Below are positions 1 through 64,000 of a stretch of DNA of 64,000 bases, piece after piece (the first letter of the stretch is position 1; every line of letters starts with the position of its first letter). Under the pieces are notes generated by a model that had not been told where the DNA came from, made no database searches, and saw nothing but the letters and a program-made list of their open reading frames with translations. The stretch is from an uncultured Candidatus Saccharibacteria bacterium (lineage in GTDB: Bacteria; Patescibacteriota; Saccharimonadia; Saccharimonadales; JAGQNJ01). The DNA is taken from assembly GCA_964577565.1 (NCBI GenBank), contig CAZNZL010000001.1, forward strand, positions 334,566 to 398,565, read 5' to 3'. Position numbers and translations under genes: made by a program.

Positions 1-380
1 CCAGGTGCGTCATCTTTATCAGCTATTACGTAAACCACAGGCATTAATAGCACTAATAAAGCACCGATTAGCAAACATAAGCGTTTGATATTTCTAAGCG
101 CAGTTATTGAATCTTCTGAAAACGGTCTGTTTTGTTCTGTATAATTGAGGAGCTGCATGGCTTGTCGCAACGCACCACAGAATGCAATTACACATAAAAT
201 AAGCGCCGACACGATAGGATAGCGAACGTACGCAATATGCGGAAATTCAATCGCCCACTCTCGAAATACAGCAGCAATAAATAGAGTACTCAGAATAAAA
301 ACCGCCAACCCCATCGCAAGTCCTGCAAATCGCAAAAACCAAATAGAACCTCGTTTAGCATCTATTTTCTTATTTTTCAT
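1..380 (-). CDS. membrane protein, N-terminal part (gene runs off the left edge); DUF2975-like (tentative)
   Basis: Absent from ORF track because no stop lies in the window. RC of 378-380 is ATG. Hand translation MKNKKIDAKRGSIWFLRFAGLAMGLAVFILSTLFIAAVF... stays open to nt 1 and has several hydrophobic spans. Confidence 0.55.
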   Translation of the reverse strand, partial: MKNKKIDAKRGSIWFLRFAGLAMGLAVFILSTLFIAAVFREWAIEFPHIAYVRYPIVSALILCVIAFCGALRQAMQLLNYTEQNRPFSEDSITALRNIKRLCLLIGALLVLLMPVVYVIADKDDAP

Positions 381-445
381 GCTATCAGCATAATAAACTA
401 TTTATCGTTTGTCAATATATTTTTATTGTTTCGTATCTTTTTGTT

Positions 446-997
446 CTAAAAATATCTACGTCTTTCAGCGGCGATAATAACACCTTCTTTGGTAATATCT
501 TTCTTTTCGAAATCACGGCGCGCCTCAAAGGCAATATTTGTATAGGCAACATCTCCGCGCTGCATAGCACGTGCGCCCAACCATTGCAGCATACGTTGAG
601 GTGCTGCTATTTTAACCGGTCGCAAACGCTCGACAGTCAATGATAATACCACTAATCCCTGCCGCCTGATCTCATGGGTATCTGGATCTACCGCATCTTT
701 GTACGTGGGGTAAATTCTGAGTTCTCGCCCGTCAAACTCTGCCGCAACAAGATCATAAGCTCCTGCGCTTTCTAAATCATCATTCTCGGCAAAAGCGTAT
801 TCAATGACACTGCCAGCCGGCGGAATAACACCGTTGTTGATGTATTGAGCGGCTTCTTGCGGGGAATACCTTCTAACGCTTTTTAGCTCTTCTCTTAACG
901 CTTCGTCTTCTACGGCAGCAGGAAACGGCAAATATACACCGTTGCGACGTTCAAGTTCCTCAGGTATTTCACCAATCTCACGAGGGAGAATACTCAT
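446..997 (-). CDS. hypothetical protein
   Basis: ORF 446..1114. AAAGGAG lies 10 nt upstream of the ATG at 997 (MSILPREIGEIPEELERR...), so the shorter start is preferred. No motif recognised. Confidence 0.5.
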   Translation of the reverse strand: MSILPREIGEIPEELERRNGVYLPFPAAVEDEALREELKSVRRYSPQEAAQYINNGVIPPAGSVIEYAFAENDDLESAGAYDLVAAEFDGRELRIYPTYKDAVDPDTHEIRRQGLVVLSLTVERLRPVKIAAPQRMLQWLGARAMQRGDVAYTNIAFEARRDFEKKDITKEGVIIAAERRRYF

Positions 998-1157
998 AAA
1001 TACCAAACTCCTTTCTTTCATTTTGTTTTTGGCACGAAGATATATCATATCACTCATGCTTACCCCTGTCAATAATAAAAGATGGGTGACGAGTGGGTAT
1101 TTTTTGTAAAGCAACTATTAACGCCAGCAAAAATAAATTCAAATATATTTGAGCTAA

Positions 1158-2027
1158 CTACATACAAGAGTGGTTGTGATCAAGGTTTTTAACAACGTAC
1201 TGTGTTAGCAATATAACACCGCCAGCTGTTAAAGAAGTTACGCTGCAGTTAGCTTTGGCGTTTGCAAGACTTGCACCGCTTGGCCGCCAGTTAGGTAAAC
1301 CATTGAGATTGCTCGTTGGACTTATATTATTACCGGTGATTTCGGCCCACTGCAAAGCGGTTGAATACAATCCTATTTGAGCACCCTTCGATTGATAGTA
1401 GGCACCGAAGCCCTCGATAGCTGCCGTGTTACGTTGTAATGCCTCGCTACTACCCGACTGCCAGGTATTCATTGTCTCTACATCAAGCCACCAAACATAA
1501 TCTTTGGTATTTGAGTTGAGGCTCTTGCTGATTGCGGCGGTCTTGAAGACACCTTCGGTATAAATTGAGCGATTCCATCCATACAGCCAAGAACAAGCCT
1601 TATCATTAGACCCTTCACACGCTCCGTAAGGATTGACGGGGGTATTTCCCATACTATCCGCAGAGGTCGTTGGCCACGTGCTTATTTGTGATAGTACTTC
1701 ACCAGGGTTAGCAGTGTTCACGTATAGTTGATACTTTGATTGTTTAGAACCGGTTTTAGCTTTATTTGCCCAAACAAGTTGGTCCGCTAAACAGTGGTTT
1801 GCGTTGGCCGCATTACCACCATTAACCCCAACAATGCCAAAATAGTGATCGGTTGGTAATTTTTTACCGCATTGCGGATATGAGACATCATACCCTTTTA
1901 GCTCTACGGTTTGGGTGGGTTTTGAATTCCCCCCTCCTGAGTTAACTGGTTTCGCCGCAAAGACGGTCAAGGGCATGCAAAGAACCGCCATAACAGCAGC
2001 TACCATAACCACAAACACTTTTCTCAT
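1158..2027 (-). CDS. secreted protein, lysozyme/GH25-like glycoside-hydrolase-like fold (tentative)
   Basis: Signal peptide MRKVFVVMVAAVMAVLCMPLTVFA. GYDVSYPQCG...FGIVGVNGG resembles GH25/Rv2525c-like hydrolase N-termini. The function call is weak. Confidence 0.45.
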   Translation of the reverse strand: MRKVFVVMVAAVMAVLCMPLTVFAAKPVNSGGGNSKPTQTVELKGYDVSYPQCGKKLPTDHYFGIVGVNGGNAANANHCLADQLVWANKAKTGSKQSKYQLYVNTANPGEVLSQISTWPTTSADSMGNTPVNPYGACEGSNDKACSWLYGWNRSIYTEGVFKTAAISKSLNSNTKDYVWWLDVETMNTWQSGSSEALQRNTAAIEGFGAYYQSKGAQIGLYSTALQWAEITGNNISPTSNLNGLPNWRPSGASLANAKANCSVTSLTAGGVILLTQYVVKNLDHNHSCM

Positions 2028-2115
2028 GTGCCTATTGTAGCAAACCATCACATAGAACAACCACCTAGATACTAACAATTATGGTTATTCTCCCAAGATA
2101 TGAATTACAAAACTA

Positions 2116-2712
2116 TCATTCTTCACCTGCAGTGCCGGTTTTTACTTCTCCGGCGCGTTTGTAATTGGCAAAGATTACTCCGTTTGGTGTGACGGTGCTC
2201 TCTATAAGCGTAAAGGCTGCCGGAATCGTACCTTCATCAAACAGCTTCTTGCCTTCACCAAGCGTCACTGGGAAGAACTTAAGCCACATTTCGTCTACCA
2301 AGTCATGCTTTAAAAGTAACTGAATTAGCTTGCCGCTGCCGTGCACTTGCAAATCACTACCTTCAGAATTTTTTAGTTTTTTAAGGTCTTCGAGGCTGGT
2401 CAGAATTTTAGTGTTCTGCCAAGGAGCCTCTTTCATAGTTGTACTCACCACATACTTTGTAACATCGTTAATACCCGGCCAGATATCTGCATGCTTTGGC
2501 CAATACGCTGCAAAGATATCATATGTTTTTCTACCTAGCAGAAGATCAGCCGGCTTCATTTGCTTAGCCATAATCTTACCTGCCGCATCATCAAAGTAGG
2601 GTGCAACCCAGCCGCCGTATTTAAAACCACCCGAGGTGTCTTCGTCAGGACCACCCGGCGCTTGCATAACGCCATCAAGGGTAATAAATGATAGAACGAT
2701 TATTTTTCTCAT
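2116..2712 (-). CDS. dihydrofolate reductase family protein (RibD C-terminal domain type)
   Basis: MRKIIVLSFITLDGVMQAPGGPDED..GGW...LLGRKTYDIF..LQVHGSG is the typical pattern of this family. Confidence 0.75.
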   Translation of the reverse strand: MRKIIVLSFITLDGVMQAPGGPDEDTSGGFKYGGWVAPYFDDAAGKIMAKQMKPADLLLGRKTYDIFAAYWPKHADIWPGINDVTKYVVSTTMKEAPWQNTKILTSLEDLKKLKNSEGSDLQVHGSGKLIQLLLKHDLVDEMWLKFFPVTLGEGKKLFDEGTIPAAFTLIESTVTPNGVIFANYKRAGEVKTGTAGEE

Positions 2713-2766
2713 AGCTCTATTGTACCCCCAAAGCAAGTAAATCGTACGTAACTGGTGGTTTTTTTG

Positions 2767-3144
2767 TTAGCCTTCAACTGCTACTTCAAAGCCGCCGTAG
2801 GCCATCTTTTTCATATCGTTTGGCATTTCAAAATCAGCTGGGTCGCCCATTGCCCCCATTTCAGCCATGACTTTTTTGTTTACTTCATCGCGGTGTTTTT
2901 TAGATTTAAAGACAATAAACGAAAACCACACATTATCATCAGCTGTTGCATTAGCCATTTCTTTAAAATCCCTTGATTTTTGGTCACCCATTTCGTTCTG
3001 TTTAAGATCATCACCCCTGCATTCAAAGTATTGAAGCGCACCATGCTTCATCCATGAATCACGTCCCATTTCTGCCATTTTTTGATATTCAGCTTCTTTG
3101 CCCTTCGGCACCACTAATACAAATCCATCAACATATTTACCCAT
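2767..3144 (-). CDS. DUF1428 family protein
   Basis: MGKYVDGFVLVVPKGKEAEYQKMAE...YGGFEV matches my memory of the DUF1428 family. Size is 125 aa. Confidence 0.65.
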   Translation of the reverse strand: MGKYVDGFVLVVPKGKEAEYQKMAEMGRDSWMKHGALQYFECRGDDLKQNEMGDQKSRDFKEMANATADDNVWFSFIVFKSKKHRDEVNKKVMAEMGAMGDPADFEMPNDMKKMAYGGFEVAVEG

Positions 3145-3193
3145 TTTTTACTCTCCTCCATTAAATTGCTCCGTACTTATTTTAGCACCCGGT

Positions 3194-3220
3194 AAAAATA
3201 AAAAGGACGCCGAAGCGTCC
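3194..3220 (-). terminator. rho-independent terminator candidate
   Basis: Hairpin ggacgc-cgaa-gcgtcc (3205-3220) is followed on the minus strand by a T-run (A-run 3194-3204 on plus). It lies downstream of the hydrolase gene. Confidence 0.55.
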
Positions 3221-3386
3221 ATTAATATCTATTTGGTGCCGCCTGTCTGGCATATTTCTAACCGCTACACCTGAGAATGTTGATTTATATAAGCTAAGGG
3301 AGCTTGTGAATCTGTTTAATTTATCTAGTCAGTTAATAGATTAAAGGAGAGGCCCTGTGACCTCTCCCTGCAAAAATTATTAGCTT

Positions 3387-4169
3387 TTAAGCGTCATTGT
3401 TAATCTCCTTCATATCTTTAGCATATTTAGCTTTAATCCATAGTGATGTCATTTCATAGAGGTTGTCCATGGCACCTTCTTCCGTAAACGGATGAGATAC
3501 ACCTGGAATAACCACATGCTTTGTGGCTGCTTTAATATTTTCGGCGTAGTATTTGCCGTATGTCGACATAGCCTTACCACTATCGGCGGCATTAACTACT
3601 AGCGTATCAACAAAAAAAGCATTAGCCATTGTCGTACTGCCCGGTGCGTAATCATTGAAAACTTTACCTGATAATACATATCCAGGTCCCTTTGCAGATA
3701 CATATGAATCAAGCTCATCAATGTACAGGAAGTCTTGTTCAAGACTCTCCTTAGCTTGCCGCTCATCATAGCCATCTGTATGACTGGCGTCCCATAAAAC
3801 AGCTGCATTAAAAGCTTGTTTTTGTGAGTAAACTATCGCCATGCCACTATAGCTATGGCCAATTACGCAAATCCAATCGGCACCACGCTCACGGACATAA
3901 TCAACAATAGTGTCAATATCTTTGGCACAGGTTTTCACGCCGAACTCTCCAATATCTCTCTGCTTTTTGCTATCTCCGTAAAAACTGACCCGCAATGTTG
4001 ATATGCCCTGCTGCTCAAAGTAGCGTGAAGCGTTGAACAACAGCAAGTCGTGTTGCCAACCACCTAATCCTGGTGCAAGCACAACTAACGGCGATATATA
4101 TTTGCCCCTTAATGTTCCCTCAATTTCTATATGACTATCAGGAATAGGGATACTAACGCTCTTTTCCAT
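3387..4169 (-). CDS. alpha/beta hydrolase
   Basis: GHSYSGM nucleophile elbow (GxSxG). GGAG lies 6 nt before the ATG at 4169 (MEKSVSIPIP...). Confidence 0.7.
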   Translation of the reverse strand: MEKSVSIPIPDSHIEIEGTLRGKYISPLVVLAPGLGGWQHDLLLFNASRYFEQQGISTLRVSFYGDSKKQRDIGEFGVKTCAKDIDTIVDYVRERGADWICVIGHSYSGMAIVYSQKQAFNAAVLWDASHTDGYDERQAKESLEQDFLYIDELDSYVSAKGPGYVLSGKVFNDYAPGSTTMANAFFVDTLVVNAADSGKAMSTYGKYYAENIKAATKHVVIPGVSHPFTEEGAMDNLYEMTSLWIKAKYAKDMKEINNDA

Positions 4170-4536
4170 AGTAAACTCCAATTTAAAACCGAGCGTATGT
4201 TTTAGTTGTCATACATTGCTCGGTTTCTTGAAAGATTATTAGTTACAAAAACACTAAATAGTCGCGGAGGATGTATGACTGTTCAGTGGTTTTCGTAGAC
4301 TAACATATTAAATATATCGTAACATTAAGTACTGTTTGTGTCAATTCAGTTAGAGTCCTGTTTGTATGAAGGTCAAAAACAAGCAAAAAACGCCGATTTA
4401 CTCGACGTTTTCTAGGGGTCATTTTCTAAAATATGTTTGGTGCAAGATAGTTGACGCATTTCAAACATCGGCAATTGAGCGTGCAAATGATACGAAACTT
4501 CAACACTTAGTTAAAATCTTTGGTTTGTCGAGTGAC

Positions 4537-5181
4537 CTAATCTAGTTTTTTACGCAATTGTTCTAGTAAATAGCTATGAAATTCTGTCATAAAGTTATTC
4601 CACAGCATATACGGTCGTTTATGTTCAACTATCAAATCAATAATCTTATCTGACTCACTTATGCCAGTGTAGTGTTTATACCTCCAAATTGTAATTTCTT
4701 TTGGTGTTAGGTAGTCCATTATGTCAGGTGTTATTTTATCAATTGCTTTAGCAAACTTTGCGGACTTACTTTTCTTCTTCTCGGCATCGTCATAAATATC
4801 GTGATAAATAGGATTTAGTAATTTTAGTGCGGCATTGTATTCAGCTTTGGCTCCATCCTTATTCTTAGTAAATGTCATCTCATCGCCTGTAATCAACTCG
4901 CCTATATCGTGTATCGCTAGCATAGTTAGTGCATCTCCAAGGTTAACCTCATCGTCACTTATATGTGGGAAAAACGCAGTCGCCATCACAGGAAGTGAAC
5001 CAACGTGTTCCATAAGTGTTTCACGAACTAAATTGTCGTCAGGATGATATTTAAAATTCGGAAAATGTTTGTGTGCAGTCTGCCAAAGATACGGCTGAGT
5101 TGTTGCTCTTAGTGTTTTAGAATATCTTTCAAATAAATACTCTAGTTCGTCTAAAAACTTATGCATATCTTTTTTCGACAT
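4537..5181 (-). CDS. HD-domain phosphohydrolase (YfbR-like 5'-nucleotidase family)
   Basis: LMEHVGSLPV...LAIHDIGELITGD gives the H..HD..D metal-binding pattern. ATG at 5181 (MSKKDMHKF) is preceded by GAGAG. Confidence 0.7.
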   Translation of the reverse strand: MSKKDMHKFLDELEYLFERYSKTLRATTQPYLWQTAHKHFPNFKYHPDDNLVRETLMEHVGSLPVMATAFFPHISDDEVNLGDALTMLAIHDIGELITGDEMTFTKNKDGAKAEYNAALKLLNPIYHDIYDDAEKKKSKSAKFAKAIDKITPDIMDYLTPKEITIWRYKHYTGISESDKIIDLIVEHKRPYMLWNNFMTEFHSYLLEQLRKKLD

Positions 5182-5318
5182 ATTACTCTCAGAATAACAA
5201 AAAATGAGCCAAAAGTGGCTCAAATGTTTGAAAGTATACTGTTTGAAAAACGTTTGGGTTGTATTGGTGCACCTGACCGCGCAGCTCTTGAACTCGGTAC
5301 CTCAGGTGGATCGAGTGT

Positions 5319-5987
5319 TTACAGCTCTGGCCCGGCCGGTCCCGAAGCGTGGTCGGAGGCCGTCGGAGTTCCTCTACCGGTTGGATCCGTAGCGAGCCCG
5401 ACGTGCCAGCGGCCGTCTTCGTCCTGTGATACGTCCAGTTCAGAGAGATCGAGACCACCATCTAGAAGACCCCGGAGCATCTCTCGACCGAGTCCGCGTT
5501 CTGCGGCCGACATGCCTATGTCGTGGGTATAGGACGCCTCGAAGCTGAGTACATCGCTCTGGTGTTGGGCTGGACGCGGTGCTGGTGTCCGACGCGCAGC
5601 GTGGCGCCTGCGAAGTGCTGCCGCTTGTGCTCGGTCGAAAGATTGCTGCCATTCGTCTGCGAACTGACGTACTTCATCACCGTCAAGCATGTCCACGAGA
5701 CGTTGGCCATGTCTCCAGTCGGGTGGTTCCTGTTCTGCCCGACGCTGAGCGCGAGCAGCCTGTCGTTCAGCAGCTACCTCGGCGACGTGTTCTGCGCCCA
5801 GAACCTGATCGACTCGTTTGCCAACAGGAACGATCGCCTGCTCCGCTTGGAGCGCAACTTCTCGTTCTCGCCTTCGTCGTAGGACCCGTTCAGGTTCATA
5901 GGAAGGACCCACACTCGGCAGATCTGACGAAGGTGCTCCCGGTTCACGTTCTCCTGTCATGGGCCACATTATGAGACTCGTTCTCAA
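5319..5987 (-). CDS. hypothetical protein (Arg/Ala/Glu-rich), third gene of the island operon
   Basis: 222-aa ORF co-directional with the two upstream genes, with a 26-nt gap. No motif recognised. The start is uncertain (MTGEREP is an alternative). Confidence 0.45.
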   Translation of the reverse strand: MRTSLIMWPMTGEREPGAPSSDLPSVGPSYEPERVLRRRREREVALQAEQAIVPVGKRVDQVLGAEHVAEVAAERQAARAQRRAEQEPPDWRHGQRLVDMLDGDEVRQFADEWQQSFDRAQAAALRRRHAARRTPAPRPAQHQSDVLSFEASYTHDIGMSAAERGLGREMLRGLLDGGLDLSELDVSQDEDGRWHVGLATDPTGRGTPTASDHASGPAGPEL

Positions 5988-6013
5988 TTCCCTCTAGTGT
6001 GGAATCGACAACG

Positions 6014-6376
6014 TCAGGCAGCTCGTTCGTCCCTGAGCTGCTCTCTGGCGAGGTCGACGAGGGCTCGAGCCAGAGTGGTGAGATCGGGTTCGTCGCGCTG
6101 GTAGGCGGTGACCTTGATGGTGGTCAGCTTCTTGGGGGAGCGAGAGTCTGGGATGGTCATCCGAACCCGGCTGCCACGAGCAACCCGTGGAGGATCTGCT
6201 CCGGGTGGTGGGCTTGGGTTGGTCAGCTCTTCGATGACCGTGAAGCGAAAGCTGGAGGGATCGACAGGGACGTAGGTTAGCTCTGCCGAGACGACAGTTG
6301 CTTCCTCAGTCCCGCGATCTTGCGGGGGGGGGGCGAGGTCATCGCCTGGGTTGGCGAAGAGGGAGAGCTGGGTCAC
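6014..6376 (-). CDS. hypothetical protein, second gene of the island operon; contains a C10 tract
   Basis: GTG start lies 15 nt after the stop of the 911-aa gene (MTQLSLFANPGDDLAPPPQ...). Third-position G/C bias supports the minus strand over the antisense ORF 5999..6280. Confidence 0.5.
   Translation of the reverse strand: MTQLSLFANPGDDLAPPPQDRGTEEATVVSAELTYVPVDPSSFRFTVIEELTNPSPPPGADPPRVARGSRVRMTIPDSRSPKKLTTIKVTAYQRDEPDLTTLARALVDLAREQLRDERAA
6324..6333 (-). repeat. homopolymer G10 (C10 in the coding sense)
   Basis: Counted directly as tgc+ggggggg+ggg. It encodes APPPQ inside CDS 6014..6376. Confidence 0.95.
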
Positions 6377-6391
6377 GGGAGCACCATGCGC

Positions 6392-9127
6392 CTACTTCTT
6401 GAACGAGGACTTAAGCTTCATAGTCCTTCGACTGAATGGAATCGGCCCACCTTCTAGGTGGTCGAGGGCCAACCGGTTGAGCTCGTGGCGTTCGAGCGAA
6501 CCTGATGCCTCGACCTCTCCATGACCAGCAGTCGCTTTCATTGTGACGATCTGCTCGGCATCTCCACTCACCACAATCCCAGGGCTTCGTGTTGCGAACA
6601 GATATTGCCGACTTCCCCGGAGGTCACGCAGACGGTCAACGAGGTACTCCTCAATCCAAGGGGCATGCAAGGCGTCTTCGGGTTGGTCGACTAGTACAGG
6701 CGTGTCCCCGTCAGCGAGCAGGATTACCAGGATGGCTGTGCAGCGTTGGCCATGAGCCAGCTCCTCTATCGCCGTGTACTGGTGATCGTCGGGCTTCTTG
6801 AACTTTATGGTGAGTACATCGGGGCGTTCGATAGTCTGCATCTCCAGGAGCTGCTCCCACATGTTCCGGTCGTCAATGTTGGCGAGAAGCTTCGCGACGC
6901 TGGTTGAGTCGATGCCGTGGGCTGTGTTAACGACTTCGTTGGGCGTCCCGAGCCAGAGGCTGCGTGAGAACTTGAGCGGACTAGTACGCAGCGCAAGTTG
7001 GTGAAGGAAGTCGTCCTTAACGCGTGATCCGACCTTGATCTCATCGAGTGCGTCACGGAAAGCCTTCGCGTCACCCTCATTGGGCACGTCCAGTTTGACA
7101 AACCCCGCAGCCTTTTCATTCAGCTGAAGCACGCGAGCCCGCCTCAGCTCCCGGCGCTCCTTGCGCGCTTCGTGGAGCACATCAATCATCTGTTCGCGTT
7201 GCTGTTCGAGTGTAGCTAGCGCAGGCTTAGCTTGCTCATCCAGCTCTTCCTTTGCGGCTTCGGCGTGGGTCAACTTCCCCTGGAGCTGTTCCAAACTGGC
7301 GCGTAAGGCGGTAAGCGAGGTTCCGTCGGGATCGACCTTCTCTAGCTCTTCGTCGAGCTTCGCCTTGAACTCAATGAACTTGGTAGACCATTGCTTCTCA
7401 ACCAGGCCGAGCTCGTCTGCCGCCTCGGTTAGACCCTTCTCGATAATCTCTAAGCCTTTGGCAACTTGCTCATCGAGCTTCGCAATGGCCTTGGAGGTTT
7501 GCCCAAACAGCTCCTTGTTCGACTCAACCTTGTGAGCGATCTCCGCGTTGGGCACCGCTAGCGTCGGAACTTCAAGTTGTTCGACACGTACTTTGACCTG
7601 CTGCAACGCCGTCTTCTCAGCTGCCCAGCTCGCCTGCTCTTTCACCGCGTCGGTCTTGAACACGTCACTAAGCTTCCGAACCTGCTCCTTAAGATCTGTC
7701 ACCCGTCCAGCATCGTCGGTCAGGCGAGAAACCCGATTACGAGCCGCAATCAACTTGGTGGCATTGGTTCGGAGCCCAGTTGTCGCTGCTGCGATTCGCT
7801 CGTTGATCTCGTCCAAGTCGAGCGCAGAATCGACCAGAGTCATACGGCCGACTGGCTCCCGCGAGTACTCGAGGATCTCGCCTTGCGAGAACGCTGCTAG
7901 AGGACACAGCACTGCCGGATCTACGTCTACGTCAGCCCAGTCTCCACTGGTCTGTTGAGAGACCTGTGCATTTGGGGATCCCGTGGGATCGAAAGTGCGC
8001 TCGATCTTGTAACGCTTGCCTTCGGCAACCAGAACAAGGCGAACAACACTCCCATTCATCAGTGCCTTTTCCATTCGCGAGTCAATCTCGTCACGTATGG
8101 CTGGGAATGAGTCGTGATCTACTTGCTGCTCAAGAGCGAACCGCACTGCCTCAAGGATCAACGACTTTCCCGTACCCGTGCCACCGAGAAGGCAGTTCAG
8201 GTCCGGCGAAAGGTCGATCTTTCCCCCGCCAAGGAACCCACCGATCAGCTCGACAGATTCGATCCGCGCATATGGCGGTGACAATGCTGGTTCTTCTAGA
8301 GTGATTCGCAAGGGAGGATCAGCCAGCGCATGGCGAACGCCTATCAGATCCGGCCGACTGGCCTTGATCCATGTCCGCCTCGCGCCGATGCCGGCAAGCG
8401 AGTGACAGCTGAGCGTTTCGTCCCATGTGTCGGATCCGCGCACGAAAGCCATCGTTCGCTCGTCAGCAATCTTGTTGTTGACATTGTCGATGGTGTCCAT
8501 GTGGACGACCTCGACCGCCGAAATCTGATCGCAAAGCAGAATCTTCTTTTGATGCGCCTTCACGCCAAGCTTTAAGAGACCCTTGGGCTTCTCGATATGG
8601 GCAGCAATAGCGATCCCACCTGCCTTGTCAACTTCAACGGCGGCTTGGGTGAACCCAACATCAGCCGCGATATCGAGCTTGCCTCGGTCCGCTTGTCCGA
8701 TGCCAAGGCGCACAAGCAACTCCTGGATCACCACTGGATCGACACCCTCTTCCCATATGGCGAGGAGGTGTCCTTCCGTAGTGCTGATCTCCACGCCTGG
8801 TAGGACAACTAGCGGACTTTCGGCAGCCGCATCGGCAATCCGCTTGCACCACGTTGCGGTGTTGTGGTCGGTGATCGCGATTGCATCTAGACCAGCGTCG
8901 ATCGCCGCCTGGACGATCTCCGCAGGAGTGCCATAGTGCTCCGGCTTGGCATCTTGCGATCCTGGGGTGTGCACATGGAAATCGACGGCCCAAAACCTTG
9001 CCCAGTCAGCTTTCACGATGCGCACCTTACATACTTCATCACACCCAATTATCACACTCTGCAGGCCCTCAGTCCGTTGCAGAATTCGCAACGCCGTCCG
9101 TCCGCAGCCACTTAGGCCAGCAGGCAA
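6392..9127 (-). CDS. PHP phosphoesterase domain fused to an SMC/Rad50/RecN-like coiled-coil ATPase (Ppl-like architecture)
   Basis: PHP motifs are WAVDFHVHTPGS, AIAITDHNT, GVEISTTEGH and AAHIEKP. Walker A LLGGTGTGKS lies at nt 8162-8185, followed by a long coiled-coil of about 270 aa. The C-terminus carries signature-like HGQR plus Walker B/D-loop VLVDQPEDALH. An alternative GTG start lies at 9025. Confidence 0.8.
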   Translation of the reverse strand: MPAGLSGCGRTALRILQRTEGLQSVIIGCDEVCKVRIVKADWARFWAVDFHVHTPGSQDAKPEHYGTPAEIVQAAIDAGLDAIAITDHNTATWCKRIADAAAESPLVVLPGVEISTTEGHLLAIWEEGVDPVVIQELLVRLGIGQADRGKLDIAADVGFTQAAVEVDKAGGIAIAAHIEKPKGLLKLGVKAHQKKILLCDQISAVEVVHMDTIDNVNNKIADERTMAFVRGSDTWDETLSCHSLAGIGARRTWIKASRPDLIGVRHALADPPLRITLEEPALSPPYARIESVELIGGFLGGGKIDLSPDLNCLLGGTGTGKSLILEAVRFALEQQVDHDSFPAIRDEIDSRMEKALMNGSVVRLVLVAEGKRYKIERTFDPTGSPNAQVSQQTSGDWADVDVDPAVLCPLAAFSQGEILEYSREPVGRMTLVDSALDLDEINERIAAATTGLRTNATKLIAARNRVSRLTDDAGRVTDLKEQVRKLSDVFKTDAVKEQASWAAEKTALQQVKVRVEQLEVPTLAVPNAEIAHKVESNKELFGQTSKAIAKLDEQVAKGLEIIEKGLTEAADELGLVEKQWSTKFIEFKAKLDEELEKVDPDGTSLTALRASLEQLQGKLTHAEAAKEELDEQAKPALATLEQQREQMIDVLHEARKERRELRRARVLQLNEKAAGFVKLDVPNEGDAKAFRDALDEIKVGSRVKDDFLHQLALRTSPLKFSRSLWLGTPNEVVNTAHGIDSTSVAKLLANIDDRNMWEQLLEMQTIERPDVLTIKFKKPDDHQYTAIEELAHGQRCTAILVILLADGDTPVLVDQPEDALHAPWIEEYLVDRLRDLRGSRQYLFATRSPGIVVSGDAEQIVTMKATAGHGEVEASGSLERHELNRLALDHLEGGPIPFSRRTMKLKSSFKK

Positions 9128-9200
9128 AGGGGACTTGAACTCAAACGACCCCTGTAATCAGGGGCCGCAGAGTTCTAGTAATAAGAGTCATTCTCGAAGT

Positions 9201-9276
9201 TGGTGCGGGTGACGAGACTCAAACTCGTGGCCTCTTCCTTGGCAAGGAAGCGCTCTATCAACTGAGCTACACCCGC
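9201..9276 (-). tRNA. tRNA-Gly (GCC)
   Basis: RC is gcgggtgtagctcagttgatagagcgcttccttGCCaaggaagaggccacgagtttgagtctcgtcacccgcacca. The cloverleaf folds by hand and CCA is encoded. Confidence 0.95.
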
Positions 9277-9460
9277 TCGTCAGAATCGACGGTCGCCTTT
9301 CACGAAAGTTTTTAAACTAACTTTCGTTTCACGCTCTAGTCGCTTCTTCCTCTCAGTTTTTTATCCAGTCGAGTCGGCAAAGCCGCTCCTTGGGATAAAA
9401 AACTGGTATTTGAGAAATATCCCAACTACAGGGGTGAATTATATGGTATATGGAGGCTTT

Positions 9461-9751
9461 TTACAAGTCTTCAGATCCTTGAGGGGCATCATCCGACCTC
9501 TCTTTAATCCATTCTTGAAATTCTTTATCTGACATTTCCAGGGTGCGTAAAATGGTCTCTATCATCTCTGGCGCACCCTCAAACGTAACGGGGCTATCAC
9601 CTAAAGGTTCGAAGACGCTTGAAGGAATATAACCTTGACACCCAATTTGAACAGCCAGTCCTTCTCCACGCTCGAATCTATCGCTACACATCACGTTTAT
9701 CTTACCACAAATGAATTGGCTGATCAGGCCTCCCAGGGCTTCCTTCGGCAC
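9461..9751 (-). CDS. hypothetical protein
   Basis: 96-aa ORF between two tRNA genes. No motif recognised. Confidence 0.4.
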   Translation of the reverse strand: MPKEALGGLISQFICGKINVMCSDRFERGEGLAVQIGCQGYIPSSVFEPLGDSPVTFEGAPEMIETILRTLEMSDKEFQEWIKERSDDAPQGSEDL

Positions 9752-9819
9752 ATTTCAAAACTTTCTCGAAGCAAGCTGCTGCGCGTGCTCATCATGAACG
9801 AACTGCCCACTTCGTGGCA

Positions 9820-9832
9820 CCCAGTTCGAGTC
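9820..9832 (+). repeat. inverted 13-nt copy of the tRNA-Phe T-arm
   Basis: cccagttcgagtc on the plus strand equals the sense T-stem/loop of the minus-strand tRNA-Phe (complement at 9907-9919). Confidence 0.85.
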
Positions 9833-9860
9833 GTTAAGCAAAGACTAAACCCTAAGTAAA

Positions 9861-9890
9861 AGCCCCATCCATTAGGATGAGACTTTTACT
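9861..9890 (-). terminator. hairpin plus T-run after tRNA-Phe
   Basis: Minus sense reads aaaagtctcatcctaatggatggggcttttac, with stem catcc/ggatg followed by TTTT. Confidence 0.55.
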
Positions 9891-9891
9891 T

Positions 9892-9967
9892 TGGTGGCTC
9901 CTCCCAGACTCGAACTGGGGACACAAGGCTCTTCAGGCCTCTGCTCTACCAACTGAGCTAAAGAGCC
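9892..9967 (-). tRNA. tRNA-Phe (GAA)
   Basis: RC is ggctctttagctcagttggtagagcagaggcctGAAgagccttgtgtccccagttcgagtctgggaggagccacca, 76 nt. Confidence 0.95.
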
Positions 9968-10141
9968 ACGTCACTGCGTAAATGTTTATTGCCACAGCTT
10001 TTTGAAAGCAAAGCTATCAAAAAGCTATTTGCAACAAACAAAGTCAGTTCCTCTTCCCCAACTTGAATCCCCTCAAGTTGGGGACCCCTAAGTATCGGAA
10101 TTAGGCATACATATAATAGCGGATCAGGGGTGAATTTTCAA

Positions 10142-10501
10142 TTATAGATTAGTGAGCTCGCTGATTTTGTCTTGCCAGTCACGAGCTTGATCTTCAAGCT
10201 CACGTAGTTTTTGCTCAAGTTGCGAACGACGCCTGGCAATGTCATTCTCAAAATTTGAACGGTCACTTTCAAGCTTAATGTTATTACGTGCCGCTAGTGC
10301 ACGCTGGGCATCGTCCGCATTAGGATTGCCCGCCACAATATTGTTGCGGTTTACCTCAGATTCAATCTCCTGTATTCTTCTGTGGCGTTCTTCTTCAAGA
10401 CGACCAATTTGCACCCGAATTTCGTTAGCCTCATTTTGCTTCGCAACTTGAGCACGTTGTAAATTGCTCGCTGCAACTTGTATGTATTCCTCGCCTGCCA
10501 T
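10142..10501 (-). CDS. coiled-coil protein, unknown function
   Basis: 119 aa, heptad-rich (RLEEERHRRIQEIESE...). It lies downstream of the SPFH gene. Confidence 0.6.
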   Translation of the reverse strand: MAGEEYIQVAASNLQRAQVAKQNEANEIRVQIGRLEEERHRRIQEIESEVNRNNIVAGNPNADDAQRALAARNNIKLESDRSNFENDIARRRSQLEQKLRELEDQARDWQDKISELTNL

Positions 10502-10552
10502 GACAAAATTATATGCCTAAGCCTGGCGAATGCTTGTAATTTTTTTAACAGA

Positions 10553-11287
10553 TTACTTTGTGAGTTTTTGTAGGTTCTCAAGCAATTCCACCGGCAACAC
10601 AAATACGCTTTTTTGTGATGGCTCTACCGAGATTTTTTCTAATGTTTGCAGAGTTCTAATTGAAACTCCGCCTTTTACTTTGCTCAGCATCTGAGCGGCT
10701 TCAGCCACTTGTTGAGCTGCCGCTTTTTCGCCCTCCGCCGTAATGATGACAGCTCGTCGCTCACGCTCTGCTTCGGCTTGCTTGGCCATGGCGCGCTTCA
10801 TATCTTGTGGTAATTCAATGTTTTGAATTTTAACGTTTTCTACATCGATACCCCATTTGTCGGTTTCGCTGTCTACTACTTTTTTGATTTGCTGGCTAAT
10901 TTCATCGCGCTTACTCAATAACTCATCAAGTTCGTCGTTACCTACTACATCACGGAGGGCCGCTTGCGCAAACTGGGCAGTCGCATACGTGTAATTGGTT
11001 GTTTCGAGCACTGCTTTCTCGGCTGAAATAACCCGAAAATAAACCACCGCATCGACGCCGATGGTTACGTTATCTTTAGTAATTACCTCTTGCTTTGGAA
11101 CATCAACTGGTGTAGATCGTACATCGACCTTCTTCATGACTTGGATAATAGGAATAATAATATTAAGACCTGGGCTTCTAGTACCCGTGTACTTACCGAG
11201 CGTTAAAATAACGCCACGTTCATACTGGTTAATAATTCGTATACCCGTAATTATCACAAAAGCGATGATAATAACTAAAACCCACAT
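10553..11287 (-). CDS. SPFH/band-7 (stomatin-like, slipin) membrane protein
   Basis: N-terminal TM followed by IINQYERGVILTLGKYTG...VDVRSTPVDVPKQEVITKDNV...ELPQDMKRAMAKQAEAERERRA. Confidence 0.85.
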   Translation of the reverse strand: MWVLVIIIAFVIITGIRIINQYERGVILTLGKYTGTRSPGLNIIIPIIQVMKKVDVRSTPVDVPKQEVITKDNVTIGVDAVVYFRVISAEKAVLETTNYTYATAQFAQAALRDVVGNDELDELLSKRDEISQQIKKVVDSETDKWGIDVENVKIQNIELPQDMKRAMAKQAEAERERRAVIITAEGEKAAAQQVAEAAQMLSKVKGGVSIRTLQTLEKISVEPSQKSVFVLPVELLENLQKLTK

Positions 11288-11488
11288 ACCTGCTCCTTGT
11301 TTATAGTTAAAGTATAAATGAGATATTTGATTTTATGAATTTTTATTCTATCGGGATCTTGTAGGGGGTCCCCACAAAAACGCTAGGTTTAGTGGGGTAA
11401 AGGAGCGTCAACGAAGGCCTTGCCAAAAATATAACAACCTTGTTTTAGGGAAGTTATATTTCCAGCAAGGTAGTAGTTTGGTGCGACG

Positions 11489-11510
11489 TGGTGGGCGCTG
11501 AGGGACTCGA
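11489..11510 (-). repeat. orphan copy of the last 22 nt of tRNA-Val (T-loop to CCA)
   Basis: tggtgggcgctgagggactcga is identical to 11829-11850. No upstream cloverleaf is present. Confidence 0.9.
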
Positions 11511-11673
11511 CCTACCTTCGGCAGGCCCGGAGGTTCACGATTGGCAAGCCAGTTGCCATCGGAACATTCCCTTGCGGAATGCCACTGGCATTCCTCACCC
11601 CTCCCCTTGGAGTCGGGTGTTCGAGGCCACAATCGACAAACAAAAAGCCCATCCCGAGGATGGACTATTTGTT

Positions 11674-11689
11674 TGGTGGGCGCTGAGGG
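11674..11689 (-). repeat. orphan copy of the last 16 nt of tRNA-Val
   Basis: tggtgggcgctgaggg is identical to 11829-11844 and is followed on the minus strand by its own hairpin plus T-run (11642-11668). Confidence 0.9.
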
Positions 11690-11798
11690 GGCGGTTTCGC
11701 CTCTGCTCAACCCGCTGCGTCGCTTACTCTCCGCCAGCTGGCGAATGTGTGAGCTCCTTGCGAACGAACCCCAGGGTTCTCGTCCCTCAAAACCATAT

Positions 11799-11822
11799 AA
11801 AAAGCCCGTCATTGACGGACTC
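11799..11822 (-). terminator. hairpin plus T-run after tRNA-Val
   Basis: Minus sense reads agtccgtcaatgacgggcttttt. Confidence 0.6.
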
Positions 11823-11828
11823 TTTATA

Positions 11829-11905
11829 TGGTGGGCGCTGAGGGACTCGAACCCCCGACCCCTTCGGTGTAAACGAAGTGCTCTAGCCAGCTGAGCTAAG
11901 CGCCC
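11829..11905 (-). tRNA. tRNA-Val (TAC)
   Basis: RC is gggcgcttagctcagctggctagagcacttcgttTACaccgaaggggtcgggggttcgagtccctcagcgcccacca. Confidence 0.95.
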
Positions 11906-11941
11906 TAGACTGGAATATTATACGTATTATTTAACTATTTA

Positions 11942-12676
11942 TCAATACTGGTATTTTGTATGAACGTCATCATCCACACTACTTCGCATTGCCATCAGAA
12001 TTACCCATCCAGGGCCCTTTTCAGCGTAACGCATTGAGGTGCCTTCTGGTACTAAACCAGAGCCAACGAGCTCTAAGGTCATATTATCACTCACGCCAAA
12101 TATTCCTACTATACCTCGATAGGCGTCACTTTCTGCAAAACATTTATTTATAGCAAGTCCGCCAAGCTGTAACGACATACCCGCGTGAACCGCCTTGCTG
12201 TATTCTCGCGTGGCTATTGTTGCAAGTTCGTGGGGTAATACTGATTGATCATCAAGTGCCTTACGGCCAGCCTTGACTAACCGATGATCTACTTGATCGT
12301 TGTGGAGCGGATGAAGCCATGATATACCGTCAACAGAACCGTCTATATCATTGACGGCTATGTACAGTGTGCGCCCCCCTTTATCAATGAGAAACCGCTC
12401 CATAATTTCTTCAACGCTTCTAAAGCGAGTAAAATCGCCGTCATTTTCAGCTGCAACTACCGGTTCAGTCATAGTTCGATAATGCAGCCACTGAGCAACA
12501 ATTTCGGGCATCTCCTCCGTAGGCGTAAATACATATACGCTGTACCGAGTAGTGCCAGCGTTGTTTACAAGTTCAATACTATCTACGAGGTGATCGGCAA
12601 AATGGTCCCCTTTAATGGGGTCGGGGATTTTACATTCGAATTCGTGACTTTGTTCCATTTCTTTACTCACACCCAA
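11942..12676 (-). CDS. hypothetical protein
   Basis: 244-aa ORF. No firm motif, so it is left uncalled. Confidence 0.55.
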   Translation of the reverse strand: MGVSKEMEQSHEFECKIPDPIKGDHFADHLVDSIELVNNAGTTRYSVYVFTPTEEMPEIVAQWLHYRTMTEPVVAAENDGDFTRFRSVEEIMERFLIDKGGRTLYIAVNDIDGSVDGISWLHPLHNDQVDHRLVKAGRKALDDQSVLPHELATIATREYSKAVHAGMSLQLGGLAINKCFAESDAYRGIVGIFGVSDNMTLELVGSGLVPEGTSMRYAEKGPGWVILMAMRSSVDDDVHTKYQY

Positions 12677-12886
12677 CCTTTAATATTTAACTTTAACTAT
12701 TTTGTTGTGGTGCACCTGATGACAGGTGTCTTGAACCTTTAGAGAGTATATCTGACTGGCTATTAAGTAGTCCAGATATAGACTGGGTTTTACAGCTTAG
12801 AAATGCTTCATTATCTGGATTTGTACCACAGTACCAACTCTGATAAGGGCGTGTTATTACTCTCGCTAGAAGTCGTTTGAACCAAA

Positions 12887-13531
12887 TTACTCAGAGACGT
12901 AAAAGGTGTTCTGTGCTTCTTCTAGTAATTGAGGACGACCGAACTCGTCGGAGACCACCTCAACACCACGCTGCTCACAGTATTCAGCAATTTCATTTAC
13001 TCCACCCAGAACCGTTCTAACGGCGGTCTCAAGAGCGACAGCCTCGTCTTGAGTGGGTTTTTCTATGCTCACATCTCTACCAAGAGCTAACTCTACAAAT
13101 GGCTGATCAACTACAATGCCTTTCTTCCCGCTATCATTGGTTTCAATCGCACATATAGGTACATATTTCATAGTTGCAAACTTGAAGAACATATCTCCAA
13201 TCGCACCACTATCTGCTTCAACCTCACCAGCGTAACCCTTTGCAGACTCTTCGAGACACAGACTGTATTTACCGTCTTTCATATTAGGCGTCACACTAAA
13301 ATCGGTACGTAAGTCAGGCTCAGTTTCGGTTGCTGGCTCACCATTTCGCAAAGTAGTGCTTATTGCTCGGAAAAGCATGTCATCACCGAGTATTTTTGTG
13401 CTAAATGCACCCAATGCTTCTGCTAGTACTGCCTTTTTCAGGTCAATATCAAAGTCACCATTATCTTGTGGGATTGGTTCACGTGGTTCTGTCATGGGGT
13501 ACATATTAGCATAATTACTTTGTATTGTCAA
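12887..13531 (-). CDS. hypothetical protein (acidic)
   Basis: 214-aa ORF. No motif recognised. Confidence 0.55.
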   Translation of the reverse strand: MTIQSNYANMYPMTEPREPIPQDNGDFDIDLKKAVLAEALGAFSTKILGDDMLFRAISTTLRNGEPATETEPDLRTDFSVTPNMKDGKYSLCLEESAKGYAGEVEADSGAIGDMFFKFATMKYVPICAIETNDSGKKGIVVDQPFVELALGRDVSIEKPTQDEAVALETAVRTVLGGVNEIAEYCEQRGVEVVSDEFGRPQLLEEAQNTFYVSE

Positions 13532-13693
13532 TAGTTCTTATGCTGTTACTGTGTCGCACAATAAGTATTGTGAGTCAGTACCTAACAGGGGTAGAGCCCG
13601 TTTTTTAGCGACATAGGTGCTTGTCAAGTGCTAGTGTTATTTTCGCCCACCCCTGTTAAATAACATATTATACAATAATGCGATTTGCAGATT

Positions 13694-14788
13694 CTAAATG
13701 TCGTTGCACGAAGGAATGACACCCTTATATGCTTGCTCAAATTGAACGGTTTCTGCTGAACGGCAAGCGTCATAAATACTCTCCTGCACAGCCCTAGCAG
13801 CAGCATGACCAATAATATCTACTTGCGTATATAAGCTGTCCTCTACCTCCTGGAAGTATTGCAGCATACTATTAAATGGATTCTTTAGTTCGCCTGTACT
13901 AAATACAAAAACAGTATCACCGTCAGACGAAGTATGTACAGGATTTATCGCACGTACTTGTCCATGTGAAGCAAGGTGGGCCACTTTCTCTAGATGCAGC
14001 TTCGCCCCTAAGTCTACGTTGATACCTACAACCGAGATAGTTGTATTAGCCCTATCTTGGGTTACGAATTCAATAAGATTTTCGTACGGCTTAAACTTCG
14101 TTTCTTCATCTCTATTTCCCGCAAGCACTTCTCCATTAGGCAAGATGATGTTGCCCAATGAGTTAACCACCGACAATGCACAAACAATAATTCCATTGCC
14201 TAGGTCTACACGAGCAGAGCCAACACCAGCCTTCATAGCACTTGTTTTCGTACCACCCTCTACCCAACGGAACTTACCAACCGAAGTACCAGTTCCAGCC
14301 CCAACATTGCCACTAGCTACTGGCTCCGTATTAGCACTTTCGTATGCTTCACGACCATACACAGGATCGTAGGGTGCAACTTGCATTCCTTGGTCGTAAA
14401 CTATTGCTCCCACAACAGACGGATTATAAATATCCTTGTTCTTACCCGAAACAGAGCCAACTTTGTCTCGTCGCATACACCCCATAATCTCAGAAGCCGA
14501 CATTAAGCCCGTATTGCTTCCGCCAGCAATAAATATTCCTCGTTCTCCATAGTTGGTCTTATCTGCTTTATTTGCTTCAGTCCCAAATGCACCCACAGCA
14601 CCACCATAAGCTTTATATGCAACTTGATACGGTTTATCAAAAAGAATTACAGTGCAGCCAGTTAGCTTATCTAAGTGTGTAGAGTGTCCTACTTTTACGC
14701 CATGTAGGGCTGTAAGTGTATTGTTTTGCATAGTCTTATGCATAGCAGGGAAAAACAGGAATAGCACGGATGTAGCAATTAAGCTCAA
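13694..14788 (-). CDS. S58 (DmpA / P1 family) aminopeptidase
   Basis: LHGVKVGHSTHLDKLTGCTVILF...NVGAGTGTSVGKF...INPVHTSSDGDTVF is the typical DmpA-family pattern. The start is uncertain (TTG 14788 or an internal ATG). Confidence 0.75.
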   Translation of the reverse strand: MSLIATSVLFLFFPAMHKTMQNNTLTALHGVKVGHSTHLDKLTGCTVILFDKPYQVAYKAYGGAVGAFGTEANKADKTNYGERGIFIAGGSNTGLMSASEIMGCMRRDKVGSVSGKNKDIYNPSVVGAIVYDQGMQVAPYDPVYGREAYESANTEPVASGNVGAGTGTSVGKFRWVEGGTKTSAMKAGVGSARVDLGNGIIVCALSVVNSLGNIILPNGEVLAGNRDEETKFKPYENLIEFVTQDRANTTISVVGINVDLGAKLHLEKVAHLASHGQVRAINPVHTSSDGDTVFVFSTGELKNPFNSMLQYFQEVEDSLYTQVDIIGHAAARAVQESIYDACRSAETVQFEQAYKGVIPSCNDI

Positions 14789-14977
14789 AACCCCGTCCTA
14801 GACGCTCTCCGTAGGTCCTAGAGGGCATCCAAATCGGTTCACTATTTAGCCTTGAAATTACTCCAGTTGGTGGTTCCAAATCTTTTTCCCATATTTCTGA
14901 CCGTCAACGCCGTTTTTCGCCGTATATTGTTCTTACCATATCTGACAGCAAAACTCTTAAAAACTATGCAAATGCGA

Positions 14978-15217
14978 CTAGTTAATCTGGAATGGTGTCA
15001 GGAAACTAAACACAACCTTATCCTGGTTGCTGTGAGCTTTCTCCATCTTCTCTGCGAACACTTTGTTACTTAAGTGGCGATAGTAAGTATCACGACTTAT
15101 TCCTGCATACCTACACGCCTCCCCAATAGTGCTATTGTGTTGGATCGAGTCAGCCAGCATCATCATAACCGTATAATTAACCTTAGAGGGTCTGCCTTCG
15201 GCTCTTTTGTATACCAT
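14978..15217 (-). CDS. small helix-turn-helix DNA-binding protein
   Basis: AAGGAG RBS. RAEGRPSKVNY...STIGEACRYAGISRDTYYRHL resembles resolvase/terminase-small-type HTH. It is divergent from the recombinase. Confidence 0.6.
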   Translation of the reverse strand: MVYKRAEGRPSKVNYTVMMMLADSIQHNSTIGEACRYAGISRDTYYRHLSNKVFAEKMEKAHSNQDKVVFSFLTPFQIN

Positions 15218-15280
15218 ATTTACTCCTTTTGGTTTTTGCGGATACCTCTATTCTTATTATCTCAAAACAACAATTTTAAC

Positions 15281-15309
15281 TTGACAATTCTTAAGCATAA
15301 GCGTATAAT
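15281..15309 (+). promoter_or_regulatory. consensus sigma70-type promoter
   Basis: TTGACA (15281-86), a 17-nt spacer, then TATAAT (15304-09). It lies 345 nt upstream of the recombinase ATG. Confidence 0.6.
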
Positions 15310-15659
15310 TAGAAGTACGATAGTGAGTGTCTTGGTGTCATAGAACACATACACACTTGCTTTAGGACTTCCCACCCCTTAGTCGATGTTGTCCTCGATA
15401 ACTTGTCGAGACACATTGGGCTAAGAGATTGATGATCCATCGAATATCCAACTAGTATCAGACGAAACAAGCCCACAGCTAGAAGCGGTGGGTGCTTTTG
15501 GTGTCCACAACAAAAAGACACAAGATATAGACGACGGGCTAATAGAATATGCAGATGCCCTTGAAGCTATAGACGAAAATAACCCGTTAGCCGAACTAAA
15601 TGCGGTGTCAATGTCCGACAACAATGGTGGTCGTATCTTCTACTAATACAAGCTAAAAT

Positions 15660-17249
15660 ATGTTCATGGTACTAGACGAAGAAATTGACCGTACTAAGTT
15701 ACGGTATGTGCTTTATGCTCGTAGGTCTACTACTGATGAAGGTAGTCAGGTTCGTTCTGTACCCGACCAAATCAAGTATTGCAAACGTCACGCCGAAATA
15801 GGGGGGCTAAACATAGTAGCTACGGTTAAGGAAAAAGGTTCAGCCAAGAAGCCAAATATAAAAATACGACCTAAATTTTACGAGTTACTTGATGAAATAG
15901 AGCACGGTGGTAAGTACGATGCTATTCTTTCGTATGCACCGGACAGACTCTCACGCAATATGCTGGACGGTGGTCGTATCATCAACCTACTGGATGAAGG
16001 AAAGATAAAAGACCTGCAATTTCCAACACATCACTTTACTAACGATCCATCTGGAAAACTCACGCTAGGTATCATGTTCTCTATATCTAAGCACTTTTCC
16101 GACGACCTATCTCAAAAGGTTCGTAGAGGGGTATCAGGAAACTGGGAAGAGGGTAAATCAGGGGGCCAACCTAAATGGGGCTATGACCGTGAACCAGATG
16201 GACGTTATCGTCCTAATGAGTGGTTTGATACTGTACAAGAAGCATGGTACATGAGAGCAAGAGGTGCAACAAACAAGATGGTGCTCGATTACTTGCTTGA
16301 GAAGGGCTACCACCGAATGACGAAAATCACGAGAAAGAATAAGAAAACAAAGAAGATACTGCCGACCGAAAAGAGTGTAGGAAATTTGTTCCGTGACCCA
16401 TTCTATTTCGGTATGCTTGAACAAACTCAACAAAATATAGACCTACGCACCGTACAATTAGACTTTGAGCCGATGATAGACGAGGAAATATATAACCAAG
16501 TCCAAGCTCTAGCTTATACTAGAAAGCGAGATATTGACCCCAAGAAAAGGACTGAATTCAAGCCCCTTAGACACTTAGTCTATTGTGGTGTTTGCAAGAG
16601 TGAAAAGTGTATGTCTGTAGGTAAGAATAAGCCAGGGGGTAGCAAACATCTTGTACTGTCATACGAGTGCAAAAACCCTGATTGTACTCGAAAACCTAAA
16701 TCCGTTAGAGCCAAGTTCATCTTTGACGGTATTTACGAGCTACTAGAGAAATTAGAGCTGTCAGACGAAGCGTACGAACGCTACAGCAAACGTATTGACA
16801 GCTTCACTGACGATAAGATTATCAAGATTAAACAAGAAATCTCTAGTAAGAGGGGTGCTTACGCACACAAGAAGAAAGAGCTTGATGAATTGTCGCTCGG
16901 ACTAGGCAAAATTAGCCGTAATTCGCCAGCTTATGTAATAAACGAGAGCAGGATTAACGAGCTGGCAATTGAAACTCAAGATTTAGAAGATGAGATAGAA
17001 AAGCGTAAAGCAAAAATTGCTAATCCGAGCAAAATAAAGCTGACCAAAGAGCAGTTCTTGAACCTCGTAAAATTAGCTCCTGACAAGATGAGAGCGGGTT
17101 CAGCAGTCGAAAAAGACCGTGTCGCACGGATATTATTCTTGAACCTAACCGTAGACAATGAAAAAAGGGTCTATCCTATCTGGAAAGAACCCTTTGCAAG
17201 CCTGGTAAAGGCCATTGAAATGTCGTCTGGTGCGGACGAAAGGACTTGA
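15660..17249 (+). CDS. large serine recombinase (integrase type)
   Basis: The N-terminal resolvase catalytic domain reads YVLYARRSTTDEGSQVRSVPDQ. A recombinase domain follows. Zinc ribbon CGVCKSEKC...YECKNPDC is followed by a C-terminal coiled-coil. Confidence 0.85.
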   Translation: MFMVLDEEIDRTKLRYVLYARRSTTDEGSQVRSVPDQIKYCKRHAEIGGLNIVATVKEKGSAKKPNIKIRPKFYELLDEIEHGGKYDAILSYAPDRLSRNMLDGGRIINLLDEGKIKDLQFPTHHFTNDPSGKLTLGIMFSISKHFSDDLSQKVRRGVSGNWEEGKSGGQPKWGYDREPDGRYRPNEWFDTVQEAWYMRARGATNKMVLDYLLEKGYHRMTKITRKNKKTKKILPTEKSVGNLFRDPFYFGMLEQTQQNIDLRTVQLDFEPMIDEEIYNQVQALAYTRKRDIDPKKRTEFKPLRHLVYCGVCKSEKCMSVGKNKPGGSKHLVLSYECKNPDCTRKPKSVRAKFIFDGIYELLEKLELSDEAYERYSKRIDSFTDDKIIKIKQEISSKRGAYAHKKKELDELSLGLGKISRNSPAYVINESRINELAIETQDLEDEIEKRKAKIANPSKIKLTKEQFLNLVKLAPDKMRAGSAVEKDRVARILFLNLTVDNEKRVYPIWKEPFASLVKAIEMSSGADERT

Positions 17250-17314
17250 ACCTTCACAGGATTGCTCCCACTGGCCCCTCAAGCCAGCGCGTCTACCAAT
17301 TCCGCCACGTCCGC
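17228..17314 (-). tRNA. tRNA-Leu (GAG)
   Basis: RC is gcggacgtggcggaattggtagacgcgctggcttGAGgggccagtgggagcaatcctgtgaaggttcaagtcctttcgtccgcacca. It has a long variable arm. Confidence 0.95.
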
Positions 17315-17368
17315 ATAGATAACGATAGGCAAATAGTATTTTATAATCTTTTTGTCACCCAAACAACT

Positions 17369-17653
17369 CTAGCGCCTACGGCGTTTGGAGCTTGATTTGC
17401 GTTGCTGGTATGAGGTTATACCCTTAAAAGCTACGATTGCCCATAATACATTTAATACCAAGACCACGTAGGTTTTAGTTAAGATATGGTACGTAATTAA
17501 AAACAAAGAACCAGCCAGATTATCTAGTTCATACCAAAAACTATTGGTCTTCCACTTACCAATGCTCGTACGGTAAAAACCAAACAATACCAAGGCGGCA
17601 CCTATCAAACCAATAAACTCTATATGGTCAAATTGATAATTATTAATGTTCAT
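17369..17653 (-). CDS. small membrane protein
   Basis: 94 aa with three hydrophobic spans and a basic tail KSSSKRRRR. Confidence 0.6.
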   Translation of the reverse strand: MNINNYQFDHIEFIGLIGAALVLFGFYRTSIGKWKTNSFWYELDNLAGSLFLITYHILTKTYVVLVLNVLWAIVAFKGITSYQQRKSSSKRRRR

Positions 17654-17656
17654 TAT

Positions 17657-19291
17657 TTAGGAGGTTGGTTGGTGATCATATAAATGATCCATGGAGTATT
17701 CGCTGCGCAAAAGGGGCTTTATATCATCAAGGGTTACATCCATTTTAACGCCAGGATTTAATGTACCGTACGGGTCAAAAATATGCTTAATTTTTCTGAA
17801 CAACTCATATACTTGCTCGCCATATAATTTTGGCAAGTATGGGGCACGTAAGCGACCATCACTGTGTTCGCCGCTGGTACTACCCCCAAGGCTAATTACC
17901 AAATTATAATATTCATCAATTATCTTAAATACCTTTTGACGATCGCCAACTTGGCTTAAATCCAAAAATGGCTGCATGTGTATATTAGCATTACCAGCAT
18001 GCCCCCAAATAGCGATCTTTAACTTATACTTGTCAAATATCTTGTAAACTCCCTTGATGTACTGAGAGAACTGATTGAGAGGCACAATGCCATCTTCAAC
18101 AATAGGCAAAGCTTTCTTATTGCCTTCGGTATACGAAATTGCTGCAGCTGCCGAACGACGTATTTGCCATAATCGTTGCTTTGCTTCTTCTTCGGTTTCG
18201 ACCTGGTATTCAACACCAAACTTATCGAGGATCTTCAGAGCACGTTTCGTTAATTTTTTACGGGTTCTTTGATTAACGTTGTCGAACTCAACCAAAACAA
18301 TTAACTTATGGAACGGCTTATCAACAATACCCTTCAAAAGATTTGGATTGTGCTCATCCAAAAACGTTAAGAGGTTCTCGTCTACCATTTCTAGAGCACT
18401 TGGTATCTCAGGAAGATTACGAAGACTTTGGACGACCTTTTCTGCCCTTTCTAAATCTCCAAAATAAGCGCCTATTAGCGTGGTGTTTGGATTATACACC
18501 TCTGTGCCAAACGTAGCTTCAGTTACAACACCTAATGTACCTTGTGAGCCCACAAGCAAGGGGGTTAGGTCAAAACTATTCTTTTGCTTTACATCACTTA
18601 TGTCATAGCCAGCCGAGTTTTTTGTAACCGCTAAACTGATACCGTCTATTAAAGATTTGTTTTCGTCGATTAATTTATCAAGATTACGGTAAATTTCGCC
18701 CTCAAAACTAGACTGGCCCATCTTTTTACTGAGCTCGCGCTTGCTTAAACGTCTAGTTTCGATTACTTCGCCATTGGCAAGCACAACACGCAATCCTCGA
18801 ACATACTCTCGCGTGGCTCCATATTTAATTGTCTTTTCTCCGGCTGCATTATTAGCAACCGCGCCACCCAGTGTCGAAAATTCAATCGATGAGGGATAAG
18901 GTGGTAAAAAGCGACCGTGTGTGTAAAGTGTCTGCTGTAATTTTCCATATATAAGACCCGGCTCAACCACTACATTACCGGTCTTTCCGTCAAGTTCGAT
19001 AATGCGGTTCATGTGTGCTGGAAACGAAAGAATAATGCCTGAACCAAGTGCTGCCCCTGCCTGGTCACTACCGGTGCCTCGGGCAGTAATAGGGATAACC
19101 CTGCCCCTCTCAGCGAGTTGCCAGGTGAAGCGGGTAACCTTACGAACATCGTTCTCGTTCTTTGGATACACCACAATTGAGGGTGTAACCGTAAACACGC
19201 TACCATCAGTCGAGAAGTATTTGCGAGCGTCACTTGACGTTAAGACTTCTCCAAGCAAATGATCCTGCAGGTAGTGTGCAACCTTATTCAT
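17657..19291 (-). CDS. FAD-binding oxidoreductase (GlcD / D-lactate dehydrogenase family)
   Basis: FAD_binding_4-type N-terminus (VVYPKNENDVRKV...ARGTGSDQAGAALG) and C-terminus HAGNANIHMQP...GGSTSGEHSDGRLR. Confidence 0.8.
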   Translation of the reverse strand: MNKVAHYLQDHLLGEVLTSSDARKYFSTDGSVFTVTPSIVVYPKNENDVRKVTRFTWQLAERGRVIPITARGTGSDQAGAALGSGIILSFPAHMNRIIELDGKTGNVVVEPGLIYGKLQQTLYTHGRFLPPYPSSIEFSTLGGAVANNAAGEKTIKYGATREYVRGLRVVLANGEVIETRRLSKRELSKKMGQSSFEGEIYRNLDKLIDENKSLIDGISLAVTKNSAGYDISDVKQKNSFDLTPLLVGSQGTLGVVTEATFGTEVYNPNTTLIGAYFGDLERAEKVVQSLRNLPEIPSALEMVDENLLTFLDEHNPNLLKGIVDKPFHKLIVLVEFDNVNQRTRKKLTKRALKILDKFGVEYQVETEEEAKQRLWQIRRSAAAAISYTEGNKKALPIVEDGIVPLNQFSQYIKGVYKIFDKYKLKIAIWGHAGNANIHMQPFLDLSQVGDRQKVFKIIDEYYNLVISLGGSTSGEHSDGRLRAPYLPKLYGEQVYELFRKIKHIFDPYGTLNPGVKMDVTLDDIKPLLRSEYSMDHLYDHQPTS

Positions 19292-19374
19292 AAATTCCAA
19301 GCACCCATCATAAGTTTCTTATCACCATAATACCATAACCGCATTGCTGTCATGAAACTATTTCACGTAGTTTC

Positions 19375-19461
19375 TGGTGCCGTAGAGAGGACTCGAACCT
19401 CCACGCCCAAACGGGCACTAGTACCTGAAACTAGCGCGTCTACCAATTCCGCCACCACGGC
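19375..19461 (-). tRNA. tRNA-Leu (CAG)
   Basis: RC is gccgtggtggcggaattggtagacgcgctagtttCAGgtactagtgcccgtttgggcgtggaggttcgagtcctctctacggcacca. Confidence 0.95.
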
Positions 19462-19490
19462 ACATACATATTTTTTCACACAACCAGCTT

Positions 19491-21275
19491 TTACTCTATA
19501 GTGACGCGCTCAGTACGAATACGCCAGTTTTGCACATTCGCATAACGGTCTGTCACGTTGTTGATGACTTTTGAATTAAAGCCATACAACGTGCCACGGG
19601 TTACGTACAAAAAGCGAGGTTGATACAAACCAATTGCTGGCGCCTCCTCACGCCAAGCTGCCTGAAATGGTTTGTATTTTGGCGCCCGAATCGCATCATC
19701 GCTTCTTGTTCGGCCACCTTCAAGCGCACTATCTGCCGTACTCGATTTAAACTCAGAGAAGTTAAGCCGGCTCGAGGCGCGCAAATCGGCTTGTGAGCTA
19801 TGCCAGTAGGCAAAAACATCTGGATCGGAGCCTACCGTTATACCATACAACAACGCATCATAGCCGTGTAATGCTAAGGTATTCTGTAAATCGGTGTCTT
19901 CTTGCAGAATGACATCAACTTTTACCCCTAGCTCGCGCCATTGGCGCTGCAATATTTGCGTAACATAAGCGTACTCACCGCTATTCTGTGAATATAATTG
20001 CACTGTCAAAGGCGTGTTATTCTTTGTACGAACGCCTTCGGCGTTTTTTGCCCACCCGTTTTGATCAAGCAGTGCATTGGCTTCTTCAAAATTATACGCA
20101 AATTGCGTTGTATCAGCTGCGTAACCCAAGTGCGATTTAAGCAACGGGCCATTAACCGGTATCACTCCATAGCCTAAACCGCGAATAACCTCGGTGCGAT
20201 TAGTGCCTTTCGTGAGCGCCTGGCGCACAATTTTATCTTTTAAAATCTCACTGCTGGACTTAAAGAACACCATAACTTGAGCATTCATTGCAAGTTCATA
20301 CTGCGAAATACTTGGGTCAAGCTTTACCGTATTAGGTATTTTGTCTAAACCCACCATGGCATCAATTTCTTGGTTGTTAAACTGTTGTATTAAACGATCT
20401 CGCGTGTGTATGCCCTTAATAATAATTCGGTCAAGCTCTGGCCTGCCCGCATGGTACGACGCATTAGCACTAAGACCAATTTGCTCCTCGCGGGTCTCGG
20501 GCGTTTGGCCGCTAATCTGAATACTATCCCACTTGAACGGCCCCGTACCAATTGGCGAGGTGGTGTTAAAAAATGCGGTCCTCAACTGGGAAGGGGCCGT
20601 GGTATCAAGCAAATGCTTTGGGACTAAACCAGTTGTTAGAAGTGTCGGGAACGAGCTGAGTGGATGTGGCAGTGTAAACTTAACAGTTTTTTCATCTACT
20701 TTTTCCATTTTTATTGATACCCAGTTAGCTCGCAATGATGATTTAGCATCAGGATTTTGAATGAGCTGATACGTAAAAATTACATCGTCAGCCGTTACGC
20801 GATTACCGTCATGCCATTTTAGATCGTCTTTTAAAACCAGGGTATACTCAAGGCTGCGGTCATCTGTTGTCAGGTCTTGCGCCAAGTCACCAATCAATTT
20901 ATTTTGGGCATTGTACTTCATTGGAGCTGCAAATATTAATTTTGAAACCGAGCTATCAACCGGGCCGCTAGCATAAAGCGGGTTGGCGGTCGTAAAGGTT
21001 CCGAGGATACCCTCGGTATAGATACCACCGCTGGCTGGTTGCACCGTTTGGTAATACGGTGATAACGCTCGTACTTGCAAGATTACCCCTAAACCAAGTA
21101 ATAAAATTAACGAGACCCAACTAAAGACAAAACGCCGGACACTCCCCAGACGCCCCAGCCGTTTAAAAAAATGCTGCTCAAGGCCCTGTTCTGCCTGAAC
21201 AGAGAGGTTTTCAACCTGAAACCGACCCCGTCGTAGGCGTCGTCGCCAGCGTAGTTTTGTGGTTCGATTTATCAT
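19491..21275 (-). CDS. ABC transporter substrate-binding protein (family 5, peptide/nickel type) with N-terminal anchor
   Basis: 594 aa. TM anchor, then typical SBP_bac_5 features (KWHDGNRVTADDVIFTY..., GTGPFKW). Confidence 0.8.
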   Translation of the reverse strand: MINRTTKLRWRRRLRRGRFQVENLSVQAEQGLEQHFFKRLGRLGSVRRFVFSWVSLILLLGLGVILQVRALSPYYQTVQPASGGIYTEGILGTFTTANPLYASGPVDSSVSKLIFAAPMKYNAQNKLIGDLAQDLTTDDRSLEYTLVLKDDLKWHDGNRVTADDVIFTYQLIQNPDAKSSLRANWVSIKMEKVDEKTVKFTLPHPLSSFPTLLTTGLVPKHLLDTTAPSQLRTAFFNTTSPIGTGPFKWDSIQISGQTPETREEQIGLSANASYHAGRPELDRIIIKGIHTRDRLIQQFNNQEIDAMVGLDKIPNTVKLDPSISQYELAMNAQVMVFFKSSSEILKDKIVRQALTKGTNRTEVIRGLGYGVIPVNGPLLKSHLGYAADTTQFAYNFEEANALLDQNGWAKNAEGVRTKNNTPLTVQLYSQNSGEYAYVTQILQRQWRELGVKVDVILQEDTDLQNTLALHGYDALLYGITVGSDPDVFAYWHSSQADLRASSRLNFSEFKSSTADSALEGGRTRSDDAIRAPKYKPFQAAWREEAPAIGLYQPRFLYVTRGTLYGFNSKVINNVTDRYANVQNWRIRTERVTIE

Positions 21276-21278
21276 ATG

Positions 21279-21491
21279 CTACGCAACAATGCCGGCAATG
21301 ATCGATGCCGCAAAGACGAAAGCAAGAATAATTGTAATCTGAAAAATAGTCTTGTCAGACCCCCGACGAACAGTATTAACCTCTGCGCCACCACCAAAAC
21401 CTGCACCCAGTGATGCTCCTCGTGTTTGTATTAAAATCAAGATTGTCATTAAAATTGCTGCGCTAATTGTCACATAATTGTAAATAGTCAT
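21279..21491 (-). CDS. secG: preprotein translocase subunit SecG
   Basis: MTIYNYVTISAAILMTILILIQTRGASLGAGFGGGAE...: two TM segments and the Q..G..GAG.GG loop typical of SecG. Confidence 0.75.
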   Translation of the reverse strand: MTIYNYVTISAAILMTILILIQTRGASLGAGFGGGAEVNTVRRGSDKTIFQITIILAFVFAASIIAGIVA

Positions 21492-21850
21492 CGTTCCTCC
21501 ACAATAGCAGTTACTAGGTAGTTTACCAAGCCTATTATCATACCTGCAAGCATAGCTGCCCAAAAGTTTGCTACCTCTAATGAGCCGTACAGCTTGCTAA
21601 CCAAAATCACCATAAAACCATTTATGACAATCATAAACAAACCAAGCGTAAATAATAGTGCCGGAAGCGACAAAATGACAACTATTGGTTTAATAATCAT
21701 GTTTATCAGCGCCAGGACTAACCCGGCTATAACGACAACGCTAATTTTGTTTTGGTACGAGATGCGATCTCCGAGCAGCCCCGCTGAGATCCATAAGCCG
21801 AGGCTACAAACGCCCCATCGAATTAAAAAACGAGCCAAAGGATTGTTCAT
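21488..21850 (-). CDS. phage-holin-4_2 / DUF360 family membrane protein
   Basis: 120 aa, 4 TM. LALINMIIKPIVVILSLPALLFTLGLF is the typical motif. Confidence 0.7.
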   Translation of the reverse strand: MNNPLARFLIRWGVCSLGLWISAGLLGDRISYQNKISVVVIAGLVLALINMIIKPIVVILSLPALLFTLGLFMIVINGFMVILVSKLYGSLEVANFWAAMLAGMIIGLVNYLVTAIVEER

Positions 21851-21878
21851 TGTTATGCTTTATTTTATGCCAGCTACC

Positions 21879-23096
21879 TTATGAAGGCAATAGACGTGAC
21901 AAGTTTTTATACCCATTGTTGGTAACCAGAATGTCATCTTCAATGCGCACGCCAATGCCCTTTTGTGGCAGATAAATACCTGGTTCAACGGTAATAACCA
22001 TGTTTTCAGCCAATGGTTGATCGTAATCGGCTGCATCATGCACATCTAGCCCCAAATGGTGCGAAATAGCATGGGGATAATATTTACGCACCTGCGTCGG
22101 CTCATTGTTAGTAATAATTTTTTGGCTTTTTAAGTACTTGCCTATAAAACGAGCTACTTTGCTGTCAATGTTACGAATATCGGCACCGGGTTTAATCAGG
22201 CTGAGGGCGTAGCTATGAGCCTCTTTTACTGCCTCATAAATCGACGCCTGTTCTGCGCTCATCTTGTTGGCCGAGTAAACACGTGTGATATCAGCGGCAT
22301 AATGATTCATCTCGATGCCAGCATCAACTAATAATAGTTCACCGCTATTAAGTGGCTGGTTATTGGCATTGTAGTGTAGCGTGCAAGCGCGTTTTCCGCC
22401 AGCAACAATAGCGGCATAGGCTGGCTGACCGCCATGTTTTAAGAACTGCTGGTTTAACGCCATAGCTATGGTTGCTTCGCTAGTATAGTTTTTTGACCAT
22501 GAAGAGGTAAAGATGTGCTTAAAGGCCTCTGCGGTTGCATTAACGGAATCTTGAATGGCTTTAATTTCAGCCGGATATTTTACCATCCGCATGCGTGCTA
22601 AGTCCCGACGTATATCATTGACTTCGAGTTTTGTATCTAGTTTCTTTAGTCGGCTCATAAGCCGTGGTTTGCTTGGGTTAAGGTATAAGCCGTGACGACT
22701 ATCAAACCCCTTGTAGGGCGCAGCGTTGAGACGCTTGTGTTTTTTAACGAGTAGCGTGAGCTGCTCCCAACCGTCATGATGATCATAAACCTCAGCAATA
22801 CCTGACGCACGTGTGATGGCCTGCTTATCAAAAGCGCCGTCAAAATAACTCATCACGGCATCTCGTTCAGGTAAGATTATGTAATCTTTTTCTTCTGTCA
22901 TTACCAGCACCGCATCGGCCAGTTCACCTAAACCGGTTAAATACCAAAAGTTGCTATCTTGTCTAAATGGATAGGACGTGTCACCAGAACGCTGCACCAA
23001 GCCATTAGCAGCCACTACAATCGGTGCGTTATTTTGTAGCCGTTTTCTTAACTCGGTTCTGTTATTGACAAAAAACTCGGTACTAAATTCTTTCAC
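21879..23096 (-). CDS. Xaa-Pro aminopeptidase (M24B)
   Basis: Creatinase-like N-domain followed by LLLVDAG...HYAADITR...HAISHHLGLDVHD...ITVEPGIY...GVRIEDD metal ligands. Confidence 0.85.
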   Translation of the reverse strand: MKEFSTEFFVNNRTELRKRLQNNAPIVVAANGLVQRSGDTSYPFRQDSNFWYLTGLGELADAVLVMTEEKDYIILPERDAVMSYFDGAFDKQAITRASGIAEVYDHHDGWEQLTLLVKKHKRLNAAPYKGFDSRHGLYLNPSKPRLMSRLKKLDTKLEVNDIRRDLARMRMVKYPAEIKAIQDSVNATAEAFKHIFTSSWSKNYTSEATIAMALNQQFLKHGGQPAYAAIVAGGKRACTLHYNANNQPLNSGELLLVDAGIEMNHYAADITRVYSANKMSAEQASIYEAVKEAHSYALSLIKPGADIRNIDSKVARFIGKYLKSQKIITNNEPTQVRKYYPHAISHHLGLDVHDAADYDQPLAENMVITVEPGIYLPQKGIGVRIEDDILVTNNGYKNLSRLLPS

Positions 23097-23123
23097 GTAA
23101 TTTGTAGTATATCGTTTTTACGA

Positions 23124-24677
23124 CTATTTTTTGTAATATTTATGCTCGGCTCGTATATATTGCCTGAGCACCGTTGCCTTTTTTTCACCTAAAAGCTGAT
23201 CAAGTTCTTGTTGGCGAGCCTGCATAACCCCGCGCACTGAACCAAACGTTTTCAGCAACATTTTTTTTGTAACTGGCCCGATACCCGGCACTTCATCCAA
23301 CATACTGCTTGTTTGGCGGTTAACTTTTAATACACTATGATAACTGACCGCAAAACGATGCGACTCGTCTCGAATACGCTGTAATAACTTAATAATATTT
23401 GAGTTATTGGGCAAATCAACGGCCGTAAAATCGTCACTTTGGCGGCTAAAGCCCCGCAGCTTCATAATTACTTCGGAGTTGAGATTAGTCTGCGGCCAAT
23501 CGTTACGCACAATAATTTCTTCGTGTTTTTTTGCCAGACCGATGGCGGGCACCGTAAGATTCTTTTCACGCAAAACACTGAGAGCCGCTTCAAGCTGCCC
23601 CTTGCCGCCGTCTATCAACAATAAATCAGGCACACCCCACTGTTTAACATTTTTTTCACTAAAACGTCTGGTGAGTGTCTCGCGCATATGCGCAAAATCG
23701 TCATTGCCCGGAATGCGCGACTTAAATTTACGATAATTACCTTTATCAGATACGCCGTTGGTAAATACCACCATGCTCGCCACCGTATCGGTGCCTGACA
23801 TGTGGCTAATATCAAACCCCTCAATGCGCCGTGGGGGTTTAGGCAGCCCTAATAACGTTGTAAGCTCAACAAGGGCGTGGTCTTTCGATATATCTTGAAA
23901 TTCTTTATCAGAAAATATAACCTGGTGACCTAAGTTTTTGAGCGAGAATAGCTGATTACGCGTTGCAGCGGCGGCCTCAAAATCTTTACGAGCTGATTGC
24001 AGCTTCATGTCTTTCTCGAGTTCGGCAATTAAACTTTTACGCTGACCTTTTAAAACGCGCACTAGCTTTTTTAGGTTAGCTTTATAGGCTTTTTCATCAA
24101 GCTCACCCGTTTCGGGGCCAGGGCACAATCCTAAGTGATACTGCAAGCAAGCCCGTTTTGGCAGCTGTGTGTGGGTAGAGTACGGAAACGCCCACCGCAA
24201 ATATTTAAGAGCTTTTTTTAGAGCAAAAGCGCTCAGGAACGGGCCGTAGTAATCGGCTCCATCGTCTAGCGGACGGCGCGTAAAAGTCAGGCTGGGGTAC
24301 GTATCTTTAAAATTAATGCGGACGTAGGCCATGGCTTTATCGTCACGCAGCAAAATATTATAACGCGGCATGTACCGCCGGATCAGCTCGGCCTCTAAAA
24401 ATAAGGCTTCAACCTCAGAATCAACTACTTGCCAGTCGGTATCATCAATTTCAGCAACTAATAGCTCGGTTTTGGGGTCTCGATTACGGCTCGCTTGAAA
24501 GTACTGCCGAACGCGATTACGCAAAATTGCCGCCTTGCCAACATAAATAATTTCACCTTTAGCGTCTTTATGAAAATAAACACCAGGGCTCTTAGGTAGC
24601 TTCTTTAACTTCTTTTCTAAACGATGGTTCACACTTGTAATTATAGCGTATATATTGTGAATGCTACTACGATACAA
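23124..24677 (-). CDS. uvrC: excinuclease ABC subunit C
   Basis: GIY-YIG domain PGVYFHKDAKGEIIYVGKA..LRNRVRQYF, UvrBC domain, and C-terminal (HhH)2. The start is ambiguous (TTG 24677 or GTG 24632). Confidence 0.85.
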   Translation of the reverse strand: MYRSSIHNIYAIITSVNHRLEKKLKKLPKSPGVYFHKDAKGEIIYVGKAAILRNRVRQYFQASRNRDPKTELLVAEIDDTDWQVVDSEVEALFLEAELIRRYMPRYNILLRDDKAMAYVRINFKDTYPSLTFTRRPLDDGADYYGPFLSAFALKKALKYLRWAFPYSTHTQLPKRACLQYHLGLCPGPETGELDEKAYKANLKKLVRVLKGQRKSLIAELEKDMKLQSARKDFEAAAATRNQLFSLKNLGHQVIFSDKEFQDISKDHALVELTTLLGLPKPPRRIEGFDISHMSGTDTVASMVVFTNGVSDKGNYRKFKSRIPGNDDFAHMRETLTRRFSEKNVKQWGVPDLLLIDGGKGQLEAALSVLREKNLTVPAIGLAKKHEEIIVRNDWPQTNLNSEVIMKLRGFSRQSDDFTAVDLPNNSNIIKLLQRIRDESHRFAVSYHSVLKVNRQTSSMLDEVPGIGPVTKKMLLKTFGSVRGVMQARQQELDQLLGEKKATVLRQYIRAEHKYYKK

Positions 24678-25554
24678 GGGTTGATTTTGACGCTATACAG
24701 TCGCTGCAGCGCGTTTTTTTATCGCACGCCTTACAGACAAGCACCAGACGGTTACAAGCCACATTACTGCAATTTATATAACGGCTGGTGTTGCTACCAC
24801 AGTGAACACATTCACCTATATCTTTTGCTTTGTCGCTAAAACTGTGTACCATACGGTCGTCAAAGATGTGTAACTTACCCTCCCAGTAGCCATCATCGCC
24901 GTATTTTTCACCGTACTTTACAATACCGCCATCTAACTGGTAGACCTCTTTAAAACCGCGTTTTTTCATGAGGGTACTTAAAATCTCGCAGCGCACACCG
25001 CCGGTACAGTAGGTCACGACCGGTTTGTCTTTGATGTCGTTATATTTAGGACTTTCGATCTCTTTAATAAAGTCGCGTGTGGTTTTGGTGTTTGGCACCA
25101 CTGCATTTTTAAATTTGCCAATGTTCGCCTCATAGGCGTTGCGGCCATCAAAAAAAACCACGTCTTCGCCACGCTCTTTCAAGAGAGCGTGTAGTTTGTC
25201 AGGCTTCAGGTGCTGGCCGCCGTTGACAACACCCGTCTCGCTGACGTTTACTTCTTCTGGCACGCCAAAGGCAACAAGCTCCGGCCGAACCTTAACGCTC
25301 AAGCGAGGAAATTCCTTACCCGTACCGTCGCTCCACTTGTACATAATGCCTTTAAAAATAACCGATCGGTTCATCTCGCGCTTGTATTCGCGGAGGTGTT
25401 CAATATGGCCACCCAAGGTACCGTTAATGCCATGCTCACTCACAATAATACGGCCTTTTAAACCTAGCCGGTTACAAAGCTCTTTCTGCCAACGCACCGT
25501 CATAGTAGGATCGGGCACCGGCACAAATTTGTAGTAAAGAATAACTTTATTCAC
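24667..25554 (-). CDS. trhO: rhodanese-related sulfurtransferase, TrhO/YceA (UPF0176) family
   Basis: MNKVILYYKFVPVPDP..., rhodanese active loop YCTGGVRCE, and a C-terminal Cys cluster. Confidence 0.8.
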   Translation of the reverse strand: MNKVILYYKFVPVPDPTMTVRWQKELCNRLGLKGRIIVSEHGINGTLGGHIEHLREYKREMNRSVIFKGIMYKWSDGTGKEFPRLSVKVRPELVAFGVPEEVNVSETGVVNGGQHLKPDKLHALLKERGEDVVFFDGRNAYEANIGKFKNAVVPNTKTTRDFIKEIESPKYNDIKDKPVVTYCTGGVRCEILSTLMKKRGFKEVYQLDGGIVKYGEKYGDDGYWEGKLHIFDDRMVHSFSDKAKDIGECVHCGSNTSRYINCSNVACNRLVLVCKACDKKTRCSDCIASKSTLVS

Positions 25555-25658
25555 GACCTATTATTCTATAATAAATTTACACTCTTGTCATCACCGTTTG
25601 GCTTATGGTATAGTTGACAATCATTTATAAACGTAAAGGAAAGGCGACCACAACAACC

Positions 25659-25715
25659 ATGATTACAACCGTAGTTTTTGCTTTCTCTTCGGTCGCCTGC
25701 GGCGATCTAAGCTAA
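25659..25715 (+). CDS. candidate 18-aa hydrophobic leader peptide upstream of the ABC exporter
   Basis: ATG..TAA encodes MITTVVFAFSSVACGDLS and is enclosed by an 8-bp stem, aggcgacc (25642-49) / ggtcgcct (25691-98). It is too short for the ORF track. Confidence 0.25.
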   Translation: MITTVVFAFSSVACGDLS

Positions 25716-25785
25716 AACGCACTTGTTCGTTGTTAACCAAAACATCTCAAATATAAATTAACCTAACGTGCAGCAGGAGGCTGCC

Positions 25786-27573
25786 ATGCCGCAAAAAAAT
25801 AGCTTAAACGCAAAAAGCGTATTGCGAGTTTACTGGAGTGAAGTGTCTAAGTACAAGCTTAGATTGCTTGGTATTGGTATTGCCCTGCCAACTACGGTTA
25901 TATTTAGCCAGTACTTACCGCCCCTGGTTTTAGCTCATGCGCTTGAAAGAGTCAGTAACAACGATTATATCCAGGGCCAATTTCTACAAAGTTTTGGTCA
26001 TGAGATTTTTATATACGCGCTGCTTGTCTTTACCAGCAGCTTTTTACTATGGCGCTTGCTCGATATTTTAATGTGGGGCCTTGAAATGCGCGTCTTAAAA
26101 AACCTGGCCGACAGGGTTTTTACTCATCTTATTTCATTAAGCTCAAACTTCTTTGCCGATAACTTTAGCGGGTCGCTTGTTTCACAAACAAATAAATTGC
26201 TCGGAAGCTACGTTCGAATTGCCGACACCACCATATACGGAACCATGCAATTGGTAATTGGTCTCATAGCTACCGCTGTTATTTTGTTTCCTAAATCGCC
26301 GCTCTTTGTAGTTTGTCTGATTGGCTTTGCGATTGCCTATGTTCTTATTGCCATTAAGGCATCAAAGGGCGTACGAGAAGCCGGCCGACGCCACGCTCAC
26401 GCTGAAAGCGAACAAACCGGCTACCTCGCTGATGCGCTGACAAATATTATTGCAATCAAGAGCTTTTCATCTGACCAACATGAAATTAAACGCTTCAAGA
26501 CGGCAACCACCCATACCAAAAACACGCTTAGAAACGTTGCCGTCGAGCAGCAAAAGCAAGTTTCGGTGTTCTCGGTTGCCACGGGCACCATTAACGTGGC
26601 ATCATTTGTTATTGCAACCTTTAGCGTGGTGGTTTTTAACGCTAACGTAGCACTGGTATTTCTGATTTTTAACTACACCGCTAACATCATTAGCCAACTT
26701 TTTAGTTTTAGTAACAGCGCGCTTAGAAACTACAACCGCTCAATTGGTGATGCGAGCGATATGGTACACAAGCTTTCTCTGGCGCCAGAAATTAAAGATC
26801 CTGACAACCCAGAAGAGCTTGTCATAACCAGAGGTAAGATCGAGTTTAACAATGTGACCTTTCGTCACAATGGTGCTAACGAGTCAATTTTCAGCAAGCT
26901 GAACCTCGCCATAAAACCAGGCGAAAAGGTTGGCTTAGTTGGCCATTCTGGCTCGGGCAAGACATCGCTGACCAAAATTTTGCTGCGATTCTCAGACATA
27001 GAAAACGGAGTAATTACCATTGATGGGCAAAACATTGCTCATATAACGCAAAATGACCTGCGCTCGGTTATTTCATATGTTCCGCAAGAGCCATTGCTCT
27101 TTCACCGTAGCCTTAAAGAGAACATTGCCTATGGTAAACCAAATGCGCAAGAACGAGAAATAATTGCCGTAGCGAAACAGGCGCACGCGCATGACTTTAT
27201 TGCAGGCCTGCCTGACGGTTACAACACCTTGGTCGGTGAGCGCGGCGTTAAGTTGTCTGGCGGCCAACGGCAGCGCATTGCCATTGCGCGTGCCATGCTT
27301 AAGAACGCGCCCATTTTGGTGTTAGACGAGGCTACCAGCGCGCTCGATTCAGAAAGTGAAGCGCTCATTCAAGACGCCCTCTGGAAGTTAATGGAAGGCC
27401 GCACTGCCATTGTCATTGCCCACCGCCTGAGTACCATTCAAAAAATGGACCGTATTATTGTGCTCGATAACGGTAAAATCATTGAACAAGGTTCGCACCG
27501 CGAGCTCATACGAAAGGGCGGTAAGTACGCGGAGCTATGGAATCGCCAATCGGGCGGCTTTATAGATACGTAA
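25786..27573 (+). CDS. ABC transporter, fused permease/ATP-binding exporter (MsbA-like)
   Basis: AGGAGG 5 nt before the ATG at 25786. Walker A GHSGSGKTS, signature LSGGQRQR, Walker B ILVLDEATSALD. Confidence 0.9.
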   Translation: MPQKNSLNAKSVLRVYWSEVSKYKLRLLGIGIALPTTVIFSQYLPPLVLAHALERVSNNDYIQGQFLQSFGHEIFIYALLVFTSSFLLWRLLDILMWGLEMRVLKNLADRVFTHLISLSSNFFADNFSGSLVSQTNKLLGSYVRIADTTIYGTMQLVIGLIATAVILFPKSPLFVVCLIGFAIAYVLIAIKASKGVREAGRRHAHAESEQTGYLADALTNIIAIKSFSSDQHEIKRFKTATTHTKNTLRNVAVEQQKQVSVFSVATGTINVASFVIATFSVVVFNANVALVFLIFNYTANIISQLFSFSNSALRNYNRSIGDASDMVHKLSLAPEIKDPDNPEELVITRGKIEFNNVTFRHNGANESIFSKLNLAIKPGEKVGLVGHSGSGKTSLTKILLRFSDIENGVITIDGQNIAHITQNDLRSVISYVPQEPLLFHRSLKENIAYGKPNAQEREIIAVAKQAHAHDFIAGLPDGYNTLVGERGVKLSGGQRQRIAIARAMLKNAPILVLDEATSALDSESEALIQDALWKLMEGRTAIVIAHRLSTIQKMDRIIVLDNGKIIEQGSHRELIRKGGKYAELWNRQSGGFIDT

Positions 27574-27580
27574 ATGCAAC

Positions 27581-27619
27581 AAATACTTAACGTGTTAATT
27601 ATTAACATGTTAAGTATTT
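27581..27619. terminator. palindrome, bidirectional terminator candidate; member of a two-copy repeat
   Basis: Arms aaatacttaacgtgttaat and attaacatgttaagtattt (19-nt arms, 1 mismatch) lie between convergent genes. Confidence 0.6.
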
Positions 27620-27642
27620 ATACTGCTTGGTTTGCGGCGGCT

Positions 27643-28302
27643 TTAGGCCTCGGCGTTATCTTGAGCGGCTTCTTCACCTGTCTCGCTGGCTTCGGCGCCT
27701 TCTGCTGCCTCTTCGCCTTCAGCAGCAGCTTCTTCTGACTGCTGGGCTGGCGTTTCTATAACGGACACAATCGGGTGTTCGGCATCAGTAATAATCGTCA
27801 CGCCTTCTGGCGCTGTAAGGTCGGCTACGGTTACTTTGTCACCAATCTCTGTCAGATGCTCAATGTTAATGGTCAGCTCGTCTGGTAATGATCGCGGCAC
27901 GGCTTCGACCTTAACTTGTTCTAGTTGCGGCAAGAGCATCAAGCCGGCTTTTTCGGCAGCGCTGTCACCCTCTAAACGTACTGGAACTTCAGTTTGGATC
28001 TTTTCGTTTTGGCGCACGGCGTCAAAAACAACGTGCCGTAAGGTATTTTTACGTGGGTCAAGATCTACTTCTTTTATGATAGCTAGGTACTTTTCACTGC
28101 CCACACGCAGGTCTACCGGGTGGTGTTTACCGGCCGCTTGGTAAACTTTGGCCATCTCTATCGACGGCGCATTAACTATAATGGACGCTTTGCCGTGATT
28201 ATGAATCACCGCCGGGGTAGCCCCGCTGCGGCGCAGTGCCCGTACTTGTTTACCAATAATGTCACGTTTTTCAAGCGTTAAGGTAATATCTCCGGTTGCC
28301 AT
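27643..28302 (-). CDS. rplY: 50S ribosomal protein L25 / general stress protein Ctc
   Basis: LTLEKRDIIGKQVRALRRSGATPAVIHNHGK..., with an acidic Ala/Glu tail. Confidence 0.85.
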   Translation of the reverse strand: MATGDITLTLEKRDIIGKQVRALRRSGATPAVIHNHGKASIIVNAPSIEMAKVYQAAGKHHPVDLRVGSEKYLAIIKEVDLDPRKNTLRHVVFDAVRQNEKIQTEVPVRLEGDSAAEKAGLMLLPQLEQVKVEAVPRSLPDELTINIEHLTEIGDKVTVADLTAPEGVTIITDAEHPIVSVIETPAQQSEEAAAEGEEAAEGAEASETGEEAAQDNAEA

Positions 28303-28361
28303 GCTTCCCTCCGTATCAGATTAAGTACTACCATTATAACAAAAATATGTCATGAGAAGTT

Positions 28362-28370
28362 TGGTATAAT
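28362..28370 (+). promoter_or_regulatory. extended -10 element (TGGTATAAT)
   Basis: It ends 8 nt upstream of the GTG start of the DedA gene, so a leaderless or very short-leader mRNA is possible. Confidence 0.4.
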
Positions 28371-28378
28371 ACACATCA

Positions 28379-29038
28379 GTGTTTAACATAGAGAAAATTT
28401 TACAAACGTTTGGTATTTTGGGCGTTGGTGCTATTGTTTTTGCCGAGTCTGGCCTGTTAGTTGGATTTTTTTTGCCCGGTGATACCTTGTTGTTTATCTC
28501 TGGCTTTTTTGCTGCCCAAGGACACCTTAATATTTACTGGCTCATAACAGTCATAGTGGGGGCAGCAATTGTAGGAGATAACGTTGGCTACAGCATTGGC
28601 CGTCGTACTGGACCGCGTATTTTTAAAAAAGAAGACGGTATATTCTTTCACAAAAAACATATCGAGCGAGCTGAAAAGTTTTATAACGACCACGGCGGCA
28701 AAACCATTATTCTGGCCCGTTTTGTGCCGGTCGTGCGAACCTTTGCGCCGTTAGTGGCTGGTATTGGCAAAATGCCTCGTCAGCGCTTTATGTTGTTTAA
28801 TGTAGTTGGTGGGTTAATTTGGGGTGTTGGCGTAACGCTGCTGGGTTATTTTGCCGGCGCCATTATCGACCCGCACGTAGTTGAATTGTTTGTTATTCCG
28901 ATCTTTTTACTTGTCACGTTATTAACATTTGGGCCCGCCCTGTATCATTTATTAAAAGAAAAAAGTACCCGGCAATTACTAATAGAGCGGTTTAAACTGG
29001 GGTTGCGAAACATCTTTCTTAACAAAAAAATCGACTAA
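28379..29038 (+). CDS. DedA family (VTT domain) membrane protein
   Basis: FAESGLLVGFFLPGDTLLF...GGKTIILARFVPVVRTFAPLVAG. Confidence 0.85.
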   Translation: MFNIEKILQTFGILGVGAIVFAESGLLVGFFLPGDTLLFISGFFAAQGHLNIYWLITVIVGAAIVGDNVGYSIGRRTGPRIFKKEDGIFFHKKHIERAEKFYNDHGGKTIILARFVPVVRTFAPLVAGIGKMPRQRFMLFNVVGGLIWGVGVTLLGYFAGAIIDPHVVELFVIPIFLLVTLLTFGPALYHLLKEKSTRQLLIERFKLGLRNIFLNKKID

Positions 29039-29074
29039 TTATACAGCAAACCTGCGGTTTTTCTTTACTATCAC

Positions 29075-31885
29075 CTAAAGCATTCGTTTTAAGAACTGGC
29101 CCGTGTACGATTTGGTTACTTTTGCAACCGCCTCGGGTGTACCTTCGGCTATAATCATGCCGCCCTGTTGGCCGCCGTCGGGGCCCATATCAATAATGTG
29201 GTCGGCCGATTTAATAACATCGAGATTGTGCTCAATCACAATCATGCTATTACCAGTGTCGACCAAGGCATGCAGCACGTTTAGCAGCTTGTCGACATCG
29301 GCCATATGAAGACCAGTGGTTGGCTCATCTAAGATATACAGGGTGCGCCCGGTAGGCCGGCGCGATAGCTCGCTAGCAAGTTTAATACGTTGCGCTTCAC
29401 CGCCGCTTAAGGTTGTGGCTGGCTGCCCAAGGGTAATGTAGCCGAGGCCCACATCTACCAGCGTTTGCAGTTTGCGCGCAATGCTTGGAATGTTTTCAAA
29501 AAAACTTAGCGCTGTTTCACATGTCATCTCAAGCACATCACTAATGGTTTTGCCTTTGTAATGAATCTCAAGCGCCTCACGGTTATAGCGCTTGCCCTTA
29601 CAAACCTCACACGGCACATAGACATCGGGTAAGAAGTGCATTTCAATTTTAATAATGCCGTCACCGGCGCAGTTTTCGCAGCGCCCACCTTTAACGTTAA
29701 AACTAAACCGGCCCGGGCTATAGCCGCGTAATTTTGCTTCTGGCACGCTTGCGAACAATTCGCGTATGGGGGTAAAGACACCCGTGTAGGTAGCGGGGTT
29801 TGAGCGTGGCGTACGGCCAATCGGTGATTGGTCAATAATAATGGCCTTATCAAGCTGCTTAATGCCTTCGATATCATCATGCTTACCCGGCACGCTGTTG
29901 GCACGATGCAGCCGAGCCGCTAGCTCCTTGGCTAAAATATCATTAATAAGGGTTGATTTACCCGAGCCCGACACGCCGCTAACAACCACCAATTTACCCA
30001 GCGGTATATCAACGTTGACATTTTTAAGATTGTTTTCACGGGCACCTTTTATGCTTAAGGTTTTACCGTTCCCAGCCCGGCGCTTTTTCGGCACGGCAAT
30101 CTTCTTTTTGCCTAGCAAGTACTGCCCCGTAATACTCTTGGCATTGTTAGCCACGCTTTGAGGTGTGCCCAAGGCCACAATTTGCCCGCCGTGAATGCCA
30201 GCCCCGGGACCAATATCAATTAAGTAGTCGGCCGTTCGAATAGTATCTTCATCGTGCTCAACCACAATCACCGTGTTGCCTAAATCGCGTAAATGCTTAA
30301 GCGTACGAATTAACCGGTCGTTGTCGCGCTGATGTAAACCAATTGACGGTTCGTCAAGCACATACAGCACACCCATTAAGCCGGAGCCAATTTGGGTAGC
30401 CAAACGAATGCGCTGCGCTTCGCCGCCGCTTAACGTGGTTGCGCTTCTGAGTAAACTGAGGTAATTAAGGCCAACGTCTTGTAAAAACGATAAGCGAGCG
30501 CGGATTTCTTTTAAGATTTGGGCGGCAATATGAAGCTCGGTACTATTTAAGGTTATGTTATTAAAGTAAGTGTTAGCATCATCAATTGACAGCTCACAAA
30601 TATCCATGATCGATTTACTATCTACCGTAACGGCAAGAACTTCAGGCTTAAGACGTTTACCCTCGCACGCATGGCACGGCCGCTCTTGCATAAAGCGCTC
30701 AATATCGCGCCGAATAAAGTCACTCTCGGTTTCTTTGTGGCGGCGTTCAAGGTTAGGGATCACGCCCTCATAGGTGGTTTGGTACGATCGGCCAATACCC
30801 AGCGAAATCCGGTATGTTTGACTGCCGGTACCGTATAAAATACGCTCCATGTTAGCCTCAGAAATTTCACCGGTTGGCTGGTGAATACTAAAGCCAAACT
30901 TATCACCCACCGCTTGCAGTTTTTTCATATACCAGGCGTCAGTGTTGACCCGATTAAAGGGCCGAATAGCACCCTCAGCCAACGTGAGGCGGCCGTTCGG
31001 GATGACCAAATCCGGATCAACTTCTAAGCGCGAGCCCAAACCCGTACAAACCGGGCAAGCCCCGTGTGGGCTGTTAAAACTAAAGGTGCGCGGCTCAAGC
31101 TCTGGAATTAACACATCGGGGTGATCAACACAGGCATACATCAGCGTGTGGATTGATTCATCATTGGTATCAGCATTAAGAACGGTTACCTTACCCTCGG
31201 CAACATCCAACGCTTGTTCAACCGATTGACTTAAGCGACCAAGGTTATCTGCATTGTTGGTCAAGCGATCGGCCACAATCTCGATGGTGTGTTTCTTGGC
31301 TTTATCAAGCTCAGGGAACTCATCTAAGGCATAAATGACTCCGTCAACCCGTACACGAGCAAAACCAGCCCGCTGATACTGCTCTGGTATGTGTTCAAAG
31401 GCGCCCTTTTTATCAATAACGACCGGCGCTAAAATAATTAACCGCGCGTCCTCATTATTACGAACAATCGTATCAACAATGGCTTGCGTGGTTTGGCGAG
31501 TCACTGGTTTACCACAAACCGGACAGTGCGGCGTGCCAACGCGTGCAAACAGCAGACGCAGGTAATCGTAAATTTCAGTCACGGTAGCGACGGTTGAGCG
31601 CGGATTGCGGCTGGTTGATTTTTGGTCAATACTTATCGCCGGTGACAAACCATCTATCTGGTCAACATCAGGTTTTTCCATTAAACCTAGAAACTGCCGG
31701 GCGTAGCTGCTTAGACTTTCGACATAGCGGCGCTGACCTTCGGCATAAATAGTATCAAACGCCAAAGAAGACTTACCCGAACCGCTTAAGCCGGTTATAA
31801 CTACTAGCTTGTCACGAGGAATCTCTAAAGAAATATCTTTAAGATTATGCTCGCGTGCTCCCTTAACCGCGATAACATCTTTCAT
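29075..31885 (-). CDS. uvrA: excinuclease ABC subunit A
   Basis: 936 aa. [23 protein letters not shown], zinc fingers, and two ABC modules. Confidence 0.97.
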
Positions 31886-31922
31886 ACAATCAGACTATTA
31901 TACGCGGATTTCAAGATTTTTT

Positions 31923-32528
31923 CTAGACCACTCTGCGAAGTGATGGCTTGTTTCTATATGGCGGCTTACTGCTCTTTTTCGGAATCGAGCCTTCGTATAT
32001 TCGCCGCTGAAAATCAAAGCCTTTAACATGTAGTGACGCAGGAAAGGGCGGCAAATTATCTTTAGCCTTTACGCGAGTACGAGGTGGCCTAACGACTGAC
32101 ACATACCAGCCAATCTCATGCTCTACTTCTACGCCCATTTCTTCTTGAGTAATTTCAATTAAGTCTGATCTCAGCGCCTCCATAAACGGTAATGACCGTA
32201 GTGGAATGGCAAGGTAGCGCCCATATTTCTGAAGCTCATCCCCCTCTGGTCGCAAAACCAGTTGTTGCAAAGGTAAACCAGCGAGGCGCCTATGAATTTC
32301 GCGGCCTGCGTTCCGTAGCAATATAAGATCTTGATCACTATTGATGGGAATCGCCGTTTCTGATGCAGATAATATCGTAACGTGTAATTGATCTTGATTT
32401 TGTGGCACACCATAATGGGGCGGTAGATTACCAAAAAATTTCTCAAATGCTCGGGTGTGGCCGTTTATAGTTAATGCCGCCCCTACTCCCTGAGGTGCAG
32501 TATTATTATACGCTTCCATTTTCTTCAT
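31923..32528 (-). CDS. hypothetical protein
   Basis: 201-aa ORF. A single LHVTIL (HxTx) motif is insufficient to call a 2H phosphoesterase. Confidence 0.5.
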   Translation of the reverse strand: MKKMEAYNNTAPQGVGAALTINGHTRAFEKFFGNLPPHYGVPQNQDQLHVTILSASETAIPINSDQDLILLRNAGREIHRRLAGLPLQQLVLRPEGDELQKYGRYLAIPLRSLPFMEALRSDLIEITQEEMGVEVEHEIGWYVSVVRPPRTRVKAKDNLPPFPASLHVKGFDFQRRIYEGSIPKKSSKPPYRNKPSLRRVV

Positions 32529-32586
32529 TATATCCCAATAATCCCACCATGCTTCGCGAATTAGTGTTTTTTGTTACACTAGCTAC

Positions 32587-33051
32587 ATGTCCAAGCGAGA
32601 CAAAGTTAAAGACACGCTTAAAAAAGATGTCCCCCTGCCAAAGAAGATTGCCGTTGATATTCTTGGTGGTCTGCTAATAATTGCCTCTGTGCTTTTTGGC
32701 TGGTTACCCGGCGTTGGTGGCATACCGTTGTTTTTAGCAGGTTTAGGCCTTTTGGCAACCAATCATGAGTGGGCGCGGCGATTGTTACATCGCGTGAAAG
32801 ACACTGGCACTTCAATTGTCAAAACCATCTTTCGTGATCATCCGGTTTTAGTTATGGTATATGATGTCGCTGCAATCGCCCTACTTGTAACCGCTGGCTT
32901 AACCCTTGGTGCCGCCGATGGCAACTTGGGCCGCGGTTTTGCCAGCATCATGGCGTTCTTCGGCATAGGCCTGCTGATTGGTAACCGCCAGCGTATTCAA
33001 AAGATCAATTCATTCGTACAAAAAGTCACCCGCCGCTCAAAGAAAGCATAA
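32587..33051 (+). CDS. PGPGW-type small membrane protein
   Basis: GWLPGVGGIPLFLAGLGLLATNHEWARRLL. Confidence 0.65.
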   Translation: MSKRDKVKDTLKKDVPLPKKIAVDILGGLLIIASVLFGWLPGVGGIPLFLAGLGLLATNHEWARRLLHRVKDTGTSIVKTIFRDHPVLVMVYDVAAIALLVTAGLTLGAADGNLGRGFASIMAFFGIGLLIGNRQRIQKINSFVQKVTRRSKKA

Positions 33052-33066
33052 GCTTTAACAATATTA

Positions 33067-33094
33067 TTGACTTTTCTGCAAGTTGATATAAAAT
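33067..33094 (+). promoter_or_regulatory. promoter candidate
   Basis: TTGACT, a 16-nt spacer, then TAAAAT. AGAGGAG and the ATG at 33118 follow. Confidence 0.45.
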
Positions 33095-33117
33095 CACTCG
33101 TAAAGAGGAGTGGTTTT

Positions 33118-33246
33118 ATGCTTGAGTTCATCGTTTTGGGCCAGATTCCTGGCACTCATATTCAAATTACCTTTGCGTGGTTCTTGTTCGGCGCACTCGC
33201 CGGTCTGTCATACGTGCTTCACAAAATTAAGCAAACGGCAGTTTAA
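33118..33246 (+). CDS. 42-aa single-TM protein (not in ORF track)
   Basis: AGAGGAG lies 7 nt before the ATG. Product is MLEFIVLGQIPGTHIQITFAWFLFGALAGLSYVLHKIKQTAV. Preferred over the track ORF 33110..33316. Confidence 0.4.
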   Translation: MLEFIVLGQIPGTHIQITFAWFLFGALAGLSYVLHKIKQTAV

Positions 33247-34676
33247 GCCATGTCGGGCAAAATGCTTTGCCCGTACAGCTGTAGCTCTTCTAATAAATAA
33301 CGTTTATCTGCAGTGAGGTGCTTTTGTTCGGCCAGCTCGCCAAGCCGCTTAAAATAGCGCGCTGCCCGGCTTTGCTCACCACCGTTCAGCAAACGGTCGT
33401 GACAGTATGTTTGCCAGGCTTCTCGTTCTTGGTCAGTCAATGTAGCCGGGTAATTGCGAGCTTTATACAGCGGCATCATAGCCTGCAGACGCTTATCTTT
33501 AAATGACACGTTAAGCGTTTTAAGTTCATCTGGGCTGGCTTCGTGCACCCGCTTCATAACCGGCTTGTCTTGGTTGTCAAAAAAGCCGTCATAGAGCTGT
33601 GCATCAATCAGCTGTTCATCAGACAGCAAGGCAACTTGCTGGCGCCGGTTTAAAATCTCAAGCGCTTTTAAGACGTTTTGTATAAACTGCTTTGCCGATA
33701 ATACTTTTTTACGATTTGTATCAATAGTCTTGATATCAATTTTTAGGCGAGCTTTGCTGTCATCATCCAACACTCCTAACGGTGCAACCGCGGGACACCG
33801 ATTATACTGCAAGGTTTTTATAGGAAGCCGAGGCTCGACGCTATCTTTCTTCCACTTCCAGGCTTCGGCTAGTTTTTCTGGCGGCATGCTTAGCCAGGCA
33901 TCAGGGTCATGCCGCAGATCATACACAAGCGCTCCGCTTTTTGGGTTATCGGCAATTCTTACGGCCACAGTCGTTTTCTCAGTCTCAGACGGATACTTAC
34001 CACTTGAGTACACAAATGGCTGGTTACTGGTTACAAGTTCTTCAACTTTCTTCTTATCTCGCATGCCCAGTAAATAATCAAACAATTTTTGCTGTTTTTC
34101 TCTGATTAGCTTAGCGACCGCAATCGTGGCCATAACGTCATTCAGGGCATCGTGCGCTTTTTGATGATCCAGACCATTCAAACCAGTAATGAGCTCGAGT
34201 CGATTCGTTGGCTTGCCTTCACTATCAACCGGCCACTTAATGCCCTCCGGTCGCAGCGCCCGCGTCATGCGCACCACATCAAGCAAATCCCAGCGGCTTT
34301 TGCCGTCTTGCCAATGCCATTCGTATGGGTCATAAAAATTACGGTAATGCAAAAAACGCATAAACTCATCATCAAACCGTATGGTGTTATAGCCCACGAA
34401 AATGGTACTCGGCGTGGCGATTTCTTTATGAAACAACGTTAAAAATTCAGCCTCCGATATGCCTTCTTCAAGGGTTTTTTGCGGCGTAATGCCGGTTACC
34501 ATGACAGCATCAGGGTCAGGCAACACATCAGGGTTCATTGCCAACATGTGGTCATATGGTTTACCAATGGGATTCAGCTCAAGGTCGGTTCGCTGCCCCG
34601 CAAACTGCATAATGCGCTGCTCGCGCGGGTTGAAGCCGCTGGTCTCGAGATCATAAAAAAAGAATGATTGCTTCAT
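33243..34676 (-). CDS. sbcB: exodeoxyribonuclease I
   Basis: FFFYDLETSGFNPREQRIMQFAG (DEDDh ExoI motif), HDALNDV, SH3-like and C-terminal domains. 477 aa. Confidence 0.85.
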   Translation of the reverse strand: MKQSFFFYDLETSGFNPREQRIMQFAGQRTDLELNPIGKPYDHMLAMNPDVLPDPDAVMVTGITPQKTLEEGISEAEFLTLFHKEIATPSTIFVGYNTIRFDDEFMRFLHYRNFYDPYEWHWQDGKSRWDLLDVVRMTRALRPEGIKWPVDSEGKPTNRLELITGLNGLDHQKAHDALNDVMATIAVAKLIREKQQKLFDYLLGMRDKKKVEELVTSNQPFVYSSGKYPSETEKTTVAVRIADNPKSGALVYDLRHDPDAWLSMPPEKLAEAWKWKKDSVEPRLPIKTLQYNRCPAVAPLGVLDDDSKARLKIDIKTIDTNRKKVLSAKQFIQNVLKALEILNRRQQVALLSDEQLIDAQLYDGFFDNQDKPVMKRVHEASPDELKTLNVSFKDKRLQAMMPLYKARNYPATLTDQEREAWQTYCHDRLLNGGEQSRAARYFKRLGELAEQKHLTADKRYLLEELQLYGQSILPDMA

Positions 34677-34972
34677 TTGTACATAAAGTGTACCACTGTT
34701 TCGCTGCCATTACAGCTCATCAGAACAACTTATACTTTGTTGACAGTGCATTGGAGTGGTACGGAGCTTTATGATGATGGCATATGCCAAAAGCTACGAC
34801 GTACCGTCTCCGTTGAGCCTTATTCTTGGTTTATGTGTTCACCAAGACCGTACTCTCTAGCGTCGGGAAAACCCCAAAGCATCCCCTTGCATTTGCGTGC
34901 AGCCCTCGCCGCAGCAAACACTCGCCACCTCACGGTGACTTTTACCTCCGGGTAGAAGTATGTAGACATAAA

Positions 34973-35209
34973 TTACTCGGTACGAGACAGAGCAATCATG
35001 CTAATGACACAAATCAATGTTCCCACAAAGAAGAGTATCACGTTTGCGATCATGAACTGGCTTCTGGTGTAGCTTGAAATGCTGTCGCTATTCCCGAAAG
35101 CTAAAACTGCTACAACCATAACGCAAAGTGCAGTTATTGCCAGTCCGAGACCGATAACTTGCGCCATCAGCCAAGCTTTTCTATGGTTCATGGAGTTGCT
35201 TTTCATCAT
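34973..35209 (-). CDS. small 2-TM protein, paralog 1 of 3
   Basis: GAAAGGAGGTGAG RBS, then ATGATG. Motifs HRKAWLMAQVIGLGL...GNSDS. Confidence 0.55.
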   Translation of the reverse strand: MMKSNSMNHRKAWLMAQVIGLGLAITALCVMVVAVLAFGNSDSISSYTRSQFMIANVILFFVGTLICVISMIALSRTE

Positions 35210-35252
35210 CTCACCTCCTTTCAAAGGTGTCGTGAAGAAAACTGGATCAGCG

Positions 35253-35468
35253 CTACTTCTTCAGCCGATCGATTTTCGGCTGAAGGACAAATAGAGCGAT
35301 ATTGCTCGATACGAGTGCAACCAGAGTGAGCAGGTACGCCAATGTACCTGGATCATCGGTGTTCCTGACGTACAGGATGACTGCAGTCAAAATGCAAAAC
35401 ACCGCTGCACCCCACGCTAACCGCCAAAGGCGGTTCAGCAACTTAAGCTCTTCTGTATTGGCGCTCAT
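35253..35468 (-). CDS. small 2-TM protein, paralog 2 of 3
   Basis: It shares the same 16-nt RBS/start block as paralog 1 (catctcacctcctttc on plus). Product begins MSANTEELKLLNRLWRLAWGAAVF... Confidence 0.55.
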   Translation of the reverse strand: MSANTEELKLLNRLWRLAWGAAVFCILTAVILYVRNTDDPGTLAYLLTLVALVSSNIALFVLQPKIDRLKK

Positions 35469-35561
35469 CTCACCTCCTTTCGAGAGGTAAATCACCTTGT
35501 ACAGGTGCAATAGGTAGACGGTACCCATTGTAACTCATTATAGCATTTTTGTCATGCTATG

Positions 35562-35876
35562 TCAATGGGCGCTCGGCTCTGAGATTCCTGGAGCGGGCGG
35601 CTTGTTGCGCACCTTGCGCACCATGCCAACCAGGCTGGCAAGTGCCATGAAGATGCATACAACCAGTATCGCTGCTGCAACAAGCACATAGAGCGCTCGT
35701 TCAGTGGCCATATCTTGGCTGTTGCCGCTGGCACGCCGAACGATGATCACCAAGGCGATCAACGACAAGACACCCAAGAGGGTGCCGATCACAAGCGTGC
35801 TCCTCCATGCTCTTTTGGCAGATTCATGTTGCTGTGTCACGTTTCTCCTAACCCGAGGAGGTTTGTTGAGGTTCAA
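35562..35876 (-). CDS. small 2-TM protein, paralog 3 of 3
   Basis: AKRAWRSTLVIGTLLG...GNSQD aligns with paralog 1. The start is TTG 35876 or, more likely, GTG 35840 after AGGAGA. Confidence 0.55.
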   Translation of the reverse strand: MNLNKPPRVRRNVTQQHESAKRAWRSTLVIGTLLGVLSLIALVIIVRRASGNSQDMATERALYVLVAAAILVVCIFMALASLVGMVRKVRNKPPAPGISEPSAH

Positions 35877-35923
35877 CCAGGCATTTCCCGATCAGGGGTA
35901 ATTTTATCATTTATCTGACTTAT

Positions 35924-37195
35924 TTAATATTCAATGCTGCCAATTGGCGGGTCACCAATGATAATTTTTTGGTCAGGCTCAATGCCTTTTTTAATCAGCT
36001 CGTTAATAACCCCCGTTTTTTGCAAAATGTCGCGCATGCGCTGAGAGGCATAGTAATCACTAAAGTCGGTCCGGCGTGCAAACGACTCTAGCTTTTTGCC
36101 CGTTACTATAAAGCCGTCGTCGGTCACCTCTATATACCAGCGGTCTTCTGGTTCTTCAAAGGTAAGTACCGGCAGCTCTGAAGCTTGCTTATGCTCAGCC
36201 TTTTTGCGGCTAGCAACAACCATGGTAGCAACGTGATGCAACAGTTCTTTTACGCCTTCACCACTTTTGGCAGAAATAGCCACAACGGCAGTTCTTTTTG
36301 GTACGGCTTTTTTAAGACCCGTAACCAGATCATTAATAATGTCACTGTCAAGACCGTCTACTTTGGTGAGTGCTACCACCTGCGGCCGTTTGCTAAGATC
36401 GACGCGGTAATTTTTAAGCTCGGTTTGAATGGTTTTATAGGCCGTAATAATATCATCGTTATAGGCATCAACTAAGTGAACGAGCACGCTGGTACGCTCA
36501 ACATGGCGTAAAAACTCATCGCCCAAACCCTTGCCTTTACTGGCGCCCTCTATAAGGCCGGGAATATCAGCAATCAACAGACTGGTATTTTGAACATCCA
36601 CCACACCAAGATTAGGTGTCAGGGTGGTAAACGGATAGTTAGCAATTTCTGGGTGGGCATTACTTACGGTTGCTAAAAAGGTGGATTTACCGGCATTGGG
36701 CAGGCCAACCAGGCCGACATCGGCAATCATTTTAAGCTCAAAGATAAGTTCACACGATTCACCAGGCTCGCCTTTTTCGGCTACCCGCGGCGCTTGGCGG
36801 GTAGAGCTGGCAAAGTGCGCGTTACCAAAACCACCCTTACCGCCCTTGGCGATGACGGCTCGGTCACCGTCATGGGTCAAATCGGCAATAACCTTGTTCT
36901 CTTCATTACTAATAACAGTGCCGATTGGTACGTGAACTTCTAGCGCAGTACCGCTTTTGCCATGTTTACGGCGCTTGCCACCGTTTTGGCCATTTTTAGC
37001 CTGCAATTGCTTTTGGTAGCGGAAGGCCGACAACGAGTCTTGGTTGCGGCTAGCAACCACTACGACATCACCGCCGTTGCCACCGTTACCGCCGTCAGGA
37101 CCGCCCCGCTCGACAAATTTTTCATGCCGAAAGCTCACAATCCCATTGCCGCCGTCACCTGCTTTAACTAAAACTTTAACCTTATCAACAAACAT
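35924..37195 (-). CDS. obg: GTPase Obg/CgtA
   Basis: MFVDKVKVLVKAGDGGNGIVSFRHEKF, Gly-rich Obg fold, GLPNAGKST, DIPGLIEGA, and a C-terminal OCT domain. Confidence 0.93.
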   Translation of the reverse strand: MFVDKVKVLVKAGDGGNGIVSFRHEKFVERGGPDGGNGGNGGDVVVVASRNQDSLSAFRYQKQLQAKNGQNGGKRRKHGKSGTALEVHVPIGTVISNEENKVIADLTHDGDRAVIAKGGKGGFGNAHFASSTRQAPRVAEKGEPGESCELIFELKMIADVGLVGLPNAGKSTFLATVSNAHPEIANYPFTTLTPNLGVVDVQNTSLLIADIPGLIEGASKGKGLGDEFLRHVERTSVLVHLVDAYNDDIITAYKTIQTELKNYRVDLSKRPQVVALTKVDGLDSDIINDLVTGLKKAVPKRTAVVAISAKSGEGVKELLHHVATMVVASRKKAEHKQASELPVLTFEEPEDRWYIEVTDDGFIVTGKKLESFARRTDFSDYYASQRMRDILQKTGVINELIKKGIEPDQKIIIGDPPIGSIEY

Positions 37196-37256
37196 GATGC
37201 TCCACCTGAATTAGTGAAACCCCAGTATACCACTTTGTAGTATTATTAACAATTGT

Positions 37257-38237
37257 CTAGTAGATAAAGCGATAAGCGCCAAATTCGCCTGGTGGCACCG
37301 TACGAGTCGTGACTCGACCCCAACTAGGGTAGTTCATGTCTGATACCACCAGTGAACCATCAGCATTGATAGACTCGACATATGCTACGTGACCAAGGCC
37401 ACCTAAGTTGGCGTGCCATAGGACTGCTCCGGCTTGAGGCGTCGTACCAACCGCCATTCCAGCCGCAGCCGCACGGGCATACCACGTACGGGCGTGACCT
37501 AAGTTTGCCGGTATCGGGCGGCCAGCTGCGGCGCGTCGATTCGCGGCGTGCCACGTACAGTAACCATAGTCATAACCGTTATAGCCATAGCGAGCCGTAA
37601 AACCGGCTGCAGATGAAGGAAGTAAGGCACTCGCTCGGCTTGTGGCGATCGGTGGTCGTCCGTCAGGCATTACTACCCGCTCACCAACCGGCAAGTGGCC
37701 AGATTCTAGATCATTAAAGGCTATAAACTGATCACGGTTTACTCCAAATCGCGCCACGAGTAAATCTATCGTGTCGCTTCTTTGAACGGTGTACACAATA
37801 CCGTTAATTGGCGAGATGATTAACTGCGTACCCGGGCGGACAATATCACCGTTTAGGTTATTACTCCAGCGAATGGTGTCTGACGTAACCCCAAATTTGG
37901 CCGCAATGCTTGCCACCGTATCACCTGACTGTACCTCATATACTTGAATGTCTTGGCGTGACTTTAAGCCAGTGGCAATAATCTGCGGTTGCGCTACGAC
38001 AATATCGTCCGATGGGGTTACTGTTAACTGCGCATTAACGGTGTCAGCTAAGTTTGTCACCGCAACTTGTTCTGGCAAATTAGCTGCCCGCGCAACGCTC
38101 ACGGCGATATCAGCCGACGATAATGTATCAAGCGGGTTAGCGATAGACTCTTCTTCAGTAGCCAAGATGGCGTTAGACACGCTGGTACCACTGGTTTTTG
38201 GTTTTTGCAACACAAAAGTCGCTACCACTACCAACAT
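37257..38237 (-). CDS. LysM (x2) plus CHAP-domain peptidoglycan hydrolase (N-terminus probably extends upstream)
   Basis: YEVQSGDTVASIAAKFGV and YTVQRSDTIDLLVARFGV are the LysM repeats. CTWHAANRR...GHVAYVE..DMNY is the CHAP domain. The frame stays open upstream to 38452 without ATG, GTG or TTG. Confidence 0.8.
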   Translation of the reverse strand: MLVVVATFVLQKPKTSGTSVSNAILATEEESIANPLDTLSSADIAVSVARAANLPEQVAVTNLADTVNAQLTVTPSDDIVVAQPQIIATGLKSRQDIQVYEVQSGDTVASIAAKFGVTSDTIRWSNNLNGDIVRPGTQLIISPINGIVYTVQRSDTIDLLVARFGVNRDQFIAFNDLESGHLPVGERVVMPDGRPPIATSRASALLPSSAAGFTARYGYNGYDYGYCTWHAANRRAAAGRPIPANLGHARTWYARAAAAGMAVGTTPQAGAVLWHANLGGLGHVAYVESINADGSLVVSDMNYPSWGRVTTRTVPPGEFGAYRFIY

Positions 38238-38609
38238 GGTTACGTTTGCGAATAATAAACTATACCGAATAGTACGGCGCCGATTGCGTTTGTTTAACAG
38301 GCGCTTATACCAAGCGGTGGATTTAACATCTGATTGTAGGTCGCTTAACTTACCGCTCAGGCGTTCGTTCAGCGAATCACTTGTTGTACTAATATAAATC
38401 TCCCGGGAATCTTCCCGCTTCTGGCAGGGGTTAATGACATGATCTCAAGTTTCGACTACTTGATAGGTTAATGTGATTATCTGCTGCCAAAAGTGTAACT
38501 TCGTCCCCCCTGTCATTCTCCCCAGAGGTGATTGGTTACTGTAAGAAATTTTACCATTACCGCCGGGTAACCACAACCCCCTTCTACCCCTGTTTACCCC
38601 TGTTACGGT

Positions 38610-39671
38610 CTAATTTCCGCACAATTGTTTACAGTGTTGGGCCGTTAGGGCTTCATGTTCTTCAACCGTGCGTGAAAAGTACGTTTTGCCATCATCGCCC
38701 GACACAAAGTAAAGCCAATCGGTCGCAGCCGGGTAGGCTACTGCTCGCAGCGAACTTTCAGTGACATTACTAATGGGGCCGGGCGGCAGGCCGGCGTTTT
38801 GATACGTGTTGTAGGCCGATGGGTACCTGAGCAACTCACTATAGCTCTTACCTTGTGCCTGACCGTCTAAAACGGCGCCATAGCTTGACGTTGCGTCAGA
38901 CTGCAGCTTCATACCTATAGACAGCCGCTTATGAAAAACCTGCGCAACCTGGTTTCGATCTTCTGGTAATGAAACTTCCTTTTCTACAACCGAGGCTAAG
39001 GTAACCGCTTTATGAACGCTTAAACCGCGGCGAGAGTATGCCTCGCGCAGCTCAGGCGTAAGCCGCCGCTGCATTTCATTTAACGACTGGGTAACAATCT
39101 CTTCAACCGTGGTTTCGCTCGTACGATGAAATGATTCGGGATACAGATAACCCTCTAATGAAGCATCGGTCGCTTTATCAACCAGCGCCGGGTGGTTGGT
39201 ATACTTACCGGGGTCAAGAGCAGCATCAATGTCTTTATCGTCATAACCTGCGTTTTTAAACGTCTTTTTTACTTGATCAAGACGCGAACCAGGCAAAATA
39301 GTAATTAACTTATTCACTATTTTGCCATCAGTCAGGATAGAAACAATCTCGGGTACGCTGTAACTAGGGCTGAGCTCGTATGTTCCGGCCTTTATGTCGG
39401 TACTGGCGCCGTTATTGCGAACGTATTGCTCAAACACGCGCTTATTGCGTATGAGTTTTTTGTCAGCCAGCAAGTTGCTAACATCATTTAGCGACGCCCC
39501 TACCGGAACCTCCACCTCAACCAGCTGCTCGCTACTACTAACCGGCTTAAGATTCTTCTCGTAGTATTGCCGAACCATCACAATACCTCCGATGCTAAAC
39601 AGGGCCAACATAACTGCCATGGCAATCAGTAATTTCACGAAACGAATCTTTTTGCTACGAGCGAGCGGCAT
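38610..39671 (-). CDS. mltG: endolytic transglycosylase MltG (YceG-like)
   Basis: N-terminal TM. LASVVEKE, NTYQNAGLPPGPISN are the YceG family motifs. Confidence 0.85.
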   Translation of the reverse strand: MPLARSKKIRFVKLLIAMAVMLALFSIGGIVMVRQYYEKNLKPVSSSEQLVEVEVPVGASLNDVSNLLADKKLIRNKRVFEQYVRNNGASTDIKAGTYELSPSYSVPEIVSILTDGKIVNKLITILPGSRLDQVKKTFKNAGYDDKDIDAALDPGKYTNHPALVDKATDASLEGYLYPESFHRTSETTVEEIVTQSLNEMQRRLTPELREAYSRRGLSVHKAVTLASVVEKEVSLPEDRNQVAQVFHKRLSIGMKLQSDATSSYGAVLDGQAQGKSYSELLRYPSAYNTYQNAGLPPGPISNVTESSLRAVAYPAATDWLYFVSGDDGKTYFSRTVEEHEALTAQHCKQLCGN

Positions 39672-40071
39672 GATTACCCTCCTGGTTTAAAAAATCTTCT
39701 AAAATAATAGTGGCAGCCCAGGCATCAATGTCTTCTTTTTGATAGGCGTCACCGCGTTCTTGTAGGCGATTTACCGCCGCAATCGACGTTACTGCCTCGT
39801 CCTGAAAATGAACCGGAATAGATAAGTGCAGCTTATTGACAAAATCTTTGACATAGTGCGTTTGTTGGGTTGTCTGACCGTCCATACCGCGCGGTAAGCC
39901 AACCACCACCTCTGACACATCATGTTCGGCCAACAGCTGTGTAAGCTGCGTCGCAAATTCGTCATCGTTCGGCAGGGTCACTAATGGTTCGGGCAAACAT
40001 GCCACCGTGTTAGCCCGCGCAATGCCAATTTTTCGCTCCCCGATATCCAGCGCTAAAATGGTTGTACTCAC
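39655..40071 (-). CDS. ruvX: Holliday junction resolvase-like RuvX (YqgF)
   Basis: ILALDIGERKIGIARAN...VVGLPRGMDG....DE..TS. Confidence 0.85.
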   Translation of the reverse strand: MSTTILALDIGERKIGIARANTVACLPEPLVTLPNDDEFATQLTQLLAEHDVSEVVVGLPRGMDGQTTQQTHYVKDFVNKLHLSIPVHFQDEAVTSIAAVNRLQERGDAYQKEDIDAWAATIILEDFLNQEGNHAARS

Positions 40072-41738
40072 TAATTATTTGCCTCTTTAAACTCGATTGT
40101 AATTTTATCGATACTACGCGGCGCCATACTCACCCAGAATGGGCTAAAGGTTACCTCAACCGACTCAACACCGTCAAATGACTTAACTTTGTTTTCTACA
40201 TCGCCCTTCTTTTTACCGGCAATATCTTTTTTAAGCTGCTCTTCATTAATGTTTGGCCCCAGTGCGATCTGAACCTGCATAGTAATATTGGTCGTGCCGT
40301 CATCTTTACGGTCACCTAAACGGAAGGTTGCTTGGTCAATACCGTCGTCTTGTACACGCAAGCTGCGACTCTCGGTCTCATCTTTTACCTCATGCTCTAC
40401 CAACGCACGCAAATCATCACGTTTTACCCCGGTCATGGTAAAAACCCTCTCTGCCGTGATTGTTACCTCATTGGCTTCTTGTCCAACCTCGTTTGAGGGC
40501 TTTATTGACTCGCTTTTAGTAACAAAGGTATCAAGTATGGCATAATACTGTTTGTCTTCAAGTTCTTTTTGTAACTCCGCTTTGACCTCTTGCGTCACAT
40601 CGCTGAGTTTTTGTTTGGCGTTATCAATATCTTGCTGACTTATTACTTTGGCAATTTTACTGCTGCCGCCGCTAAAACCGCTACCGTTTGTGCCGGTAAC
40701 TGACGAATAACCCGCCACCGTAAAACTTCGGCCAGAATTAATGTTGTACTGATCGCCATTATTTTGGGCCGTAACGTTGGTGGACCCCGTAAATTTACAG
40801 CCACCACTAAAGCTTGGGGTCGTCAAACTGGTGCTGCTTTGCGTAATAAATGTCAGGTCGCTGGTGCTAACGCCTGTTCCGGCTGGAATAGTAGGCGGTG
40901 AGCCGCTCACGGCACTACATGGAATCGACAGCGTTACGCTACCACTGGCTTTGGTACCAAGGTCTTTTTGGCCCGTAGCAGCCACGCTTTGGGTTTCGGT
41001 CTTTTGGCTCTCGGCCATTTTAGCCGGAATCACACCACCATCAATGTTAGCGTCTTGAGTAGTGGGTGAAGCCACAAAGTCAATCGAACTATTGACCCCG
41101 CTTGTTTCGGTTTGAATCGCAATGGTTGCCTTGGGGAGTACAAAAAAGGCTGCGTACACGAGCGCCAGCAAGGCAATAACACCTGTCACCCCAATAAATA
41201 CCTTCTTTCTAAACCTATCAAAATTAGGAATTTTGTTTTTGCCTTCTTTTTTAACCTTTGGTGCTTTCTGCTTTTTTCTGGCGGCCGCTTTAGGCATGGC
41301 AGCAGGTGCCGTTGCGGCAGACTCAAACAGCTCATCATCAGACATTTTCTCTGGCGCTGCTAATTCTCCAACTGGGGCATTTTTATCAAGCTCAGGTTCG
41401 GCGGGCGCTTCTTCGGCCTCAAGCACATCATCACCTCCCGTTGGGCCCTCAGGCGGCTCGGGAATCTCGGGCTTAGACTGCAAGTTTTTAGCTACATATA
41501 TTCCAACCGCGCCAGCCAACGGTAATAAGCCAGCTTCAGAGGTAATTAAGACAATTCGTTTACCCGCATCGTCAGCGGTGCGCTTAAGCAGCTTCATATT
41601 AACAATACTCTGCAGTACCGCCGCGCGCTTTGGTAAAACAAGTGCCACAATTTTTGATGAACTTGCGTTTACTTTATCAACGATAGAAGTAATTTCATCG
41701 TCGACATCTATATAAATGGTGTCCTTTTGTGCTGCCAT
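40071..41738 (-). CDS. hypothetical membrane-anchored protein downstream of ftsA
   Basis: 555 aa: a cytoplasmic N-domain, an acidic/Pro linker, one TM (VFIGVTGVIALLALVYAAFFVL), then a large exterior domain. Confidence 0.6.
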   Translation of the reverse strand: MAAQKDTIYIDVDDEITSIVDKVNASSSKIVALVLPKRAAVLQSIVNMKLLKRTADDAGKRIVLITSEAGLLPLAGAVGIYVAKNLQSKPEIPEPPEGPTGGDDVLEAEEAPAEPELDKNAPVGELAAPEKMSDDELFESAATAPAAMPKAAARKKQKAPKVKKEGKNKIPNFDRFRKKVFIGVTGVIALLALVYAAFFVLPKATIAIQTETSGVNSSIDFVASPTTQDANIDGGVIPAKMAESQKTETQSVAATGQKDLGTKASGSVTLSIPCSAVSGSPPTIPAGTGVSTSDLTFITQSSTSLTTPSFSGGCKFTGSTNVTAQNNGDQYNINSGRSFTVAGYSSVTGTNGSGFSGGSSKIAKVISQQDIDNAKQKLSDVTQEVKAELQKELEDKQYYAILDTFVTKSESIKPSNEVGQEANEVTITAERVFTMTGVKRDDLRALVEHEVKDETESRSLRVQDDGIDQATFRLGDRKDDGTTNITMQVQIALGPNINEEQLKKDIAGKKKGDVENKVKSFDGVESVEVTFSPFWVSMAPRSIDKITIEFKEANN

Positions 41739-41748
41739 ATCCTAACTA

Positions 41749-43053
41749 TTATACCTTTAGCATTCTATCTATTTTAGCCCGAATTGAGCCACTGCCGCTA
41801 TTATTTTGCTGCTCTAGGGTGTCAATTCCCACCCGTACCAAACCTAACGCCGTAATAAAGGTATGATCCGTAAGTTTATCTGTTGTATCAGTTATGCCCA
41901 CAACCTGATTTGGCTGAATATGCTGAATAATTGGTTGCTTTGTAAACGGTAAGTCTTTATACCACTTAGTGCCGCTCAGCTGCCGGGGTAGCATAGCTAG
42001 CGACGAACCGCCACCGCACAGCAAAACACGTTGCGGCAAATGGTCTAGCTGATCAAACTCGCTTAAAGCCAACTCTACGCCATGGGTCCACACTTGCAAC
42101 GTCTTTTTCAGCGCAGCTTTTACGTCATCGGCTTTGTCTGAGCTGGTTTCATGGTTGGTAAGGCCTGTTTTAAGAGCTTCTGCCTCTTCAAAGTCAATAC
42201 CAAGATCGCGTTCAATCGCCCGGGTGTAGGCTCTGCCGCCAATGCCAAACATTTTTGTCCCCTGCACGCCGCCATCATTTATAACGGCAATATCAGTGGT
42301 ACCGCCGCCCACATCCATTAATATGGCGTTCATATTAGAACCGGTGTTATCACCAATCACCGACCGCGCGACTGCAAACGGCTCTGCTGCGACAGCCAGT
42401 AAATCTAAATCAAGCTCTTGGGCGGTGCGTTCTAAAGCGCCAATGTGCACCAACGGCGCGAAGGCAGTATATAGCTGCACTACAACATCACGGCCCTGAA
42501 ACCCAACAGGATTGGTAACTTTATAACCATCAATATCAATACGTACCAAGGCGCTGTTTACCAGGCGAATGTCTACTTGTTTACCGCCCAGTTCCCATGC
42601 CAAGCTATCCCGTGCTTTTTGTTCGGCCCGTTCCTGTACTTTGCCAACAATACGAGCTACTTCTTCTAGCGTTAGTTCGCGGTTTGGGTCATTGCGCCGA
42701 TACCGCACCGTCGTAGTTGTACCTTTGACAAGTTCGCCAGCAATACCAATCACTACCGTACGTGCGCTTAAACCGGCTTGTTCTTCAGCTGCTGCCAAAG
42801 CGCTGTCACAATTAGCGACCACTGCTGAAATATCAGCAATCGCACCCGCTTGCATGTCACCTAACGCCTGATGAGCCCGGCCTACGCCAATAATTTCTGC
42901 CTGATTGCCGTCAACTTTAGCAATTAAGGCCTTAACAAACTCGGTACCAATATCAAGCCCTACTACATAGCGCTCGGACTTAAACTTGGGCACTTTTTTC
43001 TGGGGGACTTTAATGTTTTTGGGAACTTTTAAGTTCTTGAATTTTTCAAGCAT
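41749..43053 (-). CDS. ftsA: cell division protein FtsA (actin-like ATPase)
   Basis: VVGLDIGTEFVKALIAKV..., DVGGGTTDIAV, LCGGGSSL. ATG 43053 is preferred over TTG 43080. Confidence 0.75.
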   Translation of the reverse strand: MLEKFKNLKVPKNIKVPQKKVPKFKSERYVVGLDIGTEFVKALIAKVDGNQAEIIGVGRAHQALGDMQAGAIADISAVVANCDSALAAAEEQAGLSARTVVIGIAGELVKGTTTTVRYRRNDPNRELTLEEVARIVGKVQERAEQKARDSLAWELGGKQVDIRLVNSALVRIDIDGYKVTNPVGFQGRDVVVQLYTAFAPLVHIGALERTAQELDLDLLAVAAEPFAVARSVIGDNTGSNMNAILMDVGGGTTDIAVINDGGVQGTKMFGIGGRAYTRAIERDLGIDFEEAEALKTGLTNHETSSDKADDVKAALKKTLQVWTHGVELALSEFDQLDHLPQRVLLCGGGSSLAMLPRQLSGTKWYKDLPFTKQPIIQHIQPNQVVGITDTTDKLTDHTFITALGLVRVGIDTLEQQNNSGSGSIRAKIDRMLKV

Positions 43054-43108
43054 AACTTCTTTAAGTATACCACGGCGCAACCGCCCTTATGCTACTGTAA
43101 AACAGCTT

Positions 43109-43456
43109 TTAACTTTCTGGTTCTTGCTGGGCTAACTCACTGCTACCCCTTATTGAACCCGGTAGCTCAACCACCGTCTCTCGGGCTCCAGCCCTAGCTA
43201 ATGCGCGCTGTCGTCTTACGCGTCTCCGCTCTCTTTCGGTTAACCCACCCCAAATTCCAAATTTTTGACCTGTTTCGAGTGAATACTCAAGGCATTCCTC
43301 TCGTACGGCACAGGCTTGACAAATAAGCTTTGCCGCTTTGATTTCAGCGTTATCTTTAGGGAAGAATAGATCTGGATCTTCACCCAGACAATTGGCATTA
43401 TCTTGCCATGCCGTATCCGGTTCTGCTCTTTCTGCCTCTTGATCAAACTCCGTCAT
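43109..43456 (-). CDS. WhiB-family (Wbl) Fe-S transcription factor
   Basis: W..NANCLGEDPDLFFP...CQACAVREEC...FGIWGGLTERERRR: four Cys in canonical spacing, the G[IV]WGG turn, and a basic tail. Confidence 0.85.
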   Translation of the reverse strand: MTEFDQEAERAEPDTAWQDNANCLGEDPDLFFPKDNAEIKAAKLICQACAVREECLEYSLETGQKFGIWGGLTERERRRVRRQRALARAGARETVVELPGSIRGSSELAQQEPES

Positions 43457-43498
43457 AGCCTTATTGTACCGCTAGTTTACCTACAGGCAAGCTCAAGT

Positions 43499-45397
43499 TT
43501 ATTGCAAAACAGCCTTGATTCTTCTGATTCCAGCTGAACTGGCTTCTTCTTTGATGATTTTAAAGCGCTTACCGCCTTCAAATAGCTGCAAGGTGTGGTC
43601 AACATGCGGGCCGCCGCAAATTTCAAAACTGTACGGCCTTTCATCAGCCGGACTGTTGGGGTCTTTCATGCTGTAGACTTTCACGGTATCACCATAACGG
43701 TCACCAAACTGGCCTAGGGCGCCCAGTTTGCCAGTAGCTTCTTTTGTTGGGTATTCTTGCCAGCTTACCTGCAAATCTTTGGCAATCTCACGGTTGACAA
43801 TGTCTTCGACTTGCTTTAATTCTTCTGGGGTAACCTTCTGGGGATGCGAAAAGTCAAAGCGCAAGCGCTCTTCAGTAATATTGCTACCGCGTTGTATCAC
43901 GTGATCACCCAGCACATCACGCAGCGCTTGGTACATGAGGTGCGTAGCGGTGTGATACTTCTTGTGTTGCATGGTTTGCCCACCGAGGCCACCCTTAAAC
44001 GTGCCTTTAGCGGCTGTTTGGCTACGCTCGCGTTGTGCTTGCATAAGCGCCTCAAACTCTTGCTGCCAATTTTCTGATACCTTTACGTCTTGCTTAAAGG
44101 CCTCTTCGACACTTAACTCTACCGGAAAACCATAGGTGTCATACAGCGTAAAGATTTCTTTACCTGTTAAGCCGCCTTCAGTTAGTTTGCCAAATTCGCG
44201 TAAGCCCTTGCGCAGCGTTTGCCGAAAGGCCTTTTCTTCTTTTATTAACGTGGCGACGATGTCGTCTTTGTTTTTTTTAACTTCAGGATAATCATTCTCA
44301 TACAACTCAGCAATCACGGGCACAATATCTTGTAAGAAATTTTGTTCAATCCCCAATTCAAAGGCAAAGCGAATCGCTCGACGCAGCAGTCGGCGCATCA
44401 CATAGCCCTGCTCTTTATTGCTTGGCCTTACACCGTCAACTGCCAAAAAGGTAGCTGCGCGCAAGTGATCGGCAACTACCCGCATGGCATTAGTATGCGA
44501 ATCATACGTTTTGCCACTTAACTTTTCTAACGACTCCACTATAGGCCACAAAATACTAATTTTATATACATCCGGACTATTTATTGCGGCCATTGCTATT
44601 CGTTCTAGCCCGCAGCCACAATCCACATTTTGCTTTGGTAGCTTTTCAATACCTTTTTCGGTTTTGACATACTCCATAAATACACTGTTGCCAACTTCTA
44701 CAAATCGCCCGCAATCGCAGTTAGGGTGGCATTTTTCACCGTACTGAGGATCATGCTCAACAAAGTCAAATTCGTAGAACATTTCTGTTGTAGGACCGCC
44801 AGGCTCTCCTGTTGGCATATCCTCGGGCTTACCAGATCGACTCCACCAGTTTTTACTGGCATCGTAGTAAAAAATCTTCTCACCCGACTTCATGCCTCGT
44901 TTTGCGGCTTCTTTTTCGCTGCCCATGTCGGCTTCTTGGGCGTTAATTTTATCTTTTGTAAGAACCTCTTTCCAAATGTCCGCCGCTTCGGTATCCCTCG
45001 GCACTTTGTGCTTTTCATCACCTATAAACAGGGTTATATAGAGTTTTTTCGGGTCAAGCCTAGCTTCTTGCGTCATAAATTCCCAAAACCAAGGGATTTG
45101 TTCTTTTTTAAAGTAATCACCAAAGCTCCAATTACCAAGCATTTCAAATAATGTGTCATGCCGGTTATCTCCCACCTCTTCAATATCCTGAACCCGGATA
45201 ACCGGTTGGCTATCCACCACACGAGTGCCTGCCGGATGCTTTTCTCCAAGCAGGTAAGGCAGCAATGGCTGCATACCACTCCCCGTAAACAAGGTGGTAG
45301 GGTCGTTATCGGGGACCAATTTTGCGCGCGGAATAATTTTGTGGCCACGCTCCTGAAAGAATTTTAAATATGCGTTTCTAATTTGTTGGGCAGTCAT
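43499..45397 (-). CDS. alaS: alanine--tRNA ligase (short form, no C-Ala domain)
   Basis: MTAQQIRNAYLKFFQERGH..., FTGSGM, editing-domain HTATHL...CGGPHV. 632 aa. Confidence 0.9.
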   Translation of the reverse strand: MTAQQIRNAYLKFFQERGHKIIPRAKLVPDNDPTTLFTGSGMQPLLPYLLGEKHPAGTRVVDSQPVIRVQDIEEVGDNRHDTLFEMLGNWSFGDYFKKEQIPWFWEFMTQEARLDPKKLYITLFIGDEKHKVPRDTEAADIWKEVLTKDKINAQEADMGSEKEAAKRGMKSGEKIFYYDASKNWWSRSGKPEDMPTGEPGGPTTEMFYEFDFVEHDPQYGEKCHPNCDCGRFVEVGNSVFMEYVKTEKGIEKLPKQNVDCGCGLERIAMAAINSPDVYKISILWPIVESLEKLSGKTYDSHTNAMRVVADHLRAATFLAVDGVRPSNKEQGYVMRRLLRRAIRFAFELGIEQNFLQDIVPVIAELYENDYPEVKKNKDDIVATLIKEEKAFRQTLRKGLREFGKLTEGGLTGKEIFTLYDTYGFPVELSVEEAFKQDVKVSENWQQEFEALMQAQRERSQTAAKGTFKGGLGGQTMQHKKYHTATHLMYQALRDVLGDHVIQRGSNITEERLRFDFSHPQKVTPEELKQVEDIVNREIAKDLQVSWQEYPTKEATGKLGALGQFGDRYGDTVKVYSMKDPNSPADERPYSFEICGGPHVDHTLQLFEGGKRFKIIKEEASSAGIRRIKAVLQ

Positions 45398-45436
45398 CAG
45401 AGGTGATTATAACAGATTGAACGATTCATAAAAACA

Positions 45437-45466
45437 AATGCGCCCTCGGGGTATTAAGGGCGCATT
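45437..45466. terminator. 10-bp hairpin
   Basis: aatgcgccct-cggggtatta-agggcgcatt, lying between the small acidic ORF and alaS. Confidence 0.5.
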
Positions 45467-45492
45467 CATTGGACCCGAAAATATCTGTCAAT

Positions 45493-45633
45493 TTACATAG
45501 CCGCGTTTTGATCGCCGTCAAATAAATCGCGATCTTCTTGCTCTTGCATACTGGTATCGTCATCATCAAACGCATCTTGCGCTTTGTCTTTTAGGTTATC
45601 GCCTGCGTCTTGAAGTCTATCTTTTAATGCCAT
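45493..45633 (-). CDS. 46-aa acidic protein (not in ORF track)
   Basis: AAAGGAGG lies 6 nt before the ATG. Product is MALKDRLQDAGDNLKDKAQDAFDDDDTSMQEQEDRDLFDGDQNAAM. Confidence 0.55.
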   Translation of the reverse strand: MALKDRLQDAGDNLKDKAQDAFDDDDTSMQEQEDRDLFDGDQNAAM

Positions 45634-45720
45634 ACAAACCTCCTTTACTTAGTGTTGCCGTTCTATCGTAACAAGCAAAAAAGTGGAACGCAGTAAGGTT
45701 TATTACAAAAAAGTTATCAG

Positions 45721-46155
45721 TTATTTATTCTGCACAGCACTTAATACCACGCTGGCAATTCGCGGTGGCAGGTCATCTTCATAACCAGCGTTTGCACGCA
45801 CAATCAAACATGCAATCGACCCTGGTTCGAGTGTATCGCAGGCTAAAGGCTTGGTGGGTGATTCATAAATAGTGCACTTACTGTCTGGTGTTAAATAGCC
45901 GCAATCTTTATCAAATTCATATATACCCACAGCAGCAGGAATGAGCTGTGCTGGCTCTTCACTGCTTAAGGGTGGGATTTCCCTGTCATAGTCAACAGGC
46001 TCAACTTTTACCGTTAGTTGCATTTTTGCCCCATGTCTAAAACGCTCACTTGGCGTAAGACTTATGCCAATCCCAGCACGACAGCATTCGCCTGTGCAAT
46101 CCATACAACTTACGATTGGTTCTGTTTCAACCGGTATTTTCTTGCGCTTACTCAT
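45721..46155 (-). CDS. YkgJ-family (UPF0153) cysteine-cluster protein
   Basis: CMDCTGECCRAG matches the CxxCxxCC motif. Confidence 0.6.
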   Translation of the reverse strand: MSKRKKIPVETEPIVSCMDCTGECCRAGIGISLTPSERFRHGAKMQLTVKVEPVDYDREIPPLSSEEPAQLIPAAVGIYEFDKDCGYLTPDSKCTIYESPTKPLACDTLEPGSIACLIVRANAGYEDDLPPRIASVVLSAVQNK

Positions 46156-47399
46156 ACAATAATACCGCCGCCTAAGACATGATCATGTTGATAAAAAACA
46201 GCTGATTGGCCAGGAGTTACGGCTCTAATCTCGTCATCTAACGCTACCTGTAGCGTCGCTGATCGGGGCGACGCTACATCTGGTGTACCAGACGCTATAT
46301 CTAGCGTACCGGTAATAAGCGGTGCTCGATGTCGGGTGCGCACTTGCACATGCTTGTCGCCGGGTTGGCCGTTAATCCAATGAACGTCTGTAAGCTGCAG
46401 GGTTTTGCTCCACAATCGCTTATCATCAAGGTCGGTGGTCACATACACCTCATTTTTAGCCATATCTTTACCCACCACGTAATACGGCAAGCCGCCACCC
46501 ACGTTTAGACCGTGCCGCTGGCCAATAGTATAAAAGATAGCGCCGTCGTGTTTGCCCACTGTTTTGCCGGTTTGGTCAATAATGGCACCGGACGATGTTT
46601 TAACGTACTGGCTTAAGAACTCTTTAATGCCAACTTTGCCGACAAAGCAAATGCCCATACTTTCTTTTTTGCCAGCAGTAACAAGGTTAAACTTTTTGGC
46701 TAATTCACGCACCTCAGGCTTCGTGTAATCCCCTAAGGGGAAGAGCGTCTTTTGCAGCGCTGCCTCGCTCATGCGATATAAAAAGTAGGTTTGATCTTTA
46801 TTGTCATCTTTGGCCCTAAATAAACCACAGCGATCTGGTGAGGTCCTTGGCTCAGATGAGATACGAGGATGAGACGAAGCGCGCAGCGAATCGTACATTT
46901 TGGTACGTTGAGCGAGCACTGAGGAATCAGACGATGTAGCTCGCTGAGAACTTTGCGGTACAGCTTGCTTTGCATGACTGGCAGGCAAAGTGGTCAATGG
47001 CCTCACCCGTGCGTAGTGACCGGTGGTTATTAGATCGGCACCCTCCTCCATGGCAGTATCAAAAAACAGCTTAAACTTGATTTCTTGATTGCACATGATG
47101 TCTGGGTTAGGCGTGCGGCCGGCTTTGTATTCATCAATCATGTAGTCAACGACCTTTTGTTTGTAGTCGTTTTCAAAGTCAAACACCTTAAACTCTATGC
47201 CGAGCTGTACTGCCACGCGTTTGGCATCCTGAAAATCTTCCTTCCAGGGGCATTCAAAACCGGGGATGTCTTTGGTCCAGTTTTTCATGTATACACCCAC
47301 GACACGGTAGCCTTGCTGTTTTAGCAAGGCAGCAGTAACAGAGCTGTCAACGCCACCACTCATGCCAACATAGACGGTCTTGTGAGAATTATCTTTCAC
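46152..47399 (-). CDS. mnmA: tRNA 2-thiouridine(34) synthase MnmA, with an insertion of about 57 aa
   Basis: VGMSGGVDSSV PP-loop, TGHYAR...KDQTYFLY, GGGII. The extra low-complexity block lies between HYARV and FRAKDDNKDQTYF. Confidence 0.9.
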   Translation of the reverse strand: MKDNSHKTVYVGMSGGVDSSVTAALLKQQGYRVVGVYMKNWTKDIPGFECPWKEDFQDAKRVAVQLGIEFKVFDFENDYKQKVVDYMIDEYKAGRTPNPDIMCNQEIKFKLFFDTAMEEGADLITTGHYARVRPLTTLPASHAKQAVPQSSQRATSSDSSVLAQRTKMYDSLRASSHPRISSEPRTSPDRCGLFRAKDDNKDQTYFLYRMSEAALQKTLFPLGDYTKPEVRELAKKFNLVTAGKKESMGICFVGKVGIKEFLSQYVKTSSGAIIDQTGKTVGKHDGAIFYTIGQRHGLNVGGGLPYYVVGKDMAKNEVYVTTDLDDKRLWSKTLQLTDVHWINGQPGDKHVQVRTRHRAPLITGTLDIASGTPDVASPRSATLQVALDDEIRAVTPGQSAVFYQHDHVLGGGIIV

Positions 47400-47493
47400 G
47401 TAACCAGTATAACAGAGGTAGTACGCATTGACAATAAATGCAGCTTAGTTTATTGTTTATTTATCCGACCGCACGTTTACAAGGAGCAACACG

Positions 47494-47868
47494 ATGCTTT
47501 GGTCTATGCCCCTATTGGCTCAATTACTCTTGGCTGGCTGGTTTCTCAGCTGCTTTAGTACAACCATCATGGACAAAGTGAACCACATCACTGCACGACT
47601 TCGAAAGCACCCCCTGCAAGATCCTAGCGGGCTCCAAATAATCCGTTGGAGCCTATTGAGGACCGTTTACAACATCATCTTTGCCCTGTATCTGATCCTC
47701 TCCTGCTTCAATCTTGAGGAGTTTGGCTACGATACAGAGGTCATCATGCCTGCCGATTGTGTTTTGGTGCTTGGATTCGTAGCCATAAGCCTTATGGTTA
47801 CCACCTCGAGGTACATGCAATACCGCCCGGTCTCAAAAGAAGAGGGCAGACGGCTCGTCGAGTGGTAA
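47494..47868 (+). CDS. membrane protein, unknown
   Basis: 124 aa with 3-4 hydrophobic spans. Confidence 0.55.
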   Translation: MLWSMPLLAQLLLAGWFLSCFSTTIMDKVNHITARLRKHPLQDPSGLQIIRWSLLRTVYNIIFALYLILSCFNLEEFGYDTEVIMPADCVLVLGFVAISLMVTTSRYMQYRPVSKEEGRRLVEW

Positions 47869-47962
47869 TCGGCAAGATGGCAGCCAGCGTGTTCCTGTAG
47901 GTAGGGCGAAGACGAGCTTTAGGAAGGTCCTAAGGTGCCTGCAGGAACAAACGGTCGGTTAC

Positions 47963-48020
47963 GCCGCGTAAAATGTTTACAGATTGAGCTTTCGCTCTCT
48001 GAAACACCTGCGCGGCTTTT
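47963..48020 (+). repeat. structured repeat R1 (nested hairpins plus T-run)
   Basis: Outer stem gccgcg...cgcggc, inner bulged stem caga[tt]gagc-tttc-gctctctg. Homologous to 48636-48695. Confidence 0.7.
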
Positions 48021-48044
48021 ATATTTTTACCCCTGTTTTATCTA

Positions 48045-48073
48045 TTGACTGCTATTAACGCTTATGATATAGT
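48045..48073 (+). promoter_or_regulatory. promoter candidate for the small-membrane-protein pair
   Basis: TTGACT, a 17-nt spacer, then TATAGT. Confidence 0.5.
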
Positions 48074-48129
48074 TTACAAGTTCGTCAAGGTGATGAACCT
48101 GCACATTAGCAGCTGTATTAGGAGGCATA

Positions 48130-48366
48130 TTGCGCCGCAAGATAACAATACACGAACCGCGCGATGACAAAGCCTTGCTGTACTTCGCCGGATTCATCTT
48201 CGTGTGGATGCTGTTCTACAACGCATTTGCGATCATTGAAGATGGAACGCTGTCATGGTGGAGTATCGTGCTGTCGATCATTGCCATCATCGCCGCATTC
48301 GCCTACCGCAAGAAGGTCATCCAGCCTTCCCTCAAAAAGAAGGAAGAGGAGAACAAGCATGTCTGA
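48130..48366 (+). CDS. small 2-TM protein
   Basis: GGAGG lies 4 nt before the TTG. 78 aa with a Lys/Glu tail. Confidence 0.55.
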   Translation: MRRKITIHEPRDDKALLYFAGFIFVWMLFYNAFAIIEDGTLSWWSIVLSIIAIIAAFAYRKKVIQPSLKKKEEENKHV

Positions 48367-48544
48367 GCAGTACGAGCCGACCCTCACCTTTCTGATGGCA
48401 ACCGGAGGAATCGCTCTTGTGCTCCTTCTCATCTACCTGCTTCGGTCGAGCTTGAAGAACAACACCCTCCTGAACATCGTCATCGTTCTGACGGTTGGAG
48501 CAATCGTACTTGTTGCGGTTCAGCTCATACCGTTGAGCATCTGA
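48359..48544 (+). CDS. small 2-TM protein, translationally coupled
   Basis: The ATG at 48359 overlaps the upstream stop (ATGTCTGA). Product begins MSEQYEPTLTFLMATGGIALVLLLIYLL... Confidence 0.5.
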   Translation: MSEQYEPTLTFLMATGGIALVLLLIYLLRSSLKNNTLLNIVIVLTVGAIVLVAVQLIPLSI

Positions 48545-48635
48545 TGCGACACCAGCTGGGACTTAACCCGCACGGTCAAGACGCCTGTACTCCAGTACAG
48601 AACCCGTGCGGGCACCATCACCAAAAAACGAACAT

Positions 48636-48695
48636 GCCGCGTACACGGTTTACAGATTGAGTTTACACTCTCTGAACCTTACACACGCGGCATTT
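48636..48695 (+). repeat. structured repeat R2
   Basis: Same architecture as R1. The inner stem shows a compensatory c-g to t-a change. Confidence 0.7.
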
Positions 48696-48698
48696 TAT

Positions 48699-49265
48699 TT
48701 AGAAATACTTGCCTCGTTCTACCGTTGAGGCAGGCGCAGGAGCAGATGTAAACTGCAATGCTTGGTGTAAGTCAGGCACAGCTTTATCAAAACGGCTGCG
48801 CAGGCTAAAATCATACGTTTTGTGCTTAATACGCACCATGCACCCACCGCCAACTTTGCTATATACACTTAGCTGAAATAACGTTTGGGCATGAATGTGC
48901 GATCGAAACCAGGTCACAACCGCCTCTATCAAGCGATTATCATGCCCTGCTGAGTAGACCACTACAACCGGTGCTTGTTGGGCAACCTTGCGCAAAAACT
49001 TAGCTAACTCAAGACGGTGGATGTGGTTCAAGATATTACGCTTATTAGCGGTGGCAAATTTATCAAGCTCTTTAGTGGTAGGCGGCAAACTCATTTTGGT
49101 ACCACTCTGGCGTACCCGGGCACGGTATAAAAAATCTTCTAACGCTAAAAGCTCTTTAATTAAAGCCAGTACTTGATCTTTTGTCTGGATAAAATTAGGC
49201 AATACCAGTAACGAGGGGGGTGTAGCGATGCCACTAACATCACTGTTCACGGCGGATGTCCTCAA
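48699..49265 (-). CDS. hypothetical protein with an ATP-synthase delta/OSCP-like C-terminus (tentative)
   Basis: VVVYSAGHDNRLIEAVV...LSVYSKVGGGCMVRIKHKTYDFSLRSRFDK parallels the OSCP pattern V..SA...(x)..IDxSxxGGxxxRxGDxxxDxSxRxRL. The start is uncertain (TTG 49265 or GTG 49250). Confidence 0.45.
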   Translation of the reverse strand: MRTSAVNSDVSGIATPPSLLVLPNFIQTKDQVLALIKELLALEDFLYRARVRQSGTKMSLPPTTKELDKFATANKRNILNHIHRLELAKFLRKVAQQAPVVVVYSAGHDNRLIEAVVTWFRSHIHAQTLFQLSVYSKVGGGCMVRIKHKTYDFSLRSRFDKAVPDLHQALQFTSAPAPASTVERGKYF

Positions 49266-49827
49266 AAATTTCAGCTTTATGAGCGTTAAGACTGTCTACT
49301 ACCAAAGAAATTTGGCGATCTTGATCAATCACATCACCTACTGCCGCCATAACATACGTGCGTACAACCTCAGCCATGTGGTCTTCAAACCGCTTTATTC
49401 GCCGTGCTTTTTCTGCTTGCAGCTCTTGCTGGTGTTGTTGTTCATTATTGGTGATGGTATTGGTAACCATCTGCTTGGTTTGGTCAATTACCTGTTGATG
49501 GCGAGCCAACTCTTTTTGCAGGGTCGTTAAGACCTCTTGCTTCATATAGTCTTCTAACTTAGCGGCGCTAACGCGTACGTTTTGCTGTAAGAATTGGGCA
49601 TTTTGCTGCATTACGGCATCAAACTGATTGCGCGCGCGCTGTTGCAGCTCATCCTTAAATTCATCAGTAAACGCTTGATTAACAGCGGCATCAACGGAAG
49701 CCGTCGCTACATCTTTGGGTGAGGGGCGACCTTCCGGTACATTACTTAGGCGCATCGCTACCCAAATAAAGGCAATAAACGTCGCGGTAAGCGTTCCGAT
49801 TATTAACAGCAGTTGCCACAATTCCAC
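49240..49827 (-). CDS. N-terminally anchored coiled-coil protein (ATP-synthase b-like topology, tentative)
   Basis: One TM (LLLIIGTLTATFIAFIWVAM) followed by a long helix rich in Q/E/K. Confidence 0.5.
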   Translation of the reverse strand: MELWQLLLIIGTLTATFIAFIWVAMRLSNVPEGRPSPKDVATASVDAAVNQAFTDEFKDELQQRARNQFDAVMQQNAQFLQQNVRVSAAKLEDYMKQEVLTTLQKELARHQQVIDQTKQMVTNTITNNEQQHQQELQAEKARRIKRFEDHMAEVVRTYVMAAVGDVIDQDRQISLVVDSLNAHKAEIFEDIRREQ

Positions 49828-49884
49828 TAGTATTCCACCCTTTAAACGGCAATTATTCTTATTACTACGTTTAATATAACGATT

Positions 49885-51033
49885 TTACGGTTGATTTACA
49901 ATGTCAGATAACGCGCTTACAACAGTTTGTATATCTTTCATTGTAGTTGCATTGCCCATTGTAAACCGAAGGCTGCTGCGCGCTAGCTCATCGCTCAAGC
50001 CCAGAGCTGCTAAAACGTGTGATGGCTTGTCGCTACTAGCGCTACACGCCGAGCCGGTGGCGCACATAATGCCACGCTCATCGAGTTCCATCATTAGGCG
50101 TTCATTATCAGCGCCCGGAATGGTGATGTGCACGTTGTTTGGCAGGCGATGTTTGAGCGAGCCATTAACCTGCGCCGTTGGTAACGCTGCTGTTAGTTGT
50201 TTGATAAATGCTGCTTGTAGTGCCCGCAAGCGTACCGCCTCTTCTTTTTTTCTGGCCGACACTAACTCTAACGCCGCAGTTAGCCCCATAACACCGGGCA
50301 CATTTTCAGTACCACTTCTAAGCGATCGCTCTTGGCCACCACCTAAAATCTGCGCCTGCAGCTGCGTACCGGTTTTTATAAAAAGTACCCCCGTTTGTTT
50401 TGGTCCGTATATTTTACCACCGTTAATGGTCATAAGATCAACACCCAATTTATGCACGTGCATATCAAGGTAGGCAGCTGCCTGCGCTGCATCAGTGTGT
50501 ACATACAGCGGCAAGTCATTGCCCTGCTGTTGGCGTTGAGTCCGCACCGCTGCAATAAGTTGCGTTACCTCTTTAATGGGCTGAATAGTGCCGATCTCGT
50601 TATTGGCATACATAACGCTTACCAGCACGGTTTTATCGGTGATTTTCTTGCTGAGATCATCGAGGTTTATACGACCATCAGCAGTAATAGCAATCTCTTG
50701 CACTGCACCGGCATGAGCCGGTTCGAGCACCGAATCATGCTCTAAAGCGCTAACCAATACGTCTGCACCTGGATACGCCGCTGTCACACCACGAATAGCC
50801 AAGTTGTTAGCCTCGGTACCCCCAGCGGTAAAGATAATTTCACTTGGTTTTGCCCCTAAAATTTTGGCAATACGAGCACGAGCTTCATTAAGTGCTTTTT
50901 TGACTGTTTTAGCAGCTAAATAGCCGGCCGATGGATTGTAAAATTTATCGGCCACATATGGCTCCATAGCCGCGCGCACCACGGGGTCAACCGGTGTTGC
51001 CGCGGCGTAATCGAGGTATATGGGCTTATTCAT
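49885..51033 (-). CDS. cysteine desulfurase (NifS/IscS class V aminotransferase)
   Basis: IYLDYAAATP, FTAGGTEANN, HTDAAQA, GGKIYGPK (PLP Lys), SGSACSA active Cys. Confidence 0.88.
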   Translation of the reverse strand: MNKPIYLDYAAATPVDPVVRAAMEPYVADKFYNPSAGYLAAKTVKKALNEARARIAKILGAKPSEIIFTAGGTEANNLAIRGVTAAYPGADVLVSALEHDSVLEPAHAGAVQEIAITADGRINLDDLSKKITDKTVLVSVMYANNEIGTIQPIKEVTQLIAAVRTQRQQQGNDLPLYVHTDAAQAAAYLDMHVHKLGVDLMTINGGKIYGPKQTGVLFIKTGTQLQAQILGGGQERSLRSGTENVPGVMGLTAALELVSARKKEEAVRLRALQAAFIKQLTAALPTAQVNGSLKHRLPNNVHITIPGADNERLMMELDERGIMCATGSACSASSDKPSHVLAALGLSDELARSSLRFTMGNATTMKDIQTVVSALSDIVNQP

Positions 51034-51046
51034 AGCCGCCTACTAT

Positions 51047-51430
51047 TTAGGCAAATGTGTAGATTTGCTGTTTAACTTTTTGCTGATAGGTTTTGGCGGC
51101 CTTGAGCAAGCGGCGAGCCTCATGGTCGCTTACCGGCTGATAGTGGCTGCCGTTTTGTGACTTTAAGATGCCGTTGGGGCGTACATCGTACCGGGTTGTC
51201 ATAACGTGATGCTTACCCTGATTATCTTGCCACTCTTCATGCCACACCCAGGTGTGCTCATCAAGGCAAAAGAATTCGCGTCGGCGATCTTTGGGAATAG
51301 GGCCAAACACCGTTCCGCCAATGCGTGCTTCGTGTCGCATCAGGTTGCGGTACAGGGTAGCCTCACGTTGCTGCTGCTTCTGTGAGGTAATTTGGTTCGT
51401 AAGGGTTGAGAGCACGTTTTTAATTGTCAT
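51047..51430 (-). CDS. hypothetical protein
   Basis: 127-aa ORF. No motif recognised. Confidence 0.55.
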   Translation of the reverse strand: MTIKNVLSTLTNQITSQKQQQREATLYRNLMRHEARIGGTVFGPIPKDRRREFFCLDEHTWVWHEEWQDNQGKHHVMTTRYDVRPNGILKSQNGSHYQPVSDHEARRLLKAAKTYQQKVKQQIYTFA

Positions 51431-51770
51431 GGTTTACCCCTGAAACAAAGGCGCTGTTAACAAGCTGCCGGGCTGCGTCTTCATCATAAGCTTGGTTCTC
51501 TGCTGTAGCATTTACGTTCTTTTCGGTCGGCGGTTTAACTTCTTCGTGGCCAGCTGATAGATTCGCTGCTACCTCGTGTTCAACTTGTTGAACCGCCTGG
51601 GTTGTATCAAGTGGAACTCGCAACGTAGGCCCGTCAACAACTGGCGCTTCTACCGGCTCTGGCGGAACAGCGTTTTCAAGTAAACGCAGCGCACGATAAA
51701 TAACCCGATCTCGCTCGAGTAGCGGACGGGGAACGTTGAGTACTTCTGGTGAAAAATCGTGTGAACTCAT
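51420..51770 (-). CDS. hypothetical protein
   Basis: 116-aa ORF that overlaps both neighbours by a few nt (operon-like). Confidence 0.5.
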   Translation of the reverse strand: MSSHDFSPEVLNVPRPLLERDRVIYRALRLLENAVPPEPVEAPVVDGPTLRVPLDTTQAVQQVEHEVAANLSAGHEEVKPPTEKNVNATAENQAYDEDAARQLVNSAFVSGVNHDN

Positions 51771-52729
51771 AATTTAAACAACTCGCCGGCGTTACGTGTT
51801 GTGGCCGCGGCAAGCTCCTCAAGGCTTTCCTGCCTCAAGGTACTTATAAATTTGGCGGTCTCAACAACGTGCTTAGGCTGACAGATTGTACCACGAAACG
51901 GAACAGGGGTCAAGAACGGCGCGTCGGTTTCAAGCAACAACCGATCCAGCGGTATCGCTTTAGCCGCCTCGAGTTGTGCACTATCTTTGGTAAACGTCAT
52001 AATGCCGTTTAAGCCAATATAAAGCCCCATACCAAGACATTTGTCAAGGGTAGTGGTATTGGCGGTAAAGCTGTGAACAACGCCCCTAATGCCCTTAAAA
52101 TCGCTCAAAATGGCAAAAAAATCGTCAAACGCTTGGCCCGTTCCAGCGCCAGCCTGTTTCGGGTCGTCTCGTACATGGAAAATTACCGGCAAATCATGCT
52201 CTTGCGCCAGGTTAAGTTGAAACTGAAATATTTCTTGCTGATCTGCTTTTGGTGAGTGAGTGTAGTAGTAATCCAAACCTGTTTCGCCAATAGCCACGAC
52301 CCTACGTACCGTGCTGCCTCTACCGTCGGCAAAGCCACCGGTTTTGGTATCACTTTTGGCACTGAACTTCGTTGCCGGCTGCGCTACTCCTTCACCGTAT
52401 GGTTTATACGCTTTAGTGTGTTGCTCGCTTTCGCCTTGTTCAGTACTCAAATACGAAGGTCGTGCATGATTTTGTGCTAAGGTTCTGAACTGTTGCAAGG
52501 CGATTTCATTATTTACATAATGCTTGGCTTCATGCGGGTGCAGGCCGATGCTCGCCCAAATTGACTGATACTTTGCAGCATACTGCACGGCCATTTTGCT
52601 ATCTTTAAGGGTACACCCCACGCACAACAGACGTGTTACCCCCGCCGATAACGCATCGCTCATTACCTCATCGCTATCGAGCGGGTAATCATCAAAATGA
52701 ATATGACAGTGGGTGTCAACGAGCTGCAT
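51767..52729 (-). CDS. tatD: TatD-family metal-dependent hydrolase, with an insertion of about 55 aa
   Basis: MQLVDTHCHIHF, IGLHPH, AIGETGLDYYY, LPVIFHVRD, VVHSF, LLETDAP. The extra block lies between QFRTLAQNH and VVAIGE. Confidence 0.82.
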   Translation of the reverse strand: MQLVDTHCHIHFDDYPLDSDEVMSDALSAGVTRLLCVGCTLKDSKMAVQYAAKYQSIWASIGLHPHEAKHYVNNEIALQQFRTLAQNHARPSYLSTEQGESEQHTKAYKPYGEGVAQPATKFSAKSDTKTGGFADGRGSTVRRVVAIGETGLDYYYTHSPKADQQEIFQFQLNLAQEHDLPVIFHVRDDPKQAGAGTGQAFDDFFAILSDFKGIRGVVHSFTANTTTLDKCLGMGLYIGLNGIMTFTKDSAQLEAAKAIPLDRLLLETDAPFLTPVPFRGTICQPKHVVETAKFISTLRQESLEELAAATTRNAGELFKL

Positions 52730-54200
52730 GGGATGTCGAGGTATTTTGCTGTGCTGTATCGGTAGCTGGCTTATCAGTTCTTGGAAAGAGCGTGCCCTCA
52801 AGTTGCCGAATAACGCCTTCGTCAAAAATATGCCGTATTTTCACCGCGGTTGTGGGCATAAACGGCTCAAGCAGCTCTGCAATCTGCAATAAACAACTCA
52901 CCTGGTATGCTAAGACTTCGCGTAGGTGGTTTCCATCATTGGTTTTAGCGATTTCCCACGGTTTTTGCTTTTCAATATACTGATTGAGCCCACGAACTAA
53001 ATCCCACACTTCTTCCAGTGCTCGATCAAACTTACAATCTTCAATTGCTTGATGATACGGCGCTACATCGTGCGCTGTTTTGGGAATATTGCCAATAATA
53101 CCCTTTTGGTACCTAACAATCATAGCTGAGGTGCGTTGTACGGCGTTACCCAACTCGTTCGCTAACTCAGTGTTGTAAACCTCTTCAAGGCGTTGCCATG
53201 AAAAATCACCATCATCATAGCTTGGTATGTGCCGAGTTAAAAAATAGCGCATCACATCTGGCTCATATTTGGCTAATATTTCATCAGGTGTAACAAAGTT
53301 ACCGAGGCTTTTGCTCATTTTTTTACCATTAAGCGTAATATGGCCGTGCACATACAAGGTTTTAGGCAACGGCAGGTTGAGGCCAAGCAAAATACCTGGC
53401 CACATCGCCGCATGATGACGCAAAATATCCTTGCCAATCACCTGCACATTTGCCGGCCAGTAGTTGGCAAAATCTGCGTGCTCTGGGTAGCCAAGCACGG
53501 TTATATAATTAAGTAACGCCTCAAACCATACATACATTACTTGATTAGGGTCACCTGGCACCGGTACGCCCCACGATATTTTATCTTTAGGGCGTGAAAT
53601 ACTGATGTCTTCAAGGCCATCACTGATAACGTTTAAAATCTCATTCTTGCGCTTCTCTGGTACGATGCGAAGTTCACCCGTAACGATGGCCTCTTTAATT
53701 TGTTGGTTATATTTGCTGAGCGCAAAAAAGTAGTTTTCTTCTTTCAGAAGCGTATAGGGCTTGTCATGGTCAGGGCACATATTATTGTTGGCCTTTACGA
53801 CTTGCTCGGTAACGTACTCTTCGTGGCCAACGCAATACCAGCCCTCATAAGCACCTTTATAAATATCTTCTTTAAGGCTCTTCCAGACTATTTGGGCGCG
53901 CTGCTCATGGCTTGGGTCTGTCGTACGAATAAAGCGGTCATTGCTGATATTAAGCTTTTTTTGTAAATCACGAAATTTTACACTTATTTGATCGGTAAAC
54001 GCTTTGGGGTCAAGTTTAAGCTCAGCTGCCTTTTCAGCTATTTTACTGCCATGTTCGTCGGTACCGGTGCTAAAAATGGTTGGTTTTTTATGCAAACGGG
54101 CGTAGCGCGCCAACACATCTGCATAAATAAGCTCCATAGCAAAACCTATGTGTGGATCTGCATTCGTATAGGCAATAGAAGTAGTGACATAAAAATTCAT
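52716..54200 (-). CDS. metG: methionine--tRNA ligase
   Basis: YVTTSIAYTNADPHIGF (HIGH-type), KMSKS, and the anticodon-binding domain. Confidence 0.92.
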   Translation of the reverse strand: MNFYVTTSIAYTNADPHIGFAMELIYADVLARYARLHKKPTIFSTGTDEHGSKIAEKAAELKLDPKAFTDQISVKFRDLQKKLNISNDRFIRTTDPSHEQRAQIVWKSLKEDIYKGAYEGWYCVGHEEYVTEQVVKANNNMCPDHDKPYTLLKEENYFFALSKYNQQIKEAIVTGELRIVPEKRKNEILNVISDGLEDISISRPKDKISWGVPVPGDPNQVMYVWFEALLNYITVLGYPEHADFANYWPANVQVIGKDILRHHAAMWPGILLGLNLPLPKTLYVHGHITLNGKKMSKSLGNFVTPDEILAKYEPDVMRYFLTRHIPSYDDGDFSWQRLEEVYNTELANELGNAVQRTSAMIVRYQKGIIGNIPKTAHDVAPYHQAIEDCKFDRALEEVWDLVRGLNQYIEKQKPWEIAKTNDGNHLREVLAYQVSCLLQIAELLEPFMPTTAVKIRHIFDEGVIRQLEGTLFPRTDKPATDTAQQNTSTSHAAR

Positions 54201-54322
54201 AGTAATCCTTGCTTAATTGTAGAGAAATATAAGAGTTAGTAAATAGAAAGAAAGCCCCTATGCGGGCATCATGCGCATGTTTAAATTACTCGCACTTGTT
54301 GTCATAACAACATTATAACACC

Positions 54323-54820
54323 TTAAAGCAAGGCTGTCTGCTCTGCCTCGCCGTTGTCGCCGCCTAGCAGCTCAATAACGCGGTCAATGAACGCCCGCTG
54401 GGCCTCGTTGGCCTTTTCTTTAGCTTGGCTGGCAGAAAACCACGCCACTCGATCAATCTCTGGATACGCTTGCATGCGGCCAGAACGTGGTGGCCATTCA
54501 ATTTCTATAGTGTTACTTTTTAGTTTTGACTCATCAAAATCAGCCTCTACCGCCCAAGCATGCACAATTTTATTGTTTTTCTGCTTCACCGTACCAAGAG
54601 CGGTGTAATCGCCAGGCGGAGCCGGTTGGCCCGTTTCTTCTTTGAACTCACGCTTAGCAGCAGACAACTCATCTTCGTTCTCTTCTATCAAGCCTTTTGG
54701 TATGGTCCAGTAGCCTTTGTCTTTTTTAGTAAAAAACGGCCCGCCGTTATGCGCCAACAAAAACTCTAACCGCCCGTTTTTGCGCCGATACAATAATAAT
54801 CCCGCCGAAACCGCTGGCAT
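54323..54820 (-). CDS. NUDIX hydrolase
   Basis: Nudix box GLIEENEDELSAAKREFKEETG. Confidence 0.85.
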   Translation of the reverse strand: MPAVSAGLLLYRRKNGRLEFLLAHNGGPFFTKKDKGYWTIPKGLIEENEDELSAAKREFKEETGQPAPPGDYTALGTVKQKNNKIVHAWAVEADFDESKLKSNTIEIEWPPRSGRMQAYPEIDRVAWFSASQAKEKANEAQRAFIDRVIELLGGDNGEAEQTALL

Positions 54821-54991
54821 TATATTGCCCGCCTTTTTATACCCGCTTTAGTACTCATAGAACCCATTGTATGCAAAAGTCTCTGATTGGTAAAACTGTC
54901 ATGGTTATGACTAGATTTTTGAGTATAATTGCCGCTTAGGACTAGTGTTTTGTCCTTTAACAATCCGACCCAACCATTCCCTGGAGGCAAC

Positions 54992-55738
54992 ATGACCACT
55001 ATGACTCGAGAGCAAGCTCTCGAAGCCATCATCTGGAGCGCGGATGGCCTAACGCCGTCCGAGCTCTATGCAGTGCTGGACTTGATGCCAGACCTTCGGC
55101 GCGTCAAGCTCGATCGGCTGTTCGTGCGGAAGTACGGTGATGAGCCCATCGTGCACCTCACCGAGCGTGGCTACGACGTCTTCAACGACGCCAAGCTCAC
55201 CGAGGTGACCAGCAAGCTCATCGAGCTGGCAGAAGTCGAACTCGCAACCGATCCCTGGATGCTCAACTGCATGGCCGGTTCAACATCGACCGGCAAGCTG
55301 GAGCATCCCACTCCGCAGAAGGTCGACGCTCTCAAGCAGTTCGCCGATCTGTGCCACGAGACGGGAACGCTGCCGTGTGGCGTGACCGTCCTCACCACCA
55401 AGGAAGACGAGCACGTCGAAGGCGAGTTCAACGGACGACCGCCCATCGACCAGGTGCTGTGGTACGCCGATCTGATGATCAAGTGCGGCTTCACCGACAT
55501 GGTGTGTTCGCCCCAAGAAGCGCAGGCCATCGTCGACGAGTTCGGCTCCGCCATCAGCACCAACACTCCGGGCATCCGCCTGCCGGATTCACCGCCTGAC
55601 GACCAGGCGCGAACCAAGACGCCCGGCGAGGCGATCAAAGCCGGAGCAACCCGGCTCGTCATCGGTCGCCCCATCAGCAAGGGCAACCCAGCCGAGAACA
55701 TCGAGAAAATCGTCGCCGACATCCTGTCTGCGGCCTGA
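54992..55738 (+). CDS. orotidine-5'-phosphate decarboxylase-like protein
   Basis: GGAGG lies 4 nt before the ATG. IIWSAD, RVKLD, FNDAKLTEV (DxK), VTVLTT, MVCSPQEA, TPGIR, DQARTKTP and VIGRPI align to the PyrF landmarks. Confidence 0.75.
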   Translation: MTTMTREQALEAIIWSADGLTPSELYAVLDLMPDLRRVKLDRLFVRKYGDEPIVHLTERGYDVFNDAKLTEVTSKLIELAEVELATDPWMLNCMAGSTSTGKLEHPTPQKVDALKQFADLCHETGTLPCGVTVLTTKEDEHVEGEFNGRPPIDQVLWYADLMIKCGFTDMVCSPQEAQAIVDEFGSAISTNTPGIRLPDSPPDDQARTKTPGEAIKAGATRLVIGRPISKGNPAENIEKIVADILSAA

Positions 55739-55753
55739 CAACAAGGAGACCAA

Positions 55754-56422
55754 TTGTCACTCGACATTGCAAGTAGGCTCGAGGAGGCGGGTGCCGTCTA
55801 CACAGACAAGCACTTTGTCTACAAGAGCAAGAAGCACGGCAACGGCTACATCAACCCGGACCCGCTGTTCCCTGACATCGAGCTACTGTGGCAGCTCGGC
55901 GTGGAACTGTGGGGACCGTTCGCTGGCCGCTTCGACACGGTGGCTACCCCGGCAACGGGCGGCATCGCTTTGGCGTACGCCACGGCCTACACCCTCCGCT
56001 ACGAAGTGGATGTCGGCTCTGGCGGTCCCGCCACGGCGGTCGTCTGGGCTGACAAGGACGGAGACGACTTCGTCTTCGAGCGTGCCGGCTTCCTCGACCA
56101 GATCCGCGGCAAGCAGGTACTCGTCGTCGAGGATCTGCTCACAACCGGAGGTTCCGTCGCCAAGGTGGTCCACGAAGTGGAACGCAACGGCGGTGAGGTC
56201 ATCGGCGTCAGTGCGGTCTGCAACCGGGGCGGTGTCACAGCTGATGATCTCGGCGTCCACCAACTCGAGAGCCTCATGGCCGTCAGCTTCGAAGCGATAC
56301 CGCGTGAAGACTGTCCGCTGTGTGCCGACCAGGTCCCCATCGTCGAGGACATCGGACACGGCAGCGACTTCAAGTCCGAGAACCCCAACTACGAAGGAGG
56401 TTACATCAAGCTGCTGTCCTGA
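55754..56422 (+). CDS. orotate phosphoribosyltransferase-like type I PRTase
   Basis: AAGGAG precedes the TTG start. PRPP loop VLVVEDLLTTGGSV. The gene is adjacent to the pyrF-like gene. Confidence 0.7.
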   Translation: MSLDIASRLEEAGAVYTDKHFVYKSKKHGNGYINPDPLFPDIELLWQLGVELWGPFAGRFDTVATPATGGIALAYATAYTLRYEVDVGSGGPATAVVWADKDGDDFVFERAGFLDQIRGKQVLVVEDLLTTGGSVAKVVHEVERNGGEVIGVSAVCNRGGVTADDLGVHQLESLMAVSFEAIPREDCPLCADQVPIVEDIGHGSDFKSENPNYEGGYIKLLS

Positions 56423-56509
56423 AGAAGGCCATCAACACTCGTCCATTCATAGGGTCGCCGGTCCCCTATTTCCGAAAGGAGAAAATAGACCGGCACTACC
56501 AAGCAACTT

Positions 56510-56550
56510 TACTTAACATGTTAACTATTAACTTGTTAAGTATTTATACT
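56510..56550. repeat. 41-nt palindromic element, second copy
   Basis: tacttaacatgttaactattaacttgttaagtatttatact differs from 27584-27624 at 3 positions. Confidence 0.85.
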
Positions 56551-56711
56551 TTCGTGGCAAGGTGCCACAAATGGCAATATTTGCACTTATAACTATTTAG
56601 TTTTACGTTGCGCTGATGCTCAGCCACCAACGCAGCGGCATTCGCCTGCTCTTTAGTATCAAACGCTAACTTCTCTGAACACGGCAAGGTTTCTTCTTCC
56701 ATAAGTATCAT
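56544..56711 (-). CDS. 55-aa zinc-ribbon-like protein (not in ORF track)
   Basis: MILMEEETLPCSEKLAFDTKEQANAAALVAEHQRNVKLNSYKCKYCHLWHLATKV, with a C..(31)..CxxCxxWH pattern. Confidence 0.5.
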   Translation of the reverse strand: MILMEEETLPCSEKLAFDTKEQANAAALVAEHQRNVKLNSYKCKYCHLWHLATKV

Positions 56712-56918
56712 GGTAACATCTCTCTCATTGAATACTTTTTCGCTCGCTTGCTAACGCAAGCTATCCAGCGACCCACTTTTCTCAGTAGCAAGAAATAAGT
56801 CATCACTGCCCGCTGACACGGGCGGGATGAAAGAATTATGAGAATATCAGGGAGTAGGGTGCGTGTCGTTGGGTGATTTTAAAACCATAACTTAACAGAG
56901 ATGGCGTCTTGGTAAAGG

Positions 56919-57215
56919 TTAAGTTTCGAGTTTGGTGCCGGTTTTTTGAGCGATTTGATGCACCCAGCGGTCCAGTCGGGCAATTTGAGCATCCCGCGCC
57001 ACGCTATCGGTCTCAATATCATCAAGACGTTTTACAAACCCGTCAATCGTGTTGGTTAGCCTGTCTATACTTTGCCTAATGTCAGCAGTGTCAGTCCTGA
57101 CATCTTGAAATTCGTTATGAACATTTTGTGCAAAATTAGCCATAACGTCCGAAATATCTGTAACGGCTTTATCTACAATCTTTTGAACATCGTCTTTGGT
57201 TGCAACGTCTGCCAT
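56919..57215 (-). CDS. coiled-coil protein, unknown
   Basis: 98 aa, Asp/Ile/Gln-rich heptads. Confidence 0.55.
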   Translation of the reverse strand: MADVATKDDVQKIVDKAVTDISDVMANFAQNVHNEFQDVRTDTADIRQSIDRLTNTIDGFVKRLDDIETDSVARDAQIARLDRWVHQIAQKTGTKLET

Positions 57216-57343
57216 AGTGACTATATTTTATCACTCAGCACAACTCGTCACGCTGTATTACCCACAACATCTAGTTCAGACGAGAACTGGGTCAGATATA
57301 GCCCAGCCCCTCCTGGCTCCTGATGGATGCCTTGATGTGGCTT

Positions 57344-57478
57344 GGTTTGAACAAGGTCCTGTCAGCGTCAAAATAACAATACAAGTGAATGACTTGCCCG
57401 GCGTATAGCCGGGTGACTCGTTTACGATCATTGTCATGAACATTGTTATTTTGACAAGCTGATAGCAAGGTTCAAACC
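57344..57478. ncRNA. long imperfect hairpin, candidate structured RNA or MITE-like element; strand unknown
   Basis: Outer arms ggtttgaac (57344-52) / gttcaaacc (57470-78). A perfect 14-bp inner stem gtcaaaataacaat (57367-80) / attgttattttgac (57442-55) encloses the gcccggc-gtata-gccgggt hairpin. Confidence 0.35.
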
Positions 57479-57661
57479 ATTGCCACGAGGGGTTTTGCCT
57501 CCTTTTGACCCAGATGCAAAAGGAGGTCGCCTACAGCTCACGGAGTGAGCGGGCGAAAGAATAAGTATTCACAAAACTTGTCCGGCCGGACACAAAATGA
57601 GAATAATTATTACCGAGACAAAAGATAACAAGGATATTCGAGTTCTTTGCAGAAAGAACGT

Positions 57662-57982
57662 TTAACTAGCCAATTCTTCTACCAAATGGTCTATGGTTGT
57701 TTTGTATAGATGCTTTTGGCGGCTTGTTAGCCCTAAAACTTCGCCACCATACACCCGTATTCCGCCTAAACCGTCCGGGTTATAAACTCTCTCGATGTCC
57801 CCGCATTCTTGCCGTACCGCACAACCCGCACAGACACGCAAGGCAGCGTTCATTTGTTCTTGGTTGTCTGCTGTTTTACCCCTCCCTACTTCTAAAGTGG
57901 GATGAAATATATTAGGATCCATGCCTGCACAGGCATTTACAGCCAATTCTATGCTGATTTTCTCCTCTGCTTCAACGGCCAT
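57662..57982 (-). CDS. WhiB-like (Wbl-like) Cys4 protein, divergent
   Basis: NACAG...(32 aa)...CAGCAVRQEC...GIRVYGG: the CxxCx5C core and a GxxxxGG turn, with a longer first spacer than in canonical Wbl. Confidence 0.6.
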   Translation of the reverse strand: MAVEAEEKISIELAVNACAGMDPNIFHPTLEVGRGKTADNQEQMNAALRVCAGCAVRQECGDIERVYNPDGLGGIRVYGGEVLGLTSRQKHLYKTTIDHLVEELAS

Positions 57983-58005
57983 AGTTTGGATTATCTAACT
58001 GTTTG

Positions 58006-59274
58006 TTACGGTGTGTCAATATAATCCTGGCAGAGGCGTTCAAACACGGCATTGGTCCAGCCAAAGCCCGTTTGTGAAGGGTACACCCCTTTAGCGGGTG
58101 GCTTTTCTGGGTCTACCACGTTGTACTTCTCTAAGAAAATGCCGTGCTTATTAAACCAGTCAAGGTTGTTTTTGAGCCACTTGAAGGCAATCCGCTTAGC
58201 ATCTTCATGGTAACCGTAGCGCTCAAGCCCCTGAATCACAATTAAGTGCAGTGGCGCCCAGCCATTTGGGTGCGCCCATTGCATTGGAAAACTACCAGGC
58301 ATAATTGAGTTAATAGGAATCGTTTGCGGCTCGGTAGTAGCCAGCCCGCCTTTTTGCTCGAACTTACGCAAGTTTTTTACCAGTTTAGCGGCTTTTTGAT
58401 CATCTACCATGCCTGCCCACATAGGGTAAAAGCCGGCCAACGAGCTGACATTACCGCGTTTTTCTTTGGTGTAGTCATAGTCATAGTAAAAATCACGCAT
58501 TTCGTTCCACATCAGTGCATCCATGGTGTTTTTACGAATCTGGGCCTGTTTGAGCCACTTTTTGGCAACCGTCAAATCGCCCCGTAGTTGCGCCGCGCGG
58601 GCAAAATCTGCCTCGTACTTGTAGAGCAAGGCATTTAAATCAACCGGCAAATAATTGAGCGCTTTGCGCCCAAAGCGCGGCGTCATATCCCAGCCACTCT
58701 CTGTCTCGGCAATGTCGTGCAGATAGTTAAAGTCGTAGTAACGGCTTAAGCCGGCATACACTTGGCGCGCATTAGGCTTACGGGTGCCCATCCATACCGT
58801 ATGGTACTCTTCTTCTGCTACCTTAATGGCATCGGTCAGCCACTTGACATCTAGTTTATACGCCTCAAACAAATCAAAAATAAAGCTGGTTAAAAACGGT
58901 GGCTGCGAGCGGCTAGTGAGGTACAACCGCGAGGCGTTTGGAATAATCTTAAAACGCTTTTGCAGATAAAATAAATCTTCGAGGATGCCCATTACTAAGG
59001 CTTTGTGGCGGTCATCAAGCATGCCCTGCACCATGAAGTAACTGTCCCAGTAATAGAGCTCGTTATAGTCAAACTCGTGGCCTTCCTCGTATGAGGGCAC
59101 TAAAAATGGCTTTGGCAACCCAACCAAGCTTTCGTCGTCTTTGGGGTGAAAACGCTCGAGCTGTTTCCAGTAGGCTTCTATGTACTCACGAGCTTTTTTT
59201 ACATCGTGAGCAGTTAGTTCGTACCCAGGCGAACCAAGCAGCACTCGAAGCAGTTTTTTTGAAGTATTAAACAT
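58006..59274 (-). CDS. alpha,alpha-trehalase (GH37)
   Basis: YNELYYWDSYF and MQWAHPNGWAPLH match the two GH37 signature regions (..YxWDxY / QWDxPxGWAPL). Confidence 0.75.
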   Translation of the reverse strand: MFNTSKKLLRVLLGSPGYELTAHDVKKAREYIEAYWKQLERFHPKDDESLVGLPKPFLVPSYEEGHEFDYNELYYWDSYFMVQGMLDDRHKALVMGILEDLFYLQKRFKIIPNASRLYLTSRSQPPFLTSFIFDLFEAYKLDVKWLTDAIKVAEEEYHTVWMGTRKPNARQVYAGLSRYYDFNYLHDIAETESGWDMTPRFGRKALNYLPVDLNALLYKYEADFARAAQLRGDLTVAKKWLKQAQIRKNTMDALMWNEMRDFYYDYDYTKEKRGNVSSLAGFYPMWAGMVDDQKAAKLVKNLRKFEQKGGLATTEPQTIPINSIMPGSFPMQWAHPNGWAPLHLIVIQGLERYGYHEDAKRIAFKWLKNNLDWFNKHGIFLEKYNVVDPEKPPAKGVYPSQTGFGWTNAVFERLCQDYIDTP

Positions 59275-59369
59275 AACTGCTATCAGTGTATGTCTTCTCT
59301 GATGGGCTTACAAGATTAAAATTGAAATATTTCGCATTAAATGTTCTAAGCCGCATGGCAGTACCAAAA

Positions 59370-61361
59370 TTATAGTTGATGACGACGCAGCAACTGAGCG
59401 TTTATGGCCACAATAATGGTCGAGAGCGACATAAGAGCGGCCCCTACCGCTGGCGACAACACAAAGCCCCTAAACGCCAATACCCCAGCCGCAAGTGGAA
59501 TGGCAACGACATTATAACCGGTTGCCCACACAAGGTTTTGTTGCATTTTACGGTACGAAGCTTTTGATAAGTTAATAACCTTTACAACGCCGGTTGGATC
59601 ATTGCCCGCCAGCACAATGCCAGCCGACTCAATCGCAACATCGGTGCCAGCACCTATAGCTATGCCAACGTCTGCTTGCGCCAAAACTGGCGCGTCATTA
59701 ACGCCATCACCAACAAACGCCACCGTTTTGCCCGCCGCCTGTAACTTTCTTACCACGTCTACTTTATGCGGTGGCAACGCTTCTGCATGATATTCATCAA
59801 CTTCAAGCTCTTTCGCAACCCACTGAGCAACACCCTTGGAGTCTCCGGTAACTATTGCTACCGCCTTGCCCAGCCGCTGCAACTGCTTAACCGCAACCTT
59901 GGATGCGGGACGAATGCGATCTGCAATTACCATTGCACCAAGCAGCTTATTTGACGCAAAAACATACACAATGGTTTGGCCATTTTTAGCTGCTTGTTTA
60001 GTAAGAGCCACTTGATCTTCATTAAGTGCCGCGCCTTGCTCAGTCAATAACCGCGGGCCCCCAACATAGTAGGTGGTGTCTCCTATGCGCGCTTTAGCCC
60101 CGCGACCCTCAAGTGCACTAAAGTTTTTTGCCTTTTTAGGCGTAACACGCAGGGCTTTTGCCTTGGCAATGATGGCCCTGGCAATCGGGTGCTCAGAGTC
60201 ATGCTCTACGCCGGCAGCAATCGACAACAGCTCGTTTTTATTTTCTGCAACAATATCTACCACGCCCTGTTCGCCAGTAGTAAGCGTGCCTGTTTTGTCA
60301 AAAAGCACCACATCAACCTCGCGGGCAACCTCTAAAGAACTCCGTTGTCGTACCAAAATACCTGCAACAGCCGCCTTACTAATAGATATTGCGGTTACTA
60401 ATGGTATAGCCAGACCAAGCGCGTGCGGGCATGCAATAATCAGCACGGCAACAGCACGCTCTAAAATAAACTCACTCGACTGGCCAGACAACGACCAGCC
60501 AACCACCGTAATACTAGCCGTGGCAAGCGCCACATAAAACAAATATGCTGCTGCCCTGTCTGCAATGAGCTGAGCGTTAGTTTTGCTTGATTGTGCCTCT
60601 AGTACCAGCCGCATAATCCCTGCCAGCGCGGTATCCTCACCCGTCTTCTCCACCTTCATGGTAAGTGAACCGCTACCATTAACAGTGCCGGCCACAAGGT
60701 TGTCCCTATGTTGCTTAGACACTGGCTTTGCCTCGCCGGTGAGCATCGATTCATTCACGGTTGATTTGCCTGTTACTACCGTGCCATCAACCGGAATTTT
60801 TGACCCCGGTCGTACCAGTACAAGATCTCCAACCTTGAGCTGACTAACAGCAACTTGCTGAGTGCCGTTTTTAGTTATAACCTCAGCCATATCTGGTAGC
60901 AGCTTAGCAAGCTCTTGAAGTGCGTCTTGCGCACCTTTAACGGCAGACATTTCAAACCAATGACCTAAAAGCATAATCGTAACCAGGGTGGCAAGCTCCC
61001 ACCAAAAATCCATGCCATCTACGATATGCAATGTAATGAGTAGGCTGTACGTAAAAGCAACCGATATAGCAAGCGAAATGAGCGTCATCATGCCCGGCTG
61101 ACGCAATGACAACTCTGCTCGAGCCCCCTTTAAAAAGACAAGTCCACCGTAGAAGAATATTAAAACACCGAACACCGCCGGAACGTACTCGTTGCCCACA
61201 AACGAGGCGGCAGTATACCCAAGCAAATCTTGAAAGCCTGAAGAGAAATATAAAACCGGCAACGTACCTAAGAACGAAAACCAGAACTTCTTTTTAAATA
61301 CATGAGCGCTGTGTCCCTCGTGCCTGTCGTGAGCGGTATGGTGTTTTGAGACCATGTGCAT
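59370..61361 (-). CDS. copper-translocating P1B-type ATPase
   Basis: CPH in TM6 ([11 protein letters not shown]), [15 protein letters not shown], and a His-rich N-terminus ([14 protein letters not shown]) in place of an HMA domain. Confidence 0.9.
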
Positions 61362-61363
61362 AG

Positions 61364-61639
61364 TTACCCCCTTACTTTAGTAAGCTCATATATTGCTAAA
61401 AGTTCATCAACAGCTTTTTGGGGGTTGGTACCACGGGCTATGTCATGCTGAACATGGGTTGTAATATGGTTTTCTACGATCAGTTTATTAAGGGATTTAA
61501 GCGATTGCTGCACCGCCAGGCTTTGGGTCAAAATATCCATGCAATATTTTTCTTCGTCTATCATTTTTTGCAAACCCTTTATTTGGCCCTCTAATATTTT
61601 TGACCGATGTAGTGCGCGCTTCTTTAAGTCTTTTCTCAT
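61364..61639 (-). CDS. csoR: CsoR/RcnR-family metal-sensing repressor
   Basis: [28 protein letters not shown]...H..H: the family W-X-Y-Z Cys/His pattern, directly upstream of the ATPase. Confidence 0.82.
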
Positions 61640-61650
61640 AACCTAATTGT

Positions 61651-61667
61651 ATACCCCCGGGGGGTAT
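61651..61667. promoter_or_regulatory. CsoR operator candidate
   Basis: The near-palindrome atacccccggggggtat lies 12 nt upstream of the csoR start. It is the same type as known CsoR boxes (ATACC..GGGGGTAT). Confidence 0.65.
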
Positions 61668-61670
61668 TAT

Positions 61671-62348
61671 TCAAGCGATTCTATTCTCTGGTGATAGAGC
61701 GATTGCAAGATATTCAGCACTGGCAATGGCGCCTACTACAAGAGAAACTGCACCGAGTACTCGTCCTACCTGATGAATTTCTTCTTGAACCCCTTGTAGC
61801 TCGTACAAAGCATCGCCCTGCTGTGCTTCTGAGATCGCCCGTTCGACACCAAAAGCTCCAAGTGTTCCGGCCTCTAACCATGATCTGATTTTGCCGGCCG
61901 GACCCGGATTGATCTCCCGCCCCCGCGCCGTGGCGATCAGTGCCGCAGCTGAGTTGACACCATTTTGCGCTAAAAAGGCACGGCCGATATCTTTCGGCAA
62001 AATATCCTCGTCCATTAAAGTTCTACAGGCACGAAAGGCAACCACCCTGTCAACAACAGGATCAATTACTCGTCCGACACGACTTTTCGTTTTGGTTTTA
62101 TCTGCAACTGTGCCATCAACATAGTCACCTACTTTACCTGCCAAAAAGTATACGGTACCTCGCAAAGTTCGTTTGTTTTTGATATGCGAGAGACCGATTT
62201 CAGCTGCAGCGTAACCACCGAGTGTAAACGGATGAGCAGGTGCTATAACGCCATGAGTTTTAGCTGCGAGCTTTTGCACCGGCGTACGTTCGCTCGGGTC
62301 AATAGTATCCCAGTCGTTTCCGCCACCTTCTAGTCTGTGTAAATTCAT
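61671..62348 (-). CDS. CDP-alcohol phosphatidyltransferase-like membrane protein (tentative)
   Basis: DGTVADKTKTKSRVGRVIDPVVD approximates DGx2ARx8Gx3Dx3D, but with D instead of R. Confidence 0.45.
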   Translation of the reverse strand: MNLHRLEGGGNDWDTIDPSERTPVQKLAAKTHGVIAPAHPFTLGGYAAAEIGLSHIKNKRTLRGTVYFLAGKVGDYVDGTVADKTKTKSRVGRVIDPVVDRVVAFRACRTLMDEDILPKDIGRAFLAQNGVNSAAALIATARGREINPGPAGKIRSWLEAGTLGAFGVERAISEAQQGDALYELQGVQEEIHQVGRVLGAVSLVVGAIASAEYLAIALSPENRIA

Positions 62349-62398
62349 GCAAACCTAATAGTACCGACGAAGCTCGAGATTACGCAAGCATAACCTTG

Positions 62399-62427
62399 TT
62401 GTAAATCCTGCCGTTTCTTGGTATAAT
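62399..62427 (+). promoter_or_regulatory. promoter upstream of the tmRNA
   Basis: TTGTAA, a 17-nt spacer, then TGgTATAAT. It lies about 160 nt upstream of the mature tmRNA 5' end. Confidence 0.55.
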
Positions 62428-62590
62428 ATTTGAGATGGGTCCGAGAGGATTTTATCAGCTTGGTCGAACTAAGGAGACGATTCATTCGACTCGACTGTTC
62501 GAACAAGCTAGAGGAAGAGTCAAGCGAAAATGCAGTTTTTATCTTCATGAGAGATAAAACGAAATAAAGCGTCGACTCTGACGACGACGA

Positions 62591-62995
62591 GGGGCTGACT
62601 TTAAGCTCGACGTAGGACTTTATCGGTTAGATCAGCAGGTCGCGTACTAAGCGTTATATGGTAAAACTTTTTAACTGCAACAGTTAAAGAACGCGTAGCA
62701 AACGCACTGAACAGCCTTGCGGCTGCTTTTCGTGCGCCAGCTATCGCAACAGCTGTAGCTTAATTTGCTTCAGCCGTACCTAGTGTGACGCCAGATAGCT
62801 CTAGCGTGCGCCATATTTTCTGGATGCGTACTGCTTACTATCCATAGGCAGTATTAAGCCTTTAGGATTGCGAAGTTTGGTTATTTTGTCTGTTTTTCAG
62901 GCCAAGCTTCAAAGATAGCAAAAACAGACTAAACCTGTAGACGACTAACCAAGATAAACTTGCGGACGCGGGGGCAGTACCCGCCAGCTCCACCA
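62591..62995 (+). ncRNA. ssrA: tmRNA (SsrA)
   Basis: 5' GGGGCTGAC..CTCGACG and 3' GGACGCGGGGGCAGTACCCGCCAGCTCCACCA form a 7-bp acceptor stem with G3:U70. The internal tag frame is GCA AAC GCA CTG ... GCT GTA GCT TAA (ANALNSLAAAFRAPAIATAVA). Confidence 0.85.
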
Positions 62996-63122
62996 TTCTT
63001 CGCATAAAGCTACGAATGGCAGGCCATATTCACCAATATGAGTTGCCATAAGTGGCTTTTTGTAATTGAATGCGAAGAATGCCCTTCGAAGCCCTTGGCG
63101 AAGTAGGGCTATAATGTAGTGT

Positions 63123-63365
63123 ATGCATTATGTCTATGCACTACAAAGTAAGGTCAACGAAAACGAATTTTACTTTGGAAGTACCTCAGATTTAAAAGGT
63201 CGTTTGGCGAGTCATAACTCTGGGCAATCAAAGCATACGGCTAAACATAAACCCTGGAAAGTAGTCTGGTATGGATGTTTTCAAAACGCTTCTAGGGCAC
63301 GAGAATTTGAAAAGTATCTAAAAACCGCATCGGGCAAAGCTTTCTTACGCAAACGACTCCTTTAA
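63123..63365 (+). CDS. GIY-YIG nuclease family protein (small, stand-alone)
   Basis: YVYAL...EFYFGSTSDLKGRLASHN...AREFEKYLK. Confidence 0.8.
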   Translation: MHYVYALQSKVNENEFYFGSTSDLKGRLASHNSGQSKHTAKHKPWKVVWYGCFQNASRAREFEKYLKTASGKAFLRKRLL

Positions 63366-63408
63366 GAAGTAACCCTGTTTTGCTGTCTCCTCTTCTGCCA
63401 AAACCATT

Positions 63409-63430
63409 CCCGCTTTTGGCGGGCTTTTTT
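63409..63430 (+). terminator. rho-independent terminator
   Basis: cccgc-ttttg-gcggg followed by cTTTTTT. Confidence 0.7.
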
Positions 63431-63480
63431 GTTTCTTGCTCTTGCTTGGTAAATGATTTAACTACAACTAGAATATATTT

Positions 63481-63999
63481 ATGTCCAGACCTGAGAAGAT
63501 AATCGGTTTAGCGGGTGCGAGTTGTAGTGGCAAAACCACACTCGAACGCAACCTTATCACCTTATTGGAAGACGAGTTAGCAATCTTTCCGTTCGATGAC
63601 ATGTTTATTGGTAGACCAGCATTGCAGGGTGTAAAGGTTGATAACTGGGAAAGCCCTACCCTGTATCGATGGGATGATTTCTTACATGGTGTCAGCGAAC
63701 TAAAGCTTGGAAATGCAGTAACGATAAAGGCCAACTCACGAGAGAGCAAAGACGCTGGTATTGATACGAGAGTTATTGAACCCCGTTCATTTGTCATTGT
63801 AATAGGGTTTCTGGCATTGCATGATGAGAGAATACGAGCTTTCTATGACGAAATGATATTTATCGAATTACCTGAAGAAGAGATTATTAGACGCAGAAAA
63901 GCAAGAGCGAACCCTGATAGCCCCTGGGACAGCGATGAGTACATCAATAATTCACTTATCCCAGGGCACCACCGATACGTTGAGCCACAAAAAGAGTTT
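63481..63999 (+). CDS. P-loop nucleoside/nucleotide kinase (uridine-kinase / NRK-like), 3' end beyond the window
   Basis: Absent from ORF track (no stop). MSRPEKIIGLAGASCSGKTTLERNL... is open to the window end. Preferred over the antisense track ORF 63468..63797. Confidence 0.7.
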   Translation, partial: MSRPEKIIGLAGASCSGKTTLERNLITLLEDELAIFPFDDMFIGRPALQGVKVDNWESPTLYRWDDFLHGVSELKLGNAVTIKANSRESKDAGIDTRVIEPRSFVIVIGFLALHDERIRAFYDEMIFIELPEEEIIRRRKARANPDSPWDSDEYINNSLIPGHHRYVEPQKEF

Positions 64000-64000
64000 G

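Follow-up and report, generated by a model that had tools for sequence, protein, structure and literature searches.

Integrative elements and satellites are known to have hotspots for defence cargo at tRNA genes, and cis-mobilisable elements without integrase (CIMEs) are known as well. Gao et al. 2020 reportedly described Ppl, which joins a PHP domain to an ATPase, as a single-gene anti-phage system. Ppl of E. coli is an ssDNA 3'-5' exonuclease that NTPs restrain while bound and that fires once NTPs are depleted and free 3'-OH ends are present (as summarised in PMC12904381); PMC11482910 describes the phenotype of Ppl along with a phage counter-gene. TrlF owes its name to the Photorhabdus laumondii temperature-restriction locus trlR-trlF-trlG, an operon in which no phenotype was mapped to trlF (PMC7554251).

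The window analysed here, a 64,000-nucleotide (64 kb) stretch of DNA from an uncultured Candidatus Saccharibacteria bacterium, contains a single strongly GC-rich segment, located just 3' of tRNA-Gly(GCC) (Table 1). Its GC content is about 57-64% compared with 36-43% elsewhere; over positions 5500-9000 the values were 0.56-0.62 versus 0.36-0.47 in the flanks, and GC3 was 0.64 for the large ORF, 0.69 for ORF120 and 0.50 for ORF222 versus 0.32-0.41 for host genes. The GC-rich insert of 3.9 kb starts directly after the 3' CCA of the tRNA and ends with a sharp GC drop at approximately 5265. An initial annotation had proposed a novel three-gene defence system in foreign DNA adjoining a tRNA, free of integrase and of housekeeping neighbours. 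Three co-directional minus-strand ORFs of 911, 120 and 222 aa, separated by 15 nt (911/120) and 26 nt (120/222), as well as the tRNA-linked foreign segment were confirmed, and domain, defence and family model searches of the island detected no integrase. The flanks, however, hold ordinary genes of host composition (HD_3, alpha/beta hydrolase, DUF1428, RibD_C, Band_7) and tRNA genes.

Table 1. Positions of islet features in the window.
Feature	Position	Strand	Remark
tRNA-Gly(GCC)	9201..9276	-	ARAGORN; Rfam tRNA, 71 bits
Post-tRNA segment, conserved	9114..9200	-	shares 77-90% identity with L009 and L021
Terminator-like hairpin CCCCTGATTACAGGGG plus TCGTTT	9164-9143	-	inside post-tRNA segment
T-loop-like 9-mer GAGTTCAAG	9142-9134	-	inside post-tRNA segment
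Extended -10-like box TGTGATAAT	9048..9056	-	32 nt upstream of large-gene GTG; consensus resemblance only
TrlF-family (Ppl-like) protein, PHP + ABC/SMC-like ATPase, 874 aa	6392..9016	-	longest ORF (911 aa) 6392..9127
PHP motifs	8957-8992 (DxHxH), 8858-8884 (DHN), 8768-8797 (E, H)	-	large gene
PHP motifs, further	8585-8605 (H), 8396-8443 (D, H)	-	large gene
Walker A	8162-8191	-	large gene
Q-loop	7871-7897	-	large gene
Helical insert	about 7030-7840	-	large gene; ~270 residues between ATPase lobes
Signature-like GQ	6734-6760	-	large gene
Walker B/D-loop	6665-6697	-	large gene
H-loop position, reads ATRS	6578-6601	-	large gene
ORF120, small gene, very rare family	6014..6376	-	conserved core: residues 28-120
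ORF222	5319..5987	-	conserved core ~94-200 (YTHDIGMSA.ERGLG.EMLRGLL.GGLDL...QDE.G.W)
Candidate 41-codon ORF (VHLTAQLLNS...FLYRLDP, stop)	5267..5392	+	opposite strand; fills conserved 130-nt terminal segment
29-nt end motif GAGTTCAAGAGCTGCGCGGTCAGGTGCAC	5267..5295	-	islet homology and GC-rich composition end right after
Terminator-like hairpin + T-run	5205..5222	-	between islet end and host HD_3 gene; pattern scan only

All motifs quoted in the initial annotation for the large product (WAVDFHVHTPGS, AIAITDHNT, GVEISTTEGH, AAHIEKP, LLGGTGTGKS, HGQR and VLVDQPEDALH) are present, and the Pfam domains PHP, AAA_23 and AAA_21 bear out its description as a fusion in which a PHP phosphoesterase is joined to an ATPase of SMC/ABC type that contains a long helical insert. 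The length of 911 aa holds for the ORF and not for the gene, whose true start is most likely GTG 9016 (874 aa), as homologues measure 871-880 aa and begin with M..DWARFW. The protein scored 344 bits against NCBIfam NF045780 ("TrlF family AAA-like ATPase"), 6 bits under the cut-off of 350; sister proteins scored 342-357 and a TrlF from an E. coli plasmid 541. Given the end-to-end match (model positions 3-943 of 944), the common architecture of a PHP domain with a split ABC ATPase and the shared size (about 873 aa), the protein belongs to this curated and widely annotated family and is not novel. It differs from enterobacterial TrlF in being only ~25% identical, and from the TrlF locus in having neither a TrlG (AlbA_2/HATPase_c_4) nor a TrlR partner. 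In an 11-sequence alignment, the PHP and ABC catalytic columns were invariant and intact in the window protein except at the H-loop, where, unlike in the TrlF family, Arg replaces His throughout the clade; the ATPase cycle may thus differ. All three ORFs are intact, the 874-aa ORF is free of lesions, and omega for the large protein was at most 0.10 against five homologues, indicating purifying selection.

The kinship with Ppl noted initially was recovered over the PHP domain, the Walker A lobe and the helical insert (PADLOC Ppl, E = 8e-51), and Ppl (PADLOC PDLC02208) also resembles the window protein in domain logic and in the occurrence of relatives as single genes. However, the match to the NCBIfam Ppl model NF042955 reached only 245 bits versus a cut-off of 1000, aligned model positions 3-631 of 882 and left the C-terminal ATPase lobe outside. 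The large protein is thus best described, on these model matches, as a relative of Ppl from a sister family, neither member nor orthologue. Ppl offers the most likely working model, in which NTPs would gate a 3'-5' exonuclease that works at DNA ends. The C-terminal lobe (signature, Walker B, D-loop) was matched by the PARIS AriA, Septu PtuA and Lamassu LmuB models and by the AriA structures 8v46 and 8ux9. AriA, PtuA and LmuB are, like Gabija GajA, defence ABC/OLD-type ATPases, but the matches are local (70-90 residues only) and their systems employ separate or TOPRIM-type effectors.

The large protein has 509 homologues, the closest of which are 65-80% identical and, where an organism name is attached, come from Actinomycetota. 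Matches comprised 871 plasmid records, 632 of them conjugative, together with phage records (6) and viral contigs (27), consistent with the location of TrlF-family members on plasmids, prophages and islands. About 20 other contexts show it as a solitary gene, often close to restriction-modification genes: it follows a type III R-M system in L006, overlaps type I HsdR in L020 and adjoins T4SS genes with a small HTH in L002; on plasmids, it has IS elements on both sides (Gordonia), vapB next to it (IncF), or genes for AimR, a phage antirepressor and an HTH regulator as neighbours (B. cereus). The next gene is convergent or unrelated in each of these six, and neither ORF120 nor ORF222 was present in any of the ~20 contexts; the 911/120/222 trio is not a conserved unit.

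The two small ORFs are nevertheless conserved. ORF120 homologues, sharing the C-terminal motif PKKL.TI.VTAY.RD.PDL..LARA[LI]V, are 85-87% (L008, L018), 74% (L021) and 68% (L009) identical at the nucleotide level, and homology runs from start codon to stop codon. With an omega of 0.29-0.35, its frame did best among the six; one gene caller preferred an opposite-strand ORF of 93 aa, but substitution patterns favour ORF120 (omega 0.29 versus 0.91). For ORF222, whose start is probably 5969 or 5960, homologues P0125 (L011) and P0126 (L009/L010) gave omega values of 0.10-0.16; its last 22 codons extend into the terminal segment and are missing from the homologues. Both ORFs are under purifying selection and are therefore real genes. 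The ORF120 family is very rare, forming only 5 clusters among 1.84 billion representatives; each ORF has 2 homologues among 5.8 billion proteins, none beside a TrlF gene, and searches of GTDB representative genomes, plasmids, phages and viral contigs returned no match to either. ORF120 matched no Pfam, PADLOC or NCBIfam family, and no backbone gene of the islet belongs to a known family.

Comparison of loci revealed what these genes accompany. At the sister locus L009, with the same tRNA order (Leu-Val-Phe-Gly) as the window, tRNA-Gly is followed (also in L010) by a 172-aa unknown gene, ORF120 and ORF222 homologues, an excisionase-type HTH_17 gene that is missing in the window, and the terminal segment; the TrlF gene is absent. 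L021 carries the post-tRNA segment, here after a tRNA-Leu-like 3' end, then PDC-S19 (E = 2e-89), an ORF120 homologue, a 78-aa gene and the terminal segment; L008 carries PDC-S06 (E = 1e-92), ORF120 and the terminal segment; L018 a HerA C-terminus, ORF120 and a DUF6414 gene. In L019, the single other locus with such a pairing, another TrlF-like gene precedes a 135-aa protein that has only the 26-residue C-terminal motif in common with ORF120. ORF120 thus follows four other unrelated genes (PDC-S19, PDC-S06, HerA, the unknown gene) besides this TrlF-like one. It occurs without ORF222 in L008, L018 and L021; conversely, the ORF222 homologue of L011 has no ORF120 beside it. Each locus, where sequence is visible, terminates in one and the same 130-nt segment containing the 29-mer, and the 29-mer recurs with 0-2 mismatches in L008, L009/L010, L013, L014 (two copies) and L021, beyond which the flanks are unrelated. 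Together with its next two bases it reads GCACCA, resembling the tRNA 3' end across the islet; this and the T-loop-like 9-mer are the only islet repeats. The candidate 41-codon ORF stays open, from an identical start to an identical stop, in the diverged copies of the window, L008, L009 and L021 (four in all; omega 0.20-0.65). In L019, L021 and L009, a TGNGATAAT box aligns ahead of the cargo gene, and it is exactly there that L019 and the actinobacterial locus L002 begin to be homologous; the promoter scan gave the corresponding TGTGATAAT box of the window no score. The histories of cargo and backbone are decoupled, with ORF120 relatives at pS = 0.25 and the closest TrlF relative saturated (pS = 0.74).

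Since ORF120 follows varied genes and the loci share the end segment, we interpret the locus as variable defence cargo on a conserved integrase-less backbone, a model drawn from seven loci (six independent), mostly short metagenomic contigs in which assembly errors are possible. On balance, we consider it reasonably probable that the insert is a mosaic islet in which a TrlF-family cargo acts alone, in the manner of Ppl, next to a small backbone that consists of ORF120, ORF222, the 41-codon antisense ORF and the end motif of 29 nt. In other genomes this backbone bears PDC-S19, PDC-S06, HerA, a further TrlF-like gene or an unknown one. The cargo, which joins a metal-dependent PHP phosphoesterase at its N-terminus to an ATPase of ABC/SMC type with lobes split by the ~270-residue helix, would by homology presumably work as an ATP-bridged dimer and may serve as a nucleotide-gated 3'-5' exonuclease attacking DNA ends of invading phage or plasmid. 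Like tRNA-linked hotspots and CIMEs, the islet keeps one position between conserved flanks at a tRNA 3' end for a variable defence gene and is of foreign composition, and one copy holds an excisionase-type gene. In contrast to them, the unit measures just 2-4 kb, and no integrase, relaxase or replication gene was seen in any islet copy; neither an empty site nor an excised form was seen among the loci.

Less probable is that ORF120-type proteins serve as movable accessory factors, for instance as a regulator, an adaptor or a brake resembling an antitoxin, and are co-transcribed with whatever defence gene lies upstream, the unit being the TrlF-like gene plus ORF120 with ORF222 optional. An ORF120-type gene lies co-directionally in 6 of 6 loci, -4 to +72 nt after the upstream gene, which is a known or candidate defence gene in five (TrlF-like twice, PDC-S19, PDC-S06, HerA); ORF120 is under purifying selection, and retention of the C-terminal helix motif alone in L019 is expected if this helix is the functional part. 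However, the upstream partners are structurally unrelated, which makes it difficult to envisage a role in specific protein-protein contacts, and the 85-87% identity of ORF120 copies behind genes that share nothing fits a flanking anchor rather than co-evolution. Absence from the ~20 other TrlF-family loci, a frameshifted C-terminus in L009 and loss of the N-terminal 15-30 residues in L018 and L021 argue likewise. In the window and L019, the two low-GC loci whose cargo is TrlF-like, the co-directional spacing (15-37 nt) would still allow a functional link between TrlF and ORF120.

That ORF120 and ORF222 serve the PHP-ATPase nuclease as dedicated subunits for sensing or regulation, in one novel three-component system, is improbable and, by the synteny data, already largely refuted. 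Close spacing on one strand, common foreign composition, a single promoter-like site ahead of the genes and a single terminator-like site behind them would suit it, but the trio was found nowhere else, L009 has both small genes without TrlF, and each small gene occurs without the other. Because the backbone carries other cargo in other genomes, ORF120 and ORF222 are not specific nuclease subunits and, as far as gene order tells, not TrlF partners; as they belong to a tRNA-linked islet with differing defence genes, there is no new three-gene system. We give equally little weight to a passively acquired high-GC fragment, devoid of current host function and retained solely on account of its recent arrival. 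Unameliorated composition, lack of mobility genes, deletion of the HTH_17 gene known from L009, fusion of ORF222 to the terminal segment and the decaying L009 copy of ORF120 are in line with it, whereas intact ORFs, retained catalytic residues and a cargo gene kept in the same slot in four related low-GC loci are not. A housekeeping SbcCD/RecN-type repair enzyme, suggested by an ABC head split by a long helical insert and coupled to a metal-dependent nuclease as in SbcCD, Mre11-Rad50 and RecN, which is the SbcCD-like logic noted initially, by weak Walker A lobe matches to Rad50, RecN and SMC models and by the automatic GO term 'double-strand break repair' of the Gordonia homologue, is refuted as scarcely conceivable by scores far under cut-offs (RecN 15.6 bits versus 408; Rad50 at most 25 versus at least 700), by a single chain with a PHP instead of a calcineurin-fold Mre11/SbcD nuclease, by a helical insert without cysteine and hence without a CxxC zinc hook, and by a patchy distribution in variable, mobile or defence contexts (plasmids, prophages, beside R-M systems; absent from the syntenic sister genome).

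The large protein adds a further member to a known kind of protein, and the part of the locus that calls for explanation is the conserved backbone.

The initial annotation described three closely spaced genes in a GC-rich island next to a tRNA gene, and this layout was recovered in full. Three minus-strand ORFs, encoding a large protein and products of 120 and 222 aa (ORF120 and ORF222), are separated by gaps of 15 and 26 nt and share their strand with tRNA-Gly(GCC). GC content is 0.56-0.62 at ~5300-9150 compared with 0.36-0.47 around it, the right edge of the island at ~5265 is sharp, and the segment is the sole one of its kind within the 64 kb. GC3 amounts to 0.64, 0.69 and 0.50 for the large ORF, ORF120 and ORF222, respectively, against 0.32-0.41 in the adjoining genes. 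Every peptide motif quoted for the large protein was found again. The statement that the locus has no housekeeping neighbours did not hold, as its flanks consist of ordinary host genes and tRNAs. The interval from tRNA-Gly to a DUF1428 gene differs among relatives (window 2767-5223; L009, in a syntenic sister genome, 10994-11467), which marks the region downstream of the tRNA as a general hotspot; an HD_3 phosphohydrolase gene (4537-5181) and an alpha/beta hydrolase gene (3387-4181), both of host-like GC in the window, are missing in L009. A tmRNA gene at 62591-62995 (plus strand; Rfam, 80 bits) is unrelated to the GC-rich insert, hereafter the islet. Given that homologues of the large protein are 871-880 aa long and begin at M..DWARFW, its gene most likely starts at GTG 9016, with a predicted product of 874 aa.

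Features of the window and of comparison loci from other genomes and metagenomes
Locus	Feature	Position	Strand	Arrangement or remarks
Window	tRNA-Gly(GCC)	9201-9276	minus	
Window	Large gene, longest ORF	6392..9127	minus	
Window	ORF120	6014..6376	minus	
Window	ORF222	5319..5987	minus	
Window	41-codon ORF VHLTAQLLNSVPQVDRVFTALARPVPKRGRRPSEFLYRLDP	5267..5392	plus	unannotated, antisense to ORF222 3' end, in 130-nt terminal segment
Window	29-mer GAGTTCAAGAGCTGCGCGGTCAGGTGCAC	5295..5267	minus	GC-rich composition ends at same point
L008	29-mer	2148-2176		
L009	29-mer	10962-10990		
L013	29-mer	890-918		
L014	29-mer, two copies	1243-1271, 2205-2233		
L021	29-mer	1973-2001		
Window	TGNGATAAT box	9048-9056		
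L019	TGNGATAAT box	265-273		
L021	TGNGATAAT box	~150-160		
L009	TGNGATAAT box	~9025-9035		
Window	Islet			tRNA-Gly, post-tRNA segment; TrlF-like cargo gene; ORF120, ORF222, terminal segment
L009/L010	Islet			tRNA-Gly; cargo of 172 aa, unknown, host GC; frameshifted ORF120 homologue, ORF222 homologue, HTH_17, terminal segment
L021	Islet			post-tRNA segment; cargo PDC-S19/DUF3644 (E = 2e-89); ORF120 homologue (74% nt), 78-aa gene, terminal segment
L008 (64% GC)	Islet			contig start; cargo PDC-S06, C-terminal 478 aa (E = 1e-92); ORF120 homologue (87% nt, 4-nt overlap), terminal segment
L018	Islet			contig start; cargo HerA C-terminus; ORF120 homologue (86% nt), DUF6414 gene
L019	Islet			3' half of tRNA-Gly; TrlF-like cargo (closest known, 80% aa); 135-aa gene
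L002	Large-protein relative			ICE-like region with T4SS genes; small HTH gene upstream
L004	Large-protein relative			divergent from 832-aa gene
L006	Large-protein relative			immediately 3' of type III R-M system
L020	Large-protein relative			overlaps end of type I hsdR
L015	Large-protein relative			Gordonia plasmid, IS elements on either side

Judged by architecture and motifs, the large protein is a new member of the known, curated TrlF family (NF045780, TrlF family AAA-like ATPase). Residues 6-868 form one continuous alignment to positions 3-943 of this 944-position model, taking in the PHP domain, the Walker A lobe, a helical insert and the Walker B lobe; the 874-aa form scored 344.1 bits and the 911-aa form 343.8, borderline values just below the curated cut-off of 350 bits. 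With members at 342-357 bits (341.8, 342.8 and 356.5 for three of them), the clade to which the protein belongs straddles this cut-off; a Rhodococcus member carries the UniRef name TrlF family, and TrlF of an E. coli IncF plasmid reached 541 bits. Pfam matches were to PHP, AAA_23 and AAA_21. In an 11-sequence alignment that included E. coli and B. cereus TrlF, the invariant positions (D25, H27, H29, H64, E89, H96, H153, K297, Q391, G769, Q770 and D790-D794) comprised the PHP ligands (DxHxH, DHN, E, H, H), the Walker A lysine, the Q-loop, the signature GQ and the Walker B/D-loop DQPED. Full-length architecture and catalytic motifs are thus shared with the TrlF family, from which the protein differs by its score under 350 and by an arginine in the H-loop. 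This His-to-Arg replacement (ATRS; LFATRSPG at 6578-6601) was present in every actinobacterial-type clade member examined, whereas E. coli and B. cereus TrlF retain the histidine (ATHN). Against five homologues omega was ≤0.10, with synonymous sites saturated. In the PDB, similarity was confined to small PHP hydrolases and, for the C-terminal lobe, AriA.

Similarity to Ppl, a single-gene anti-phage protein with PHP and ATPase parts, covers only part of the model: NF042955 gave 245 bits over positions 3-631 of 882, against a curated cut-off of 1000, and the best PADLOC match was likewise Ppl (E = 8.4e-51, positions 5-642 of 894). Alignment to the NCBIfam Spaf_1101 family was weaker than to the TrlF model. 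An SbcCD, Rad50-Mre11 or RecN identity, the ordinary-ortholog alternative named in the initial annotation, can be dismissed on scores far under the cut-offs (RecN 15.6 vs 408 bits, Rad50 24.6 vs 700), on the 0 Cys in residues 430-700, where a Rad50-type zinc hook was looked for, and, for a conserved housekeeping repair locus, on the absence of the gene from the syntenic sister genome. The family takes its name from the Photorhabdus temperature-restriction locus trlR-trlF-trlG, whose phenotype was mapped to trlG and none to trlF (PMC7554251). That operon has TrlG (AlbA_2 + HATPase_c_4) and small TrlR, and the window locus differs in having neither; the upstream neighbour of its large gene is the tRNA, and among the homologues a small HTH gene lies upstream only in L002. 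As late as 2024, E. coli Ppl was described as 'uncharacterised', with a phage counter-gene already known (PMC11482910); a 2026 review presents it as an ssDNA 3'-5' exonuclease that is inhibited while NTPs occupy both domains and switched on by NTP depletion together with 3'-OH ends (PMC12904381). By homology, a Ppl-type NTP-gated 3'-5' exonuclease activity may serve as the working mechanism for the large protein.

Relatives of the large protein numbered 509, the closest being 65-80% identical. All named closest homologues are from Actinomycetota (Nocardioides, Mycobacteroides abscessus, a Rhodococcus opacus plasmid, Mycolicibacterium, Ornithinimicrobium, Blastococcus and a Gordonia plasmid), and the wider family includes 871 plasmid records, 632 of them conjugative, as well as 6 phage records and 27 viral contigs. 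The initial annotation had proposed a three-gene system and co-occurrence of the trio elsewhere as its test; the trio was never found together in other genomes, and this part of the proposal failed. Clade relatives are single genes in L002-L007, L015 and L020, the next gene being convergent or unrelated in L002, L004, L006, L020 and L015, and a small gene follows in the window and in L019. TrlF likewise stands alone on the E. coli and B. cereus plasmids. Searches of the clade-relative and E. coli/B. cereus plasmid loci with ORF120 and ORF222 (tblastn) found no counterpart, nor did scanning for small-ORF motifs in the 27 viral loci that contain family members. Because the PHP-SMC fusion is a common single-gene family that is already curated, the large protein does not define a new three-component system, and a false lead is removed. 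The observation behind the initial annotation was confirmed and its interpretation only partly supported.

What did stand is the conservation of the small ORFs, which evolve under purifying selection, though not as a trio with the TrlF-like gene. For ORF120 compared with L008, omega was 0.29, the lowest among the six frames; an opposite-strand 93-aa ORF preferred by one gene caller gave 0.91. Values of 0.33-0.35 (ORF120 vs L018 and L021) and 0.10-0.16 (ORF222 vs L011 and L009) were consistent with coding function, and by this coding signature ORF120 and ORF222 are real genes. Both families are very rare, with two homologues each among 5.8 billion proteins, and an exhaustive HMMER search for ORF120 retrieved 5 clusters among 1.84 billion representatives. 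Neither protein matched Pfam, NCBIfam or PADLOC even at E = 1, and no match was obtained in viral contigs, plasmids or phages. GTDB representative genomes yielded no match for ORF120, and for ORF222 the sole match was a 62-residue motif in a protein of an Alsobacter prophage. In that MAG prophage (L012, 7809-8666), the ORF222 C-terminal motif G.DL...D..QDE.G.WH occurs at the N-terminus of a 285-aa protein, between a small terminase and a ParB-methyltransferase gene; this context fits a phage or mobile-element origin of ORF222. AlphaFold2 models from 3-sequence alignments were unreliable and too poor for a fold search (mean pLDDT 47.7 for ORF120 and 51.3 for ORF222). The pentapeptide QLxLF or QL[SD]LF binds the beta sliding clamp, and residues 1-7 of ORF120 (MTQLSLF, 6356-6376) resemble it. 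L008 and L009 (QLPLF) retain the motif, whereas L018 has it out of frame and L021 lacks it, so that a clamp-binding N-terminus is only a weak lead.

Comparison of loci revealed that the gene preceding ORF120 is exchanged. L009/L010 are syntenic with the window, with tRNA order Leu-Val-Phe-Gly and housekeeping genes 64-71% identical at the nucleotide level; the GC-rich part of L009 spans only 9500-10993. Across the compared loci, the slot directly 5' of the ORF120-type gene holds five different genes, hereafter cargo, and four of these are defence genes, either established or candidate. In every locus the cargo gene is co-directional with the following ORF120-type gene. Homology to ORF120 runs from its start codon to its stop codon, except that the 135-aa gene of L019 has only the C-terminal motif R.EPD[LV]..LARAL in common with it (pairwise E = 4e-4); an ORF222 homologue without ORF120 occurs in L011. 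ORF120 of the window has relatives at a synonymous divergence (pS) of 0.25, and for the nearest TrlF relative pS was 0.74, saturated, indicating different histories of cargo and backbone (ORF120, ORF222, the 41-codon ORF and the 29-mer). The best-supported reading is that the cargo is a single-gene, Ppl-like TrlF-family nuclease-ATPase from a high-GC donor, set on a small conserved backbone at tRNA 3' ends of a low-GC lineage; this backbone would occupy such ends and, in the window, carry the TrlF-like gene. As a weaker alternative, ORF120-type proteins could be generic accessories of whichever defence gene precedes them, given that ORF120-type genes are always co-directional with, and close to, the preceding gene.

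The right end of the backbone is sharply defined, homology among the window, L008, L009 and L021 ending exactly after the 29-mer. This sequence is almost invariant, also in two high-GC metagenome contigs with unrelated flanks: L013 has one copy beside a probable vapBC-type pair, and L014 has two copies in direct orientation, one on either side of a two-gene cassette with an AbiEii-like nucleotidyltransferase. A perfect or near-perfect palindrome follows the 29-mer in L013 and after the first L014 copy. As the copies differ at only 3 of the 29 positions, with at least one of these changes non-synonymous, conservation is suggested to act on the nucleotide sequence. The 29-mer may serve in recombination or regulation, or as the start of a gene. 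An integron attC-like reading was rejected, the conserved inverted partner being missing. The first 29 nt of the candidate 41-codon ORF are the 29-mer; although its copies in the window, L008, L009 and L021 have diverged by 15-27% at the nucleotide level, start, stop and length are the same in all four, with omega 0.20-0.65. RNAalifold gave no covariation support for an RNA structure in the terminal segment (term +0.25), and an Rfam scan of the island returned the tRNA only.

At the left end, the islet is preceded by tRNA-Gly in three loci and by a tRNA-Leu-like end in L021, whose post-tRNA segment is homologous to window 9207-9114; this difference in the preceding tRNA suggests that the segment may belong to the islet, not to the host. 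Directly after the 29-mer, the three low-GC loci have CA, which completes GCACCA, the same hexamer as at the tRNA 3' end opposite; GCACCA(A) is accordingly seen at both islet ends (window 9114-9206 and 5262-5271). Far-end repeats of the tRNA end amount to GCACCA(A) only, plus the T-loop-like GAGTTCAAG, located in the post-tRNA segment (9142-9134) and also within the 29-mer. These repeats and the L021 tRNA-Leu junction may be footprints of tRNA-end-directed integration. A first reading of GAGTTCAAG as left att core was not established, since L021 homology runs past the 9-mer to 9114. Each cargo gene is preceded, at a distance of 30-50 nt, by the TGNGATAAT extended -10-like box, after which comes a ..TCATGA-like sequence; the box is also present upstream of the TrlF-like gene in actinobacterial L002. 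The TGTGATAAT box would be a candidate promoter for islet genes, as would the tRNA promoter. No site-specific recombinase gene was found in the window islet, in agreement with the annotated lack of an integrase, or in L009, L021, L008 and L019 within the extent of the contigs, and no empty site or circular junction was found among the loci compared. The 3.3-kb L021 contig (PDC-S19, ORF120 homologue, 78-aa gene, terminal segment, 358-aa gene) has ends, 1-29 and 3320-3347, that overlap inside tRNA-Leu(gag)-like sequence; the unit is thus either flanked by two tRNA-Leu copies or was assembled as a circle.

A more far-reaching proposal, which we consider improbable at present, is that these 2-4 kb units are undescribed integrase-less mini-islets at tRNA 3' ends that shuttle single defence genes between bacteria of high GC content and a lineage whose genomes are small and low in GC. 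Each unit would consist of the post-tRNA segment, the TGNGATAAT box, one defence gene (TrlF/Ppl-like, PDC-S19, PDC-S06 or HerA-type), an ORF120-family gene, optional small genes, the antisense 41-codon ORF and the 29-mer; ORF120, the 41-codon ORF and the 29-mer would form a maintenance or mobility core, to be recognised by a recombinase acting in trans.

Together, these data place a diverged actinobacterial-type clade, intermediate between TrlF and Ppl by family-model score and marked by the H-loop arginine, inside a low-GC genome, which is useful for mapping the Ppl/TrlF family and for tracing horizontal transfer of defence genes. The part that merits follow-up is the backbone, a tiny, rare gene set with a 29-nt site that recurs at tRNA 3' ends with five different genes as cargo; should the unit prove mobile, it would count as an exceptionally reduced carrier of defence genes.

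What the first reader, a model, noticed from the sequence alone, without database searches (positions are those of the whole stretch)
5265..9200. Compositional mosaic: high-GC inserts in a lower-GC genome, possibly acquired from a high-GC (actinobacterial host-like) donor
Hand counts give 62%, 55% and 57% GC for lines 5461, 7201 and 8701. Flanking lines 4561 and 10561 give 32% and 40%. The same jump occurs at 11489-11828 and 54985-56430 (60% in line 55081). Codons in these ORFs are G/C-ending. If the organism is a Saccharibacteria-type episymbiont, its known hosts are high-GC Actinomycetota. Host-to-symbiont transfer would explain the composition, the WhiB-like genes and the trehalase.
Basis: partly seen in the sequence, partly recalled or inferred. 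Interest (0 to 1): 0.6.

Follow-up and report, generated by a model that had tools for sequence, protein, structure and literature searches.

The report
Foreign defence-gene cassette at tRNA-Gly
A 3.9-kb high-GC stretch in this Saccharibacteria (TM7) genome is a horizontally acquired cassette, inserted exactly at the end of a tRNA-Gly gene, that carries an intact anti-phage nuclease-ATPase whose closest named relatives are in Actinomycetota (Nocardioides); it is a clean example of a known kind of event, not a new kind of system.

Summary
The GC mosaic is real. Window mean GC is 46.8%; 5271-9199 is 58% and 54992-56422 is 62% (gene GC/GC3 z = +4 to +7).

- **Host:** the core-gene relatives are Saccharibacteria.
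- **Block 1 (5271-9199):** this is an insertion. The closest relative (L009) has an identical tRNA-Gly joined directly to the sequence found at window 4381-4443. The insert (4444-9199) has two parts: high-GC cassette A and an 820-bp, 35%-GC HD-domain cassette B. Each is bounded by GCACCAA, a copy of the tRNA 3' end.
- **Cassette A cargo:** an intact PHP + SMC-like ATPase (TrlF/Ppl anti-phage type). All named relatives at 60% identity or more are Actinomycetota. Its tetranucleotide signature matches Nocardioides-type DNA (r = 0.87), not Saccharibacteria (0.00-0.16).
- **Second carrier:** another contig (L097) holds the cassette at the same tRNA-Gly site.
- **Block 2 (11478-11828):** not foreign. 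It is a conserved structured RNA region next to tRNA-Val.
- **Block 3 (pyrF + pyrE-like):** an insertion with foreign composition, but it has no actinobacterial homologues.
- **Side claims:** the trehalase is syntenic across Saccharibacteria, and the WhiB-like gene has native composition.

Transfer from the organism's own host is not shown.

The parts
9201..9276 (-). tRNA-Gly(GCC), the integration target; its 3' end ...CCCGCACCA abuts the island
   Evidence: ARAGORN and Rfam. It is 100% identical to the tRNA-Gly of relative L009.
5271..9199 (-). Cassette A: 3929-bp high-GC (58%) insert carrying three co-oriented ORFs
   Evidence: GC profile; absent from L009; tetranucleotide r = 0.87 to Nocardioides-type loci and 0.00 to the window core; independent assembly L001 covers 4382-9229 at 100% identity.
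6392..9055 (-). TrlF/Ppl-type anti-phage gene (887 aa as called): N-terminal PHP phosphoesterase plus SMC/ABC-like ATPase. The true start is probably GTG 9016-9025.
   Evidence: Pfam PHP, AAA_23 and AAA_21; NCBIfam TrlF_fam_ATP 343.8 bits against a cut-off of 350, and Ppl 245 bits; PADLOC Ppl 171 bits; all invariant family motifs retained.
6014..6376 (-). orf120, unknown function. Its C-terminus matches the 135-aa ORF that follows the ATPase in L097.
   Evidence: No Pfam, NCBIfam or PADLOC hit; BLASTP E = 1e-4 against L097:2966-3373.
5319..5969 (-). orf216, a near-orphan protein of unknown function
   Evidence: No family hits; only two partial homologues among 1.84 billion representatives.
9200..9206 (-). 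Core copy 1 (GCACCAA in tRNA sense): the tRNA-Gly 3' end plus one base
5264..5270 (-). Core copy 2, exactly at the 35% to 60% GC step. It is preceded in cassette A by the arm GTTCAAGA-N9-TCAGGTGCACCA.
4444..5263 (-). Cassette B: 820-bp low-GC (35%) insert with an HD-domain (HD_3) gene at 4537-5181 and a leading terminator hairpin at 5205-5222
   Evidence: Pfam HD_3; GC z -4.3; absent from L009; terminator.
4437..4443 (-). Core copy 3, followed by the displaced native tRNA-Gly downstream flank and terminator (4384-4414)
   Evidence: 92% identity of 4381-4443 to the sequence directly after tRNA-Gly in L009; terminator.
3240..4436 (-). Cassette C: older variable segment (alpha/beta-hydrolase-like ORF 3387-4181). 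Its ends are conserved in L009 but its cargo differs.
3233..3239 (-). Core copy 4, followed by a terminator hairpin; conserved as GCACCA in L009
11478..11828 (-). Block 2: non-coding, structured region 3' of tRNA-Val (11829-11905). Contains two tRNA-Val 3'-end copies, two terminators, a conserved cloverleaf-like RNA (about 11487-11608) and a window-only unit (about 11675-11792).
54992..55738 (+). Block 3 gene 1: divergent OMP decarboxylase (PyrF), 62% GC, GC3 0.80
   Evidence: Pfam PF00215; NCBIfam 104.8 bits, below the cut-off; composition.
55754..56422 (+). Block 3 gene 2: divergent orotate phosphoribosyltransferase-like protein (PyrE, Thermus type), 62% GC
   Evidence: Pfam PF00156; NCBIfam pyrE_Therm 98.8 bits, below the cut-off.

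Best explanation
Window 5271-9199 is a horizontally acquired gene cassette, inserted immediately after the 3' CCA end of tRNA-Gly(GCC) in a Saccharibacteria chromosome. It is the newest, tRNA-proximal member of a small stack of inserts at that tRNA: A (high GC), B (low GC, HD-domain gene) and C (older, shared site). Each insert is delimited by a copy of the tRNA terminus, GCACCAA. The cargo of A is an intact single-gene defence protein of the TrlF/Ppl type: a PHP phosphoesterase/exonuclease fused to an SMC/ABC-like NTPase. By homology with E. coli Ppl it should degrade phage DNA from 3' ends. Two small ORFs of unknown role follow it. The gene belongs to a clade that circulates on mobile elements of Actinomycetota (a Nocardioides conjugative-type element, Rhodococcus and Gordonia plasmids), so that gene pool is the most likely source. 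Shown: the compositional anomaly, the insertion, the junction repeats, gene integrity and family, the actinobacterial affinity, and a second carrier at the same site. Inferred: defence activity, direction of transfer, site-specific recombination by a recombinase acting in trans, and any link to the organism's own host.
For: Composition.

Host lineage.

Empty site: L009 has an identical tRNA-Gly followed directly by the homologue of window 4381-4443.

Independent assembly across all three junctions: L001 = window 4382-9229 at 100% identity.

Junction repeat: TTGGTGC lies at 9200, 5264, 4437 and 3233 on one strand, where about 0.66 are expected. Each non-tRNA copy is followed by a terminator hairpin.

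Related att-like arms:
- A-distal against the far end of the tRNA-Leu/serine-recombinase island, p = 8e-5.
- The 12-mer TCAGGTGCACCA occurs only at those two places in the window and in none of 102 other loci.
- B-distal against C-distal, 21/40 identities, p = 1e-4.

Gene family and integrity.

Ppl mechanism: PMC12904381.

Relatives:
- Named hits at 60% identity or more are all Actinomycetota.
- Among 185,579 species genomes only two, both Nocardioides, hold a close relative.
- The only close plasmid hit is Gordonia, at 66%.
- The tree places the window copy inside the Nocardioides group.
- Actinobacterial copies lie in mobile or defence contexts.

Signature: r = 0.87 to Nocardioides-type flanks, equal to genuine actinobacterial pieces (0.86 +/- 0.05), against 0.16 to high-GC Saccharibacteria.

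Second carrier: L097 has a Saccharibacteria-type tRNA-Gly 3' half, a homologous element end, and an ATPase 80% identical.
Against: - No integrase or other mobility gene lies inside cassettes A, B or C.
- Beyond the 7-bp core, the arms do not significantly resemble the tRNA.
- The nearest named actinobacterial protein is only 74-75% identical, and nucleotide homology (71-77%) is confined to the ATPase ORF, so the actual donor is unsampled.
- The tetranucleotide signature is not unique to Actinomycetota (Halapricum plasmid 0.71, Xanthomonas plasmid 0.56).
- L097's copy groups with a Nocardioides MAG (99% bootstrap, 84.9% identity), not with the window's copy (79.6%). The history therefore involves more than one transfer, and its direction is not fully resolved.
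- Most homologues are unnamed metagenomic proteins.
- The trees are neighbour-joining only.
Confidence: 0.75

Rival explanations
1. Assembly or binning chimera: an actinobacterial fragment was wrongly joined to a Saccharibacteria contig at a conserved tRNA.
For: The window comes from a metagenome-assembled contig. The join is at a tRNA, a classic place for mis-joins. The independent contig L001 ends inside the tRNA.
Against: A chimera would need two mis-joins, and the second (5264-5270) shares only 7 bp. L001, a separate single-run assembly, reproduces the tRNA/A, A/B and B/native junctions at 100% identity. L097 shows the same arrangement in another sample with a different tRNA-Gly variant. 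The 29 tRNA bases in L001 carry the Saccharibacteria-specific T-loop.
Confidence: 0.03
2. Native, vertically inherited genes whose high GC reflects amino-acid content or selection, with the segment lost in relatives.
For: orf216 has ordinary GC3 (0.50). A second Saccharibacteria-type contig carries the cassette at the same site.
Against: GC3 and the tetranucleotide signature are foreign. Saccharibacteria keep their signature even at 56-58% GC (core against high-GC Saccharibacteria r = 0.75) and the island does not share it (0.16). The empty site in L009 is scar-free. No homologue was found in about 100 Saccharibacteria loci. The tree nests the gene among Actinomycetota.
Confidence: 0.05
3. Acquired, but not from Actinomycetota, or in the opposite direction: the source is another high-GC lineage or a mobile-element pool shared by several phyla, and Nocardioides may itself be a recipient.
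For: In actinobacterial genomes the homologues are themselves GC-poor for their hosts (GC3 0.62-0.72) and sit on plasmids, conjugative-type elements and defence islands. The signature also matches a haloarchaeal plasmid at 0.71. L097 groups with the Nocardioides MAG at 99%. Most of the 496 homologues are unnamed.
Against: Every named relative at 54% identity or more is actinobacterial, across at least seven genera. Other phyla's TrlF genes are below 30% identical. The non-ATPase part of the island also has the Nocardioides-type signature (0.72). Nocardioides-type DNA is the best match among the references tested.
Confidence: 0.15
4. A rival at the level of mechanism: host DNA was taken up by natural competence and inserted by microhomology-mediated illegitimate recombination (or spread between Saccharibacteria by homologous recombination of the flanks), rather than by a site-specific recombinase.
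For: Saccharibacteria are naturally transformable through the com system (PMC10633639). No integrase lies in the cassettes. Junction identity is only 7 bp. Cassette C has conserved ends but different cargo in L009, which flank-mediated exchange would produce.
Against: The same 7-mer is used four times on one strand. L097 shows the same insertion point and a homologous element terminus. The distal arms are shared between cassette A and an island that does encode a large serine recombinase.
Confidence: 0.3

Closest known systems
Ppl, the single-gene PHP + ATPase anti-phage system of E. coli (PADLOC 'Ppl'; NCBIfam NF042955)
   Same: Same two-module architecture: an N-terminal PHP phosphoesterase and an SMC/ABC-like NTPase with a long coiled-coil insert. 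It is a single large gene located in mobile or defence contexts. PADLOC Ppl scores 171 bits and NCBIfam Ppl 245 bits over residues 44-666. Ppl is described as an ssDNA 3'-5' exonuclease activated by nucleotide depletion and free 3'-OH ends (PMC12904381).
   Different: It scores far below the Ppl equivalog cut-off (245 against 1000 bits), so it is not an orthologue. It is followed by two small co-oriented ORFs. No activity data exist.
TrlF family AAA-like ATPase (NCBIfam NF045780)
   Same: Full-length match (residues 43-905 against model positions 3-943 of 944, E = 3e-102). Homologues annotated 'TrlF family' occur on many conjugative plasmids.
   Different: The score of 343.8 bits is just under the curated cut-off of 350. 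It belongs to a distinct subclade at 60% identity or more that is known only from Actinomycetota and unnamed metagenomic contigs. Plasmid TrlF genes of Listeria, Enterobacteria and Xanthomonas are below 30% identical.
tRNA-linked genomic islands / integrative elements with serial accretion (from general knowledge: actinomycete integrative elements such as pSAM2 and SLP1, and pathogenicity islands at tRNA genes)
   Same: Insertion at the 3' end of a tRNA gene, repeats of the tRNA terminus at each junction, atypical composition, absence from close relatives, and several inserts stacked with the newest next to the tRNA.
   Different: There is no integrase, excisionase or transfer gene in the cassettes. 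The repeats are only 7 bp. The cassettes are very small (0.8-3.9 kb, 1-3 genes).
Reported gene transfers into CPR/Saccharibacteria
   Same: Short transferred fragments (518-5730 bp) between CPR bacteria and other prokaryotes were reported in activated sludge (PMC10031880). The arginine deiminase system was acquired by mammalian Saccharibacteria (PMC8764695). Cultured Saccharibacteria grow on Actinobacteria (PMC10633639, PMC11659515, PMC11880426).
   Different: Here the insertion site, junctions, empty allele, a second carrier and the donor-clade context are resolved base by base, and the cargo is a defence gene.

Membership tests
TrlF/Ppl-type PHP-ATPase defence proteins | N-terminal PHP domain with metal-binding His/Asp motifs | tested here: met
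   Pfam PHP. DFHVHTPGS, TDHNT, GVEISTTEGH and AAHxEK are invariant in the alignment with 9 homologues.
TrlF/Ppl-type PHP-ATPase defence proteins | SMC/ABC-like ATPase with Walker A, Q-loop and Walker B split by a coiled-coil region | tested here: met
   AAA_23 and AAA_21. GGTGTGKS, AFSQGE and VLVDQPEDALH are conserved.
TrlF/Ppl-type PHP-ATPase defence proteins | Score at or above the curated family cut-off | tested here: inconclusive
   TrlF_fam_ATP 343.8 bits against 350 (just below). The Ppl equivalog scores 245 against 1000, which is not met.
TrlF/Ppl-type PHP-ATPase defence proteins | Protects cells against phage; 3'-5' exonuclease activity | not testable with these tools
   Known only for E. 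coli Ppl (PMC12904381, PMC11482910).
tRNA-linked integrative genomic island | Insertion at the 3' end of a tRNA gene with the tRNA left intact | tested here: met
   The island starts one base after the CCA of tRNA-Gly, and the tRNA is 100% identical to the empty-site relative.
tRNA-linked integrative genomic island | Direct repeats of the tRNA end at the island boundaries | tested here: met
   GCACCAA at 9206-9200, 5270-5264, 4443-4437 and 3239-3233. Only 7 bp; longer similarity to the tRNA is not significant.
tRNA-linked integrative genomic island | Encodes its own integrase/recombinase | tested here: not met
   No recombinase domain in any ORF from 3240 to 9199. The nearest recombinase is the serine recombinase at 15660-17249, in a separate tRNA-Leu island.
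tRNA-linked integrative genomic island | Atypical composition and absence from close relatives | tested here: met
Integron-like cassette array | Integrase gene next to a primary attachment site, and cassettes each ending in a structured attC-type site | tested here: not met
   There is no adjacent integrase. Cassette ends share short arms pairwise (A with the Leu island; B with C) but show no common structured site.
Transfer from Actinomycetota | Closest homologues and tree position lie within Actinomycetota | tested here: met
   Caveats: NJ trees only, and many unnamed sequences.
Transfer from Actinomycetota | Oligonucleotide/codon signature of the donor group and not of the recipient | tested here: met
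   r = 0.87 to Nocardioides-type DNA, 0.67 to Gordonia, 0.16 to high-GC Saccharibacteria and 0.00 to the core. Not exclusive: Halapricum 0.71.
Transfer from Actinomycetota | Near-identical donor sequence, or demonstration that the donor is the physical host | tested here: not met
   The best named relative is 74-75% identical at the amino-acid level and 71-74% at the nucleotide level. The host is unknown.

The most novel reading that the evidence does not exclude
The integrase-less cassettes at tRNA-Gly and the serine-recombinase island at tRNA-Leu(gag) are products of one recombination system. A resident large serine recombinase (15660-17249), acting in trans, would capture small foreign DNA segments carrying a GTTCAAGA-N9-TCAGGTGCACCA-type arm at tRNA genes that end in CCGCACCA. 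That would give a naturally competent episymbiont a cassette-accretion locus for domesticating DNA of its actinobacterial hosts, such as defence genes and possibly the pyrF-pyrE salvage pair.
Probability: 0.12. Interest if true: 0.7.

Novelty: new member of a known kind. Interest (0 to 1): 0.4.

Why it matters
Saccharibacteria are obligate epibionts with tiny genomes, and for most environmental lineages the host is unknown. This locus is a base-resolved case of a foreign defence gene with an empty allele, a second carrier at the same site, and a nearest relative inside a Nocardioides mobile element. It therefore offers a concrete, testable lead for host prediction: Nocardioides-like Actinomycetota.

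It also bears on how these reduced genomes arm themselves against phage. The window further shows that composition alone misleads. Of three GC peaks, one is a structured RNA region, and another (pyrF-pyrE, in an organism whose phylum generally lacks de novo nucleotide synthesis) has foreign composition but no identifiable donor.

Tried and rejected
- **Longer att repeats:** local alignments of the junction flanks against the tRNA-Gly 3' half were not significant, so only the 7-bp core is claimed.
- **Block 2 as a known RNA:** an Rfam search at E <= 1 found nothing. A covariance model built from the four syntenic copies found no further copies in 775 kb and did not detect the window-only unit 2a.
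- **Small island ORFs:** Pfam, NCBIfam, PADLOC, tblastn and tblastx against all loci gave nothing, apart from a 26-residue match of orf120 to L097. orf216 has two partial homologues in 1.84 billion representatives.
- **Phage origin:** no relatives of the ATPase or the HD gene in IMG/VR or GenBank phages, and no att-arm match.
- **Amelioration as a clock:** the window's ATPase GC3 (0.64) lies within the range of the actinobacterial copies (0.62-0.72), so it says nothing about age.
- **Tetranucleotide signature as proof of phylum:** rejected after controls. The signature excludes Saccharibacteria but also resembles haloarchaeal DNA.
- **Flanking repeats for block 3:** none found.
- **Exact-sequence cluster look-up:** gave no organism names.
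- **Window's own genome:** not in the species-representative collection.
- **Literature:** a search for 'TrlF' returned only unrelated uses of the acronym among the papers listed. No paper in the library connects WhiB with Saccharibacteria genes.

Full report
**1. Observation**

The compositional mosaic is real. The window averages 46.8% GC. The segment from about 5270 to 9200 runs at 55-63% in 200-nt windows. Its left edge is very sharp (5101-5300 = 35%, 5301-5500 = 62.5%) and its right edge coincides with a tRNA-Gly gene.

Two further peaks exist, at 11.5-11.8 kb (54-59%) and at 55.0-56.4 kb (60-67.5%). Nothing else in the window exceeds 52% in 1-kb windows.

Thirty-six core genes give GC 0.463 +/- 0.026 and GC3 0.444 +/- 0.048. 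Against that background:

| Gene | GC z-score | GC3 z-score |
|---|---|---|
| Large island gene | +4.1 | +4.0 |
| orf120 | +6.8 | +5.0 |
| PyrF | +6.0 | +7.3 |
| PyrE-like | +6.2 | +7.0 |
| HD-domain gene (left of the island) | -4.3 | -2.5 |

**2. Whose genome**

The SPFH/slipin gene lies between blocks 1 and 2. Its named relatives are all 'Candidatus Saccharibacteria bacterium', at 85-90% identity.

The window comes from a 482,922-bp NCBI contig. Its tetranucleotide signature correlates 0.92 with mid-GC and 0.75 with high-GC Saccharibacteria-type contigs.

**3. Block 1 is an insertion at tRNA-Gly**

In the closest relative I could fetch (L009, GCA_964426755.1; SPFH 98% identical), the tRNA-Gly is 100% identical to the window's. 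It is followed directly by the homologue (92%) of window 4381-4443. The window therefore carries 4756 extra bases (4444-9199).

The 7-mer TTGGTGC is the reverse complement of GC-A-CCA-A, the tRNA's 3' terminus. It occurs in three places:
- at the tRNA itself (9200-9206);
- exactly at the GC step (5264-5270);
- at the displaced native flank (4437-4443).

The insert is thus two cassettes: A (5271-9199, 58% GC) and B (4444-5263, 35% GC, HD_3 gene).

A fourth copy lies at 3233-3239. Like the others it is followed by a terminator hairpin. Its surroundings are conserved in L009, while the cargo between cores 3 and 4 differs. That makes four cores on one strand in 6 kb, where about 0.66 are expected.

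All cassette genes run in the direction of the tRNA. The newest insert should be the one next to the tRNA, which is cassette A.

**4. Not an artefact**

L001 is a separate single-run Logan assembly (SRR7082966). It equals window 4382-9229 at 100% identity and so spans the native/B, B/A and A/tRNA junctions. The internal junction shares only 7 bp, which cannot cause a k-mer mis-join.

**5. What cassette A encodes**

The 887-aa protein has an N-terminal PHP domain and an SMC/ABC-like ATPase. Its family matches are:
- NCBIfam 'TrlF family AAA-like ATPase', end to end (343.8 bits; cut-off 350);
- 'anti-phage protein Ppl' (245 bits);
- PADLOC Ppl.

All motifs that are invariant in ten family members are intact, so the gene is not decaying. 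[quoted passage not shown]

Two small ORFs follow. orf120 shares a C-terminal motif with the ORF that follows the ATPase in L097. orf216 has only two partial homologues among 1.84 billion representative proteins. Their roles are unknown.

**6. Where it came from**

Of 496 homologues, every named one at 54% identity or more is actinobacterial: Nocardioides, Mycobacteroides, Rhodococcus plasmid, Mycolicibacterium, Ornithinimicrobium, Blastococcus and Acidimicrobiia.

- Among 185,579 species-representative genomes, only two hold a close relative, and both are Nocardioides, at 74% identity.
- Among 72,556 plasmids, the only close hit is a Gordonia plasmid (66%). TrlF genes of other phyla are below 30% identical.
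- The actinobacterial copies sit in mobile or defence settings. One is in an element with a serine recombinase, Replic_Relax and an FtsK/TraB-like protein in a Nocardioides MAG. Another is next to a type III restriction-modification system. Another is among Abi and toxin-antitoxin genes on the Gordonia plasmid.

A neighbour-joining tree places the window's copy inside the Nocardioides group, though its exact position is unresolved.

Tetranucleotide usage of cassette A, by reference set:

| Reference | r |
|---|---|
| Window core | 0.00 |
| High-GC (55-58%) Saccharibacteria contigs | 0.16 |
| Flanks of the Nocardioides-type loci (ATPase genes removed) | 0.87 |
| Gordonia plasmid | 0.67 |
| Halapricum plasmid | 0.71 |
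| Xanthomonas plasmid | 0.56 |

Genuine actinobacterial 3.9-kb pieces score 0.86 +/- 0.05 against the Nocardioides-type flanks, so cassette A is indistinguishable from them. The non-ATPase part of the island gives 0.72 against the same reference.

The signature therefore excludes a Saccharibacteria origin. It fits Nocardioides-type DNA best among the references tested, but it is not exclusive to that phylum.

The ATPase genes are GC-poor for Actinomycetota (GC3 0.62-0.72) and the window's copy (0.64) falls in that range. Amelioration therefore gives no clock.

**7. A second carrier, and more than one transfer**

L097 (Logan SRR13766249) encodes the closest relative, at 80% identity. The contig opens with the 3' 41 nt of a tRNA-Gly(GCC), 37 of which match the window's. 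It shares the unusual TTTGAGT T-loop and the A73 discriminator, and shows a compensatory T-stem change.

After that comes an element terminus homologous to the window's (GCACCA-N7/8-AATGACTCT[T/C]ATT), then the ATPase and a small ORF. The cassette thus occupies the same site in another, presumably Saccharibacterial, genome.

Yet L097's protein is 84.9% identical to the Nocardioides MAG copy and groups with it at 99% bootstrap. It is only 79.6% identical to the window's copy. Nucleotide homology with actinobacterial loci is limited to the ORF plus about 40 nt.

The simplest reading is repeated exchange between the two phyla within this gene clade. The direction of each step is not fully resolved.

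**8. How it was inserted (inferred)**

No recombinase is encoded in cassettes A-C. However, 6.4 kb away a 4.5-kb island of native GC follows tRNA-Leu(gag), which also ends in CCGCACCA. That island is absent from L009 and encodes a large serine recombinase.

Its far end reads AAGGTTCAAGACACCTGTCATCAGGTGCACCA. Cassette A's far end reads GAGTTCAAGAGCTGCGCGGTCAGGTGCACCA. Both share GTTCAAGA-N9-TCAGGTGCACCA (run-based p = 8e-5).

The 12-mer TCAGGTGCACCA occurs only at these two places in the window and in none of 102 other loci. The far ends of B and C are also related to each other (21/40 identities, p = 1e-4).

This favours site-specific recombination with related att arms, possibly by a recombinase acting in trans. 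The alternative is natural transformation, which Saccharibacteria perform (PMC10633639), followed by microhomology-mediated insertion. I give that about 0.3.

**9. Block 2 is not an import**

Positions 11478-11828 lie directly 3' of tRNA-Val and are non-coding. In RNA sense the region holds, in order:
- the tRNA terminator;
- a window-only ~120-nt unit ending in a copy of the tRNA-Val 3' end;
- a second terminator;
- a ~120-nt unit, also ending in a tRNA-Val 3'-end copy.

The last unit is conserved at the same position in L009, L011 and L015, whose loci are 38-43% GC. RNAalifold gives it a cloverleaf-like four-way junction of 38 pairs, 11 of them with compensatory double changes in only four sequences. 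The 351-nt block folds with z = -6.7.

Rfam has no match. A covariance model finds only the four syntenic copies. The high GC here reflects RNA structure.

**10. Block 3 is an insertion of unclear origin**

PyrF (54992-55738) and a PyrE-like phosphoribosyltransferase (55754-56422) are divergent: both score below the NCBIfam cut-offs.

In 80 related MetRS neighbourhoods the order trehalase-(NUDIX)-MetRS is conserved and often contiguous. None of the 80 carries this pyrF/pyrE pair there; the only trace is a 29%-identical PyrF-like match in one locus, L031. The window thus has about 3.2 kb extra (54821-58005).

Only the two pyr genes have foreign composition. Their signature is 0.86 to Nocardioides-type DNA and 0.19 to high-GC Saccharibacteria.

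But homologues are few (76) and reach at most 53-59% identity. The named ones are Parcubacteria, Bacilli and Terracidiphilus. The two closest contexts I could read (L016, L103) are CPR/Saccharibacteria-like contigs carrying pyrD-pyrF-pyrE clusters. No flanking repeats were found.

An actinobacterial donor is compatible with the composition but unsupported by homology. Saccharibacteria generally lack de novo nucleotide synthesis (PMC10633639). An orotate-to-UMP pair is therefore functionally plausible cargo.

**11.

The trehalase (58006-59274, PF01204) is syntenic across Saccharibacteria at 53-86% identity and is compositionally near-native. The WhiB-like ORF (57662-57982) has native composition (z +0.2/-0.7). 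Neither is explained by the recent high-GC imports.

**12. Verdict**

Block 1 is a genuine, Actinomycetota-affiliated acquisition in a Saccharibacterium. Block 2 is not an import. Block 3's donor is unknown. Host-to-symbiont transfer remains an attractive inference rather than a result.
- In kind, this is a tRNA-linked genomic islet carrying a known type of defence gene, that is, a new member of a known kind.
- Its value lies in the resolved junctions, the empty allele, the second carrier, and the lead it gives for host prediction.

Noticed in passing
window 11478-11828 (minus strand); L009:9786-9906, L015:9774-9885, L011:9782-9902: A conserved ~120-nt cloverleaf-like structured RNA lies downstream of tRNA-Val. 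Its 3' end copies the tRNA-Val T-loop-to-CCA segment. It has 38 predicted pairs, 11 of them compensatory in four sequences, and no Rfam family. The window also has a second, non-conserved unit of similar layout that shares a CGCAAGG motif.
   Followed up: partly
window 12708-17314: A 4.5-kb island of native GC (42%) sits directly 3' of tRNA-Leu(gag) and is absent from relative L009. It encodes a large serine recombinase (15660-17249, XisF/Ccr-like, overlapping the tRNA end) and a Peptidase_S58 protein. It is bounded distally by a degenerate tRNA-Leu 3' copy ending in TCAGGTGCACCA. The recombinase has relatives at 90% identity or more in several other assemblies.
   Followed up: partly
window 9277-9891 compared with L009:11399-13036 and L013:11245-12894: Relatives carry a Pup-ligase-family gene (PF03136, an Actinomycetota-typical system) between tRNA-Phe and tRNA-Gly. 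The window instead has about 450 nt with no similarity to it (9277-9727), holding a 96-aa ORF.
   Followed up: no
window 57662-57982: A WhiB-like ORF (PF02467, 26.8 bits) of native composition lies inside the 3.2-kb segment that is absent from 80 related MetRS neighbourhoods. No homologue was found in any fetched Saccharibacteria locus, and no paper in the library links WhiB with Saccharibacteria genes.
   Followed up: partly
window 4537-5181: An HD_3-domain gene with unusually low GC (35%, z = -4.3) forms its own 820-bp cassette between two GCACCAA cores. It has no homologue in phage collections or in about 100 fetched loci, and its donor is unknown.
   Followed up: partly
L016:8001-9561 and L103:1518-4198: pyrF-pyrE(-pyrD) clusters occur sporadically in CPR/Saccharibacteria-like contigs. 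In L016 they are GC-elevated (54% and 49%, against 40% in the flanks), which hints at repeated acquisition of this salvage module in the group.
   Followed up: partly
window 9127-9150: Inside cassette A, about 55-90 nt from the tRNA-Gly end, the sequence GAGTTCAAGTCCCCTTTGCC resembles the T-loop/3' half of tRNA-Leu(gag) (GGTTCAAGTCCTTTCGTCC). It may be a relic of an earlier attachment site.
   Followed up: no
loci L017-L096 compared with the window: Saccharibacteria-type contigs spanning 35-58% GC keep a common zero-order-normalised tetranucleotide signature (core against high-GC set r = 0.75). That signature is clearly distinct from actinobacterial DNA (0.02-0.22), which makes it a useful control for spotting imports in this phylum.
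   Followed up: yes

Follow-up and report, generated by a model that had tools for sequence, protein, structure and literature searches.

Compact structured RNA cassettes with tRNA 3' tails behind a tRNA-Val gene of a Saccharibacteria genome

The 3' end of a tRNA-Val gene in this Saccharibacteria genome recurs twice in the DNA downstream of it, each time without the rest of the gene and with GC-rich sequence in between. Are these orphan tRNA ends the scars of integrated elements, or are they parts of RNAs? An earlier note on this DNA leaned to two decayed integrase-borne elements in tandem and gave RNAs with tRNA-like 3' tails as the alternative. Here the locus is examined within a window of 64,000 nucleotides, the whole stretch of DNA that was analysed, and against related Saccharibacteria and metagenome loci, to which handles such as L002 refer. 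The reading that we favor, with a probability of roughly 0.55, is that tRNA-Val is followed by two compact "tRNA-trailer cassettes", each of four parts with a core of about 75-87 nt, which would have arisen by insertion or duplication, with copying of cores between sites and expression by read-through.

Organization of the locus behind tRNA-Val

The whole set of features lies on the minus strand, tRNA-Val(TAC) first and two units after it. In 5' to 3' order on that strand these are:

11917-11945, minus: sigma-70-like promoter (TTGATA, 17-nt spacer, TATAAT) directly 5' of tRNA-Val, 11 of 12 consensus matches
11829-11905, minus: tRNA-Val(TAC), intact, CCA end encoded (ARAGORN; Rfam tRNA model, 67.3 bits)
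11796-11828, minus: terminator-like hairpin 1 and U-run (inverted repeats, fold, reading of the sequence)
11774-11795, minus: leader A (TGGTTTTGAGGGACGAGAACCC), the 3' end and T arm of tRNA-Val copied in reverse complement
11691-11764, minus: core of unit A, "family 2" (nhmmer, alignment, fold z-score)
11674-11689, minus: tail A (CCCTCAGCGCCCACCA), identical to the final 16 nt of tRNA-Val
11637-11673, minus: terminator-like hairpin 2 and U-run (consensus terminator scan)
11612-11628, minus: leader B (GGCCTCGAACACCCGAC), reverse complement of the T arm
11511-11597, minus: core of unit B, "core 1" (covariance model CM R1, 154.6 bits; covariation)
11489-11510, minus: tail B, identical to the final 22 nt of tRNA-Val (from T-loop position 55 through CCA)
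11479-11488, minus: CGTCGCACCA, possible remnant of a tRNA-Leu(GAG) 3' end (10-nt match only)
11418-11470, minus: AT-rich hairpin without a U-run, between the stack and the promoter of an SPFH gene

Read on the plus strand, the last 22 nt of tRNA-Val are TGGTGGGCGCTGAGGGACTCGA, and this sequence recurs exactly at 11489-11510. The 16-nt end occurs in three exact copies in the 64 kb, whereas dinucleotide shuffles gave a mean of 0.37 matches to the 16-mer with up to three mismatches permitted. The two exact copies that the earlier note had pointed out, this one and the 16-nt copy at 11674-11689, are thus far above chance. The repeats in the window start 155 and 185 nt apart. The surroundings were also described correctly: a hairpin and T-run follow both the tRNA (11796-11828) and the copy at 11674 (11637-11673), a hairpin without a T-run follows the copy at 11489 (arms 11418-11435 and 11453-11470), and the GC content is 0.53-0.62 over 11450-11850 vs 0.25-0.47 in the flanks. 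The filler between the repeats had been called unique, which does not hold, since it contains reverse complements of the T arm (11774-11789 and 11609-11628) as well as two conserved RNA cores.

Each unit consists of a terminator-like hairpin, an antisense T-arm leader, a core within a partial T-loop and a tRNA tail. As inverted repeats, 16 nt of leader A are 88% complementary to 11839-11854 and 20 nt of leader B are 85% complementary to 11843-11862. The stem of hairpin 1 reaches into the ACCA end of tRNA-Val, and the 3' half of the tRNA and leader A form one long palindrome with hairpin 1 (the terminator loop) at its center. In unit B two pairings of the leader are possible, one between its CACCC and the GGGUG of the core's 5' junction, the other between its GGCCTCGA and TCGAGTCC 3' of the core. 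The consensus terminator scan lists hairpin 2 on the minus strand (11666-11646 plus a T-run); hairpin 1 (11828-11796, then CUUUUUAUAU) is unlisted by that scan and comes from the fold and from reading of the sequence. By consensus and fold matches only, both are predicted intrinsic terminators, a GC-rich hairpin being followed by a U-run. A consensus scan found no promoter-like site inside the stack. Cassettes downstream of a tRNA, referred to as type a units, sit behind a good terminator-like hairpin, and this together with the lack of an internal promoter-like site means that their expression would need read-through.

At this locus the only tRNA cloverleaf called by ARAGORN and the Rfam tRNA model is tRNA-Val itself at 11829-11905; neither unit is called, and no Rfam family scores above threshold on the units. 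Between the repeats the tRNA strand has a single open reading frame of at least 60 aa (11408-11812, 134 aa), and a Pfam scan of this frame gave no match; the opposite strand has two 117-aa frames there. A protein-coding reading was rejected on the grounds that this frame runs across the units without a Pfam match and that the stem substitutions described below are compensatory. A Logan contig (L001), an independent assembly, is identical to the window wherever the two overlap, and an exact-protein look-up with the flanking genes returned a single short contig, an identical one. At 11479-11488, the third CCA-type end (CGTCGCACCA) differs from the 3' end of the window's tRNA-Leu(GAG) (CGTCCGCACCA) by one deleted base, which verifies the earlier observation. 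The gene order Val, unit B, Leu(GAG) is found in two relatives (L012 and L004), and from the 10-nt match only these bases may be a remnant of the tRNA-Leu(GAG) 3' end.

Two families of structured cores

The core of unit B lies between the T-stem 5' strand with U54 and T-loop position 55. In order, it consists of UGAG, hairpin P1 with a GCC-NGU-GGC tip, GCAAG, a long hairpin P2 with a CUUG loop, CGGG, and hairpin P3 with a GAA loop. Across the family 93.5% of cells are paired, vs 71.9% in shuffled and 32-44% in slid controls, and there are 791 double-change cells vs 215 when shuffled; compensatory changes are found in 8 of 8 P1 pairs and 17 of 17 P2 pairs. One G.U pair is kept in 86 of 100 core 1 sequences, which argues for an RNA on the minus strand, that of the tRNA. 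The pairs with the highest mutual information are all pairs of the model, and the same scan gave no extra pairs or pseudoknot beyond P1-P3. Conservation is concentrated in the junction and loop nucleotides of the three-hairpin fold, not at the ends of the element. The pattern used to gather the metagenome loci holds the GCAAGG linker and parts of P1 constant, so the apparent sequence conservation in these parts is inflated and the covariation is unaffected. Two further pairings were set aside: an acceptor-stem mimic, in which RNAalifold pairs GGGUG with the tail in the Val units, is merely the T stem across other tRNAs and is not general, and the leader pairing as a conserved helix is lost in L002 and L015.

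Core 1 represents a three-hairpin RNA family that is widespread and has no entry in Rfam release 15. Rfam runs covered the window and, within it, the region and the core by itself, as well as 19 related loci; all that they yielded was tRNAs and a sub-threshold RtT alignment, which is discussed in the last section. Unit B had no match at gathering or lax thresholds, and there was no match to self-cleaving ribozymes or group I/II introns up to E = 10 with lax filters over 160 nt and 711 nt. No description of core 1 or of the cassette modules was found in the literature searched. The earlier note had held that conservation of the units as a known RNA family would speak against its view; the units are indeed conserved in relatives, but they belong to no known family. 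Its alternative of RNAs with tRNA-like 3' tails gains support at the level of structural selection.

The core of unit A belongs to a second family that is distinct from core 1 and has the layout of E. coli RtT. Sense GGGGTTCG (11764-11771, the T-stem 5' strand with the first T-loop bases) precedes the inserted core, and the T-stem 3' strand comes after it. The nhmmer match to family 2 covers 11679-11771, the family alignment (A6, 14 members) has compensatory changes in 5 of 8 predicted pairs, and the fold of the core has a z-score of -4.2. A third, decayed cassette of the same kind follows tRNA-Phe (9892-9967):

9717-9891, minus: third cassette, whole
9854-9891, minus: terminator hairpin
9820-9832, minus: antisense T-arm leader
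9737-9798, minus: family 2 core
9717-9736, minus: tail, a decayed tRNA-Phe 3' end

Distribution and origin of the cassettes

More than 100 loci from Saccharibacteria or metagenomes have core 1, and the tRNAs next to it are of at least 18 anticodon types. CM R1 gave 24 strong matches among 80 Saccharibacteria loci and 101 matches at E <= 1e-12 among 100 sources (99 metagenome loci and the window, with unit B included), and nhmmer gave 159 core 1 matches across 127 loci. Phage and plasmid collections held no match to unit B. In viral contigs the core pattern matched five times, never at E <= 1e-5 with the covariance model, and nhmmer gave weak partial matches only (E about 5e-4) in two of the five.

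The flanks of the cores come from the local tRNA. The 3' tail of a unit is the 3' end of the tRNA upstream of it, as seen with Val, Gly, Leu (several), Lys, Ala, Arg, Gln, Ser, Met, Ile, Glu and Trp, and in a second arrangement (type b) the 5' flank is the 5' part of the tRNA downstream and each copy has its own TATAAT box. Other copies lie at D-arm or variable-loop junctions, and in L077 and L026 cores run antisense to the tRNA copy; L038 and L044 have units without a T-loop insert. In all units inspected the host copy is a partial tRNA only, with an intact gene of the same tRNA adjoining. A tail copy lies within 700 nt of 70 of 259 tRNAs; by a stricter count (last 16 nt, at most one mismatch) 49 of 66 copies are 100-199 nt downstream, 7 are at 200-299 nt and only 6 are beyond 700 nt. 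Cassette size is tight across the loci examined, about 140-200 nt. In the inspected units the antisense leader is clear, but only 20 of 67 units give an ungapped match of at least 13/17, and in L002 and L015 no leader can be made out. The tail is not always maintained, being decayed in several loci (L002, L004, L012 and L009).

Sites are occupied in some genomes and empty in others. Unit B stands directly after tRNA-Val and its terminator in L002, L015, L024, L031 and L036, and the tRNA-Val site is empty, with 79-123 nt of intergenic sequence, in L005, L014, L022, L025 and L045. In the closest relative, L002, a tRNA-Val identical to that of the window is followed by the window's second terminator and then by unit B only; hairpin 2 corresponds to the sole tRNA-Val terminator of L002. 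The window has an extra 185 nt compared with L002, namely unit A, bounded by tRNA-tail repeats; recombination between these repeats could equally have removed unit A from L002. The AT-rich hairpin at 11418-11470 is absent from L002. The unit B cores of the window and L002 are 69% identical, with eight double compensatory pair changes and with unpaired positions better conserved than paired ones. L031 has one core after tRNA-Leu and another before tRNA-Val that match base for base over 89 nt although their flanks are unrelated, leader-plus-core copies in L162 are identical over 135 nt, and the terminator is duplicated along with the tail in L030 and L024. Vertical descent by tRNA type was rejected, as the nearest neighbors of the cores share the type in only 8 of 33 cases. 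Judged from these sequences, the empty and occupied sites, the tight size, the identical cores and the extra unit A suggest that insertion or duplication took place serially, at the T-loop and 3' end of the tRNA. The serial insertion envisaged in the earlier note is to that extent supported, by the lack of unit A in L002, by the empty sites in relatives and by the integrated element at tRNA-Leu(GAG) described below, but what is stacked are small RNA modules and not decayed islands.

In the favored reading, insertion or duplication at the T-loop and 3' end would happen again and again, and each time a cassette would form that brings a fresh tRNA 3' end and terminator and displaces the old 3' end downstream, so that the newest cassette would adjoin the tRNA. 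The core of about 88 nt would itself be copied between tRNA-derived contexts. Units would be expressed by read-through from the tRNA promoter and the transcript may be trimmed to the CCA tail, by analogy with RtT (RF00391) of the E. coli tyrT/tyrV loci, which is reported to be a discrete RNA released from the tRNA primary transcript and trimmed to the CCA tail. A further-reaching idea, which we put forward only tentatively, is that core 1 is a new class of mobile structured RNA, ribozyme-, guide- or intron-like, that homes to tRNA genes and is a relative of RtT. The module (UGAG...GGUGA, about 88 nt) would copy into tRNA sequence at one of three places, the D-arm, the T-loop (54/55) or the variable loop (47/48); the intact tRNA would be regenerated and a partial copy left, and the antisense leader and tail would be footprints of the event. 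On that view RtT of E. coli, which has long been known but lacks an explanation, would be a related case of this phenomenon.

It is conceivable, though we think it unlikely, that the cassettes are inert mobile DNA, moved into T-loops by a recombinase or transposase that is encoded elsewhere, with hairpins that serve in DNA or single-stranded DNA recognition and with no role as RNA. Sites that are present or absent between genomes, identical copies within one genome, a discrete cassette size and the position of downstream cassettes behind terminators all fit this explanation. The window also holds a real 4.5-kb integrated element at the neighboring tRNA-Leu(GAG), with a large serine recombinase and a displaced partial tRNA-Leu, and relatives of the recombinase are found near tRNA clusters in L015, L020, L030 and L044. 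However, such relatives are present in only 4 other loci of about 205, and a linkage of the cassettes to this recombinase was rejected, the two being unlinked in about 200 loci. The conservation of junction and loop nucleotides of the fold rather than of element ends, the conserved G.U pair, the strand-specificity of the fold and the retention of the fold through eight compensatory changes between the window and L002 also speak against inert DNA. Type b copies, judging from the TATAAT box in front of them, would be transcribed. Terminal inverted repeats and target-site duplications are absent, and none of the latter flanks the copies that are identical over 89 nt. The 4.5-kb element, standing at the equivalent position of tRNA-Leu(GAG), and the span of the direct repeats from T-loop to CCA are what favor the earlier note's main idea, that two large integrase-borne islands entered the 3' end of tRNA-Val in succession and decayed. 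We consider that very improbable: no recombinase or gene remnant lies between the tRNA-Val tail repeats, where the 134-aa frame has no Pfam match, the length of the units is fixed at ~140-200 nt in dozens of independent loci where random deletion would spread it, full-size elements ending in cores at the same site are absent from the loci examined, and the filler is conserved structured RNA with compensatory changes.

Switching of the template during replication at hairpins is an established mechanism, and here it could act at the terminator and T arm to leave a tandem inversion duplication in trimmed form, so that neither a dedicated mechanism nor a function would be involved. The tRNA 3' half, hairpin 1 and leader A make up one palindrome around the terminator loop, which favors such an event, and the terminators duplicated with the tail in L030 and L024 and the units without a T-loop insert in L038 and L044 are also in keeping with it. 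We give it a small chance as the whole explanation: it may account for the origin of the flanks but not for the modules, leaving unexplained the conserved covarying cores, the presence of the same core beside at least 18 tRNA kinds and the cores identical over 89 nt in unrelated flanks. The location of the cores in the T-loop, D-arm or variable loop of tRNA sequence could also bring to mind introns or intervening sequences, with a functional tRNA precursor from which they are cut out. This is hardly credible, as every host copy inspected is partial and adjoins an intact gene of the same tRNA, the cores bear no likeness to Rfam intron or ribozyme families, and some of them are antisense to the tRNA copy (L077, L026). 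A 2026 paper on tRNA introns of Patescibacteria describes group I introns at position 35/36 only.

The genomes of Saccharibacteria are very small, yet this compact and strongly covarying RNA fold is present in them in many copies, each time within pieces of a tRNA gene whose intact version adjoins. The same pattern fits E. coli RtT, for which neither origin nor role has been clear since the 1970s-90s. Should the modules be mobile, they would rank among elements as unusually small, with essential RNA genes as targets that are left intact. Should they be functional trailer RNAs, the small RNAs linked to tRNAs would gain a new class, in a phylum of the uncultivated majority. The cassettes also explain "orphan tRNA 3' ends" that annotation pipelines may misread as integration scars or pseudo-tRNAs.

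Comparison with known systems

The att repeats of tRNA islands, among them the arrays of partial tRNA copies that serial integration leaves behind, share with the units of the window a direct repeat of the tRNA 3' end from the T-loop, regeneration of the intact tRNA, distal displacement of the older copy and stacking. At tRNA-Val there is such a tRNA 3' direct repeat with the intact tRNA proximal, and between the repeats there is no recombinase or remnant, no cargo and no element of kilobase size. Unlike att-bounded islands, the units are 155-185 nt long and encode no protein, the cassette size is fixed across loci with a conserved covarying RNA fold as content, and copies are also found upstream with the tRNA 5' part, at D-arm and variable-loop junctions and in antisense. 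They differ from MITEs as well, since the ends of the core (UGAG... and ...GGUGA) are not inverted repeats.

Short mobile inserts are known in structured RNA genes and include the intervening sequences of 23S rRNA helices, the Rickettsia palindromic elements and the transposed tRNA introns of Thermoproteales. Like them, the cassettes place a short structured insert, here of about 90 nt, in the loops of an RNA gene, and they have near-identical copies at different sites of one genome. Unlike them, the host is a non-functional partial copy beside an intact gene, and neither a bulge-helix-bulge motif nor a long closing stem of the RNase III type is evident. Rfam detected none of these three families in the units.

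The comparison with RtT is closest for unit A. The RtT model aligns with it over its full length (11674-11804, model positions 1-130), at 17.3 bits vs an Rfam gathering threshold of 45 (E = 0.3-1.4), and gives no match at E <= 10 on other members of family 2; by eye, unit A and RtT share the short words CGCCAGC, GAGAG and AAGCGnCGCAGCG. The core of unit B is unrelated to RtT. The window also differs from RtT in that the tRNA is Val and not Tyr, the organism belongs to Patescibacteria and not Proteobacteria, and the two units have different cores instead of being one repeat in tandem. In E. coli there are three 178-nt repeats, each with a 22-nt leader that is 86% complementary to the T arm of tRNA-Tyr, followed by sense AAGGTTCGA, the core and a tRNA-Tyr tail. 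The units of the window have the same placement, directly 3' of a tRNA gene on the same strand, and the same serial stacking. In both, the T-arm-complementary leader is followed by a sense T-arm fragment and a GC-rich structured core within the T-loop, and the unit ends in an exact copy of the tRNA 3' end that includes the CCA.

Two cassettes downstream of tRNA-Val

The source of the window is a Candidatus Saccharibacteria (TM7, Patescibacteria), and the SPFH protein encoded beside the stack is 98% identical to a homologue from a Saccharibacteria MAG. The stack of tRNA 3'-end copies is best read as two small tRNA-trailer RNA cassettes on the plan of the E. coli RtT repeats, with cores that are best understood as functional RNAs or, at a minimum, as RNAs under structural selection. 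All of the relevant features of the stack are carried on the minus strand of the window.

Features of the stack, in order of reading
11945-11917, minus: strong sigma-70-like promoter (sequence scan)
11905-11829, minus: tRNA-Val(TAC) (tRNA calls)
11828-11796, minus: hairpin 1 and U-run, directly 3' of tRNA-Val
11789-11774, minus: leader A, UGAGGGACGAGAACCC, reverse complement of the tRNA-Val T arm, in the 5' part of unit A
11689-11674, minus: tail A, exact copy of the final 16 nt of tRNA-Val, end of unit A
11673-11637, minus: hairpin 2 and U-run, between units A and B
11628-11609, minus: leader B, reverse complement of the tRNA-Val T arm (inverted-repeat search)
11510-11489, minus: tail B, exact copy of the final 22 nt of tRNA-Val, end of unit B
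11488-11479, minus: 10-mer CGTCGCACCA directly after tail B, a tRNA-Leu-like end as judged from a single 10-nt match and the gene order in two compared loci (L012 and L004)
Beyond the 10-mer, minus: AT-rich hairpin, then the promoter and start (11287) of the SPFH gene

The earlier note described repeats of the tRNA-Val 3' end separated by unique GC-rich filler. The description of the repeats is correct, as the 16-mer is present in three exact copies (shuffled sequences gave a mean of 0.37 matches even when three mismatches were allowed), the GC content is 0.53-0.62 within the stack and 0.25-0.47 in both flanks, and the identical sequence is present in an independent assembly over the part covered. 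The filler did not prove to be unique and holds antisense T-arm copies and structured cores. Downstream of its leader, unit A continues with a sense T-arm piece (GGGGUUCG), a 74-nt core, the 3' strand of the T-stem, and the acceptor strand to CCA. Unit B has a small hairpin after its leader, then the 5' strand of the T-stem plus U (GGGGU), the 87-nt core, and tRNA sequence running from T-loop position 55 to CCA. The two units therefore copy part of the tRNA, its 3' portion, with the T-loop broken by a structured insert and an antisense copy of the T arm placed ahead. Both units are more stable than shuffled sequence upon folding (z-scores of -4.2 and -3.6). The antisense leader was clear by eye in the units inspected, and only 20 of 67 units gave an ungapped match of at least 13/17. 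Expression would occur via read-through of the terminator-like hairpins and trimming to the CCA tail, and the leader may also have a role.

Conservation of the unit B core

Eighty loci around the SPFH gene were taken from Saccharibacteria genomes, and in many of these tRNA-Val lies just 5' of the gene with either a short or a long intervening gap. The short gaps (79-123 nt; L005, L014, L022, L025, and L045) have the order tRNA, terminator, gene, and the long gaps (L002, L015, L024, L031, and L036) contain one or two copies of clear unit B relatives. Compensatory changes were observed at 22 of 41 predicted pairs in an alignment of seven unit B sequences, and the covariance model built from this alignment gave 24 strong matches in the 80 loci, some of them after tRNA-Gly(GCC), tRNA-Leu(TAA), and tRNA-Leu(GAG) besides tRNA-Val. 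The 3' tail of the unit B relatives in these loci is in every case the 3' end of the neighbouring tRNA. Metagenome contigs scanned with the invariant pattern yielded at least 120 loci, collected by pattern and without taxonomic assignment. When the model was run on 100 sources (99 metagenome loci and the window) it returned 101 matches, one of which is the window unit B. Viral contigs gave five pattern matches, none at the covariance-model cut-off, no unit B match was found in the phage and plasmid collections, and Rfam release 15 contained no family similar to unit B even with lax filters.

The 100 distinct sequences of this core family (core 1) have standard pairs in 93.5% of pair cells versus 71.9% when shuffled and 32-44% with slid partners, and double changes in 791 cells versus 215 expected, with covariation at all pairs of hairpins P1 (8/8) and P2 (17/17). 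One G.U pair is retained in 86 of the 100, which points to an RNA read from the minus strand of the window. A mutual-information scan of core 1 detected no pairs outside the three hairpins. Single-stranded bases are conserved at the 5' edge (G-UGA), between P1 and P2 (GCAAG), and before P3 (CGGG), as are the loops of P2 (CUUG) and P3 (GAA); this base conservation is partly forced by the search pattern but the covariation is not. A sub-type of core 1 (L198, L178, L145, L153, and L138) has P2 swapped for a different element, CCGGAAGCCGGAUGACGAAUGUCACCGACUGAGGCGG, and a much longer P3.

Between the window and its closest relative, L002, unit B differs at 35% of the paired positions and at only 17% of the unpaired ones, with 8 double compensatory changes and unrelated leaders. 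This divergence pattern suggests that the fold has been under selection in situ. That the cassettes are purely selfish DNA is plausible for their spread but is a poor fit with the RNA-like pattern of conservation.

Insertion sites, sizes, and turnover

The tRNAs adjoining core 1 are of at least 18 anticodon types, and clustering of the cores does not follow tRNA type. In one arrangement an intact tRNA is followed ~60-95 nt downstream on the same strand by the core and then the tRNA tail. In the other, the core lies upstream of the intact tRNA, with a copy of the 5' part of that tRNA ahead of it and a short further tRNA piece and spacer after it; the partial copy and the intact gene each have a separate TATAAT box. 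Flanks were classified automatically, and no type was assigned to 63 of the 124 cores, which often lie at contig ends. The junctions are in the T-loop (54/55), the variable loop (47/48), and after the D arm or in the D-loop, invariably after G. Core 1 is antisense to a partial tRNA-Phe copy in four loci (L077 4785-4935, L026 1997-2145, L094, and L188), with the real tRNA-Phe adjoining on the other strand, so its orientation relative to the tRNA sequence is not fixed. In five loci (L096, L103, L138, L140 at ~1230-1420, and L201) the core lies within partial copies of a hairpin RNA (AAAGAGCCUACGGAGGGGGUGGGCACCGCCGUAGGCUCUUU, a GGAGAC...GUCUCC hairpin, then CACCCUUCAACCCACC) beside an intact copy; this RNA had no match in Rfam. 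Introns would also place cores within host sequences, but the inspected host copies are partial with an intact gene alongside.

Tandem cores, head to tail and without tRNA sequence between them, occur in L109, L112, L116, L159, L181, L190, and L200. Three units lie in L162, separated by more than 1 kb; for two of them, leader and core together are identical over 135 nt, and no intact tRNA was called by ARAGORN in their vicinity. In L031, the cores after tRNA-Leu(GAG) and before tRNA-Val are identical over 89 nt (beginning GAGG|UGAGG and ending GGUGA) in unrelated flanks, and therefore the core alone can be copied, or converted, between contexts. Flanks arising as template-switch duplications may account for the sense-antisense-sense order, but this leaves the cores unexplained.

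The final 15 nt are repeated within 700 nt downstream for 70 of 259 tRNAs in all loci compared. A stricter count (final 16 nt, at most one mismatch) placed 49 copies at 100-199 nt, 7 at 200-299 nt, and only 6 beyond 700 nt, which indicates discrete small cassettes and not islands at various stages of decay. Of the serial integration of decayed elements proposed in the earlier note, insertion or duplication that recurred at the T-loop and 3' end fits, but decayed large islands fit poorly with both this size distribution and the content of the units. Smaller inserts (~30-40 nt, mostly simple hairpins) were observed in the T-loop of partial copies after tRNA-Gly(GCC) in L014, L039, L066, and L077, and after tRNA-Phe in L038 and L044 the T arm of the partial copies is uninterrupted and the leader is antisense to the anticodon arm.

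Recurrent insertion or duplication at the tRNA T-loop and 3' end would have made the small cassettes, in the direction of gain and not loss. Orthologous sites are empty, singly, or doubly occupied depending on the genome. In L002 the tRNA-Val is identical and is followed by a terminator matching the second terminator of the window and then by unit B only; the tail repeats delimit the window surplus of 185 nt, which comprises the first terminator, leader A, core A, and tail A. The surplus fits insertion of unit A beside the tRNA with the older unit pushed outward, and it is equally possible that L002 lost unit A via recombination between tail repeats. A larger insertion is found nearby.

Features of the neighbouring element
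12708-12740: displaced partial tRNA-Leu (AAAGGTTCAAG...CACCA; AAAGGTTCAAGACACCTGTCATCAGGTGCACCA)
15660-17249, plus: large serine recombinase, 529 aa (Resolvase and Recombinase domains), abutting the tRNA-Leu(GAG) 3' end
17228-17314: tRNA-Leu(GAG), its 3' end meeting the recombinase gene

The region 12708-17249, which also encodes a peptidase S58, looks like an element integrated at the tRNA-Leu T-loop and 3' end. The 4.5 kb separating tRNA-Leu(GAG) from the displaced partial tRNA-Leu is absent from L002, and together with the displaced copy this indicates that insertion at tRNA T-loops and 3' ends occurs in the lineage. Relatives of the recombinase were found in only 4 other loci of ~205, so a tie to the small cassettes is not supported. 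A 911-aa protein adjoining tRNA-Gly (9201-9276) is encoded at 6392-9127 on the minus strand and, from its domains (PHP, AAA_23, and AbiEii-like AAA_21), may be a defence-type nuclease/ATPase.

Unit A and the E. coli tyrT repeats

The unit A core is a member of a second family. Eight similar units were used to build a profile, which matched 17 places, including unit A and a third, decayed window cassette (9717-9891, minus) after tRNA-Phe (9892-9967). This third cassette has a terminator hairpin, a leader antisense to the T arm (GACTCGAACTGGG), a family-2 core, and a tRNA-Phe tail that has decayed (CTGGGAGGCCTGATCAGCCA). The insertion point is after the T-loop GGUUCG, and the tRNA resumes at the T-stem 3' strand. 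The central hairpin, CnCnC-rCAG-RAGC-UUGC-UYCGAG-nAnG, has compensatory changes at 5 of 8 predicted pairs (14 sequences).

RtT (RF00391) is the sole Rfam model that aligns full-length to unit A. Membership of unit A in RF00391 is not supported, as the score of 17.3 bits is below the threshold of 45 and the model did not detect the other family-2 members. The E. coli tyrT locus, read directly, contains three 178-nt repeats, each composed of a 22-nt leader (86% complementary to the tRNA-Tyr T arm), a sense AAGGTTCGA, a GC-rich core, and the final 19 nt of tRNA-Tyr. This layout of leader, sense T-arm, core, and tRNA tail is common to the E. coli repeats and the window units, which makes RtT the closest known thing to them.
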